The notes under the pieces were generated by a model, which was not told where the DNA came from, searched no databases, and worked only from the letters and a program-made list of their open reading frames with translations. The position numbers were made by a program, and so were the translations under genes. Below are positions 1 to 64,000 of a stretch of 64,000 nt of DNA, in pieces. The DNA lies in contig NC_086097.1 in assembly GCF_963921235.1 (NCBI RefSeq), positions 105,898,001 to 105,962,000 on the forward strand, in the 5' to 3' direction. Each line of letters begins with the position of its first letter. Within the stretch, counting starts at the first letter, position 1. This DNA comes from Mobula hypostoma. Taxonomy: Eukaryota.

Positions 1-1372
1 GTTTCACCAAGACCTGGCTCTCCCCTGCCACCCCCGACTGTGCCATCCAACCGGAGAGATTTTCGATCCATTGGATGGACCGCACGGTGTTTCCGGGCAA
101 GATGAGGGGAGGTGGTGTCTGTCTACTGATCAACATTGTGTGGTGCTTGGACACAGTGGCACTGACAAGATCCTGCAGCCCGGACCTGGAACACCTGTCC
201 GTGAAGTGTCCTCCGTACTATCTGCCACGGGAATGCACCTCAGTCATACTGACAGCAGTCTACATTCCCCGCACCCTCCCGAGGTGGACGTGGAGTGTAT
301 TCTGAACATACTGTATGCCAACATCAGTGAACTTGAGACGAGGTATCCGGAGGCTTTGCTCGTTACAGCCGGGGACTTTAACCAGGCCATCCTCAGAAAG
401 GCGCTGCCAAAGTCATACCAACATGTCTCCTGCCCCACTAGAGGCCCGAATATACTTAACCACTGCTACACAGCAGTCAAGGATGCCTACCGTTCCGTCC
501 CATGACCTCACTTCGGAAAATTGGACCATCAGGCCGTACTCCTCCTCCCAGCTTACAAACAGAAACTGAAGCAGGAGGACACGGTGTCAAGAGTGGTGTT
601 GCGTTGGACGGAGGAAACGGATGAGGTCCTCCATGACTTCTTTGAATCGGTGGACTGGTTAGTATTCAAGGACTCGGCAGCTAACCTCGATGAGTATGCC
701 CTAGCTGTCACAGACTTCATCTGGAAATGCACAGAGGACTGTGTGTCTCGAAGGATGATCAGGGTATTCCCTAACGGGAAACCTAGGATGAATTATGAGG
801 TCAAGTCCCTTTTGAAGGCTAGAGCTGCAGCTTTTAGGTCCGGGGATACCAGTCGCTACACGGAATCCAGGCACAAACTCCAGAAAGCCATTAAGGGCGC
901 CAAGAGGCAATATTAATCCAAGTTGGAAGCCCAGGCTAACCAGAGGGATGCCGGTAAACTATGGCAGGGTCTAAATGAGACCACTGGGCGCAATGAAAAG
1001 GCTGGGAATATCAATAACTGTGGCGCTTCTCTTCCTGACGAACCTAACGTATTCTACGCAAAATTCGAACAGAAGAGGAGCATTCCGCTCCCTCCAGATG
1101 AACCGGAGCTGATGGCATTGAAATTCATCATCACTGAGGAGGACGTTAGAAGGGCCTTCCTGAAGATAAATCCAAGGAAGGCGACGGGCCCAGATGGCGT
1201 CCCGGGACAGGTTCTCTGGGCCTATGCAAGCGAGCTAGCTGGAGTGTTTGCTGACATCTTCAACTGCTCCTTGCTTCAGTCTAAGATCCCCTCGTGTTTT
1301 AAGAAGGAAACAACAATCCCGGTGCCGAAGAAGAGCAAGGTGGTATGCCTAAATGACTATCCACTTGTGGCA
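1..1372 (+). mobile_element. Rex1/Babar-type non-LTR retrotransposon fragment (APE endonuclease to start of RT), decayed
   Basis: AVYIP, VTAGDFNQA and HCYT endonuclease motifs, then KATGPDGVPG...IPVPKKSKVVCLNDY at the RT entry. Stops and frameshifts present; same family as 62633-64000. Confidence 0.88.
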
Positions 1373-2111
1373 ATATAACAAGCAATGCTTCTGCTGGAGA
1401 AACAACAAGATTGCTTTAGATAGAAACTTGTTTCGCTCCTAACATAAACCTCTGGCTTTCTGCCAACCAATATACATTCCTGCTTACTGCTTCCTGACTG
1501 CACAGGAAGTGACCTAATACAGATCTGAAACTGCTCTTTAAAATAAAAGTAGAACATGGTTAATCACAAAGAAAAACATAAATGCCTTGCTCAAATGGCA
1601 GAAGAGAGATAGATCTCTTATTTTGTAACACTGCAGAATAAACTGTAAAAGCTACCAAAGAAATTAATTGCAGGAAAACAATAAAGTATAAGCTTATAAT
1701 AAGGTAGATTTTGAAGTCAAGGGTCCACCTTATCACAAAAGAGGTTTATTCAAAAACATAACCACTGGAAGATCCAGGATAGTGTTAAAGACAAAGAGTA
1801 AAAACTATCAAGAAAATATCCTAGAAGATTAAAACATCCAATATGCCTTGACATTTATAAATATTATCTGAATGCAGTTAGACTTATCTTTATGAATAAC
1901 ATTTGTTAACTTGCTAATGTTATTCATTTGCCTTATTTTTAAAGAGGAAGTCATGTGGTGTTTGCTTCCAACCTGCTAGGTGCAATAACTAACAACAGGT
2001 TTCTGGGTTTCTATTACGTTAGATGATTATTCTTGTGATCGCCTTTTGTAAAATTATTGCACACCCTTGCAGCTGAAGATGAAGACTGATATTGCAATAA
2101 CTAGTTATGCT

Positions 2112-2429
2112 TCACAGGACTGGCCTAAGTGGTAGCAATGGATAATGAACTCGCCAGCAGATAACAAATGACACAGCGCTGAATTGAACGGAATTGAGCT
2201 GAGCTGAATATGTCTGGACTCCTTCGATGTTCTGTGTTTCTAGCTCAATTTTTTTGCCATTTGTGCCATTTGATTTTTTTTGCACATGGGTTGGGAGGGG
2301 GGTTGGTGTTTTTGTTTGAACGAGTTCCATGGTTTTCTTTGTTTTGTGGTTGTCTGTGGGAAGACAATCTCAAGGCTATATACTGTATTCATAGTTTCAT
2401 AATAAATGTAACTTTGAATCTTTGAATCT
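2112..2429 (+). mobile_element. Short non-coding retroposon or 3' UTR fragment with a Rex-type tail
   Basis: Ends AATAAATGTAACTTTGAATCTTTGAATCT, resembling the reverse complement of the Rex tail at 8779-8850. Confidence 0.5.
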
Positions 2430-2574
2430 AGACCAGTTCAGAAGAAGCCACAACTTAATACCAGATCTTTTCTACAATCTGCCTCCATTCAAATCACGGA
2501 GGTAAGCACCTTGTGAGTTGTATCTAACTTTGGCAGCATCTTGAAGCAATTCCTCTCCATCCCAGACCAGTGTG

Positions 2575-2845
2575 ACTGCATAGCGGCTAACAGAATCACT
2601 TTACAGTCCCAGCAATCACTGATTGGGGTTTGATTCCTGCTGCTGTCTCTAAGGAGTTTTTACGTTCTCCGTGTAATAGCATGGGTTTTCCTCTGGTTTC
2701 CTCCCACAGTCCAAAGGTGAACTGGTTAGTAGGTCATTATAAATTGTCCCATGATTAGGCTAGGTTTTCTTGGTGGTTGGCTGGCAGTGCAGTTCGAGGG
2801 ACTGGAAGGGCCTATTCTGCGATGTATCTCAATAAATAAATAAAA
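2575..2845 (+). mobile_element. tRNA-derived V-type SINE (HE1-like)
   Basis: Degenerate A and B boxes (TAGCGGCTAA, GGTTTGATTCC), V-domain-like GGAGTT...GTTCTCC...GGGTTTTCC...GGTTTCCTCCCACAGTCCAAAG, CR1-like tail GAAGGGCCT...TGTATCTC and (AATA)n. Confidence 0.75.
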
Positions 2846-2974
2846 TGGAAAACAACCAGGATATCAGGGACATTCCTGCCAACTGCATGCCAGTGCTTCA
2901 CAAAGCAATCACAATGTGCAGTTGGTTTTTCCAGTGTACAAGAGCTACATTTTGAACACTAATTGTGATACTCT

Positions 2975-3990
2975 CGATTGGAAGAAGTTCAAATGAATCA
3001 CTGCTTCATCTGAAAAATCTATTTGAGTCCCAGGAAGGGAAGAGGTAAAATGAAAAAAGTTGCACATCCTGTGTTTAGATGGGGAAAGTGCTGTAAGGCA
3101 GGGAGTGTTAGGCTGAGCCATGCCAGATTACCATGGAGTTGTGAAGGGAGTGATTCCTTCAAAATGCTGAAAGGGATTCCAAGTCTGATGGTAGATTCTT
3201 GTTGGTGCTGGCAGAAACTGTGAAGGATGATAGTTGGGGCATGAAGGGAAACGAGGAGAAGGCAGGAGATTGGTGCTGAGAGGGAAAATGGATCAGCCAT
3301 GATGAAATAGTGAAGCAAACTCGATGGGCCAATTGACCTAACTCTGCTCCAATATCTTATGGTCTTAAAGCTTATTGAATTTAGGCAATGGTGGTGTGGA
3401 AGGTAACGACAAGGAAAACACTGTTCTTGCTCTTTCCAGGAGAAAGAGTGGGGGCAGAGGCACTGGAAATGGGTAGAACACATATTCAAGGCCTCTGTCC
3501 ACAAAGGTAGAGGAGAAGCCATAGTCTGGAAGGAAGGAAGTGATTTTGGGTGAAGTTGAGCAGAATATCTGATCAGAGGAGCAAGGCGACAAAAATGAAG
3601 TATTTGATGCATTGAACATGGAATTGAGTGAGTGAGAAGGATGGGAAGGGTGCTTTAAAACACACCCTGTATAAAGATGGGCATGATGTGGACTCAGGAA
3701 GGTGTTTTGGAGATTGTGAGTGGATTTAGTACATTGTTAGAGGGGAACTGAATGGGCCTTTTGTTTAACAAGGAATTGAGGGGCCTTAGACATTTTGTGT
3801 GAGGAAAGTGTAAAGGAATTTTACGTACATGGTGAGCATGAACAACTTGGGACCAGAAAAATGGAGACTGTTGAAGTGTTGTGAACCAGGTGATGATAAT
3901 GAACTGGGTAAGAAAGGATGGAGCTGAAGTATGGAGAAACAAATCTAGTTCCACAGGAGAAAGCTGAAACAATAGGTCTGATTGGATAAG
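2975..3990 (-). mobile_element. Old degenerate Penelope-like element fragment, interrupted by a CR1 3' tail at about 3250-3367 (+)
   Basis: Minus-strand translation and GA-rich plus strand resemble the RT-thumb region of the element at 17750-18200. CR1 tail GGATCAGCCATGATG...CTTATGGTCTTA lies inside. Confidence 0.55.
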
Positions 3991-4286
3991 GTTGCTTGCA
4001 GGATTAGGACACTACTACACAACCCTGTAGTTCCCAGCCCTGAATTGCCCACTTCTTCTTTCCTGGGCAGAGAGTAGGGTCAGTACAGGGCTGGGGTACT
4101 AACTGCAGTGTTGGAAGTGGAAGAAATGGGGCTCATAACTGTGTGTCGTCTTCCCAGCACAATCTTCAACAATGCAAAATGATGCCTTTCACTATGTGTT
4201 TTAATGTACATGGAACAAATAAAACTATCCTTTCATCTGACAGCTGATATCGGCAGCATCATATTCCAAAGCATCTATGAAGATGT

Positions 4287-7200
4287 ATAGACATAGACAT
4301 AGACATAGAATAGTACAGCACAGTACAGGCCCTTCGGCCCACAATGTTATGCCAACCCTTAAACCCTTCCTCCCATATAACCCCCACCCAACTTAAATTC
4401 CTTCATATACCTGTCTAGCCGTCTCTTAAATTTCACTAGTGTATCTGCCTCCACCACTGACTCAGGCAGTGAATTCCACACACCAACCACTCTCTGAGTG
4501 AAAAACCTTCCTCTAATATCCCCTTTGAACTTCCCACCCCTTAGCTTAAAGCCATGTCCTCTTGTACTGAACAGTGGTGCCCTGGGGAAGAGGCGCTGGC
4601 TGTCCACTCTATCTATTCTTCTTAATATCTTGTATACCTTCATCATGTCTCCTCTCATCCTCCTTCTCTCCAAAGAGTAAAGCCCTAGCTCCCTTAATCT
4701 CTGATCATAATGAATACTCTGCAAACCAGGCAGCATCCTGGGAAATCTCTTCTGTACCCTTTTCAATGCTTCCACATCCTTCCTGTAGTGAAGCGACCGG
4801 AACTGGACACAGTATTCCAACTGTGGCCTAACCAGAGTTTTATAGAGCTGCATCATTACCCTGCGACTCTTAAACTCTATCCCACGACTTATGAAAGCTT
4901 TCTTAACTACTCTACCTACCTGTGAGGCAACTTTCTGGGAACTATGGACATGTACCCTCAGATCCCTCTGCTCCTCCACACTACCAAGTATCCTCCATTT
5001 ACTTTGTACTCTGCCTTGGAGTTTGTTCTTCCAAAGTGTACCACCTCACACTTCTCCGGGTTGAACTTCATCTGCCACTTCTCAGCCCACTTCTGCATCC
5101 TATCAATGTCTCTCTGTAATCTTCGACAATCCTCTACACTATCCACAACACCACCAACCTTTGTGCCGTCTGCAAACTTGCCAACCCACCCTTCTACCCC
5201 CACATCCAAGTTGTTAATAAAAATCACGAAAAGCAGAGGGCCCAGAACCAATCCATGTGGGACACCACTAGTTACAACCCTCCAATCTGAATGTACTCCC
5301 TCCACCACGACCCTCTGCTTTCTGTAGGTGAGCCAGTTCTGAATCCACTTGGCCAAACTTCCCTGGATCCCATGCCTTCTGACTTTCTGCATAAGCCTAC
5401 TGAGTGGAACCTTGTCAAATGCCTTACTAAAATGCATATAGATCACATCCACTGCACTACCCTCATCTATATGCCTGGTCACCTCCTCAAAGAACTCTAT
5501 CAGGCCTGTTAGACAAGATCTGCCCTTCACAAAGCCATGCTGACTGTCCCTGATCAGACCATGATTCTCTAAATGCCAATAGATCCTATCTCTAAGAATC
5601 TTTTCCAACAGCTTTCCCACCACAGACGTAAGGCTCACTGGTCTATAATTACCCAGACTATCCTTACTACCTTTTTTGAACAAGGGGACAACATTCGCCT
5701 CCCTCCAATCCTTTGGTACCATTCCCGTGGACAACGAGGACATGAAGATCCTAGCCAGAGGCTCAGCAATCTCTTCCCTCACCTTGTGGAGCAGCCTGGG
5801 GAATATTCCATCAGGCCCCGGGGACTTATCTGTTCTAATGTATTTTCACAACTCTAACACCTCCTCTCCTTTAATATCAACATATTCCAGAGCATCAACC
5901 TCACTCATATTGTCCTCACCTTCATCAAGTTCCCTCTCATTAGTGAATACCGAAGAGAAGTGTTCATTGAAGACCTCGCTGACTTCCACAGCCTCCAGGC
6001 ATATCTTTGCACCTTAATCCTAATCGGTCCTACCTTCATTTGTTCTTCACATAATTGAAGAATGCCTTGGGGTTTTCCTTTACCCTACTCGCCAAGGCCT
6101 TCTCATACACCCTTTTTGCTCTTATCAGCTCCTTCTTAAGCTCATTTCTTGCTACCCTATATTCCTCAATAGACCCATCTGATCCTTGCTTCTGAAACCT
6201 CACGTATGCTGCCTTCTTCCACCTGTCTAGATTTGCCACCTCACTAGTTCCTTCACCTTACCATTCTTTATCTTCCTCACTTGGACAAATTCATCCCTAA
6301 CATTCAGCAAGAGATCCCTAAACATCGACCACATGTCCATAGTACATTTCCCTGCAAAAACATCATCCCAATTCACACCCGCAAGTTCTAGCCTTATAGC
6401 CTCATAATTTGCCTTTCCCGAATTAAACATTTTCCTATCCTCTCTGATTCTATCCTTTACCATGATAATAGTAAAGGCCAGGGAGCGGTGGTCACTGTCC
6501 CCCAGATGCTCACCCACTGAGAGATCTGTGACCTGACCCAGTTCATTACCTAATACTAGATCTAGTACGGCATTCCCCCTAGTCAGCCTGTCAACATATT
6601 GTGACAGGAATCCGTCCTGGACACACTTAACAAACTCTGCCCTGTCTAAACCATTGGAACTAATCAGGTGCCAATAAATATTACGGAAGTTAAAGTCACC
6701 CACGATAACAACCCTGTTATTTTTGCACTTTTCCAAAAACTGCCTCCCAATCTGCTCCTCGGAATCTCTGCTGCTACCAGGGGGCCTATAGAATTCTCCC
6801 AGTAGAGTAACTGCTCTCTTCCTGTTCCTGACTTCTACCCATACTGACTCAAAGGAGGATCCTGCTACATTACACACCCCTTCTGTAGCTGTAATAGTAT
6901 CGCTGACCAGTAATGCCACCCCTCCTCCCCTTTCCCCCCTCTTTATCCCTTTTAAAACACTAAAATCCGGGAATATTGAGAATCCATTCCTGCCCTGCCC
7001 TGCCCTGCAAATCTCTGTAATGGCCACTACATCATAATTCCATCTATGTATCTAAGCTCTCAGTTCATCACCTTTGATCCTGATGCTTCTTGCATTGAAG
7101 TACACACACTTTAGCCCTTCTACCTTATTATCTTTACACCCTTTATTCTGCTTCTCTTTCCTCAAAGCCTCTTTATAAGTTAGATCTAGTTTTACTCCAT

Positions 7201-8100
7201 GCACCATACTTGCAGTTCTCGCATGACTTTTATCCTCCTCCACCTCACTATCTGCTCTTACATTCTGGTTCCCCTCCCCCTGCAAATCTAGTTTAAACCT
7301 TCCAGAGCAGCACTAGCAAATCTTCTTGCAAGGATATTAGTCCCCCTCCAGTTCAGGTGCAACCCGTCCCATCGGAACAGGTCCCACGTTCCCTGGAACA
7401 AGGCCCAATTGTCCAGAAACATGAGGCTCTCCCTCCTGCACCAACTCCTTAACCATGTATTTAGCTGCATTTTCGTCCTATGTCTAGCTTGTGGCACAGG
7501 TAGCAAACCTGAGATTGTAACCCTGGAGGTCCTGTCCTTCAACTTTGCACCTAACTCCCTAAACTCTCTTTGCAGGACCTCCTCCTTCTTCCTATACATG
7601 TCATTGGCCCCTACATGGACCACAACATCTGGCTGCTCGACCTCCTTCCTGAGAATACCATGAACTTGATCCAAGATATCGTGGACCCTGGCACCAGGGA
7701 GGCAACAGACCTCCGGGATTCTCGATCTCTCCCACAGAACCTTCTATCTGTCTCCCTAACTATCGAATCCTCTATCACTACAGCTCTCCTCTTTTCCGTC
7801 CTTCCCTTCTGAGCTGAGGGTCCAGTCTTGGTGCCAGAGAAACGACCACTGTAACTTGTCCCTGGTAGGTCGTCCCCACTAACAGTATCCAAAACGGTAT
7901 ACTTATTGTTGATGGGAATGGCCACAGGTGTGCTCTGCTCTTTCTGTCTATTCCCCTTCCCTCTTCTGGCAGTCATCCAGCTACCTGCCTCCTGACTTTT
8001 AGGGGTGACTATCTCCCTGTAACTCCTGTTTATTTCTTCCTCTGTCTCATGAATGATCCGAAGTTCATCCAGCTCCAGTTCCAGTTCCCTAACTCGTTTT
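4287..8100 (-). mobile_element. Near full-length CR1 LINE (ORF1 SGNH esterase plus ORF2 APE-RT), frameshifted
   Basis: (CTATGT)n tail at 4287-4310; RT motifs NYRPVSLTS, FSKAFDKV, GVPHGLVLGP, KFADG; EN motifs YFNARSI, VGDFNF, SDH; ORF1 motifs VVIEDS, HVGAND, DGLHLN. Confidence 0.95.
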
Positions 8101-8289
8101 ATGTAGATGGAGTTCGGTTCACTAGACTACAATAGTACCAGTTGGCAGGTTTAATAAGGTAAGAATTGGCTGTTCCTGAGCTGTTCAGAGAGTGAGTGAA
8201 GGCAGTGGAAAAATCAAAGACTGTTAGCAATGATGGAGGAAAGATAAGAATTCAGGGGGAAGAGTCCAAGTGGAAGGAGAATTCTGAAG

Positions 8290-8625
8290 TAACACACACA
8301 AAATGGAACTCAGCAGGTCAGGCAGCATCTATTCAGAGGAATAAACAGTCGACGTTTCAGGTCGAAAACCTTCATCAGAACTGGAAAGGAAGGGGGTAGA
8401 AGCCAGTGTAAGAAAGTTGGGAAGGATCTGGCAGGTGATATATGAAGCCAGGAAAGGAGGAGAGGGAGTGACGTGAAAAGATGGGAGATGAAAAGAGTGA
8501 AAGGTAAAGGGCTGAAGAAAAAGTCACCTGATAGGAGAGGAGAGTGGACCATAAGAATAAGGGGAGGAGGAGGGAACCCAGGGAAAAGTGATAGGCAGGT
8601 GAGGAGAAGAGGTATGTGGAAATGA
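8290..8625 (-). mobile_element. Penelope-like (Neptune) 3' pseudo-LTR fragment
   Basis: Homologous to 17002-17400 (CACACAAAATG...AACTCAGCAGGTCAGGCAGCATC followed by a GA-rich tract). Confidence 0.8.
8346..8383 (-). ncRNA. Minimal type-I hammerhead ribozyme motif, intact core
   Basis: Minus strand reads CAGTT-CTGATGA-AGGT(TTTCG)ACCT-GAAAC-GTC-GACTG: stem I 5 bp (one G-U), stem II 4 bp, loopless palindromic stem III ACGT. Confidence 0.8.
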
Positions 8626-8778
8626 GAGAAAGAGCCTGCAGTCTGGGTGAGGATCTTTAGACAAGGCCTCAGGCATCCACAACCATAAGACATCAGAGCA
8701 GAAATAGGCTACTTGGCCCATCAATTCTGCCCTGCCACATCCACTTCCTCTACCACTCAAGTGGTATTCTAACACCTC

Positions 8779-9235
8779 AAAGTTCAAAGGTCAAAGTAAG
8801 TTTATTATCAAAGTACATGTATATCACCATATACAACCCTGAGATTCATTTTCCTCTGGACATATCTATAGAATAGTAACTATGACAGAATCAATGAAAG
8901 ATCAGCTAGAGTGCAGAAGACAACAAACTCTGCAAATACAAATATAAATTAATAGTAATAAATAACAAGACAACAAACACTGCAAATACAAATATAAATT
9001 AATAGTAATAAATAACAAGAACATGACATGATAAAGAGTCCTTAAAGTGAGAGTCCTTAAAGAGTTGTGGGAACATCCCAATGGATGGGCAAGTGAGTGT
9101 AGTTATCCCCTTTTGTTCAAGATGGTTGTGGGGTAGTAACTGTTCTTGAACCTGGTGGTGTGAGTCCTGAGGCTCCTGTACCTTCTACCTGATGGCAGCA
9201 GTGAAAAGAGAGCATGGCCTGAGTGGTAGGGATTT
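8779..9235 (-). mobile_element. Rex1/Babar 3' end with an internal tandem duplication of about 50 bp (8919-9020)
   Basis: C-terminal peptide GHALFSLLPSGRRYRSLRTHTTRFKNSYYP; tail AATAAACTTACTTTGACCTTTGAACTTTG. Confidence 0.85.
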
Positions 9236-9979
9236 CTGTGTGGAATTAAACACAGCAGGAACTGTGCAATGCCATACAGGAGGGCAATGAAGCTCACTTG
9301 AAAGCCATGCACAGGGACAAGCACTTGCATTTGCTAAGCTTTGTTTAACTGTTATTAAATTTTGGCTACAAATGAAGGAGCTCTTAAGTTTTGATCTTTG
9401 TAATTTTTAGTTAATTTTTTTATGTTGAATAAAGCACTCTTATTCCAGTTTGAAATTTCAGGTTAAGTAAATTGTGCAGAGGATGAATGGACATATTCAT
9501 TTGAGATAGACTAATCCGTTGTATAGCAGTTCCTTTTAGTAATTCAAACAGCAGGATCAGTCCTTGCAACGTGGAAAGGAAATGGCGAATGATTGAGGCA
9601 CAGGTGTTTACATTCATCATTGTAAAAGGAAAAAAGCACTGTCCTGACTTTGAAGGTAAATCTGTGGCTGATGTCTGCACCCATTCATTGGAAGTGTCAC
9701 ACTTGTCTCTCATTACACCTGGGTTCAACTACACATATAGCAGATTCATTGACACTGAGCCTGACCGCTGAAATCTGACTGATTAACAAGGCAATAGTCA
9801 TACACTGCTGCCATTTTGAAAGTTTGAACAGAGTCATGTAAAGGCAGCATCTGCCCTCATGTCCAGAGAAGTAGGAGTTATGAGGAGATTAACAGTGGCA
9901 CTCAGTTCATCAAGAGAGGGGCTATGCCATGTTGCCTCACATTTACACTGCACACTACCAGTGGGGCAAGGTGGCTACA

Positions 9980-10648
9980 TAATTAGATTATGAGGACACT
10001 CAGTCCTTGTTTATTGTCATTTAGAAATGCATGCGTTAAAAAATGATACAACGTTCCTCCAGAATGACATCACAAGAAAACACAGGACAAACCAAGACTA
10101 AAACTGACAAAACCACATAATTATAACATGTAGTTACAACAGTGCAAAGCAATACCATAATTTGATAAAGAGCAGACCATGGGCACAGTAAAAAAAAGTC
10201 TCAAAGTCCCGATAGACTCATCATCTCACACAGGCGACAGAAGGGAGGAACTCTCCCGCCATGAACCTTCATGCGCCGCCAACTTGCCGATGCAGTACCA
10301 TTGGAAGCACCCGACCACAGCGGACTCTGAGTCCGTCCGAAAACTTCGAGCCTCTGACACAGCCTCTCTGAGCACCATCCTCTGCCAAGCGCTTCGATCC
10401 CGCCCCGGCCGCCAAGTAACAAGCAAAGCCGAGGACTTGGGGCCTTCCCCTCCAGAGATTCTGGACCACACGGTAGCAGCAGCAGTGAAGCAGCATTTCA
10501 GAAGTTTCACCGGATGTTCCTCAGTGCTCTCACATCCGTCTCCATCAAATCAGGATTGTGCACGGCACCCTACTTAACAAATAACAGACATCACCACCGG
10601 AGTTGCCGCTGTGAGCTGCGTCATACCGCCATCTTCTCCTCCCGCCGC
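9980..10648 (-). mobile_element. CpG-rich non-coding retroposon with a YY1-like 5' end
   Basis: 5' end GGAGGAGAAGATGGCGG; 3' end ATGACAATAAA...ATAATCTAAT; no RT or transposase coding. Confidence 0.55.
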
Positions 10649-11494
10649 GACACACAGAGTCTATTCATCACACTGGCTGACATCATGCTGCTGTGATACT
10701 GGGTGCAGACATGTTTTCTGGTGAGATTGACAGAGACTGTATGTAGGACATCATAGTCTGCCAAAGTTAATATGTGAGACACCAAAGAATTTACATTTTC
10801 TATTAATCTCTATAAGTTGCATGAACCATGAAAGACCCTCACAGTTTGGACACCCGTATACTTTGCTTAGTAGGTATACATGAGATGATGCAGAGCCCTG
10901 GTGAAATGTTGTTGATCTGAAATGTTAATGTATTTCTCTCTCTGTACAGACGTTAAGATTCAAAATTCCAGTTTGTTCATTGTCATTCATCAGTACAGAA
11001 GTGCAAAGGAAATCAAAACAATTGTTACTCCAGATCCGATGCAGCGTTATAAAGACACAATAAACATAGAGAACACAATGAAAAACACACAATAAATGTA
11101 CACTCAATGTATATTTATGGGGTACCTCCTGCACCAAATGAAGTGGACACTGAGTTTATATACGGTCTTTTGCTGCTGTTGTCCATCTGCTTCAAGGTTC
11201 AATGTGTTGCCTGTTCAAAGATACCACCGTTGTAATGAGTGGTCATCTGCGTTACTGTCACTTTCCTGTCAGCCTGAACCAGTCTGGCAGTTCTCCTCCG
11301 ATCGCTCTCATTAACCATTTTGCTGATGGAACTGCTGCTGCCTAGATTTTTTTTTTGTTTCCCACACTATTTTCTACAAAATCTAGAGAATGTTGTGCAT
11401 GAAAATCCTAGGAGATCAGCAGTTTCTGAGATACTCAAACCACCCCATCTGGCACCAACAAACATTCCACAGTCAAAATCACTTACATCATATT

Positions 11495-14400
11495 TAGAAG
11501 CATAGAAATATACACACAGAAACAGAAAACCTACAGCACAATACAGGCTCTTCGGCTCACAAAGCTGTACCGAACATGCCCTTACCTTGGAACTACCTAG
11601 ACTTACCCATAGTCCTCTACTTTCCTAAGCTTCATGTATCCATCCAGGAGTCTCTTAAAAGACCCTATCGTTTCCACCTCCACCACTGCTGCCGACGGCC
11701 CAGACCACACACTCACCACTCTCTCCATGAAAAACTTACCCCGACATCTCCTCTGTACCTCCTTCCAAGCACCTTAAAACTGTGCCCTCTCATGTTAGCC
11801 ATTTCAGCCCTAGGAAAAAGCCTCTGACTATCCACATGATCAATGCCTCTCATTATTGAACTGAGCACAGTACTCCAAGTGGGGTCTGACCAGGGTCCTA
11901 TATATTACCTCTTGGCTCTTAAACTCAATCCCACGATTGATGAAGGCCAATGCACTGTATACTTTCTTAACCACAGAGTCAAACTGCATAGCAGCTTTGA
12001 GTGTCCTATGGACTCGAACCCCATGATCCCGCTGATCCTCCACACTGACAAGAGTCTGACCATTAGTACTATATTCTGCCATCATATTTGACTTACCAAA
12101 ATGAATCACCTCACACTTATCTGGTTTGAACTCCATCTGCCACTTCTCAGCCCAGTTTTGCATCCTATCAATGTCCCACTGTAACCTCTGACAGACCTCC
12201 ACACTATCCACAACAACCCCAACCTTTGTGTCATCAGCAAATTTACTAATCCATGCCTCTACTTCCTCATCCAGGTCATTTATAAAAATCACAAAGAATA
12301 GGGGTCCTAGAACAGATCCCTGAGGCACACCACTTGTCACCGGCCTCTATGCAGAATATGACCCATCCACTCTTTGCCTTTTGTGGGCAAGCCAGTTCTG
12401 GAGCCACAAAGCAATATCCCCTTGGATCCCATGCCTCCTTACTTTCTCAATAAGCCTTGCATGGGGTACCTTATCAAATGCCTTGCTGAAATCCATATAC
12501 GCTACATCTACGGCTCTACCTTCATCAATGTGTTTAGTCACATCCTCAAAAAATTCAATCAGGCTCATAAGGTACGACCTGCCTTTCACAAAGCCATGCT
12601 GACTATTCCTAATCATATTGTGCCTCTCCAAATGTTCATAAATCCTGCCTTTCAGGATCTTCTCCATCAACTTGCCAACCACTGAAGTGAGACTCACTGG
12701 CCTATAACTTCCTGAGCTATCTCTACTCACTTTCTTAAATAAGGGAACAACATCTGCAACCCTCCAATCCTCTGGAACTTGTCCCATCCTCATTGAATGC
12801 AAACATCATTGCCAGAGGTTCATCAATCTCCTCCCTTGCTTCCCACAGTAGCCTGGGTTACATCCTGTCTAGTTCTGGTGACTTATCCAACTTGATGTTT
12901 TCCAAAAGCTCCAGCATATCTACATGCTCACGCTTTTCAGTCTGCTGCAAGCCATCCCTACAATCGCCAAAATCCTTTTCTGTGGTGAATACCGAAGCAA
13001 AGTATTCATTAAGTACCTCTGCCATCTCCTCCAGTTCCATACACACTTTTCCACTGTCACACCTGATTGGTCCTATTCTCTTACATCTTATCCTTTTGCT
13101 CTTCACATACTTGCATTGGAATTTTCCTTAATCCTGTCCGCCAAGGCCTTCTCATGGCCCCTTCTGGCTCTCCTAATTTCATTCTTAAGCTCCTTCCTGC
13201 GAGCCTTATAATCTTCTAGATCTCTATCATTACCTAGTTTTTTGAACCTTTCATAAGGTTTTTGTTTCTTCTTGACTAGATTTTCAACAGCCTTTGTACA
13301 CCATAGTTCCTGTACCCTACCATCCTTCCCCTCATTAAAATATACCTGTGCAGAACTCCACGCAAATATCCCCTGGACATTTGCCACATTTCTTCTGGAC
13401 ATTTTCCGGAGAACATCTGTTCCCAATTTATGCTTCCAACTTCCTGCCTGATGGCCTCATATTCCCCCTTACTCCAATTAAACGCTTTTCTAATTTGTCT
13501 GTTCCTATCCCTCTCTAATGCGACGGTAAGGGAGAAAGAATTGTGATCACTATCTCCAAAATGCTCTTCCACTGAGAGATCTGACACCTGAGCAGGTTCA
13601 TTTCCCAACACCAGATCAAGTACAGCCTCTCCTCTTGTAGGCTTATCTACATATTGTGTCAAGAAACCTTCCTGAACACACCTACAAACTCCACCTTATC
13701 TAAACCCTTTACTCTCAGGAGATGCCAATCAATATTTGGAAAATTGAAATTTCCCACCACAACAACCGGGTTATTATTACTCCTTTCCAGAATCTGTCTT
13801 CCTATCTGCTCCTCGATGTCACTGTTACTATTAGGTGGTCTATAAAAAACACCCAGTAGAGTTATTGACCCCTTCCAATTCCTAACTTCCACTCAAGAAG
13901 ACTCCGTAGACCAGGGGTCTCCAACCTTTTTTACACTGCGGACCGGTTTAATATTGACAATATTCTTGCGGACTGGCCGACGGTGGGGGGGGTGGGGGGG
14001 GCGGTATTCAAGTAGGGTTAAACTCAGCTCAACATGTCTTTTACAGTTAGGGTTGCCAACTTTCTCACTCCCAAATAAGGGACAAAATTAGCAGTCAAAT
14101 CCCGGGACACTTTACCCCAGGTAAGACTACCATGGCCATGAAGCCTTGCGTGGGCACCTGTGTGCACATGCGTGAATTGCGCGTGTGATGAGCGCATGTG
14201 CGTACGTGCCGATTTTTTTCCCCACAAATCAGTTTTGCCTTCATCTTCCTGACTATACTATAACCACATTACCATATAACAATTACAGCACGGAAACAGG
14301 CCATCTCGGCCCTTCCAGTCGGTGCCAAACTCTTACTCTCACCTAGTCCCACCGACCTGCACTCAGCCCATAACCCTCCATTCCTTTCCTGTCCATATAT

Positions 14401-16477
14401 CTATCCAATTTAACTTTAAATACTGTACATACATTATTTCGACTTTATATGGGCTGTGTATTTATCATATCATTCCTGATTTTACTGTATGCTAGTGTCA
14501 TTTATTTTCAGTTTTATGTGTTATTTAGTATGATTTGTTAGGTTATTTTTTGGGTCTGGGAGCGCTCAAAAATTTTTCCCATAATAATTAATGGTAATTG
14601 CTTCTTCGCTTCACGCCATTTCGGCACAAAAGGTTTCATAGGAATGCTCTACCTTAGCGGGGAAATACGGGACAAACCAATTTAGCCCAATACGGGACAG
14701 TTGGCAACCCTATGTTCAAGTTCAACAGTGCATGACAAGGAATGAGGAAAGGTGCAGCTGACTCATATCGTTTCCTCACGGCCCAGAGGCACATGCTTTG
14801 CGGCCCAGTGGTTGAGGACTGCTGCCGTAGACAATCCCTCCATGACTTCCTCCTTTTCAGCAGCCATAACTCTGTCTATGATCAACAGTGCCACACCCCC
14901 ACCTCTTTTGCTTCCCGCCCTGTCCTTTCTGAAACATTTAAAGCCTGGTACTTGAAGTAGCCATTCTTGCCCCTGCACCATCCAAGTCTCTGTAATGGCC
15001 ACAACATCATAGCTCCAAGTACTGATCCACTCTCTAAGCTCATCTGCTTTGTTCATAATACTCCTCGCATTAAAATAGACATATTTCAAACCATTGGTCT
15101 GAGTGTGTCCCTTACCTATCACCTGCCTCTCCTCCCTTTTGCACTGTCTCCAAGCTTTCTCTATTTGTGAGCCAACATCCCTTTCCTCTGTCACTTCAAT
15201 TTGGTTCCCACTCCCCATCATTCTTAGTTTAAACTCTTCCCAATGGCCTTTGCAAACCTCCTGCCAGGATACTGGCCCCCCTCACATTCATGAGAAACCG
15301 GTCCTTTTTGAACAGGTCACACCTGCCCCAGAAGAGGTCCCAATAATCCAGAAATCTGAATCCAATCCCTGCTCGAATCCCTCAGCCACGCATTTATCCT
15401 CCACCTTATTCTATTCCTATACTTACTGTCACGTGGCACAGGCAATAATCCTTAGAATACTACCTTTGAGGTCATGCTTCTCAACTTCCTTCCTAACTCC
15501 CTGTAGTCTGCTTTTAGGACCTCCTCCCTTTTCCTGCCTATGTCATTGATACCAATATGTACCACAACCTCTGGCTGTTCTCCTTCCCACTTCAAGATAT
15601 TGTGGACGCGATCAGAAACATCCCGGACCCTGGCACCTGGGAGGCAAACTACCATCCGCGTTTCTTTCGTGTGTCCACAGAGTCGCCTGTCTGATCCCCT
15701 TTCTATAGAGTCCCCTATCACTACTGCCATCCTCTTCCTTTCCCTACCCTTCTGAGCCACAGGGCCAGACTCTATGCCAGAGGCGTGACCACTGTTGCTT
15801 CCCCCAGGTAGGCCGTCCCCCCAACAGTACTCAAGCAGCAGTACTTATTCTTATGGGGGACCGCCACTGAGGTACTCTCTAGCACCTGCTTCTTGCCCTT
15901 CTCTCTCCTGACTGTTATTCATTTATCTGTCTCCCCAGGCCCTGGAGTGACTACCTGCCTATAGCTCCTCTCTATCACCTCCTCACTTTTCCTGACCAAA
16001 CAAAGCTCATCGAGCTGCATCTCCGGTTCCCTAATGCGGTCCCTAAGGAGCTGCAGCTCGATGTGCTTGGTGCAGATGTGGCCGTCCGGGAGACTGGGAG
16101 TCTCCAGGACCTCCCACGTCTGACACTGAGCACAGAAAACCGGCCTCACACACATTCTTTCTGTCTGTGTTCTGAACATATAACCTACCTCGTCTTGACC
16201 CGTTGTTGCCAAAGCCCCGTTGAGCCAAAGCCTTCCAACTCTGTCTCCCACTCCTCTGGCACCCATTCTGTAAAGCTGTCTTCTTTTTAAATTCTTCCCG
16301 CTGTTCTCACTGGCCAACCTCCACGTGCTTGCGCAGTCATGCCCCATTCAAACTGCTGAAGAAGTAACTGTCACCTTTTCAGCTCTGCTCGCTTTTCAAC
16401 TCTTCCTGTTGTTCTCACTGGCCAACCTCCATGCACTTGCGCAGTTGTGCGCCATTCAAACTGCTGAAGAAATAACT
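11495..16477 (-). mobile_element. Near full-length CR1 LINE (5' UTR, ORF1 zinc-finger plus esterase, ORF2 APE-RT, tail) with internal deletions
   Basis: ORF1 CAQCQTWEV...HICTKH, AVVIGDS, HIGIND; EN YFNARSI, AITETW, YRPPNS; RT GVPQGSVLGP, KFADDTK; tail at 11495-11610. Confidence 0.93.
13912..14824. mobile_element. Non-autonomous hAT (Buster/Charlie type) composite element inserted in the CR1 endonuclease region
   Basis: 8-bp TSD CCGTAGAC at 13904-13911 and 14825-14832 (NNNTANNN). TIRs CAGGGGTCTCCAACC and GGTTGAGGACTGCTG. Internal TAGGGTTGCCAAC...GTTGGCAACCCTA module at 14048-14712 and a CR1 tail at about 14260-14420. Confidence 0.9.
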
Positions 16478-16479
16478 TA

Positions 16480-16843
16480 ATTTACCTTAATCCTGTCCAC
16501 CAAGGCCTTCTCATTGCCCCTGCTGGCTCTCCTAATTTCATTCTTAAACTCCTTCCTGCTGGCTTTATAATCTTCTAGATTTGCATCATTACCTAGTTTT
16601 TTGAACCTTTCATAAGCTTTTCTTTTCTTCTTGACTAGATTTACAACAGTCTTTGTACACCACAGTCCTGTACCTGTACCTATACCCTACCAGCCTTTCA
16701 CTATCTCCTATGTACCTGTGCAGAACTCCACACAAATATCCCCTGAACATTTGCTACATCTCTGCTGTAGATTTCCCTGAAAACAACTGCTTTCAATTTA
16801 TGCTTCCAAGTTCCTGACTGATAGCCTCATATTTCCCCTTACT
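16480..16843 (-). mobile_element. Internal CR1 ORF2 linker fragment, paralogous to 13125-13472
   Basis: Direct similarity from TTAATCCTGTCC.CCAAGGCCTTCTCAT to GCCTCATATT.CCCCTTACT. Confidence 0.85.
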
Positions 16844-17085
16844 TTGTCTGAACAACTGAACTTCTTGAATATGTCTGCATGCTTTATGCATTGAGTTACT
16901 GCAATATGATTGGCTGATTAGATATTTGCATTATTGAGCAGGTGTACCTAATGCAGTGGCCACTGAGTGTAAATACCTAAGATTATTTAGATAGATGGAC
17001 TGTAAACACAAAATACTCTGCAGATGCTGGGGTCAAAGCAACACTGGAGGAACTCAGCAGGTCGGGCAGAATCCGTGGAAATGAT

Positions 17086-17123
17086 CAGTCAACGTTTTGG
17101 GCCGGAACCCTTCGTCAGGACCG
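17086..17123 (-). ncRNA. Hammerhead motif in the 3' pLTR, core mutated (GAAA to AAAA)
   Basis: CGGTC-CTGACGA-A-GGGT(TCCG)GCCC-AAAAC-GTT-GACTG. Confidence 0.65.
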
Positions 17124-20100
17124 TAGCGGGAAGGGGCAGAGGCCCTATAAAGAAGGTGGGGGGAGGGTGAGAAGGAGAAGGCTGGTAGGTTCCAGGTGAA
17201 AAACCAGTAAGGGGAAAGATAAAGGGGTGGGGGACGGGAAGCAGGGAGGTGACAGGTAGGAAAGGTGAAGAAGGAATAGGGGAAAGCACCATGGGTAGTA
17301 GAAGGAGGTGTAACCATGAGGGAGGCAGTAGGCAGCTAGGGGAGGGGGCAGAGTGAAACTGGGATAGGGGAAGGGATGGGGGGGAATTACTGGAAGTTGG
17401 AGAATTCACTGTTCATACCAAGGGGCTGGAGGCTACTTACACAGTATATGAGGTGTTGCTCCTCCAACCTGAGTTTAGCCTCATCATGGCAGTAGAGGAA
17501 GCCATGTATGGACATATCCAAATGGGAATGTGAAGCAGAGTTGAAGTGGATGGCAACCGGAAGATGCTATCTGTTGTGGCAGACGGAGCGGAGGCGCTCG
17601 ACGAAGCAGTCCCCCAATCTGCGTCGGGTTTCACCAATGTAGAGGAAGCCGCACTGGGAGCACCGGATGCAATAGGTCACCTGGAAGGACTGTTCGAGGC
17701 CCTGAATTTTGGCAAGAGAGGAGGTGTAGGGACAGGTGTAGCACTTAGGCTTACAGGGATAAGTGCCGGGTGGGAGATCCGTGGAGAGGGACATGTGGAC
17801 CAGGGAGTCGTGGAGGGATGATCCCTGCAGAAAGCAGAGAGGGGTGGAGAGGGAAAGATGTGCTTAGTGGCGGGGTCCTGTTGAAGTTGGCGGAAGTTAT
17901 GGAGGATAATGTATGGATCTGGAGGCTGGTGGGGTGGTAGGTGAGGACAAGGGGAACTCTGTCCCTGTTGTGGTGGCAGAAGGATGGGGTGAGGGCTGAA
18001 GTGCGGGAAATGGAGGAGATGCGAGTGAGGGCATCATTGATGATGGCAGAAGGGAAACCATGATCCTTAAAGAAAGAGGACATTTGAGATGTCCTGGAAC
18101 GGAAAGCCTCATCCTGGGAGCAGATGCGGTGGAGACGGAGGGACTGGGAACAGAGAATGGCATTTTTGCATGTAGTAGGGTGGGAAAAGGTAGTTATGAG
18201 AGTCAGTGGGCTTGTAGAAGATGTCAGTGGGCAATCTGTCTCCAGAGATGGAGATCGAGAGATTGAGAAAGGGGAGAGAAGTGTCCGAGATAGACCAAGT
18301 GAATTTGAGGGCTGGGTGGAAGTTTGAAGTAAAGTCGATGAAATTGACGAGCTCAGCATGGGTGCAGGAAGCAGCACCAATGTAGTCATCAATGTAGCGA
18401 AGGAAAAGTTGGGGAGCAGTACCAGTATAGGTGTGGAGCACAGACTGTTCCACATGGCCAACGAAGAGGCAGGCATAGCTGGGGCCCATGCAAGTGCCCA
18501 TAGCTACACCCTTGGTCTGAAGAAAGTGGGAAGAACCAAAAAAAGAAGTTATTGAGTGTGAGAACCAGTTCCACCAACCGGAGGAGGGTGGTGGTAGTGC
18601 AGAACTGTTGAGGTCTATTGTCCAAAAAGTAGCAGAGGGCTTTGAGGCCTTCTTGATGGGGAATGGAGGTGTATAAGGATTGGATATCAATAGTGAAAAT
18701 GAAGCAGTCGGGACCGGGGAACTGGAAGTTATTGAAGAGGTGGAGGGCATGGGAAGTATCCCGGATGTAGGTGGGGAGGGACTGAACTATGGGTGACAAA
18801 ATGGAGTCCAGGTAGGCAGATACAAGTTCGGTGGGGCAGGAGCAGGCAGAAACTATTGGTCTACCGGGAGAGTCAGGCTTGTGGATTTTGGGGAGGAGGT
18901 AAAACTGAGCAGTACAGGGCATGGGAATTATGAGTTTAGTGGTTGAGGATGGAAGGCCTCCGGAGTTGATAAGGGTGGTGATAGTACAGGACACAATGGC
19001 TTGATGTTTTTTGGTGGGATCCTGTTCCAGGGGTAAGTAAGAGGAGGTGTCAGAGAGCTGCCGTTTGGCCTCAGTGAGGTAGAGGTCCGTTTGCCAGACT
19101 ACTACGGCACTGCGGGTTTGATGGTAAGGTTGGGATTAGTGTGGAGAGAGTGGAGGGCAGTGCGTTCAGAGGGAGTGAAGTTGGAGAGAGGAGTGGTGAA
19201 GTTGAGATGGTTGATGTCTCGGCGACAGTTGGAGATGGAAAGATCGAGTGCAGGTAGAAGGCCCGGGTGGGGTGTCCAGGAGGAGGAGGAGGAGGGTTGG
19301 ATGGGAGAAGGGGTCCTCAGTAAGGGGAGGGGAATCGTTGCCAAAGAAGTAGGCTCGGAGACGTAGGCGATGGAAGAAGAGTTCAGAGTCATAGCAGGCA
19401 CGGAACTCACTGAGGTGTGGACGGAGGGGGACAAAAGCGAGGCCCTTGCTAAGGACAGAACATTCTGCCTCAGAGAGGGGAAGGTCAGAGAGGATGGTGA
19501 AGACACGGCAAGGATTGGGGCTGGGGTCAGGGGAGGGTGAAGAGTAGGAGGTCTCAGGAGGGAGACGGGGTTGGGATATTCAGGGAGAGTGGGGTTAGGG
19601 GATGATGAGGGATCAGAGGAATGGGGGGAGTTGAGGGGTAGGGGGAAGGTTGGGAGTCATGGGGAGGAAAGAGGGTAGTGGAGGAATAAGACGAGCGGTA
19701 GGACCCAGCGGCAGTAAGAGTAGTCCCGGTCTGGAGAGGGTCGAGACCTTGGTCTGAGTTGGATCTGGAGCTGGGGGTGGCGGAGCCTGTAGCCTGCAGG
19801 GCACCAGAACTGATGTCCGAGTTGGAGGTGAGTGAGTCCATGGCCCGCCGGGGGCTGGGCCCCATGTCCGGGAGGCCGTGGTTCGAGTCGGGGTCAGAGT
19901 CAGAGGCGGATGGGTCTTCGACCTGCCGAAGGCCTGAGAAGTCGAGGTCCGAGGAGTCGGGGTCCGGGCTGGAGCTGGTCGTCATCGTGGCCTCCAGACG
20001 AGCGAGCTTGTGGTCCTTCTTGGATGCGAGGAAGGAGAAGAAATGGCGGTTGGAGGCATGAATCTGGCGGAGAATGAAGTGTAGGAGAGGTCCATGGCAG

Positions 20101-20590
20101 ACGGTGGAGAGCAAGGCCCGGAGTGGTGGTAGAGTGAGGGACAGGGACTAGGTATCTCCGCATGGCAGTGAGCATGGCGCAGAGAATCCAGTGGGAGCAG
20201 CGGAGGGAGCAGCGGTCAATGAAACGGAAGTACCTGGGATCCTCGCTAGGCCTGAACTGGGAGGCCTGGAACTGGAGCTGGAATCCCTGCGGTACAGGAT
20301 GGCGGTGGAGACATGTTCCCAGGAAGGAGACGTGGCTATGGTAGTGGGTCTGCTTCAGGATGTGGTCGAAGAGTAAGAGAGAGGCGGAGATCACAGAGGG
20401 GAAACAGTGAGACAGGGTCTCACCGAACTCCTGTCAAAGGGAAGATTTAAACTTCTTCAGGGTAGGCATACCTCAAAGAGACTTCGCAGCGGATCGTAAA
20501 CACAAAATACTCTGCAGACGCTGGGGTCAAAGCAACACTCACAACATGCTGGAGGAACTCAGCAGGTCGGGCAGCATCCGTGGAAATGAT

Positions 20591-20628
20591 CAGTCAATGT
20601 TTTGGGCCGGAACCCTTCGTCAGGACTG
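20591..20628 (-). ncRNA. Hammerhead motif in the 5' pLTR, core mutated
   Basis: CAGTC-CTGACGA-A-GGGT(TCCG)GCCC-AAAAC-ATT-GACTG. Confidence 0.65.
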
Positions 20629-21500
20629 AAGAGGGAAGGGGCAGAGACCCTATAAAGAAGGTGGGGGAGGGTGGGAAGGTGAAGGCTGGTAGGTTCCAGG
20701 TGAAAAACCAGTAAGGGGAAAGATAAAGGGGTGGGGGAGGGGAAACAGGGAGGGGATAGGCAGGAAAGTTAGGGGAAAGCACAGTGGATAGTAGAAGGAG
20801 GCGGAACCATGAGGGAGGTAGTAGGCAGCTGGGGGAGGGGACAGAGTGAAACTGGGACAGGGGAAGGGAGGAGGAAGGAATTACTGAAAGTTGGAGAATT
20901 CAATGTTACCGGAAGTTGGAGAATTCAATGTTACTGGAAGTTGGAGAATCATACATGGGCTGGTTGTATGCGCATAAAATGATGCTATATTTAAGAGTAT
21001 CTGTATGTAAGGTGACTCTGACAGGAAATTATAAAGTAGTGTGGGATGTAATGGGTGGAGGTGTTGATCAGCCCAAAAACTTGGAGAAAGTAACTGTTTT
21101 TGAGTCTGGTCATCCTGGTATCTTCGATACATTTTGTGGAATGTTTGCAGTGCCACTAATGGTCTGTTGGTGGTGCTGCTGACTTGTGAAAAATACTGCG
21201 TGGCCCACAACCATAACAGCAATCATCATGTGGCAAGTGGACTTAAAAAAGGTTATAACCAAAGTCACTGGTTTGCAATTTTCCACAAAAATAAAACTGT
21301 AGTCAAGCATAATAGTATGAACGTAAGTGGCTGGATGGTGGTTGGTGTGGACTCCGTAGGCTGAAAGGCCTGTTTCCTTGTTGTGTTTCTTTATGACTAG
21401 TAGGATTTGCTGGATCTCAATGGATTGAATGGCCAATAATGACCACAATAATCACACAAAATCCTCCAACACTGAAATCAAAATGAAATTTGGCATTTCA

Positions 21501-21780
21501 TAAACACAAAGGATTCTACAGATGCTGGAAATCTTAAGCAACACACATCACACGAAGTGTTCAAGAGACTCCACAAGTCAGGCAGCATCTAGGGAGGGGA
21601 ATAAACACAGCTGACATTCTGGGCCAAGACCCTTCATCAGGAATGGAAAGAAAAGAACATTCTGAGCCAAGCTTCTGCTTCATTCTTTTCCAATCCTGCC
21701 TGGAAAGGTCCATGGATGCTGCCTTACTAATTGAGCTTCTCCAGCATTTTTGTGCATGTGGCTTGAAATTCCACATTTGA
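21501..21780. mobile_element. Fold-back Penelope pLTR remnant
   Basis: Minus-orientation pLTR with a degenerate hammerhead (TTCATCAG at about 21633) followed by plus-orientation GATGCTGCC...CTCCAGCATTTT. Confidence 0.65.
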
Positions 21781-22629
21781 AACACACATGTCAAGGAAAA
21801 TAGATGAAGAATGTCAAAAAAGAAGATAGTCATGTGTAAAGATGAAAAATGGAATTACAAAACTTTTACAGTACAGAAGGCCATTCAGTCCATTGAGATG
21901 ATCCTCGATCCAGCAAATCCCACTAGACATAAAGAAGCACAACAAGGAAACAGGCCTTTCAGCCTAAAGAGTCGACACCAACCACCATCCAGCCATTTAC
22001 GTTCATGCTACGTCAATCCCAAATGTTATTCTCCCCACATTTTCAATAAGTCCCCTCAGTGTACATTAGGAGCAATACACAAGAAACGTACCCACTTGCA
22101 AGTGTCTAAGGAAACTAGAGCCCCAGGAGTGACAGGGAGAACTTCAAGCAGACAATACTGGAAGCCAGAATTGAACCCAGTCTCTGTTTCTGTGAGGGAA
22201 GCTGCTCTCTTAGCTGCACAACTGTGTTTGCTCTTTGGTCCTTTTCTGCTGCCCTGCAAATCCTTGACCTTCAGAAACATGGTTTTGTTCATCTTTGAGT
22301 GCAATGTTTGAATCTCCTTCCAACACACTTCCAGGCATTAAACTCCTGACGGTGACAAGTTGATAGGTAACATTTCTCATCGTGTCATGTACAAACCAAA
22401 AAGTAACAGAAATCACAGTGGCTCCTTCAACTTATCCCAGCACTGAATACCTGGTCCCCATGTTTCCTGGTTTCCTTAGTGGCCATAAGCCAGTGATTGT
22501 CATCACTGGATATGATTCTGACTGAGTACCTAGTTTTGTACAGCTATTAAAACAAAAGCTTCATGCCATCTTAAAAATTTTTTCTCTAGGCAGTTAATCT
22601 GATCAATCATTCTAGTTAGTCCCCCTCCC

Positions 22630-22950
22630 CATTCTGTTACGTCAGTCACCACGCTGCACTGTAAACTCCCTAAACTATTGTTTATAACGCTCTTTACATT
22701 GTAAATGTACCCCCCCCATCTAATATGTCAATTACTGCACTGTAAATTCCCTAAACTATTGTTTATAATGCTCTTTACATTGTAAATGTACCCCCCCATC
22801 TAATACATCAGTCACTGCTTTGTAAACTCCCTAAACCATTGTTTATAATACTGTTTACATTGCAAATGTACCCCCCTATCTAATACGTCAGTCACTGCAC
22901 TGTAATCTCCCTAAACCACTGTTTATAATGCTGTTTACATTGTAAATGTA
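22630..22950. repeat. 80-bp minisatellite, about 4 copies
   Basis: TAATA(C/T)(G/A)TCA recurs at 22721, 22801 and 22881; unit contains CTGCACTGTAAACTCCCTAAAC...TTTACATTGTAAATGTACCCCCC. Confidence 0.95.
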
Positions 22951-24379
22951 AGCTGGTATTCATGCTCGTATTATTTCATATCTGTACTTTCACTTCTAAC
23001 TTTGTTTATGTCATGGTTCCATTTGGCAGTTCCCCTTTAATGCTTCTTTCTCCCTGATTATGCCCTATTTTCAATCATTAGATTTCCAATTGCTGCTAGT
23101 TTACCTAATTACAGTACACCTGGTTTTCATCTCTTTCTTAGGTTGCCAGTTTGTTGGTTTAGTCTCATGTGATACCTCGTTCTCTTGTCCGCTTAGAACC
23201 ATTAGTTCTAAGTTTAGTTCCAAGTTCTGCTCTAGTTTCAAGATAGTCCCTGTAGATCCCATCTCCTTGTCAAGATTCCTCCGGTTTGCTGTTGTTCGTT
23301 CACTTCTACGCCAGCATCCCCAACTCAGTTGACGTGTTGGTGTCCTGCACTTGGGTTTTCCTCAGTCATCTCGTGCAACAGTTTATAAGCAATTCTTTAT
23401 TCTTTACAACCCGTAAGTTACTACAGAAGTACTGTGGAGAGCATTCTAACTCACAGTATGTGGGGGCAGGGGCACTGCAAAGGATTGAAATAAGCTGAAG
23501 AAAGTTGTAAACTCAGTCAACACCATCATGGGCACTAGCCCTCTCACCTGAGTACCCTTTATCCTGTGAGCCTGCCCTCATTTCTAGATTCTCTACCCTA
23601 AAAAAGGAGTATCACCTGTTACTCCTCTCATTTTCCTATATTCCAAATTATATAGAACAATCTCTGCTCATCCCGGACTGAGAAAAGGAGTAAAAGCCAT
23701 AGAGACTTAGGCATACAAGGTTCCAGGAGTGATCATCAATCAGAATCAGAATTATCATCACCGACATATGTTGTGAAATTAGTTGTTTTGTGTTAGCAGC
23801 ACGCACAGTGCAATAAATAAAATAAACTATAAATTATAATAAGAAATAAGAACGTATTTTTAAAAAGCTATGTTCAATTGCCGTAAGGCTCTCTTACCGT
23901 TGTACTTCAGCCCACTTACAGGGAAGTCACCATCCTCTGAATTGCTTTATTTGGTGTTTGCTTTCTGTGTTTTATAAGCTTCTGCTCACCCACAATTACT
24001 AGCTTTTCTGTTCTCCATTTTCATGAAGGGGGCTGTTTACCTGGCTATACTCCAATTACTGCCATCATCTCTCCACACACATCATCTCTCCACATCTCTC
24101 TGCAGGCTGCTCTCCCTCCCATTCTTCCCCACAACTAATCTAACCTCCCCTTTTCCACCCCCACCTTAAAAAGTAGTTCAAAATGAACTAGAGATGCTGG
24201 AGATCCAAAATAAAAACAGAAGATGTTGGAAATACCCAGCTAGTTTGTTTACGTGTGTAGAAAGAAAAACGGGGCTAATATTTCAGGTAATAAGCCCTTA
24301 AGTGCAAAAAAAATTGTTCTGAGTTAATTAAACTAGTAATTAAAAGCCTGACAAAATGAATCCCTTGTGCCTACTCAAA

Positions 24380-24830
24380 GTCCACATCCTTCCATTCCTG
24401 GACACTCAAGTGCCTCTTAAACACCTCTATTGCATTAGCTTCCATCACCACCTCAAGCAGCACATTCCAGGCATCCACCACTCTGAGTGAAAAATGCTTC
24501 CCATATACCTACCTACCTGCTCTCACCCTAACTACATGCTTTCTAGTATTAAAGATTTTAACCTTGAGTAAAATTTACCATCTGTCTGTTCTATCTATGC
24601 GTCTAATAAACTTCAATCAGGTGCTCCCTTTCCCACCAACACTACAGAGAATTAAAAGTCCAAGGGCATGCCCTCTAATCCAGGCAGCATACTGGTAAAC
24701 ATCTTCTGTATCCTCTCTGAAGCCTCCACATCCTTCCTGTAATAGTGCGACCAGAATTAAATGCAATATTCCAGGTGCAGCCTCACCAGAATTTTAAAAC
24801 ATTGCAACATAAATTCCTGATTGTGGACTC
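24380..24830 (-). mobile_element. Old CR1 3' fragment
   Basis: Similar to 4400-4870 (CCACCACTCTGAGTGAAAA, AATCCAGGCAGCAT, GCCTCCACATCCTTCCTGTA). Confidence 0.75.
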
Positions 24831-25439
24831 AATGCAGAAAAAGCAGTGGAATGAGAAGGCAGGTGTGTTGGCATCTCACATCCTCATTTTAAATGTTTGT
24901 ATTCTGACCTGTACAATTCTCCATGGCAGCAAATCTCTCAGGACCCACCATCTGAAGATCGGGACATTCTGATCGTTTAGTCTAGGGTTTCCTCTAACAG
25001 TAAGGAAGAACAACTCCATTTTGGTGTGTCCTGGGATCAGATTTCTTTGTGACCAGGAGGCACAAGGGGGCATAAGGTCCTGTCTGTCGGTGAGTATGGA
25101 GTTCAAAGCTGGAAGTCAGGATCCCATCATCAGCTAGTCTGGGTGTCAATACCAAAATTTAAAGCCCAGAAGTAGAATGGAAATCCAGAGGTCAAATCCT
25201 GATGGAGATTGCAGACTGGAGACCTGCCCCGGAGCTGGAAAACTGATGGTCTGTGTGGATAAGTGTGAGGGAGCATGGGGAGGAGGGATGGAGTTCATTT
25301 CTCTGTTGTTGTTTTGTTGTTCGTTGTGTTATGCGTTGTTCTGACAAGCATTGTGGGCGCGCTGTGTTGGCACCGGAATGTGTGGTGACACTTATGGGCT
25401 GCCCCCAGCACACCCTCAGATGTAACACAAATGATACAT

Positions 25440-25955
25440 TTGGAAAAAGTTCCTGAACTCATATGACAAACTCTTTCCCATCCTCGCTTTTACAGTTTGG
25501 GAATCCCAGTCAGTATGTGGAAAGTTAAAATCTCCTACTATCACAACCTTATGTATCTTGCAAAGGCTTGCGATCTCATGGTCATAGCTTTCTTATTCCT
25601 CACTAGACAAAATCTCCAGTCTGTCCTGACTGAGCACTGCCATGACACCTTCCTTGACCAGTAATGCCACTGTTCCCCTTTTAATCCCGCCTGCTCTATC
25701 ATAAACAATGGAACCTGCCTGGTATATTGAGCTGCCAGTCCTGCCCTTCCTACTAAAGCCACTGTATCATATTTCGATGTGCTGATCCGAAGCTCATCCA
25801 CTTTTCCTACAACACTCATTGCATTGAAATATCCACAGCTCAGAACATTACTCCCACCATGCTCGACCTGACTTTGCATGTTGGCTTAGCATTATCTTTC
25901 TCCACAACCATTCCACTATTTTTTCTGGCTATCTGAATCTGGTTCCCATCTCCAG
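25440..25955 (-). mobile_element. Old CR1 endonuclease-region fragment
   Basis: Minus-strand YFNAMSVVGKVDELR resembles CR1 EN YFNARSI.NK.DELR. Confidence 0.7.
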
Positions 25956-26349
25956 CAACTATTGTATTTTATTGCCTATTGCTTTTCTCTATGTAGTTTC
26001 AATGGGTCAGAAACAGACGTCCCACACCCTGTAATTGGTTTCACTAGCCACCAAGTAAAATTTTGTGTCTTGAAGACTGGTTCTTATTTTAGTTAATCTA
26101 TAATTATGCTATGCATAATTCACAACTCTAGAATGTTCCATACAGTCCTCAGAAATTAATCAGAATCTACCATTTCTCCAGATGTGTGGAAGTCACGATG
26201 CTCAGTGACAGATCGTTAATACTGTCCGTCAAAGTTCAGTGCAGAGGGAGAGATCAAGTCTTTCTTCTAGTCCTTTTCTTGATCTTCCTTGCTTAACACT
26301 CCCCCTCACACCCAAAAATCCTCCCACTGGATGGACAAAAATAAAGTAA

Positions 26350-26657
26350 AGGCATCCATTAGTCTTGCAACACCATGGATCTGCGCCTGGAAAGTCTTCA
26401 CTCTCCAGGGTGCAGGCCTGGGCAAGGTTGTATGGAAGACCAGCAGTTGACCATGCTGCAAGTTTCCCCTCTCCATGACACCAATGTTGTCCAAGGGAAG
26501 GGCATTAGGACCCATACAGCTTGGCACCAGTTTCATCGCAGAGCGATGTGTGATTAAGTTCCTTGCTCAAGGACACAACATGTTGCCTCGGCTGGGGCTC
26601 AAACTCACGACCTTCAGGTCACTAGTCCAATGCCTTAATCACTTGGCCACGTGCCCA
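26350..26657 (-). mobile_element. tRNA-derived CORE-like SINE
   Basis: Head GGGCACGTGGCCAAGTGATTAAGG...GTGAGTTTGAGCCC (A and B boxes); TGTGTCCTTGAGCAAGGAACTTAA CORE-like block; same family as 39775-40086. Confidence 0.8.
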
Positions 26658-27049
26658 CAGATGGGCAAAAGTAATCTGCAGGATAAGAAGGAAATTGGTT
26701 AGTTTTTGTAATATCCAGGTCAGTAATTAACAGAACTGCTGTTCCACTGCTCCAGCAGTGCAGAATCCCTGTAACACCCCAACTTCAATCACTGAGTGGC
26801 AGTAGGCAGATGGTGCTTGCATACGTGCACATTTGGAAATGCTGCAAACTATTACTGATTCCATCACTGAAATACAATATAAACATCCAGAAAATCGAGC
26901 CCTTGACTAACCTGATCCCAATGCACAACATTTCTCCCCAAAAATCAAGTTCCAGGACAAAACGTGGTCTTGAGAACCACTTGTCTTCAAAGGGAGACAG
27001 TGAAGATGAATGAGCCAACATGGTCTTCTGCCATCTGAGGAAAATGCCA

Positions 27050-27680
27050 ATCGATATCTGGAACCAGGCTCTTAGTCTGTCAAATTTCAAACATCCATGA
27101 ACCCTGCTCCACTGTCTGCTTTAGAGATGTAGCTAGCCTACAGTAGGTTCATAAAGCATTGGAAAAGCTTCCGAATCCACCAGGATGACAGGCTGGTCAA
27201 GCAGTGATAGCAGGAGTCTGACACTATTATAAGTGTCAGGCTCTTCTCCCACACCAATGTCCCCAGCTTATCACAGTTAACCAGTTTTGGTTAACGCCAG
27301 GCTCCTGACATGAAAATTTGACATAACCTCTGCCATGGGCTGTGATTCCAAGAAAAACAGAAGGCATGCTTCAAGAACATCTTCAAAGTTTCCTTCTAAA
27401 AATACAACACCCTCATAAACTTATAGGAATCTCTGACCAATCTCAAACTGGCAGAGGATTATTTGGGAAAGCACCAGGTTCTTCAAGTAATTCCAGTGGA
27501 GCAATCGGTGGTAGAGAAGTCCGATAACCTAGTCAACCATCCGTCTGCTGGATCAAAACCCTCCTGCTCCATCTGTGGAAAGGTTTGCAAGTCTCAGTAC
27601 TGGCCTCCATCACTTCAGGAGCCACAGGAATGGACTATAAACAAGTTATCTTAGCTCCAAGGAAATGCCTAAACAGACAG
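27050..27680 (+). mobile_element. Degenerate RTE-like LINE 3' fragment
   Basis: C-terminal CSICGKVCKS zinc-finger-like peptide near 27565; otherwise heavily decayed. Confidence 0.45.
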
Positions 27681-28283
27681 AAGAAGACACAACCCTGTCA
27701 GCAGACTGATGAGTGGAGACGTTAAGTGGGCATGTGCTGATGGTAATCAGAAAATTTGTCTTGTCACAAAAATGTGATGTTCTAGCACTAGGGAAGATGT
27801 GGCTACTATCTTGTCTCACTGGTTTCAGACCTTATTTCAGATACTCTCTGTGTGGAGTTTGCATTGTCTTTCCTGTGACCATGTGCATTTCCTCTGGCTG
27901 CTCTGATTTCCTCCCACATCCCAAGGATAATTAACCGATACAAATTGTCTCCTTATCAGCAGGTAAGTGGTAGAAATTGGGGGAAGATCTTTTAAATGGG
28001 AATGCATTTCAATTTCCCACCCTTTTCTACAACCGGCCTGTCAGACATGCATATCATGTGCCAAAGATGTGGAGCACTGGTATGACTCATCTCTACTCTA
28101 TTTTTTTCCCATAATTCCATGTAGATTAATCGGGATCAATAGTTGTAAGTGAGAAAATCACCTAATGGTCTATACTAAATATGAGCTTGCTTTTAATATG
28201 CATACATATTGCTAACCAAAGTAATAATGTAAGAACTTGAAAAGCTGAAATAATCAAAAAGTATACGTGAATAAACAGATTTA

Positions 28284-29362
28284 CAGGTATTGATTTTAAC
28301 GAACGTTTTGATGACAAACTCTGCCATCTTCTTCAGGGATGATGCCAGGGCATGCCTAGTCCAGTGACATTTATATGTCCGTTGTCTGTCCCTCCTGATT
28401 GGTTAGTCCTCAGCCAATCAGGTTTCAGTAGTTTTGTGCCATCAAAGTCAATAATCTGTCAGAAACCGGACAGTAGCCTTGGGCATGGCGTCTATCAGAA
28501 ACCCATTCACACAGACTTGTACCCAACAATAATAGCCGCCATCTTGCCTCCCAACATTGAGAGTTACTTCGATTAACCGTGCAAAAACTATTTTGGAGCC
28601 GGAGGGTCTCCATGAGGAAATATGATGATTTTTCATGACATTCCTACGGAATGGCTACAAGGTGAAGGAAATCAACCAGGCCCTTAAAAGGGCTGACAGA
28701 AAAAAACAAAACAGGAAACTGTCGCTACTGCCTGTCTTCCCTATATTTCCAATGTTTCTGGAAGGATTGCCAGGGCCCTAAAGAAATACCGGATTAATAC
28801 CATCCACAAATCGTAAGGAAGCTCAAATCACAGCTTATGCAGTCAAAGATGACCTGGAACTCAGGACGGCTGGCATTTACAGGATTACCAGTGCTGGTGG
28901 AGCAGCGTATATCAGCCAGACGGGATGCATGGTGGAAAGCCGCATCAAAGAGCACAGGAGGCGTATCCATTTGGGGTTCCCGGAGAAATTGGCGGTAGCA
29001 GAACACTACATTCACAATGGCTTCACATTCCATTCACATTGACTTCGATGATTCAAAACTACTGTGCCGCACTAATGGCCTTTGGGACCACCTGGTAAAG
29101 GAAGCCATTGAAATAAAACTAGAGAAAAAGAATTTTAATGAAGACGAAAGTCTTGCTCTAAGCAAGAACTGAAATTTGATTTTAAACAAGGTGGAAGAGC
29201 GGAAACCTGATTGGATGAGGACTAACCAATCAGGAGGGATGGATGACAGGGATATAAATACCACCTGACTGGCATCATCTCTGATGAAGATGGAAAAGTT
29301 TGTCATTGAACTGTCAGTTAAAATTGATAATTTTACCTGGCTGGAAACCTGAGAAGAGTTTG
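28284..29362 (+). mobile_element. 5'-truncated Penelope-like element (Poseidon-type) with an inverted pLTR at its 5' end
   Basis: GHGVYQKPIHTDLY thumb motif, LPYISNVSGRIARALKKY, GIY...AYISQTG...RIKEH GIY-YIG remnants. 28284-28426 is the reverse complement of about 29203-29340. Confidence 0.88.
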
Positions 29363-29406
29363 GTTTTTAAACAAATGTTTATTTCAGAAATAAACTCTTC
29401 TCAGGT

Positions 29407-29466
29407 TTCTCTTCTCTTCTCTTCTCTTCTCTTCTCTTCTCTTCTCTTCTCTTCTCTTCTCTTCTC
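29407..29466. repeat. (TTCTC)n microsatellite
   Basis: About 12 pentamer units. Confidence 0.98.
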
Positions 29467-29674
29467 AACCAACCATTATAATGCAACTGTAATCTTTAGG
29501 TGAAAAGCATCTACTGTAAATCCAATTAGTCAATCTTTAATCATGACTGACAAAAAGATTCCTCCTGATGGTGATGGATTGTTGTGTAGATTTTAATATT
29601 TACATCAAAACAGTAGGAGCTATAGAATTATGTATTGCTAGAGTTAAAACCAAGAAAATCCCAGAGATCACAGG

Positions 29675-30078
29675 CACAAGAGATTCTCCAGATGCTGGAA
29701 ATCCAGAACAACACACACAAAATGCTAAAAGAACTCAGCAAGTCAGGCAGCATCTAAGGGCGGGGGGAATAAACTCCATTATCCCTCCACCTTCCCTTTC
29801 TCCCTTGCTCTCCACTCCTCTCACTTTCCTTCCTCTTCAGACTTTTACCTTTCCACCTGGTACCTCTCACTTCATCCCCCTCCCCCACCTACCCACCTTC
29901 CCCATCACGTGGCTTCACCTATCATAACCTTCCCCCCACCTTCTGATTCTGGCTTCATCTACCTTCCTTTTCACATCTGATTAATATTCTCAGCCCCAAA
30001 ACTTTGGCTGTTTATTCCCCTCCATAAGTGCTGCCTAACTTGCTGAGTTCCTCGAGCATTTTTGTGTCGCCCCAGATA
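29675..30078. mobile_element. Fold-back Penelope pLTR remnant
   Basis: Inverted pLTR head at 29675-29775, then a CT-rich sense tail ending TGCTGCCTAACTTGCTGAGTTCCTCGAGCATTT. Confidence 0.7.
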
Positions 30079-30374
30079 TTGCAAAAAGGCATGCAGTAAC
30101 TTTAAAAGTAGAATTTGGAATCAGGTAGCTGACTCTCGGCAAGGCTGAAGATAATAGGAGAATTCTACTTGGCTGGATTATAGAATCTTAATTGGGAAAA
30201 TAAATGAGAGCCTCTGTTGGAGAAATCGGCCTCAATTTCCTATCAATTTGAGCCAGGAAGATAGAATACCTGAAGTAAAAAATTACAATGAAATCGATGT
30301 TGTTTGCAGTGTAATGCTCCCTTGATATATTCCTCAGATATTATCAGCAGGGTCGTGCCAGCAATTTGTGGAAT

Positions 30375-30640
30375 AGGATGGCACAGTGGCACAGCAAGTA
30401 GAGGTGCCCCCAGAGACATGGTTTCAGTCATGACCGCGGGTGCTGCCTGCGTGGCATTTGCAGCTACTGTCTGTGACTCAGTTTGCTCCAGATGATCAAA
30501 TTTCCTTCCACATCTAAAACTGTAGATTAATTGGTAAAATCTGTGGGAAGAATATTTTAAAATGGGATGAATGTAAATGGATGGTTGAGTTTAGCACTAA
30601 CTCTACAGATGAAAGCTCTTGGTTTCACTCGCTGACTCTG
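30375..30640 (+). mobile_element. Degenerate V-type SINE
   Basis: GGCACAGTGGCACAGCAAGTAGAG head and TTTCCTTCCACATCTAAA V-domain remnant. Confidence 0.5.
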
Positions 30641-31587
30641 TGTCACATTATTTAATGCAAAATACAAATGGGTTTCAGTTAAATGACGTACAAGGACTGT
30701 TTCCACAGAGAGGAAGGAATACTCGACAGCGAGTGAAGAAAACACTTTCATACAATCAGTACATCACCAAAACCTCTCAAATTCCTTCACATTTCAAGTT
30801 AATTTTATCATACAATAACATTTGTTTTGTTGACAAATATGTAATTTTGTTCAAGGCCAAATGACAACATTTATGATCTTACATGTTATTCCTCTCCAGG
30901 CCTTGGCGTGTCGCGAGGCAGCCTTGCCATTTCTTTAGGTGAAAAAGATCTGGGCAATTTGTGAAAACAGAATTTGAGTATCAGTGTGGAAGAAGGGTCA
31001 ATCAAAGGATTAATAAACTAAATAGCTAGGTTGCACTATTCCAATGAAATCTTGTTACCCAATGTTTCATGGACAGCAGTCTTTCACAACAAAGATGCAG
31101 CACTGAATGCAGATGGCTCAAAAGAGGAACATGCACTGTCTGTTCTCTGATTAAAAATACCTTGTGCTAAGGATGTACTTACTTGCTCCTGGCTACGTAG
31201 ATCAGCTTGTGTAACAGAATCACTTGCATGCCAGTAGCCACCTGTTTGGAAGTATAAGTATATACCAAGTTTGTTCTATAACGGAGAAGCGTGCACATTT
31301 CTGCAGACTCTCTATGATATTGCTGCTTGAAGTCTGGTCTCTAAAGTCATTTTCCTTTCACAATCAGTTTCTTATGTTCCAAAATGATTTTGTCTGTAAG
31401 GTAAAGGAAAGGGAAGCAGGTCCAATAGTAAATTTGAGGCAGGTAGTGAGCAGGGTAATTCAGTCTGAATGACGAGCACAGGAATGCTGGGCAAAATGGC
31501 ATCCTAGTGTGCTCTACAGCTTAACGGGAGAACATACAATTCGAACTAATGTTCCCACTATATTTAAATACAACAGACATGTTTATT

Positions 31588-32094
31588 GGACATTCTTGTT
31601 ATTGAGGGAGTGTAGTGTAGGTTCACAAGGTTAATTCCCAGGATGGCGGGACTGTCATATGTTGAACGATTGAAGTGACTGGGCTTGTATACACTGGAAT
31701 TTAGAAGGATGAGAGGGGATCTGATTGAAACATATAAGATTATTAAGCGATTGGACACGCTGGAGGCAAGAAGCATGCTCCCACTGATGGGTGAGTCCAG
31801 AACCAGAGGCCACAGTTTAAGAATAAGGGGTAGGCCATTTAAAGCGGAGTTGAGGAAAAACTTTTTCACCCAGAGGGTGGAGGATATGTGGAATGCTCTG
31901 CCCCAGAAGGCAGCAGAGGCCAAGTCTCTAGATGCTTTCAAGAAAGAGATGGATAGAGCTCTTAAAGATAGCAGAATCAAAGGTTATGGGGATAAGGCAG
32001 GGACTGGATGCTGATTGTGGATGATCAGCCATGATCACAGTGAATGTGAAGGGCCGAATGGCCTACTCCTGCACCTATTGTCTATTGTCTATTG
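31588..32094 (+). mobile_element. CR1 3' end
   Basis: LEFRRMRGDLIETYKI...RKNFFTQRV...WNALP; (CTATTGT)n tail. Confidence 0.93.
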
Positions 32095-32139
32095 TTCATC
32101 TAAACAGGAACATTTGGCCTTCGTTTAGTGTTCTCTCCA

Positions 32140-32290
32140 CAGGGTGGCATCTTTGATGATGTAGCATCTCTCCGTACTAACCTGAAGTGATTATGTCAGC
32201 CTAGATTATGTGCTCAAATCCTGCTTTGCAGCTTGAAACCATAGCTTTGTGACCCTGGGGTGACAGTGGTATTAACTGGGGTGAGCTGAC
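32140..32290 (-). mobile_element. Possible ancient tRNA-headed SINE remnant
   Basis: TGTCAGCCTAGATTATGTGCTCAA...CTTGAAACC...AGCTGAC resembles old vertebrate SINE heads; recalled similarity only, not searched. Confidence 0.4.
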
Positions 32291-33461
32291 AATGGTGACT
32301 GTAGAGTAGCATCTGAAGTACGCTGGGAGGAGGTTGCTTCTCTGCCTTCTTATCTTGGGAGAGTGAATGACATCAGGGATTGAAAAGAGAGAAAAAAAAC
32401 TTTTTCTTCAAAAATAAAAGGTGAGGAGTAGGTTATTAAAAACTTTTTAAAACGGATCATGGCAAACACATGATTTTTGGTAAGTGAAGTCTTCTAATCC
32501 TTAATTTAAGCGAATGGCTTCATGGGCATTGCAGCTTTTAAATCAAAGTTTATCATCTAACACCATAAAGCCAGTCCCTTACAGGGATTATGTTCCGTAT
32601 ATGATCCCTTCAGCTCTGTAACCCTTTCCCTGCATGAAGTTTTCCAATCGTGCAAATAACTTCTTAATGCAAAGAACAAGCTTGGCAAGGCCAAAATGCT
32701 TGTCATTTTTTTATTTTAGGGATCCGTTTTGGATCAAACTAATCTGATTTTATTTTAAACTATTTCTAATGAATAAATCCTCTGGATGCTGTTCCTACTA
32801 AGAAGTCTGTCAATGCAGAATGTTCTGCTAACATTCTGACACAGGAGCTGAGCTCACAGCAGGGAAATTGCTTAACAGGGAGCAAAGATCAGAAACAAGC
32901 CTGTGACATCCATGCCCTGCTCCTCAGACACCTGCTTTCTTTGAGATAGCTTCTACAGGATGACCGAGGTTGCTAACATTTAATTTTCTCTTAGATTTAC
33001 TGTTCTCTATTTTCCTGCATTGAAACAACAATGACAGTTCGCATCTTATAAAAATTTCTGGAGCATCTTAAGAGAGTTGAAGTTCCTGCTCATGTAAATC
33101 TTTCTTCCTTTCAGAGGGGGAGAAAGGCTAAGCAGCCTTCCTCTGGTTATCTTGTGAAGTGGAACACATATGCAAAGCAGAAAATAACATTCTGCATGCA
33201 ACTCAATTTTTGCCTAAATATAGAAGAGTTCAAACATTGAGTATTTCTGGATTGTTGCTTATGATGGTAGTCACCAGAGTTTCACAATGAGCGGTGACAC
33301 CAGCATTACAGTCAAATTCAACAGAATGTTTCAAAGACGTGTACAGCAATAATTCTAGTGTCTCAGTAAGCAGCTACACAATGCTGTGAGAATTCCTGTC
33401 ACAGGACTCTCATTGTGACCAATGATATAAGTAAAATTGGAAAGAACTTTCCTTAAGTGAA

Positions 33462-33786
33462 AAGCAACGCACACAAAATGCTGGATGAATTCAAAAGGTC
33501 AGGCAGTATCTATGGAAAAGAGTTAACAGTCAGTGTTTCCAGCTGAAACTTTTCATCAGGACTGAGAAGGACGGGGGAAGATGCCAGAATAAAAAGGTGG
33601 AGGGGAGGGGAAAAGGCTAGCTGGGAAGTGATAGATAAAGCCAGGTGGGTGGGGAAAAGTCATGGGCTGGAGAAGAAAGAATATGATCACAAAAATGAGA
33701 TGCTGTCTGACCTGCTGAGTTCCTCCAGAGTTCTGTGTGTGTTGCTTTAGATTTCCAACATCTGCAAACTATCTTCATATTTGTGG
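33462..33786. mobile_element. Fold-back Penelope pLTR insertion with a 14-bp TSD
   Basis: TTTCCTTAAGTGAA (33448-33461) and TTTCCTTAAATGAA (33787-33800); inverted pLTR ends; degenerate hammerhead at 33527-33564 (-). Confidence 0.8.
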
Positions 33787-35691
33787 TTTCCTTAAATGAA
33801 TAAATTTAGATTAACCTCTATTTTGCTATCCGAGAAACGAGAATTTCATGAGTATTTCAGTAACTAATATGTCAGTGATTAGGATCTTAGCGAGCAAGCA
33901 CGTCTCTACCAGGCTGACCAGATCTGCACAATGATCAGTGGTATCAATGCCAGAGTGATCAATACTTAATAATCAGAGATATCAGAATTTCAGTGAGCAA
34001 CATCACACAGACCAGAACATTTCAGACATGTGCATCAGAGTGACACAATGGTCAGTGATCTCGGCATCACAGCAGCCAGTGTAACATGAAGAAGGGATGT
34101 TAGAGAACAATGTCACAGTGACCAAGGATGCCAGCATCTCAGGGAACAATATTGTCAGTATCACAAGGAAAAGATTATCACAATGACTGGTGTTGTCAGC
34201 AAGCAACACCTTCAGTATTGCAGTAACAAAGTGATCTGAGTGTCTTAGCAGCCAGTGGTCAATGAAATTAGCATTACCAATCAGAACCACATTAGCAGAG
34301 TATCCCAATCGACTGGTACATTTAGTATCTCAAAGATCACATGGACTAAGGTTTCACATGGACTAGGACAATCAGCATCACACTAGCAGGCACTGCAGAG
34401 GCTTGTGTTGTTGTTCGTGATGTGAACAAAATCACCAGAGAGAGACTGGAGCAAGTGGATATAAAGTGGGTTATTCAACAAAAATGAGCATCAGGCATCA
34501 TTTTGAGGCCCTCTCGGAGGAAGAGGCCTGCTCGACCCCAATATTACATGACATTTTTTATGCTAAAGATCAAAGGCCAATTCTATATTTACAATGTATC
34601 TACAATGCTTCCTTTGAATTACATATAACTTTCCCACCTCCTTCTTCGCACCCACACTCCAGACACCCAAAATGATGGATAAGCAGAAATATCTATGTTT
34701 TCAATTAGAGTTCAGAGCTCTAGGAATCTATTGTCCAAGGCTGCATTTTAAATTTAATCTACAGTCCATGTTCAGGTCTAAAGATTGGTTGCTGAAGTTA
34801 ATATTTTGCAATATGCCCTAAATCCAGAATATGCCATAACAATGTCAATATTTCATTGTTTAGTATATCATGAAGATTGGTGATTTCAGTATCTCTGTGA
34901 CTAAGATCGTAACCAAAGGATCACAGTAGCCATTTCACAGACCAGACTGTGGAAGTAACCAGTGATATGATTTATTTATTTTATTTAGAGATACAGAGAA
35001 GAATCAGCCTTCCGGTCCTTCAAGTCATGCTGCTCAACAACCTCAACAATTCCCCATTTGACCCTAACCTAATCAAGGGAATATTGTAGGATTTTGGGAA
35101 TAAAACATGTAAGAATCGTTTTGTGTATTTAACAAATGCCACAGGCCTTTACTTCCATTACGAACAAACTAAACGCATTCACTGATATCATTACGTCGAC
35201 CCGTCTCTAAAAGTGAACAAAACAATGACAGTGTTTGTGAACTATTAGAACAGTTTCTATTATGAACGATATGCATCATGTGTCACCCTACACAGGGTCC
35301 CCCAAAATTCACCAAAACCAGCATTCTGAGTCTGTCTGGACCTTATACAAGCTACCCAGCTCGGGTTCTATGTGCCTTGCTTGAAGTAACAGCAGGTGCT
35401 CTGGCTCACCCAGGGGTGTCAGATACACACATGGCCATGTCGTGATGAAGAGTCAATGGTAGTGGGGGAACCATCCAGGTCTTGGTGGGCTGGCCTAAGG
35501 TAATCTTAAGCCAGCCCACCAAGCTTACCCTTCCTATCTACGGTAAAAGTCTTTTCACTTTATTCCAAAATGTGGAACAGGCACTTGTGCTGAAGCATGC
35601 ATGGTAAAAATATAGAGCTAGTATTGTCTGGTTCGGATCTGTGGTGTGAGTCTGCTGGCGGCTCCACCAACAGGGTTCAGTGAGACTGGGA

Positions 35692-36610
35692 AATTGAATT
35701 GAATTGACTTTATTTCTTACATCCTTCACATACATGAGAAGTAAAAATCTTTATGTTGCATCTCCATCTAAATGTGCAATGTGTAATTTATAGTAATTTA
35801 AAATAAATAGAATGTACAGTAATATATACAACAGAACAGTCAATATAACATAGAAATACAGTTGTGTCAGCATAACTTAATTAGTCTGATAACCTGGTGG
35901 AAGAAGCTGTCCCAAAGCCTGTTGGTCCTGGCTTTAATGCTGCGGTACTGTTTCCCGGATGGTGGCAGCTGGAACAGTTTGTGGTTGGGGTGACTCAGGT
36001 CTCCAGTGATTCTTCGGGCCCTTTTTATGCACCTGTCACTGTAAATATCCTGAATTGTGGGAAGTTCACATCTACAGATGTGCTGGGCTGTCCGCTCTAC
36101 TCTCTGCAGAGTCTTGTCATTAAGGGAGGTACAGTTCCCATACCAGGCAGTGATGCAACCAGTCAGAATGCTCTCAACTGGCCCCTGTAGAAAGTTCTTA
36201 GGAGTTGGGGCCCCATGCCAAACTTCCTCAACCGTCTGAGGTGAAAGAGGTGCTGTTGCACTTTTTTCACCACACAACTGGTGTGTACAGACTGCGTGAG
36301 GTCCTCGGTGATATGGATGCCAAGGAACTTAAAGCTGATCACTCTCTCAACCCCAGATCCATTGATGTCAATAGGGATTAGCCTGTCTCTATTCCTACTG
36401 TAGTCCACAACCAACTCCTTTGATGCGACATTGAGGGAGAAGTTGTTTTCTTGACACCTCTGTGTCAGGGTGATGACTTCTTCTCTGTAGGCTGACTCAT
36501 TATTATTTGAGATCAGGCCAATCAATGTAGGATCATCTGCAAATTTAATTGGCAAATTGGAACTGTGGGTGGCGACTCAGTCATGGGTGTGCAGAGAGTA
36601 AAGGAGGGGG
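35692..36610 (-). mobile_element. Rex1/Babar 3' half
   Basis: IKFADDPTLIGLI, FKFLGIHITEDL, ESILTGCITAWYGNC, LPPSGKQYRSI; (CAATT)n tail. Confidence 0.92.
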
Positions 36611-36927
36611 TAGTATTTTCACAGCATGAGCTCATAACAAGGTTTCTTTAATCAGAGCATCACAATGTTCCCGTTTGTTTGAAACCCAAATCATACCAAC
36701 CCTAAACGAAAGGGTGAAAGGTGTTTGTGAAAGGTGGCCTGCTCACCGCTGAGTCATGTGGCTGACAGCAGAGCTGGCTAACAAGCCGAGTTTGCATACG
36801 AGCCCAGTGAGGGGGCTACATGTATAGGTGAATTTTCAGAGTGACATATTTATCACATGCAGATGGGTCTTCTCACCACTCTGGCTGCAGTGGAGCTACT
36901 AAGTTATGCTATGACATCATAAAATTT

Positions 36928-37203
36928 GGACTTGTCCGTGGTGATTTCTCATAGCGTGAACTAACCTTGGCCGTAGTGATTTCTCACAGCATGAAATGGA
37001 CCTGTCTGTGCTGATTTCTCACAGCGTGTACAAGGCCTGTCCATGGAGATTTCTCACAGCATGAACTGAGCTTGGCCGTGGTGATTTCTCACAGCATGAA
37101 ATGGGCCTGTCCGTGGTGATTTCTCACAGCATGTACAAGGCCTGGCCGTGGTGATTTCTCACAGTGTGAACTGGGCTTGTCCGTGATGATGCTTCACAGT
37201 GTG
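36928..37203. repeat. 35-bp minisatellite, about 8 copies, with 105-bp higher-order structure
   Basis: GATTTCTC recurs every 35 bp from 36943 to 37153. Confidence 0.95.
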
Positions 37204-37207
37204 CACA

Positions 37208-37570
37208 TTGAAGGTGTATAAGATAATGAGAGGCATTGATCATGTGGATAGTCAGAGAAATTTCCCCAGGGCTGAAATGGCTAGCACAAGAGGGCATGGT
37301 TTTAAGGTGCTTGGAAGTAGGTACAGAGAAGATGAAAGGCGTAAGTATTTTTACGCAGAGAGTGTGTGGAATGTGCTGCCAGCGGCGATGGTGGAGGCGG
37401 AAACGATAGAGTCTTTTAAGATACTCCTGGATGGCTACATGGAGCTTAGAAAAATAGAAGGCTATGGGTAAAGCCTAGGTGGTTCTAAATTAGGGACATG
37501 TTCGGCACAGCTTTGTGGGCCGAAGGGCCTGTATTGTGCTGTAGGGTTTCTACGTTTCTATGTTTCTATG
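37208..37570 (+). mobile_element. CR1 3' end
   Basis: VYKIMRGIDHVDSQ...TRGHGFKV...WNVLP; (TTTCTATG)n tail. Confidence 0.9.
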
Positions 37571-38325
37571 AACGGGGCTGCTGTCTGGGCAAACCGCATG
37601 GTTGCATGCTGTTCCTAAAATTCCTCAGCTTCAAAACACCTTGACATGCCGTTGAGTGATTATGCAACTGTTCAAGAGCTTTGGGGTCACCAATGTAGGA
37701 TTTTGTGAATAAAACATGTGAGAGTCATTCTCTGTGCTTAACAAAAGCCACAACCTTTTACGAACAATCCAAAGACAGTCACCGTACTCTGACATCATTA
37801 TGTCAAACACCGTCTCTTAAAGTGAACACAGCAACTCAATGTCAAACAGTTTCTATTATGAACAATATGTGTCATATGTCACCCATTACTTCACCCTATG
37901 ATATTAAGATAGCAATAATTAGGGTTTAAAATTTGTGATTTAAACTGGCATTAACTGGCACAGTAAAGAGGAACAGAATTCTTGTAATGCTCTGAAGAAA
38001 ACCTTTAATTTAGTACACATCAAACCTAATGGGGTTATGGGCTAAACAGATTCATTCACTTAATATCTAATCATCTATGAATGTACAATATCTCCTGAAT
38101 ATATTCAAAAACTGAGCCTCTCCAACTCCCTTGGGTTAGAATTCCAAATATTCACTACCCTCTGAATGAGGAAATCTCTTCTCCATTCGGTACTGATAGG
38201 TCTTTCCTATCAGTACGGATTGCATCCTTCCTTTATGTTTTCAGTAAAGTTGAAAGTAAGTTCACTATCAAAGTATATGTATGTCACCATGTACAACCCT
38301 GATGTACATTTCCTTCTGAGCATAC

Positions 38326-39110
38326 TGTTACGTATCCTGTTACTGGGTTGCCAAACCAGCAGAAGTGGAACGCTCGCTGGAGTCTGGATTACTAAGAACT
38401 AATAAAGTTTTATTAAAGGCATAAGTAATACAGTACTCTAATCATAAGGATATCAATGTAACAGGTTAGCAATGATAATACACACTGTTACGTACCCCGT
38501 AACTGGGTTGCCAAACCAGCAGAAATGGATCACTCAGTTGGAGTCTGGATTACTAGAACTAAGAAAGTTTTATTAAAGAAACAAGCAACACAGTATTTGA
38601 AAGGATAATAAATGCAACGGTTCAGCAATGATAAACACACATGTGCACAGAATTATGATAACAGCATCAATCAAGCTCTATCGTTGTCTAGGGGTAAATT
38701 ACCAATTTCAAAGTGACACAAAAGTCCAGTTCGATTTAATAGTTCAGTTCGCAATAATCGCTGCCATGGCGATGGACAACGTGGGGGGAGAGAGAGAGAG
38801 AGGGAACGGGAACGACTGATCATTCAGAAACGGCTTCCACTCACAGACCGGCGATATTGCTCACAAGCCCCTTTCCAGGCGGGTCCTTTGTGATGTCACC
38901 TGAGGTCACCGACTGTGACCCCTCCTCCAGATGCAGTCGATCCTCTGCAGTGAACCCGGCACCCAAGCGAGGGTGGACATACAGTGGGTTCCCGCTGATC
39001 GTACCTTTCCACCCTGTGCGTTTAAGGTCCGATACTTCACACCGACTCGTGAGAGGCGCACCGCGTCCAGGGTCTCATTACCTCGGGTGTCGTGTGTGTG
39101 CTGCCTAATT
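38326..39110 (-). mobile_element. Two related LTR fragments, adjacent or nested (38326-38485 and 38486-about 39110), next to a Rex tail (38246-38325)
   Basis: Both start TGTTACGTA.CC.GT.ACTGGGTTGCCAAACCAGCAGAA. The terminus resembles the reverse complement of the Gypsy LTR end at 47184. Confidence 0.7.
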
Positions 39111-39229
39111 ACGAATTACTACTGACCAAAAAATTCTGTCCTATTAGCATGGGATTATTGTCATGGCCTATTATTATATATTATGATCATATTGATGTCG
39201 TTATTATATTTCTGTGGTCTATTATCATG

Positions 39230-39490
39230 GCTACAGCAGCTTGGCGATGGCACAACACTATTACAGCTTGGGATGTTCTGGAGTTCAGAGTTCAATTCTG
39301 GCACTGTCCATAAGGAATTTTTCCTTTGAGGATATGGGTTTTCTCCAGGTGCTCAGGTTTCCTCTCACTGTCCCAAGACTTACTGGTTAGTAAGTTAATT
39401 GCTGTTCGATTAGGTGGGTTGCTGGGCAGTGCAACTCATTGCATCAGAAGGGTCTGATCAGCGCTGTAGCTCTGAAAAATAATTAAAAAC
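39230..39490 (+). mobile_element. V-type SINE
   Basis: GAGTTCAATTC B box, GGGTTTTCTCCAGGTGCTCAGGTTTCCTCTCAC V domain, GAAGGGTCTG tail. Confidence 0.7.
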
Positions 39491-39774
39491 TGTCTTCATT
39501 TTGTTTTTCCAATGTGATTGATTGCTCACAAAGTCTTGAGAGTTTCCCCTGAGTTTTATGGTTTCCTCTCACACCACAAATCCATCCTAGTTAGTAGGCT
39601 AACTGGCTACTGTATTCACTGGTGGAATAAATATGTGTGTGGTAGGTGAATCATGATGGGAGGAGTAGAATGGGTTGGCAAATGGGAATCCTCTGAGGAC
39701 CAGCAGAGACTTGAAAGGTGCATGGTTTCGTATGTCAGAAGGAAGCGTTGGAAATATACAAGTTTATTTTATAG

Positions 39775-40086
39775 TTGGCGCGTCGCCAAGTGGTTAAGGC
39801 ATTTGTCTAGTAATTTGAAGGTAATTTGAAGGCATGCATTAGTAATTCGAGCCTTTGCTGAGGCAGTGTGTGTGTCCTTGAGCAAGGCACTTAACCACAC
39901 ATTGCTCTACGATGACACCAGTGCCAAGCTGTATGGGTCCTAATGCCCTTCCCTTGAACAATATTGGTGGCGTGGAGAGGGGAGACTTGCAGCATGGGCA
40001 ACTGCTAGTCTTCCTTGCCCAGGCCTGCACACTGGAAACCTTCCAAGGCGCAAATCCACGGTCTCATGAGACTAATGGATGCCTAT
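39775..40086 (+). mobile_element. tRNA-derived CORE-like SINE
   Basis: GCCAAGTGGTTAAGG A box, TTCGAGCC, TGTGTCCTTGAGCAAGGCACTTAACC; paralog of 26350-26657. Confidence 0.8.
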
Positions 40087-40636
40087 AAAAAATTTCTGTA
40101 TAAATCATGCAAAATGTATTTTTCACTCTTCCATCATTACTTAATGAGCATACTTCAATTTTGGAAATTCAAAGCCTTGCAAAATCACCTGCTTGTCTGC
40201 GGATTGCTCTTGTGCTCACCTGCTCTTGTGGAGATATGCTAGTTCACACACTTTGCGTGCTCACTAGCGGATTTCTTCTCTGAGGATTGTCTCCTTGTCA
40301 TGGTGGAGAGGCTTGTGAGTTCCTGAGATCTCAAAGCACTGATGTCTGGAGATTAGTCATCTGGTGCTTAGCTCCTGGTGCGGTCATCCATGGTAGGAAG
40401 GGATGCAATCAAGACACCAGTGGTGAAGATGGCGGAAGATGATGGCACATCACAATGGCAGGAAGGCGGAAGGAAGGATGCAGCAGTGAAAAGTCTCCAG
40501 TCATCTTGTATTTAGATACAATTGGACCCTGACCCTGATATGTCAAAGACACAGTTGTGGCTATCCATGCATCATCCTTCCCAAAGTCATGCATAGGCAT
40601 TCTCCATTAAAGGAATCTACTGACAACCCCTTAAGA

Positions 40637-41780
40637 CAGCGGTCCCCAACCACTGGGCTGCAAAGCATGCGCTACCGGGCTGTGAGGAAACTATATGATT
40701 TGGCCATATGAGTCAGTTGCACCTTTCCTCATTCCCTGTCACGGCCACTGTTGAGCCAATACGCATGCGAGGTCATTATTCGCGCGTCATCCATGCCAGC
40801 ACAGGAAGGAGATCAACTCCTTGAGCTTGCAAATGACGGCGGGCTGAAAAGTATGTTTGACATAACATCTCTGCTGGCATTCTGGATCAAAGTCAAGGCT
40901 AAATATTCTGAGATAGCCACAAAAGCATTGAAAACGTTGCTTCCAACATATTTCTGTGAAGTGGAGTTTTCTGCAATGAATGCAACGAAAACTAAATTGC
41001 GGAATAAACTGTACATAAGGAACCCCCTTTGAGTATTGCTGTCTCCCATCACCCCTCAACAGGACTGTCTTGTTGCAGGGAAACAAGCCCAGGGCACCCA
41101 CTGATTCAGCGATATTGGTGTGTTGCAATGATTTTATTTGTTCATACGGGGAAAATATGCCCTGTGTGTTTAATACCCATACGTTACCTAAAATGTTATG
41201 ATGCTATTGACTTATATAACCATATAACAATTACAGCACGGAAACAGGCCATCTCTGCCCTTCTAGTCCGTGCCGAACGTTACTCTCACCTAGTCCCAGC
41301 AACCTGCACACATCCCACAACCCTCCAATCTTTTCCTGTCCATATACCTATCCAATTTTTCTTTAAATGATAATATCGAACCTGTTTCTGTCACTTCCAC
41401 TGGAAGTTTGTTCAATACTTACTTCAAGCTCCCCTGTCCTCCCGATAACTGACTTATCACTGTATTCATGCGAGGAAAATATATGCTGTGGGTTTAATAT
41501 TAAATTCGTTAGATAAACCCTTTTAGAAATGAAACTGAGTGTATTAGCCACTTATCACCTATATTCCAGTCATGATTAACACCCGCCCCCCTGAACAGAA
41601 TCGTCATAAATGATTTGCAGAAAAAAAATCGGCAGGTGCATGCATATGCAGGTTATGCAGGTTATGCATGTGCACCGGTGCCTGCGCAAGGCTTCATGGT
41701 CATTGTAGTCTTTCTCAGGGTAAACACAACATATTTGACTGCTACTCTTGTCCATTGGCAACCCTACCCCTCCCCCCCGC
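40637..41780 (+). mobile_element. Composite hAT (Buster/Charlie) derivative with a transposase C-terminal remnant; one end missing
   Basis: TIR CAGCGGTCCCCAACC after CCTTAAGA. hAT dimerisation-like peptide FWIKVKAKYSEIATKALKTLLPTYFCEVEFSAM...KTKLRNKL. CR1 tail at 41214-41410; TTGGCAACCCTA at about 41755. Confidence 0.85.
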
Positions 41781-41839
41781 CACTGCAATCTATTTTCCTA
41801 CAACATCAGCATCAGAACCAGGTTTAATATCACCGGCAT

Positions 41840-44800
41840 AAGACCATAAGATATAGGAGTAGAGGTAGGCCAATCGGCTCATCAAGTCTGCTCCAACATT
41901 CAATCATGTGCTGATCCAATTCTTCCGGTCATTCTCACTCCCCTGTCTTCTCCCCATACCCTTTGATGCCCTGGCTAATCAAGAACCTATCTATCTCTGC
42001 TTTTAATATACCCAATGACTTGGCCTCCGCAGCGCTCCTGGCAACAAAATTCACAGATTTACCACCCTCTGACTAAAGTAATTTCTTCGTATCTCTGTAC
42101 TAAATGGATGCCCTTCAATCCTGAAGTCAGGTGCTCTTGTTCTAGAATTCCCTACCACGGGAAATAACTTTGCCATATCTAATCTGTTCAGGCCTTTTAA
42201 CATTCGGAATGTTTCAATGAGATCCACCCCCCCCCGCCATTCTCCTGAACTCCAGGGAATACAGTCCAAGAGCTGCCAGACGTTCCTCATACAGTAACCC
42301 TTCATTGTCAGCATATCCTTTCTAAAATAAGAAGTCACAATAATAACCACACACAACACACCAAGTGTGGTCTCATATGACTTATAGAGCCTCAACATCA
42401 CATCCCTGCTCTTATATTCTATATCTCTAGAAATGAATACCAACATTACATTCGCCTTCTTCACAACCAACTCAACCTGGACGTTAACCTTTAGTGCACA
42501 AGGATTCCCAAGTCCCTTTGCATCTCTGCATTTTGAATTCTCTCCCCATCTAAATAATAGTCTGCCCATTTATTTCTTGCACCAAAGTGCATGACCATAC
42601 ACTTTCCAACATTGTATTTCATTTGCCACTTCTTTGTTCATTCCCCTGAACTATCTAAGTCTCTCTGCAAGCTCTCTGTTTCCTCAAAACTACCCGCTCC
42701 TCCAGCTATCTTTGTATCATCAGCAAATTTAGCCATGGATCCATTAATCCCATACTCTAAATCATTGACATACATCGTAAAAAACACCAACACCAACCCC
42801 TGGTGGAACGCCACTGGTAACTGGCAGCCAGCCAAAATATGATCCCTTTATTCCCACTTGCTGTTTTCTGACAATCAGCCAAAGCTCCACCATGTTAGTA
42901 ACTCCCCTGTAATTCCATGGGCTCTATCTTGCTAAGCAGCCTCATGTGTGACACCTTGTCAAAGGCCTTCTGAAAATCCAAGCACACCACATCTACTGCA
43001 TTTCCTTTGTCTACCCTGCTTGTAATTTCCTCAAAGAATTGCAGTAGGGTTGTCAAGCAGAATTTTCCTTTCAGGAAACCATGCTGGTTTTGGTCTATCT
43101 TGTCATGTGCCTCCAGGTACTCCATAATCTCATCCCTAACAATTGATTCCAACAACTTCCCAACTACTGATGTCAGGCTAACAGGTCTACAGTTTCCTTT
43201 CTGCTGCCTTCTACCCTTCTTAAATAGTGGAGTAACATTTGTAAATTTCCCGTCATCCGGTACAATGCCAGAATCTATCAATTCTTGAAAAATCATTGTT
43301 AATGCCTCTGCAATCTCTCCAGCTACTTCCCTCAGAACCCAAGGGTGCATTCCATCAGGTCCAGGAGATTTATCCACCCTCAGACCATTAAGCTTCCTGA
43401 GCACCTCCTCAGTCATAATTTTCACTGCACATACTTCACTTCCCTGACACTCTTGAATGTCCGGCATACTGTAAATGTCTTCCACTGATGCCAAATAAGC
43501 ATTCAGTTCCTCTGCCTTCTCTGCGTCTCTCATTACCACATCTCCAGAGTCATTTTCTATTGGTCCTATATCTCTTTTACACTTTATATACTTTAAAAAA
43601 TTTTAGTATCTTCTTTGATATTAGTCACCTTTGATAATTCATCTTTTCAAAGTGGTCCTCTTGAAGATCAGAGTGGTCGGCTATGTGCGGAACCAAAGGA
43701 AATGGGGGAGATCTTAAATAAGTGTTTTGCGTCTGTATTTACTAGGGAAACTGGCATGAAGTCTATGGAATTGAGAGAATCAAGTAGTGAGATCATGGAA
43801 ACTGTACAGATTGAAAAGGAGGAGGTGCTTGCTGTCTTGAGGAAAATTAAAGTGGATAAATCCCCGGGACCTGACAGAGTGTTCCCTCGGACCTTGAAGG
43901 AGACTAGTGTTGAAATTGCAGGGGCCCTGGCAGAAGTATTTAAAACATCGCTGTCTACGGGTGAGGTGCTGGAGGATTGGAGAGTGGCTCATGTTTTTCC
44001 GTTGTTTAAAAAAGGATCGAAAAGTAATCTGGGAAATTATAGGCCGGTGAGTTTAACGTCGGTAGTAGGTAAGTTATTGGAGGGAGTACTAAGAGACAGA
44101 ATCTACAAGCATTTGGATAGACAGGGACTTATTAGGGAGAGTCAACATGGCTTTGTGCGTGGTAGGTCATGTTTGACCAATCTATTGGAGTTTTTCGAGG
44201 AGGTTACCAGGAAAGTGGATGAAGGGAAGGCAGTGGATATTGTCTACATGGATTTCAGTAAGGCCTTTGACAAGGTCCAGCATGGGAGGTTAGTTAGGAA
44301 AATTCAGTCGCTAGGTATACATGGAGAGGTGGTAAATTGGATTAGACATTGGCTCAATGGAAGAAGCCAAAGAGTGGTGGTAGAGAATTGCTTCTCTGAG
44401 TGGAGGCCTGTGACTAGTGGTGTGCCACAGGGATCAGTGCTGGGTCCATTGTTATTTGTCATCTATATCAATGCTCTGGATGATAATGTGGTAAATTGGA
44501 TCAGCAAATTTGCTGATGATACAAAGATTGGAGGTGTAGTAGACAGTGAGGAAGGTTCTCAGAGCCTGCAGAGGGACTTGGACCAGCTGGAAAAATGGGC
44601 AGAAAAATGGCAGATGGAGTTTAATACAGACAAGTGTGAGGTATTGCACGTTGGAAGGACAAACCAATGTAGAATATACAGGGTTAATGGTAAGGCACTG
44701 AGGAGTGCAGTAGAACAGAGGGATCTGGGAATACAGATACAAAATTTCCTAAAAGTAGCGTCACAAGTAGATAGGGTCATAAAGAGAGCTTTTGGTACAT

Positions 44801-46185
44801 TGGCCTTTATTAATCAAAGTATTGACTATAAGAGCTGGAATGTTATGATGAGGTTGTATAAGGCATTGGTGAGGCCGAATCTGGAGTATTGTGTTCAGTT
44901 TTGGTCACCAAATTACAGGAAAGATATAAATAAGGTTGAAAGAGTGCAGAGAAGGTTTACAAGGATGTTGCCAGGACTTGAGAAACTCAGTTACAGAGAA
45001 AGGTTGAATAGGTTGGGACTTTATTCCCTGGAGCGTAGAAGAATGAGTGGAGATTTGATAGAGGTATATAAAATTATGATGGGTATAGTTAGAGTGAATG
45101 CAAGCAGGCTTTTTCCACTGAGGCAAGGGGAGAAAAAAACCAGAGGACATGGGTTAAGGGTGAGGGGGGAAAAGTTTAAAAGGAACATTAGCGGGGTCTT
45201 CTTCACACAGAGAGTGGTGAGAGTATGGAATGAGCTGCCAGATGAGGTGGTAAACGTGGGTTCTTTATTAACATTTAAGAATAAATTGGACAGATACATG
45301 GATGGGAGGTGTATGGAGGGATATGGTCCGTGTGCAGGTCAGTGGGACTAGGCAGAAAATGGTTCGGCACAGCCAAGAAGGGCCAAAAGGCCTGTTTCTG
45401 TGCTTTAGTTTCTATGGTTTTCTATGGTTTTCCTTCCTAATGACCTTCTTAGTTTCCTTCTGCAACTTTTTAAACACTTCCCAATATTCTATCTTCCCAC
45501 TAGCTTTGGCTTCCTTGTAGGCCCTCTCTTTTGCTTTTACTCTGGCTCTGACTTCACTTGTCTGCCACAGTAGTGTCATTCTTCCGTGCGAAGATTTCTT
45601 CTTATTTGGAATGTATCTTTTTTACACTTCCCTCATTTTTCGCAGACCATTGTTAGTCTACTGTCCTTCCTGCTAGTATCCCTTTCTAGTCAACCTTGAC
45701 CAGCTCCCCTCTCATGCGATTGTAATTTCCTTTATTCTACTGAAATACCGACACGTTGCAATTTAGTTTCTCCTTCTCAAATTTCAAAGTGAACTCGATC
45801 ATATTTTGATCACTTTTCCCTGAGGGTTCCTTAACCTTAAGCACTCTTATCACCTCCGGATCATTGCACAGCACCCAATCCAGCACAGCTGATCCTCTGG
45901 TGGGTTCAACAACAGGCTGTTCTAAAAAGCCATCTCTTAGACATTCTACAAATTCTCTCTCTTGATGTCCAGTACTAGCCTGGTTTTCCCAATCCACTTT
46001 CATGTTAAGATCCCCAATCCCCGATTATCATGATATTGCCCTTCTGACACACCTTTTCTATCTCCTGCTGTAATTTGTAATCCACATCCCTGGCTGCTGT
46101 TTGGAGGCCTGTATACAACTGCCATTAGGGTCCTTTTACCCTTGCCATTTCTTAATTTAACCCATAGAGACTCTACACCTCTACT
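41840..46185 (-). mobile_element. 5'-truncated CR1 (EN to tail) in two parts, 41840-43648 and about 45429-46185
   Basis: (CTTATGGT)n tail; RT motifs KSPGPDGMHP, DFQKAFDKV, KFADDTK; EN motifs LDWVLCND, KSDQN. Confidence 0.92.
43649..45428 (+). mobile_element. Young 5'-truncated CR1 inserted antisense into the previous CR1; RT frame uninterrupted to 45351
   Basis: Open frame with KSPGPD, NYRPVSLTS, DFSKAFDKV, GVPQGSVLGP, KFADDTK, FFTQRVV; tail TTTCTATGGTTTTCTATGG; TTTTC at both junctions. Confidence 0.95.
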
Positions 46186-47192
46186 GCATATGTCGTGAAA
46201 TTTGTTAACTTTGCATCAGTAGTATAATGCAATACATAATAATAGAGAAAAAAGCGTGAATTGAAGGAAGCATATATACTTACTGTAATAGTTAATAATA
46301 GTTAGTGTTACATACTCAAGGAGATCTGGTTGTTTTTTTGGTGAGAATGATGTAATGGTCTTTTGGAGGTCACCTGATGTGATTTTCCCATCGATGTGAG
46401 GTCACGTGATGACATGTGCCCCGTGACTATATAAGGGTCGACTCAGGTGACGCAGTGGGTTTTTGAGTTTGTAGATTTCCAGGTAGAACGTGCTGTGTCT
46501 CCATTTCTGTTGCGTGTTTGTTTTTGTGACGCAGTTTCATTTTTTAAAACGGAGGGTGCGTTCTCTTACAAGATATTGTATTTGGATTGGAAATTTGTGG
46601 CTGGAAGTGACAATTTACTCGATTCCGACAGTTTTGAAGGGAGAGTGAAGAATTCGTCGAAGTGAAGGATCGAGAGAAGTCGGCATCGTTTGGCAGTTTA
46701 ATAAAGAATCGATCTTATTGAGTCGTCGTTGAAGAGAACCTGCATTGAGATAACTCTTGCAATAGCGCAATGAGTTCATGCACAAAGGCTCTCTCTCTCT
46801 AATAGGAATTTAAGGTCGTCGATTTAAACTGTTTATTTTCGGCATCGGGAATCCTGTGGACAGAACCGGCAGGAAAGGTGCGTCGGTGAAGAAATCCTTC
46901 TCCAGAGAAGTCTCTCCCAATTGAATGTGTAAAACTGTTGGACTTTCGAAGTTATCACTTTAAGAACTATATCTGACTGTATCGCTTTAAGAACTGTTTT
47001 CGCATTTAACGCTTTAAGAACCAGAGCCGAGTGGAGTTGATGAACAGCTGCGTACCTGTTTAACCTCTGGTTAAAGTTTTCCATTGTTTTTTTTTCCCTT
47101 ATCATTTATATGTTTTTCATAAATGTTTGGTTGTTTTCATAAAACCTGTGTCGATTAATATTCAGTGTTGCCGGTTACGTAACATAATTTTG

Positions 47193-47208
47193 TGGGGGCT
47201 CGTGGGAT
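47193..47208 (+). other. Primer binding site, tRNA-Pro type
   Basis: TGGGGGCTCGTGGGAT versus canonical TGGGGGCTCGTCCGGGAT (2-nt deletion). Confidence 0.85.
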
Positions 47209-47317
47209 ATGTTCCAATTTTGAGTTTAAGTGCTGGTAACTGCCATTCTGATTTGGAAAGGGAATACCCGATTTTTTTTTTTTGGTTTGATTAGTGTGTG
47301 TGTTGTATTCGGCAACA

Positions 47318-48803
47318 ATGGATATTGATGAGTTTTTGAAGACACCTGACTTGGGATTTTTAGAGAATGCGAGAAAACCTGTGGTATTGGAGATTGCTAA
47401 GAAGTTGGATATTAAAGGAATTACAAGAAATTCTACCAAGGCTTTCATACAAAGGAAAATTGCTGAACATTATATTAATTTGGAATATTTTGAGGAGGAG
47501 GTGTTAGAGAAGTTTCCAATGAGTAATCTGGAAATGCAGTTGCATCTTGAACAGTTAAAGTTTGAAAGGTTTAAAGTGGAAATGAGAGGAAGAGAAGCTG
47601 AAAACCAGAGGAAATTTGAGCTAGAGATGGAGAAAATAAGGTCTGGGAATCAGACTTCTGGTTCTACAAAACTATTTATTGCTAGTCGTGAGGTTGTTTT
47701 GGCTCCTCCATTTAATGAAGCTGATGTGGATGCATATTTTCAGCATTTCGAAACAGTTGCTCTGAGTTTAAAGTGGCCGAAGGACCAATAGCCAGTGATG
47801 TTACAAAGTGTAAGTAAAGGCAAGACACAGCAAGTTTATACAGTTTTAAATGCTGAACAAGCACTGAATTATGATATTGTTAAAGAGAATATATTAAAGG
47901 CATACGAGCTGGTTCCAGAAGCGTATAGAGAAAGATTTAAAAGTTTAAAGAAATCGGTGGAAAAATCTTATGTGGAATTTGCCTATGAGAAATCTGTGTG
48001 TTTTGAGAGATGAGTTCCCTCTAAAAATGTGAATGGGGAGTATAATAAATTGAAAGAGCTGATTTTGCAGGAGGAATTTAAAAGAAGCATTCCTGATGAA
48101 GTGAGAACATACTTAAATGAACAGGACACTGCTACATTGCAGGAGATTGCTAAATTGGCTGATGATTATGTTTTAATTCACAAGAATAAATTTTCTCCAG
48201 GTAAATCTTTTAAAAGGAAAACTAGCACAGAGAGTCAAGGTAAACCCAGAAATTAAATCTGAAGTTAGTGAGAAAAGTAAGGATGAAGGGAGACATGTGA
48301 AGGAAAGACATTTTGGTATTATTTGTAATTATTGTAAGAAACCTGGACATGTAGTGGCTAATTGCTTCCGATTGAAACGGAAAGAGAAAGAAGTGGCCCC
48401 AGATGCTTGTGTGCAGCATATTGGAAAACCTGTAAAACCACAGGGTTTAGAAAATATTAATGAAGATGTGTCAGAGTCTGACCAAGTTAAGAGGGGATAT
48501 GAAGCTTTTATAACAGAAGGATTTGTATCCTTGAAAGAAGGATCCAATGCAGTACCGATAAGGATACTTAGAGATACTGGAGCTTCACAATCACTAATAT
48601 TAGATAGTGTGTTAAGGTTTAGTGATGAGTCTGACACTAATGAGGTAAATTATATAAGAGGAGTAGGGAGTGTCCTTATGCCAGTATATTTACATAGAGT
48701 AAATTTAAGGTCAGGATTAGTTACAGGGGGTGTTAAAGTAGGACTACAATCCAGTTTACCTGTGAATGATGTTTCTCTTTTGTTAGGGAATGATTTAGCC
48801 TGA
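47318..48803 (+). pseudogene. gag: Gypsy gag (SCAN-like capsid, CCHC knuckle) and aspartic protease, with stops and frameshift
   Basis: PPFNEADVDAYFQHFE, YDIVKENILKAYELVPEAYRERF, LILQEEF, CNYCKKPGHVVANC, LRDTGASQS, LLGND. Confidence 0.88.
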
Positions 48804-49689
48804 AGTTTTTCCTGAAGTGCATTTGACAATAAATTCAAATTCTGAGGAACCACAGAGGGATTCTAACACAGATTCTTCCTGTGTTGTCATAAGAGCTATG
48901 GCTAAAAAGACTGATGTAAAGGATGTGGTTGTTACCCAAGACAGTTCAAATCAAGATTCGAATTTTGAGGATGTATCAGAAACTTTCTTACCTACCTTAT
49001 TTGATCAGGATTTTGATGGTAAGTCTGATCAGGAAAATTTGTCTTAATCTCGGAAGGAGATGATAGCAGAGCAGGGTAGAGATCCTGAGATAGTTAAATT
49101 AAAGGAACAAGCTCTTCCAGTTAGTGAAATTGGAAAAGTTTCAGTTGGATATTATTTTGAAAAGGGGGTATTAATGAGAAAGTGGAGATCGCCTACAATT
49201 CTTGCTAGTGAGGAATGGGAAGTTAATCATCAGGTCGTTGTTCCCAAAATTTACCGAAATGAGATTTTGACTATGGCTCATAGTATTACTTTGGGCGGTC
49301 GTTTAGAGGTAAAGAAAACTATGAACAAAGTTTCTAAACATTTTTATTGGCCTAATTTAAGACAAGATGTGGCAACATTTTGTAGAATGTGTCATACATG
49401 TCAAATTGTTGGTAAACCTAATCAGGTTACTCCAGTGGCTCCACTGCAACCAATTCCTGTATTTGGTGAGCCGTTTTCAAAAATCATTGTAGACTGTGTA
49501 GGTCCTTTGCCAAAAACTAAAACTGGACATCAATATTTATTAACTATTATGTGCACAGCATCTAGGTTTCCAGAGGCAGTACCTCTTAGGAATATAACAG
49601 CCAAAACTGTGACAAAAGCTCTTATAAAATTCTTCACTTATTTTGGGCTGCCTAAGGAAATACAATCATATCAAGGAAGTAATTTTATG

Positions 49690-50176
49690 CAAACAACAGG
49701 AATTCTGCAGATGCTGGAAATTCAAGCAACATACATCAAAGTTGCTGGTGAACCTGATGGCATGAACATCAACTTCTCTAACTTCCGCTAAGGCCCCACC
49801 TCCCCCTCGTACCCCATCTGTTACTCATTTTTATGCACACATTCTTTCTCTCACTCTCCTTTTTCTCCCTCTGTCCCTCTGAATATACCTCTTGCCCATC
49901 CTCTGGGTCACCCTCCCCCCCTGTCTTTCTTCCCGGACCTCCTGTCCCATGATCCTCTGGTATCCCCTTTTGCCTATCACCTGTCCAGCTCTCGGCTCTA
50001 TCCCTCCCCCCCTGTCTTCTCCTATCATTTTGCATCTCCCCCTCCCCCTCCAGCTTTCAAATCCCTTACTCACTCTTCCTTCAGTTAGTCCTGACGAAGG
50101 GTCTCGGCCTGAAACGTCGACTGTGCCTCTTCCTATAGATGCTGCTTGGCCTGCTGCGTTCACCAGCAACTTTGAT
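49690..50176 (+). mobile_element. Short Penelope insertion with inverted 5' pLTR and a 14-bp TSD, inside the integrase
   Basis: TSD GAAGTAATTTTATG at 49676-49689 and 50177-50190. PDGMNINFSNFR stop matches the Neptune C terminus, followed by a CT-rich tail. Confidence 0.93.
50086..50123 (+). ncRNA. Minimal type-I hammerhead ribozyme motif, intact core
   Basis: TAGTC-CTGACGA-AGG(GTCTCGG)CCT-GAAAC-GTC-GACTG; predicted cleavage after C50118. Confidence 0.8.
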
Positions 50177-51142
50177 GAAGTAATTTTATGTATGGGTTGT
50201 TTCAGCAGATAGTTTATAAACTGGGAGCAAAGCAGATTATTTCCTCAGCCTATCATCCAGAATCACAAGGAGCTGGAGAGATTTCATTCTACACTAAAAA
50301 CTATGATTAGGACATATTGTGTAGTAAATGAAAAGGATTGGGATGAAGGTATACATGTACTACTTTTTGCAGTCAGGGAGGCAGTACAGGAATCATTAGG
50401 TTTTAGTCCTTTTGAACTTGTGTTTGGACATAGAGTTCGAGGACCTTTGGCTTTGTTGAAGGAACAGTGGATTAATAAAGAAGTACCCACTAGTTTGTTA
50501 GATTATGTTTTGAAATTTAAAGACAGATTGTACAAAACTTGTAGTTTGGCCAAGGAAAATTTAAAGTTAGCTGAAGAGAAGATGAAGACGTGGTATGATA
50601 AGGAAGCCAGGATGGGGTCATTTAAGCCTGGAGATAAGGTGTTGGTTCTTTTCCCAGTGCAAATGAACCCATTACAAGCAAAATTCCATGGTCCTTATGA
50701 GATTAAATCTAAAGTAAATGAGGTGGATTATGTGGTAAAAACCCCAGATAGGAGAAAGACAACACAGTTGTGTCATATAAACATGATAAAACCGTATTAT
50801 GAGAGAGAGGTTGCTACTGTGACTGTTAAGGAAAAGGGTTAAGGAAATTAAACTCCAATTTAATAATCCAGTTTAATGTTACAGGAGTACAATGTTTTGA
50901 TCACTCATATTAAGGGTAAAAACAATGTGATCGCTAACTGTTTGTCTGGATGTTAAATGTACAATGAAATTTTTTTTTGGAGTGATATTTTATCATTTGT
51001 AACACTCCTACTGTACATTAGTTTGTAAAGGGCTGAAAGATAAGATTGTATATATTGTGTATTTTGTAAATTTTATACCTTTGTATTTTTTTGTATAAAT
51101 TGTTAAATTTTTGTTCTTCAAAAGACCAAAAAAATTTTTTTT

Positions 51143-51151
51143 GGAGGGAGG
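51143..51151 (+). other. Polypurine tract
   Basis: GGAGGGAGG after a T run, directly before the 3' LTR. Confidence 0.85.
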
Positions 51152-52036
51152 TGTTACATGCTCAAGGAGATCTGGTTGTTTTTTTGGTGAGAATGATGTA
51201 ATGGTCTTTTGAAGGTCACCTGATGTGATTTTCCTGCCGATGTGAGGTCACGTGATGATGTGCCCCGTGACTGTATAAGGGTCGACTCAGGTGACGCAGT
51301 AGGATTTTTGAGTTTGTAGATATCCAGGTAGAACGTGCTGTGCCTCCGTTTCTGTTGCGTGTTTGTTTTTGTGACGCAGTTTCATTTTTTAAAACGGAAG
51401 GTGCGTTCTCTTACAAGATATTGTATTTGGATTGGAAATTTGTGGCTGGAAGTGCCAATTTACTCAATTCTGACAGTTTTGAAGGGAGAGTGAAGAATTC
51501 ATTGAAGTGAAGGATCGAGAGAAGTCAGCATCGTTTGGCAGTTTAATAAAGGATCGACCTTATTGAGTCTTCGTTGAAGAGAACCTGCATTGAGATAACT
51601 CTTGCAATAGCGCAATGAGTTCATGCACAAAGGCTCTCTCTCTCTCTCTCTAAAAGGAATTTAATGTCATTCGATTTAAACTGTTTATTTTCAGCATCGG
51701 GAATCCTGTGGACAGAACCGGCAGGAAAGGTGCTTCGGTGAAGAAAATCTTTTCCAGAGAAGTCTCTCCCAATTGAATGTGTAAAACTGTTGGACTTTCG
51801 AAGTTATCGCTTTAAGAACTATATCTGACTGTATCGCTTTAAGAACTGTTTTCGCATTTAACGCTTTAAGAACCAGAGCCGAGTGGAGTTGATGAACGGC
51901 TGCGTACCTGTTTAACCTCTGGTTAAAGTTTTCTGTTGGTTTTTTTCCCTTATTGTTTATATGTTTTTAATAAATGTTTGGTTGTTTTCATAAAACCTGT
52001 CTCGATTAATATTCATTGTTGCCGGTTACGTAACAT

Positions 52037-52343
52037 TAGAAACATAGAAACATAGAAAACCTACAGCACAATATAGGCCCTTCACCCCAGAAAGCTGTGC
52101 CGAACATGTCCTAACCACAGAAATTACCTCGAGTTACCCATAGCCCTCTATTTTTCTCAGCTCCAAATACCTGTCCAGGAGTCTCTTAAAAGACGCCATC
52201 GTGTCCGCCTCCACCATCATCACTAGCAGCCATGCACCCATCATTCTCTGTGTAAAAAACTTACTCCTGCCATCTCCTCTGTACCTATTTCCAAGCACCT
52301 TAACTGTGCCCTTTCGTGCTAGCTATTTCAGGCTTGGGAAAAA
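52037..52343 (-). mobile_element. CR1 3' tail fragment
   Basis: (TAGAAACA)n on the plus strand; similar to 11520-11825. Confidence 0.9.
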
Positions 52344-52600
52344 GTTAAATTAATTAAGCAGTGCAGTGCAAAAGCAGAAATAAAAATGTAGTGAGGTAGT
52401 GTTCATGGATTCAATATCCATTCAGAAATCGGATAGCAGAGGGCAAGAAGCTGCTCCTGAATTGTTGAGTGCATGCCTTCAGGTTTCTGTACCTCCTTCC
52501 TAATGGTAACAACGGGAAGAGGGCTTATTTTGGTCCTGTGTAGTAGCCCTCCCCCCATACCAGAGCAGCCAGTTAGAATGCTCTTGAAAGTACATCAGAC
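52344..52600 (-). mobile_element. Rex1/Babar 3' end; its other pieces are at 46187-46305 and 41805-41839
   Basis: GAAGCTGCTCCTGAA...CTGTACCTCCTTCCTAATGGTA parallels the LLPSG.RYR coding region of the other Rex copies. Confidence 0.7.
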
Positions 52601-53829
52601 TGGAATTCTCCAATGTTCAGTGTGGTAATGGTGTGACATGTATTAATTATTCAGCTGAGGAAGGGTAAGACTAATAATGAGGATAATCAAGTAATCTGGC
52701 CTCATAAATTGTAGAATTACAAACTACCGTCTCCCCAAGGTTAGTGTAACAGTGAGCGGTGCGATAGCACATGAAAGAATGCATAAATCACAACAAACAT
52801 CCACAATCACTTTCCTTCTCAGCAATTATATCAGAATTCATGCTGTTCAAGAGATTCAGGTGAGTGTTCTGTGAATCTGCAGAGAAAACCTGTATCAAAG
52901 CTGTAAGATATGATTCGATTGACATTTTCCAAAGGAAACTAAGGGAGTTAGCAGAAGAATCATTGGAAAAAATGAGGACTACATACTCTAGATGTTATCT
53001 GCTTTGCTTGCATAAGCACCTCTGAAGAGACTTATTACCAACTAACATAAAATGAAAAGTATGAGAAGAGTATGGGAGTGTGCACCTGCCAGACATTCCT
53101 GTCATTTCTGGCTTGTCACTCAGTGTTAAGACCTTCACAGAAGACAAGAACTACATACATAAAATCTAATGCTAAACTTTGAGCTGTCATTCATCAATCC
53201 TGGTGAAATCATAAAGGTCGCAAATAACATCAGTGCCTATCACAGAAATTTAATTTTTTAATATTTCTGACGTAGGATTGCAGCTATTTTGAAATCAAAT
53301 GCTATTTGAGTTGATTAGTCAAAGATTTCATTTTAAGTTTGGCTGCCTGTATTACACAGATGTCTGCTAAGGTGTAGATGATGTTTATCTTGCAGAAAGG
53401 CTTCAAGAATAGATTGAACTGAAAGCAAATGTTAATTAATAGCTCAGCATTAACATTCCCATCCTTGGCTTTCACTATCTGTCTCTGCAATCACTTGCAT
53501 TCTTGCAACCCCACAAGGAATCTGCAAATGCTCAGTTCTGTTTTAAATAATTATTAAAAAGAAAATTCATGTCTATTATTTGTTTTTTCCCGGCATGGCC
53601 ACCTTCTCTTTTACTACTCCCTGCAAATGTGGTCATCCAAAATCATTCTGGCTGTGCACTAACCTTTACCAAGTCCCATTTGCCCAATACCTCTGTTATA
53701 GGATTCTCATTAATGAAGATAGATCACAGCTCCCTCATGTGCCCTCAGCCCCATACTCTACTCCCTGTACACTCACGATGATGTGGCCAGATTCTGCTCT
53801 ATTTCCACCTCCAAGTTTGTAGATGGACC

Positions 53830-54425
53830 AAGTCTCAAATAATGACAAGTCAGAGTACAGGAAGGAGAAGGAGGCTTAGTGCCATGGTGTTGTGACGATA
53901 ACCTCTCCCTCAATGTCAACGAAAAGTTGGATGATGACTTCAGAAAGGGATGATGCACTTGGTCCTGTCTACCTCAATGGTGTTGAGGTTGCGGAGCTTG
54001 AGAGCTTCAAGTTCCTAATGTAAACATAACCAATAGTCTATCCTGGTTCAACCACACCGATGTCATGGCCAAGAAAGCTCACCAATGCCTCTATTTCATC
54101 AGGAGGCAAAATAAATTTGGCATGACCCTGTTGACCAGCACCAATTTTTATCAATGCGCCATAGAAAACATTCTATATGGATGCATAGTAGCTTGCTATG
54201 CTAATGGTCCTGCATGCAATCGCAAAAATCTGCAGAGTTATGGGCACAGCTCAACAAATCATGAAATCTAGCCTCTCCTCTATGGACTCTGTCTATACTT
54301 CTCACTGCCTCAGTAAAACAGCCAGCATAATCAAAGATCCCACCCATCCCAGACATTTATTTCATCTCTCCCTCTTCCATTGGCAGAAGGTACAAAAATC
54401 TGGAAGCATGTACCACCCCAAGCAG
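53830..54425 (+). mobile_element. Degenerate Rex1/Babar RT 3' fragment, followed by a Penelope pLTR scrap (54430-54520)
   Basis: KKAHQCLYFIRR, FYQCAIENILYGCIVACY, IIKDPTHP. Confidence 0.8.
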
Positions 54426-54994
54426 GAGAAAATCTGCATAAGCTGGAAATCCAAGCAACACACACAAAATGCTGGAGGAACTCAGCAGGCTAGGCAGCAT
54501 CGATGGAAAAGAGTGAACAAAAATGCTCTCCCTCAACTTCTTTAGATCATTATTAATTTTACAATAAACCTGCCTTGTAGGTCAATTTTAAATCATTGCC
54601 TTAGTATCTTTCTATGTGGTTCAAAGTTATGTTTTGATTTGATAATGCTTCTGTGGAAAACACTAAGAAGATTTTTAATAAATATTATTGGAAACGATTG
54701 TTCTTTTACTGTATTAAAGGGTGTGTGTTGTTTTTAAAGATAGAGTTATTTCTGATAGGGATAATAAAATTTTAAAAAATCTAAACAAGGTGATAGGCAT
54801 CAATAAAATGAATTTCTCTGAAAGTACAACAGATCTTTAGTGTTGAACTAGAATGAAAACCTAGATTATGAGCTAGGACTTGTGTATAAGCCTGCCAGGT
54901 TATCTGTGGCCATTCTACTGATGTTACAGAGGATAGCAGGAAAACAGTTATAGAAATACAACAGCCGGTAATTTCAATATAATACAGTTAACAT

Positions 54995-55555
54995 TAGTGG
55001 GAAGTTGGAGGATTGGGAAGCTTTTAAAAATCAACAGAAAGCAACTAAAAAAATCAGAAAGAGAAAAAAGATGAAATATGGAAGGAAGCTAGCCATTAAT
55101 ATAGAAAGAATACAATAAGTTTTTTCAGATATATAAAGAGTAAAAGGGAGTCAAGAGTGGATATTTGACCACTAGAAAATGGCACTGGAGAGGTAGGCAG
55201 ACTGAATAAGTATAAGTATTTTGCGTCAGTGTCATAGTGGAAGACAATGGCGGAATGCCACAAGTGTCAGAGTGTCAAGGGGCAGAAGTTGATTTTGTTG
55301 TTATTACTAAGGAGAAGGTGCTTGGGAAGCTGAAAAGCATGAAGTCACCTGGACCAGACGGACCACAATCCAGGATTCTGAAAGAGGTCACTGAAGAGAT
55401 TGTGGCGGCATTAGTAATGATCCTTCAAGAATCACTGGATTCTGGAACAATTCCTGAGGACTGGAAAATTGCAAATTTCACTCCACTGTTTAAGAAAGGA
55501 GGGAGTCAGAAAAAAAGGAAATTATAGGTCAATTAGCCTGATTTCAATGGTTGGA
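54995..55555 (+). mobile_element. CR1 ORF2 internal fragment
   Basis: KSPGPDG, PEDWKIANFTPLFKKG, GNYRSISL. Confidence 0.85.
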
Positions 55556-56270
55556 AACACTGCCCCTGATGGATGTCTTCTGACATTTGCTCTAAGAAGA
55601 TCTGTTCAAACAGCAGGCAAGGCTTATGGGAGTCTGCCAGTGCTAGCATGTCGCTCATCTGGTCTGATGGTGCGCGGCCACCCAGGCCGTCCATATGTAG
55701 TAACTGCATGGCCCGTTCGTGGCGGGAGAGGCCAAACGTGCGGATTAACAGGGCCTTGAGTGCCTCGTACCTGTCTATTGCTGCGGGCTGACGCAGAATG
55801 TTGATAATGCGGCCCACTGTCTCCTGGTCGAGGGCGCTCACCACATAGTAATACCTGGTGGCATCTGAGACAATTTGCCTGACCTGGAACTGGGCCTCTG
55901 CTTGCTCAAACCAGTCCAGGGGTTGGGTGGTCCAGAAGGTTGGCAGTTTAAGGGAAGCTGCATTCTGCAGAGCCGAGTGGTTCATCTTGTGTCCAAATGC
56001 CGTTGGACCGTCGGGGTCACCAATGTAGTTGCGCTGATACACAACGAGTGAAAACAACACACTGACTCCAGCAGTGTCGGGTTGAACCATTTACTGTTTG
56101 AATCGGTGCGCGCTTAAGTACCCGCTCCCAGCAACCCCCGCTCTTTGCGGGGCAGAAGCGACGTCGGCTTCCGGGCCGAGGTCTGCCCCGCACTCAGAGT
56201 CCTCTCAGTTGCCGCTGGCTGCGAGCTCGCCAGCGACTGCTGGAGCTGGTTCGCTTGCTGCGTGGGCACA
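55556..56270 (-). mobile_element. gag: Gypsy 5' LTR (56024-56270), tRNA-Trp PBS (56009-56022) and gag N-terminus; remainder lost
   Basis: TG...CA CpG-rich LTR; PBS TGGTGACCCCGACG; LKLPTFWTTQPLDWFEQAEAQF...YYYVVSALD. Confidence 0.88.
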
Positions 56271-56526
56271 GTATATTCCAAAAAAGAAGAAATTTTCGAT
56301 TGGAAAAAGGATGCAACCGTGGCTGAAAAGAAAAGTCAAGGCCAAAGTTAAAGCAAAGGAGAGGGCATACAAAGGAAGCAAAAATTAGTGGGAAGACAGA
56401 GGATTGGGAAGTGTTTAAAAGCTTACAAAAGGAAACTAAGAAGGTCATTAAGAGGGAAAAGATGAACTATGAAAGGAAGCTAGCAAATAATATCAAAGAG
56501 GATACTAAAAGCTTTTCCAAGTATAT

Positions 56527-56739
56527 ATTCAAGTCATTCCTGCCTTTGGCCATCAAACTTTACAACTCCTCCCTTGGAGGGTCAGACACCCTGAGCCAAT
56601 AGGCTGGTCCTGGACTTACGTCATAATTTACTGGCATAATTTACATACTACTATTTAACTATTTATGATTCTATTACTATTTATTATTTATGGTGCAACT
56701 GTAATGAAAACCAATTTCCCCCAGGATCAATAAAGTATG

Positions 56740-56775
<36 letters not shown>
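56527..56775 (+). mobile_element. Rex-type LINE 3' tail with (CTAA)n end
   Basis: KSFLPLAIKLYN C terminus; GGATCAATAAAGTA followed by (CTAA)n. Confidence 0.8.
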
Positions 56776-56776
<1 letters not shown>

Positions 56777-57439
56777 AGAGTAAAATACAGGTGAGAGTAG
56801 ATATAGGACCGATAGAAAATGATGCTGGAGAAATTGTAATGGGAGATAAGGAGATGGCGGAGGAACTGAACAAGTATTTTGCATCAGTCTTCACTCAGGA
56901 AGACATCAACAGTATACCGGACACTCAAGGGTGGCAGGGAAGAGAAGTGTGTGCAGTCACAATTACGACAGAGAAAGTACTCAGGAAGCTGAATAGTCTA
57001 AAGGTAGATAAATCTCTCTGACCAGATGGAATGCACCCTCGTGTTCTGAAGATTGCGGAGGCATTAGTGATGATCTTTCAAAAGTCGATAGATTCTGGCA
57101 TGGTTCTGGAGAGGACTGGAAGATTGCAAATGTCACTCTGCTATTTAAGAAGGGGGCAAAGAAGTAAAAAGGAAATTATAGACCTGTTAGCTTGACATTG
57201 GTGGTTGGGAAGTTGTTGGAGCCGATTGTCAAGGATGAGGTTACGGAGTACCTGGAAGTATATGACAAGATAGGCAGAACTCAGCATGGTTTCCTTAAAG
57301 GAAAATCCTGCCTGACAAACCTATTATAACTTTTTGAGGAAATTACAAGTCGGCTAGACAAGGGAAATGCAGTGGATGTTGTATATTTGAATTTTCAGAA
57401 GGCCTTTGACAAGGTGCCACACATGAGGCTACTTAACAA

Positions 57440-58413
57440 TATATTGTTACAATATATATTAATGACTTAGATGAGGGAATTAAATGCAGCATCTCCAAGT
57501 TTGCGGATGACACGAAGCTGAGCGGCAGTGTTAGCTGTGAGGAGGATGCTAAGAGGATGCAGAATGACTTGGATAGGTGAGGTGAGTGGGCAAGTTCATG
57601 GCAGATGCAATTTAATGTGGATAAATATGAGGTTATCCACTTTGGTGGCAAAAACAGGAAAACAGATTATTATCTGAATGGTGGCTGATTAGGAAAAGGG
57701 GAGGTGCAACGAGACCTGGGTGTCGTTGTACACCAGTCATTGAAAGTGGGCATGCAGGTACAGCAGGCGGTGAAAAAGGCGAATGGTATGCTGGCATTCA
57801 TAGCAAGAGGATTTGAGTACAGGAGCAGGGAGGTACTACTGCAGTTGTACAAGGCCTTGGTGAGACCACACCTGGAGTATTGTGTGCAGTTTTGGTCCCC
57901 TAATCTGAGGAAAGACATTCTTGCCATAGAGGGAGTACAAAGAAGGTTCATCAGATTGATTCCTGGGATGGCAGGACTTTCATATGATGAAAGACTGGAT
58001 CAACTAGGCTTATACTCGTTGGAATTTAGAAGATTGAGGGGGGATCTTATTGAAACATATAAAATCCTAAAGGGATTGGACAGGCTAGATGCAGGAAGAC
58101 TGTTCCCAATGTTGGGGAAGTCCAGAATGAGGGGTCACAGTTTTAGGACCGAGATGAGGAAAAACTTCTTTACACAGAGAGTGGTGAGTCTGTGGAATTC
58201 TCTGCCACAGGAAACAGTTGAGGCCAGTTCATTGGCTATATTTAAGAGGGAGTTAGATGTGGCCCTTGTAGCTAAAGGGATCAGGGGGTATGGAGGGAAG
58301 GCTGATACAGGGTTCTGAGTTGGATGATCAGCCATGATCATACTGAATTGCAGTGCAGCTCGAAGGGCCGAATGGCCTACTCCTGCACCTATTTTCTATG
58401 TTTCTTTGTTTCT
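57440..58413 (+). mobile_element. 5'-truncated CR1 of another subfamily nested in the same orientation
   Basis: ISKFADDTK through FFTQRVV with its own (TTTCTATG)-like tail. Confidence 0.9.
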
Positions 58414-60157
58414 AAGATAAGAGCCCAAGGAATTATGGGAAAGTTACATACGTGGATAGGGCGTTGGCTGATTGGCAGGAAACAGAGAGTGGGAATAAAG
58501 GGATCCTATTCTGGTTGGCTGCCGGTTACCAGTGGTGTTCCACAGGGGTCCGTGTTGGGGCCACTTCTTTTTATGTTGTACATCAGCGATTTGGATTATG
58601 GAATAGATGGCTTTGTGGCTAAGTTTGCTGATGATACGAAGATAGGTGGAGGGGCTGGTGGTGCTGGGGAAACAGAGAGTCTGCAGAGAGACATGGATAG
58701 ATTGGAAGAATGGGCAAAGAAGTGGCAAATGAAATACGGTGTTGGAAAGTGTATGGTTATGCACTTTGGCAGAAGAAATAATTGGGCAGACTATTATTTA
58801 AATGGGGAGAGAACTCAATGTTCTGAGATGCAACGGGACTTGGGAGTCCTCGTGCAGGATACCCTTAAGGTTAACTTACAGGTTGAGTTGGTGGTGAAGA
58901 AGGCAAATGCAATGTTGGTATTCATTTCTAGAGGAATAGAATATAGGAGCATGGATGTGATGTTGAGGCTTAATAAGGCGCTGGTAAGACCTCACTTGGA
59001 GTACTGTGGGCAGTTTTGGTCTCCTTATTTAAGAAGGGATGTGCTGACGTTGGAGAGGGTACAGAGAAGATTCACTAGAATGATTCCGGGAATGAGAGGG
59101 TTAACATATGAGGAACGTTTGTCCACTCTTGGACTGTATTCCTTGGAGTTTAGAAGAATGAAGGGGGACCTCATAAAACCATTTCGAATGTTGAAAGGCA
59201 TGGACAGAGTGGATGTGGCAAAGTTGTTTCCCATGATGAGGGAGTCTAGTACAAGAGGGCATGACTTAAGTATTGAAGGGCGCCCATTCAGAACAGAGAT
59301 GCGAAGAAATTTTTTTAGCCAGAGAGTGGTGAATCTATGGAATTTGTTGCCACGGGCGGCAGTGGAGGCCAAGTCATTGGGTGTATTTAAGGCAGAGATT
59401 GATAGTTATCTGAGAAGCCAGGGCATCAAAGGTTATGGTGAGAAGGTGGGGGAGTGGGACTAAATGGGAGAATGGATCAGCTCATGATAAAATGGCAGAG
59501 CAGACTCGATGGGCCAAATGGCCAACTTCTGCTCCTTTGTCTTATGGACTTATGGAATTGAAAATGAGATAGTCCAGGTCACTGTATTTGGCGTGAATTT
59601 TCAATGTGTTGTCGGTAAGGGAGAGCAGTGACAGGTCCCATAAGGCAACTGGGAGAGGGCATCCAACAATCTGCATCTGGTGCACCAATGATCACTGCAC
59701 TGCGCTCACTATTTCTAAACCTGCACCGACACATGATTAATTCATATAAGGCAGAAGTCCCATCCCCAGTCACAACATCTCCTAGCTCTTGAAGAACAAT
59801 AATCAATACCTGCATGGCAAACATCTGTTCCTAGCTGATATCTCTCTGCTCCCAGGAAAAATAATAGGTTTGTTAAGTGGGGTGGTATATAATATGTGCC
59901 TTGAACTGTGTGAGCTGCTGAGGTGCAAAGGAATGCCTGTGTGTTAATAAAGACTGGATCAGCTGGAAGGATAACGCACTTACACCAGTATACTGCAGGA
60001 AGCCAACACAAACAGCAAATCTACCACAATAAAGCAATATCAACTCCAAAGAATAGGTCATGTCACCCAGATGCCTAACTCTTGTCTCACCAATTTACTC
60101 TCACTTGAAGGAAGATCAATGCTCCACTAGTGGGCAAACAAAACACTTCAAAGATAA

Positions 60158-61630
60158 CATCCCAAATATCGATTGGCATCTCCCTAGAATGAGGAGTTTA
60201 GATGGGGTGGAGTTTGTTAGGTGTGTTCAGGAAGGTTTCTTGACACAATATGTAGATAAATCTACAAGAGGAGAGGCTGTACTTTATCTGGTATTGGGAA
60301 ATGAACCTGGTCAGGTGTCAGATCTCTCAGTGGGAGAGCATTTTGGAGATAATGGTCACAATTCTATCTCCTTTACCATAGTATTGGAGAGGGATAACTC
60401 AGATAAGTTAGGAAAGTGTTTAATTGGAGTAAGGGGAAATATGAAGCTATCAGGCAGGAACTTGGAAGCATAAATTGGAAAGCAGATGTTCTCAGGGAAA
60501 TGTATGGCAGAAATGTGGCAAATGTTCAGGCGATATTTGCGTGGGATTTTGCACAGGTATGTTCCAATGAGGGGAAGGATGGTAGGGTACAGGGAACATG
60601 GTGTAGAAAGGCTGTTGAAAGTCTAGTCAAGAAGAAACAAAAAGCTTATGAAAGGTTCAAAAAACTAGGTAATGTTAGAGATCTAGAAGATTATAAGGCT
60701 AATAGGAAGGAGCTTAAGAAGGAAATTATGAGACACAGAAGGGGCCATGAGAAGGCCTTGGCGAATAGGATTAAGGAAAACCCCAAGGCATTCTACAAGT
60801 ATGTGAAGAGCAAGAGGATAAGACGTGAGAGAATAGGAGCAATCAAGTGTGACAGAAGAAAAGTGTGTATGGAACCGGAGGAGAGAGCAGAGGTACTTAA
60901 TGAATACTTTGCTTCAGTATTCACTACAGAAAAAGATCTCGGCCATTGTAAGGATGACTTGCAGCAGATTGAAAAGCTTGAGCATATAGACATTGAGAAA
61001 AATTATATGCTGGAGCTTTTGGAAAGCATCAAGTTGGATAAGACATACCCCAGGCTACTGTGGGAGGCAAGGTAGGAGATTGCTGAGCCTCTGGCGATGA
61101 TCTTTGCATCATCAATGGGGATGTGAGAGGTTCCGGAGGATTGGAGGTTTTCACATGTTGTTCCCTAATTCAAGAAAGGGAGTAAAGCTAGCCCAGGAAA
61201 TTATAGACCAGTGAGTCTTACTTCAGTGGTTGGTAAGTTAATGGAGAAGATCCTGAGAGGCATAATTTATGAACATTTGGAGAAGTATAATATGATTAGG
61301 AATAGTCAACATGGCTTTGTCAAAGGCCTTACCAGCCTGATTGAATTTTTTGAGGATGTGTCTAAGCACATTGATGAAGGTAGAGCAGTAGATGTAGTGT
61401 TTATGGATTTCAGCAAGGCATTAGATAAGGTAGCCCATGCAAGGATTATTGAGAAAGTAAGGAGGCATGGGATCCAAGGGTATATTATTTTGTGGATCCA
61501 GAACTGACTTGCCCCCAGAAGGCAAAGAGTGGTTGTAGACGGGTCATATTCTGCATGGAGGTCGGTGACCAGTGGTGTGCCTCAGGGATCTGTTCTGGGA
61601 CCCCCTCCCCCTTCTCTTCGTGATTTTTAT
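60158..61630 (+). mobile_element. CR1 ORF2 fragment (EN end to mid-RT), same family as 11495-16477
   Basis: PNIDW, LVLGNEPGQV, IKENPKAFYKY, DFSKA, GVPQGSVLGP; breaks at the (TG)n tract. Confidence 0.92.
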
Positions 61631-61631
61631 T

Positions 61632-61757
61632 GGTGTATGTGTGTGTGTGTGTGCGTGTGTGTGTGTGTGTGTCTGAGAATGAGTTTGTGTGTGTATGTGT
61701 CTGTGTTTATGTATGTGTGTGTAAGTGTGTGTGAGAGAGAGAGAGTGTGTGTGTCTC

Positions 61758-61799
<42 letters not shown>

Positions 61800-61828
61800 T
61801 GTGTGTGTGTGTGCGTGTGTGTGTGTGT
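61632..61828. repeat. Compound (TG)n/(AG)n microsatellite
   Basis: Direct inspection. Confidence 0.97.
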
Positions 61829-62451
61829 TGGAGAGGTGAGGCGCAGTTTGCTGCAGGGTCATGTGACATGCCTGCTTCACAAAGACTATAACAGTTTCAG
61901 AGACATTCAATCTGCCAGTTGACAATTTATTGATAGTGTCGTATCAATAGATCTTTAATCTTTCAGGAAAGACAGCATATGCTGCCATGGCACTGGAAAT
62001 TTCTGGTTCGGGCCCTGCTTCCTCAGCCCACTCTGAGGAAAAGGAAAAGATACAGCAGGATAAATTGGCAGGCTCAGGTGGTTGTCAAAATAGTCAACTT
62101 CAATAAATTAAAATGAGTTGGAAACACAGATTCTGCTTAAAGAATATGATTTTGAAAAAGAGAGAAAAGGTGACTAAAGGGTATTAGTCAGAATTAAGGA
62201 TTCCAGAGGACTCGCTAGATAGAAAGGGCATGGAAGTTTGGAAAGCAGATTTTACACTCTGTTGCTGGTAGTTCCAGACTGAGTTGTCAGTGTGTGGTCA
62301 TTTAAATGGCATTTGGTTCAAGGCTTGGACACGTGTCATCAACCACTCAAGTTCCAGGTTAATTGGATTTGACCATGTGAATCTGTCGGTCCTCAAATTT
62401 GATGGATTTCAGGGATTTGGATTAGGAGGCAAATGGGAAGATAAACTGAGG

Positions 62452-62632
62452 TGGTACTGTAGCGTAGTGGTTAGCACAACGCTTCACAGTACAGTCAACG
62501 GGTTCAATTCCCGCTGCTGCCTGTAAGGAGTTTGCACCTTCTCCCTGATACTGTGTTGTTTTCCTCCAGGTTCTCTGGTTTCACCCACAGTCAATAGTCG
62601 TACCGGTTGGTAAGTTAATTGGTCATTGTAAA
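62452..62632 (+). mobile_element. V-type SINE cut off by the following Rex element
   Basis: TAGCGTAGTGG A box, GGTTCAATTCC B box, V domain. Confidence 0.8.
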
Positions 62633-64000
62633 TTACAAACAGAAATTGACGCGGGAGGTCACAGTGTCTAAAGTGGTGTCGTGTTGGATGGAGGAAACAG
62701 ATGAGGTCCTCTGTGACTGCTTTGAATTGGTGAACTGGTTAGTATTCAAGGACTCGGCAGCTAACCTCGATGAGTGTGCTTCAGCTGTCACGGACTTTAT
62801 TTGGAAATGCACAGAGGACTGTGTGTCTCTCAAGACGATCCGGTTATTCCTTAACCAGAAAGCTTGGATAAATTATGAGGTCAAGTCACTTTTGAAGGCT
62901 AGAGCTGCGGCTTTTAGGTACGGGGATACCAGTCGCTACACGGAATCCAGGTGTGAACTCCGGAAAGCCATTAAGGCCATCAAGAGGCAATATCGAGCCA
63001 AGTTGGAAGCCCAGGCTAACCAGAGGGATGCCGGTAGACTATGGCAAGGTCTAAATGAGATCACTGGGCGCAAAGAAAAGGCTGGGAATATCAAAAACTG
63101 TGGCGCTTCTCTTCCTGACGAACTTAACGTATTCTATGCAAGACTCGAATAGAAGAGGGGCATCCCGCTCCCTCCAGATGAACCGGACCTGGTGGCATCG
63201 AGATTCGTCGTCACTGAGAAGGACGTTAGAAGGGCCTTCCTGAAGATAAATCCAAGGAAGGTGAAGGGCCCAGATGGCGTCCCAGGACGGGTTCTTCGGG
63301 CCTGTGAAAGTGAGCTACCTGGAGTGTTTGCTGACATCTTCAACTGCTCCTTGCTTCAGTCTAAGATCCCCTTGTGTTTTATGAAAGCAACGATAATCCC
63401 GGTGCCGAAGAAGAGCAAGGTGGCATGCCGGAGTGACTATCGACCTGTGGCTCTGACATCAATTGCTATGAAGTGCTTCAAGCGATTGGTTATGGCACAC
63501 ATCAACCTACAGCCTACCGATCAACCTCGACGCTTTGCAATTCGCCAATCAGAGCAACAGGTCAACGGCAGATGCCACCTCTATGGCCCTACATTCCTCC
63601 TTAGAACACCTGGAGAATAAAGACACATATGTAAGGCTCCTTTTCATTGACTACAGCTCTGCCTTTAATACCATCATTCCAAATAAACTGATTCCCAAGC
63701 TCCGGAACCTGGGCCTTAGCACTGAGATCTGCAGCTGGATCTTCAGCTTCCTCACAGACAGGACCCAGGCTGTAAAAATAGGGGACAAGCTCTCCTCTAC
63801 AATCACTCTGAGCACCGGTGCCCCACAAGGCTTTGTACTCGGCCTCCTGCTGTACTCACTGTACACCCATGATTGTGTAGCCAAACTTCCATCGAACTCA
63901 ATATATAATTTTGCTGATGACACAACAATTGTAGGCCATATCTCAGGTAATGATGAGTTTGAGAACAGAGAGGAAATTAAGAACCTGGTGGCATGGTGCA
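62633..64000 (+). mobile_element. 5'-truncated Rex1/Babar LINE running off the window
   Basis: [46 protein letters not shown]. Confidence 0.92.

Follow-up and report, generated by a model that had tools for sequence, protein, structure and literature searches.

The 64,000-nucleotide stretch of Mobula hypostoma DNA analysed here (the window) holds, at 50086-50123, a complete hammerhead motif in a fragment of a Penelope-like element (PLE) that lies inside a broken Gypsy element, and the ribozyme is very probably an inert passenger that would cut rarely or never. The motif, the anatomy of the insertion, its empty site, its sense orientation and the breaks in its host are direct observations, and, as far as sequence goes, the motif is confirmed to be a Penelope pLTR hammerhead of the minimal type-I class, oriented in sense with the Gypsy element. 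Cleavage at 50118 in this locus is unlikely.

A minimal type-I hammerhead motif

The motif was assigned by sequence reading, core pattern, descriptor and fold, and consists of the following parts.

50086 to 50123, + strand: minimal type-I hammerhead motif, 38 bases
50087 to 50090 with 50119 to 50122, + strand: stem I, AGTC with GACT, plus an outer U·G pair (50086/50123)
50091 to 50097, + strand: core CTGACGA (CUGACGA in RNA)
50098, + strand: extra unpaired A between A9 and stem II
50099 to 50102 with 50107 to 50110, + strand: stem II (G·U, G-C, G-C, U·G) with a CUCG loop
50111 to 50114, + strand: GAAA, and 50114 to 50117, loopless ACGU (ACGT) palindrome (15.2-16.2, no loop 3)
50118, + strand: C17, with the predicted cut after it and UC at 50117-50118

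An earlier sequence-only reading had named stem I, CUGACGA, a short stem II, GAAA, ACGU and a cut site at 50118, and all of these were found where it had placed them. The conserved core (CUGANGA, GAAA and UH) is present throughout, and stem I, with four Watson-Crick pairs and one U·G, has the 4-5 bp closing stem of type I. The same reading had called the ribozyme intact; this holds for the catalytic core, which is complete, but not for stem II, which opens with G10.1·U11.1 where the conserved pair is G10.1-C11.1. The wobble lowers the case for activity but leaves the homology of the motif untouched. It need not inactivate the ribozyme, because G·U or A-U occurs at 10.1-11.1 in three published minimal hammerheads (one cichlid and two coelacanth rows in the supplement excerpts of PMC4209133). 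No measured cleavage rate for a wobble at 10.1-11.1 was found in the literature searched, which included sections of PMC2837043, PMC544870 and PMC11300833.

The core pattern matched twice in the window, with 0.01 matches expected. A full descriptor, comprising the core, a palindromic stem III, a stem I of at least 4 pairs and a stem II of at least 3 pairs, also matched twice, at 50091 (+) and 8378 (-), compared with five matches in total over 300 dinucleotide shuffles. A search with hammerhead models had been suggested as a check. Rfam, searched over 45000-55000 with E up to 5 and over 50040-50180 with E up to 10, returned no hammerhead; the purpose-made descriptor matched at 50091 (+).

The Penelope-like insertion

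The motif lies within an insertion that was delimited by a TSD search and by the empty-site joint.

49676 to 49689, + strand: left copy of a 14-bp TSD, 14/14 identical to the right copy
49690 to 50176, + strand: 5'-truncated Penelope-like insertion, 487 bp
49690 to 49753, - strand: inverted arm, repeating the final 19-20 bases of the sense part in reverse and adding a tail of ~45 bases
49751 to 49791, + strand: 3' end of the Penelope endonuclease ORF, its last dozen codons (DGMNINFSNFR, stop), identified by C-terminal match
49792 to 50176, + strand: pLTR, with a pyrimidine-rich tract, the hammerhead and a conserved downstream block
50177 to 50190, + strand: right copy of the 14-bp TSD, from the TSD search

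That a Penelope insertion interrupts a Gypsy integrase, as had been claimed, is borne out by the 14-bp TSD, by an empty site and by integrase domains on either side, Pfam placing the zinc-binding and core domains to the left of the insertion and the C-terminal SH3-like domain to the right. The TSD has A or T at 11 of its 14 positions, and contigs from three of the four runs join 49677 directly to 50179, omitting 501 bases. The region 49733-49752 matches 50158-50177 in inverted orientation at 20/20 positions, and the ~45-base tail occurs at the left end only and resembles the 3' ends of the pLTRs of a long PLE elsewhere in the window. The insertion is truncated at its 5' end and carries an inverted copy next to the sense part and a tail at one end only, as in EN+ Penelope-like insertions, and this combination is published PLE anatomy (sections of PMC8557442 and PMC11167929). 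The peptide DGMNINFSNFR matches the C-termini of the long PLE (LGMNSEFSNFQ) and of a homolog, P0003, and contigs in three of the four runs extend upstream of 49751 into a common sequence. The hammerhead is situated downstream of the endonuclease stop codon, i.e. within the Penelope pLTR.

Contig joints landing in 50084-50096 were also inspected. Among the 15 listed (of 399), ten tie the inverted arm to the hammerhead at its 5' edge, and at 50119, the cut site, there is no joint. It may be common for sister mini-insertions to begin at the motif's outer edge; the joint list is biased, however, in that this edge is also where conservation sets in. A single contig of run X1 passes from 50123 to 50087 with one base between and, if real, would hold the 37-base motif twice, head to tail, and so provide a natural cis dimer.

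The host Gypsy element and the rest of the window

46306 to 47184, + strand: 5' LTR of a Gmr1-type Gypsy element, TG...CA, with TSD TTAG at 46302-46305
47291 to 50953, + strand: broken gag (SCAN-like, zinc knuckle), protease and integrase of the host
51152 to 52035, + strand: 3' LTR, with TSD TTAG at 52036-52039 and a purine tract just upstream

Host and hammerhead are both on the + strand, so the sense orientation that had been described stands. The LTRs differ by 38 substitutions over 877 aligned positions (K2P 0.045). Stops lie in frame at 47789, 48011 and 49045, the frame shifts near 48250, 48800 and 50270, and the RT and RNase H region of relatives (~470 residues) is missing between 50827 and 50870. 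With these stops, frame changes and missing domains the element is dead with or without the Penelope insertion. The last 28 codons of pol remain despite the loss of RT and RNase H. A TATA-like box is located at 46428-46435 in the 5' LTR, and the matching site in the 3' LTR, near 51272, differs from it by one base. Neither LTR gave a hammerhead profile match of note.

The best relatives of the host proteins are ray proteins (70-79% identity). Protease, integrase and RT follow one another in that order in all four full-length relatives examined, and in the window integrase comes directly after protease. Following a cited title, we take an integrase upstream of RT to be the defining Gmr1 order. 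The SCAN match in the host gag (E 1.4e-4) is below the curated cut-off, and the closest relatives carry PF02023; a SCAN domain is reported in over half of frog Gmr elements (a section of PMC4131045).

The window is almost all repeats. Pfam was run on 60 of the 155 stop-to-stop frames of at least 85 aa, and among these 60 frames no host exon was identified; three RT and two ALKBH8_N matches were returned, which we take to be LINE remnants. Large LINE remnants with RT and endonuclease frames lie on both strands (4300-8100, 11800-16350, 41400-45350 and 55000-64000), and at 38321-38595 two similar units 160 bases apart, each beginning near TGTTAC, resemble short LTR-like repeats. No tRNA genes were found in a scan, and a scan for bacterial promoters and terminators, irrelevant to this DNA, was empty.

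Related copies, CpG decay and stem covariation

Two other Penelope copies in the window bear most closely on the motif.

16995 to 20930, - strand: decayed but near-full-length Penelope-like element, the local superfamily reference, with two pLTRs and a CX3CxxC linker
8346 to 8383, - strand: sole other copy in the window with a complete core, also with G10.1·U11.1

The long element aligns to RT and GIY-YIG proteins, the best being shark proteins at 61-65% identity. Its pLTRs are 87% identical to each other and carry the hammerhead at an equivalent place, and both hammerheads are damaged at the same CpG by a change of G12 to A. Upstream of its 5' pLTR (~20880-20950) the last codons of the ORF stand three times in tandem. 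As its pLTRs are only ~60% identical to that of the 49690-50176 insertion, the long element belongs to another subfamily. Of the telomerase-like RT and C-terminal GIY-YIG endonuclease of EN+ Penelope-like elements, the insertion itself keeps just the last dozen endonuclease codons. A Neptune label for the insertion is tentative, the CX3CxxC linker being seen in the long relative, outside the insertion; a CX2-5CxxC-type linker between RT and endonuclease is described for both Neptune and Nematis (a section of PMC8557442).

The hammerhead region is retained in seven copies in the window, two of which have the full core. One other copy with the region is on the + strand; it is dead, 20 kb upstream and outside the LTRs, and descriptor and profile searches found no second sense hammerhead copy between the host LTRs. 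Two further short Penelope insertions, at 29680-30070 (+) and 33470-33780 (-), consist of an inverted tail arm followed by a pLTR with a dead hammerhead. By summed contig depth, which is not a copy number, the motif exceeds the Gypsy flanks by two to three orders of magnitude. With a family so abundant, by contig depth and by seven copies in 64 kb, insertions into other repeats are expected.

At positions 11.1-12 the seven copies read TG twice, CA four times, GG once and CG never. CpG deamination yields either TG or CA, so an ancestral G10.1-C11.1 is probable, and the U at 11.1 probably arose by CpG deamination after insertion. The basis for this is the seven local copies and the published consensus; the 40 rows listed of 166 for contigs over 50110 do not include the family's majority base. 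The motif and its sister copies have up to four CpG sites at core or core-adjacent positions (7-8, 11.1-12, 15.2-16.2 and 17-1.1). Methylation-driven decay may switch PLE hammerheads off quickly in vertebrate genomes.

Covariation of the stems across copies had been put forward as a further check, and here the local family and the motif class gave different results. Within the seven local copies, 85.7% of stem cells are paired, compared with 18-47% in slid registers; one cell is changed on both sides, the covariation score was reached by 296 of 500 shuffles, and the pairing pattern is what neutral decay of sister copies would give. A family-specific pattern matched 0 metagenome stretches. A looser pattern matched 119 metagenome loci in one sixty-fourth of the collection, and because none of these resembles the insertion (blastn, E 1e-3) they test the motif class and not the insertion's family. 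Since the extra A, ACGT and two pairs of stem II were prescribed by this pattern and stem I was left free, it was stem I that was tested. We used 118 matches, 108 of them distinct; 103 had enough flank and were reduced to 67 families, selected by nothing but the core and the ends of stem II. A Watson-Crick stem I of at least 4 pairs was present in 21 of the 108 distinct motifs, compared with a mean of 1.05 after re-pairing, and one of at least 3 pairs in 26 of the 67 outside families, compared with a mean of 2.2 and a maximum of 8. Stem I of the motif class covaries strongly.

Predicted folding

Folded on its own, the 38-mer is predicted to form stems I and II at probabilities of 0.87-0.98, with its core held in a GACG/CGUC helix (0.98). 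The monomer cannot close stem III because it has no loop 3, so a second RNA is needed that joins the first at ACGU and exchanges stem I strands with it. Nearest-neighbour energies are -11.5 kcal/mol for the double hammerhead, -11.0 for each inactive monomer and -30.3 for the best dimer; such energies omit tertiary contacts, magnesium and proteins. With fewer than 16 upstream bases the probability of stems I and II ranges from 0.01 to 0.93, and with at least 16 it falls to 0.00-0.01 in all 15 segments starting at 50070 or earlier. The competing structure is as follows.

50072 to 50102, + strand: predicted hairpin (probability ~0.9) that pairs the C/U tract with the core and with the 5' side of stem II

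Pairing of the upstream C/U tract with the GAAGG run is predicted in four of the five window copies folded. A conserved off-switch based on this tract was considered and rejected: across the 67 outside families, upstream-core pairing was 0.27, compared with 0.24 in shuffles (p 0.84), and of six tests for word enrichment two fell below 0.05, with effects that were weak and did not agree.

Discussion

Our preferred explanation is that the hammerhead came to this site with its element and has been decaying since. Drawing on the literature for the insertion steps, a Penelope RNA would have undergone target-primed reverse transcription at an AT-rich nick in the LTR element, with reverse transcription beginning in the tail, ending early and leaving the inverted arm. 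In an active element the double hammerhead would be formed by two RNAs joined at ACGU, each lending a strand of stem I to the other, with the element's protein probably assisting. The shared orientation of motif and Gypsy element would be chance, and the passenger ribozyme would now be decaying at its CpG sites. Any read-through RNA would have its core sequestered, either by the upstream C/U tract or by the GACG/CGUC helix, and would have no partner in cis. What speaks against an inert passenger is that the catalytic core is complete and that stems I and II form in the isolated 38-mer; in addition, partners in trans could be common in so abundant a family.

The sequence-only reading went further than this and proposed that an LTR-driven transcript would carry a working self-cleavage site at 50118. 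We do not find support for that proposal: (i) the class needs a dimer or the element's protein and there is no partner in cis; (ii) the helices are predicted not to form in context and (iii) the host is broken and lacks RT. Dimer cleavage is reportedly the subject of a study by Lunse et al. in 2016. Published work, cited throughout for sections of each source, describes PLE minimal hammerheads as inactive as monomers and cleaving at low levels as dimers (Cervera and De la Pena 2014, PMC4209133), and a review likewise gives dimer cleavage and low rates for such hammerheads (PMC6765202). For the PLE of Anolis, Frangieh et al. 2024 (PMC11167929) report, in the sections cited, no cleavage without the element's protein, protein-assisted cleavage with it, insertion that does not require cleavage, and an absence of RNA-seq ends at the cut site.

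A conditional form of the proposal is that RNA from the 5' LTR, or host read-through RNA, meets a sister pLTR RNA or Penelope protein and is then cut after 50118. We consider this improbable. The complete core, the TATA-like box at 46428 and the published families with G·U at 10.1-11.1 (PMC4209133) would permit it, as would the abundance of the family, which is also present in a run guessed to be RNA, and the protein-assisted cutting of the Anolis hammerhead (PMC11167929). Weighing against it, the core is predicted to be sequestered in context, the double hammerhead is less stable than two inactive monomers by ~10 kcal/mol and than the best dimer by ~19, and cleavage is low even in forced dimers (PMC4209133). 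Moreover, the sense part of the insertion has no tail, and in the Anolis element the mapped protein-binding region is downstream of the hammerhead (PMC11167929).

It is very improbable that the RT-less LTR element captured the Penelope hammerhead and is propagated as a chimera, mobilised in trans, with the ribozyme processing its RNA. The host does have the build of a non-autonomous element: RT and RNase H are cleanly lost, and both LTRs, PBS-like and purine-rich primer sites and a 4-bp TSD are there. The perfect TSD of the PLE gives no date for the insertion relative to the LTRs. However, the empty site is found in three of the four runs, a single internal hammerhead would split the RNA in two, and plant LTR retrozymes carry a hammerhead in both LTRs (a section of PMC5680766). 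In the contigs of the run guessed to be RNA, no Gypsy-Penelope junction is bridged among the 32 pieces listed of ~215,000, which tells neither for nor against. The accompanying suggestion, that dimerisation of packaged RNA supplies the partner for the loopless ribozyme and that we are looking at an animal LTR retrozyme in the making, is every bit as improbable. If the chimera were true, animals would have their own equivalent of plant LTR retrozymes, and double-hammerhead cleavage would have a setting in vivo. Finally, the idea that 50086-50123 is a chance sequence with no hammerhead homolog, which could appeal to the lack of an Rfam hammerhead match and to covariation no better than shuffles in the seven local copies, has next to no likelihood and is refuted by the descriptor counts in shuffles, by the motif at an equivalent place in both pLTRs of the near-full-length PLE and by stem I pairing in the outside families.

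Returning to the passenger that we favor, this copy is one more nested insertion of a retroelement in a retroelement, with a known motif, and as it stands it matters little. A solo copy that is partly decayed and whose host is dead offers a poor test of cutting in vivo, for which a young tandem element with two intact pLTRs would be better suited. A route from Penelope pLTRs to LTR-type retrozymes in animals would be indicated only by recurrence of the junction at many loci.

Comparison with known systems

In the literature searched we found no report of this Penelope family or of a hammerhead in a nested insertion of this arrangement, and the two supplement files of PMC4209133, in the portions drawn on, have no shark, skate or Callorhinchus entry. 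The motif class itself has been known since 2014, and what is particular to this locus is only the landing site. Minimal hammerheads are reported in Xena, Poseidon and Neptune elements of fish (PMC4209133), and hammerhead-bearing repeats in one chondrichthyan have already been described (a section of bioRxiv 10.64898/2026.07.22.740005).

The closest likeness is with the PLE minimal hammerheads as given in sections of PMC4209133. The shared features are type-I topology, a stem I of 4-5 bp, an extra base at 9/10.1, which is typical before stem II in these ribozymes, the absence of loop 3, a palindromic 15.2-16.2, a position in the pLTR and an occurrence mostly as solo copies in truncated elements. 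This copy differs in its shorter stem II (four pairs, two of them G·U), in its C at position 7 and in G10.1·U11.1, the G10.1-C11.1 pair being highly conserved in the published set (PMC4209133). The Poseidon element of Anolis carolinensis (PMC11167929, sections cited) likewise has a hammerhead in the pLTR, an optional tail at one end and an AT-rich target, but it is complete and active in vitro, whereas 487 bases are left here. The long relative in the window also has a CX3CxxC linker as in Neptune or Nematis, unlike Anolis Poseidon.

The host resembles Gmr1-like Ty3/Gypsy elements in its putatively SCAN-like gag, 4-bp TSD, TG...CA LTRs and the protease-integrase-RT order of its relatives, but the copy in the window lacks RT and RNase H and its reading frames are broken. 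With retrozymes the locus shares a hammerhead within a non-autonomous retroelement. Plant LTR retrozymes have a type-III hammerhead in both LTRs (PMC5680766, in part), whereas here there is one internal type-I copy. Non-LTR retrozymes, for which an origin from PLE pLTRs has been proposed in animals, are built of tandem units, each with a hammerhead (bioRxiv 10.64898/2026.07.22.740005, in part), whereas the copy described here is solo.
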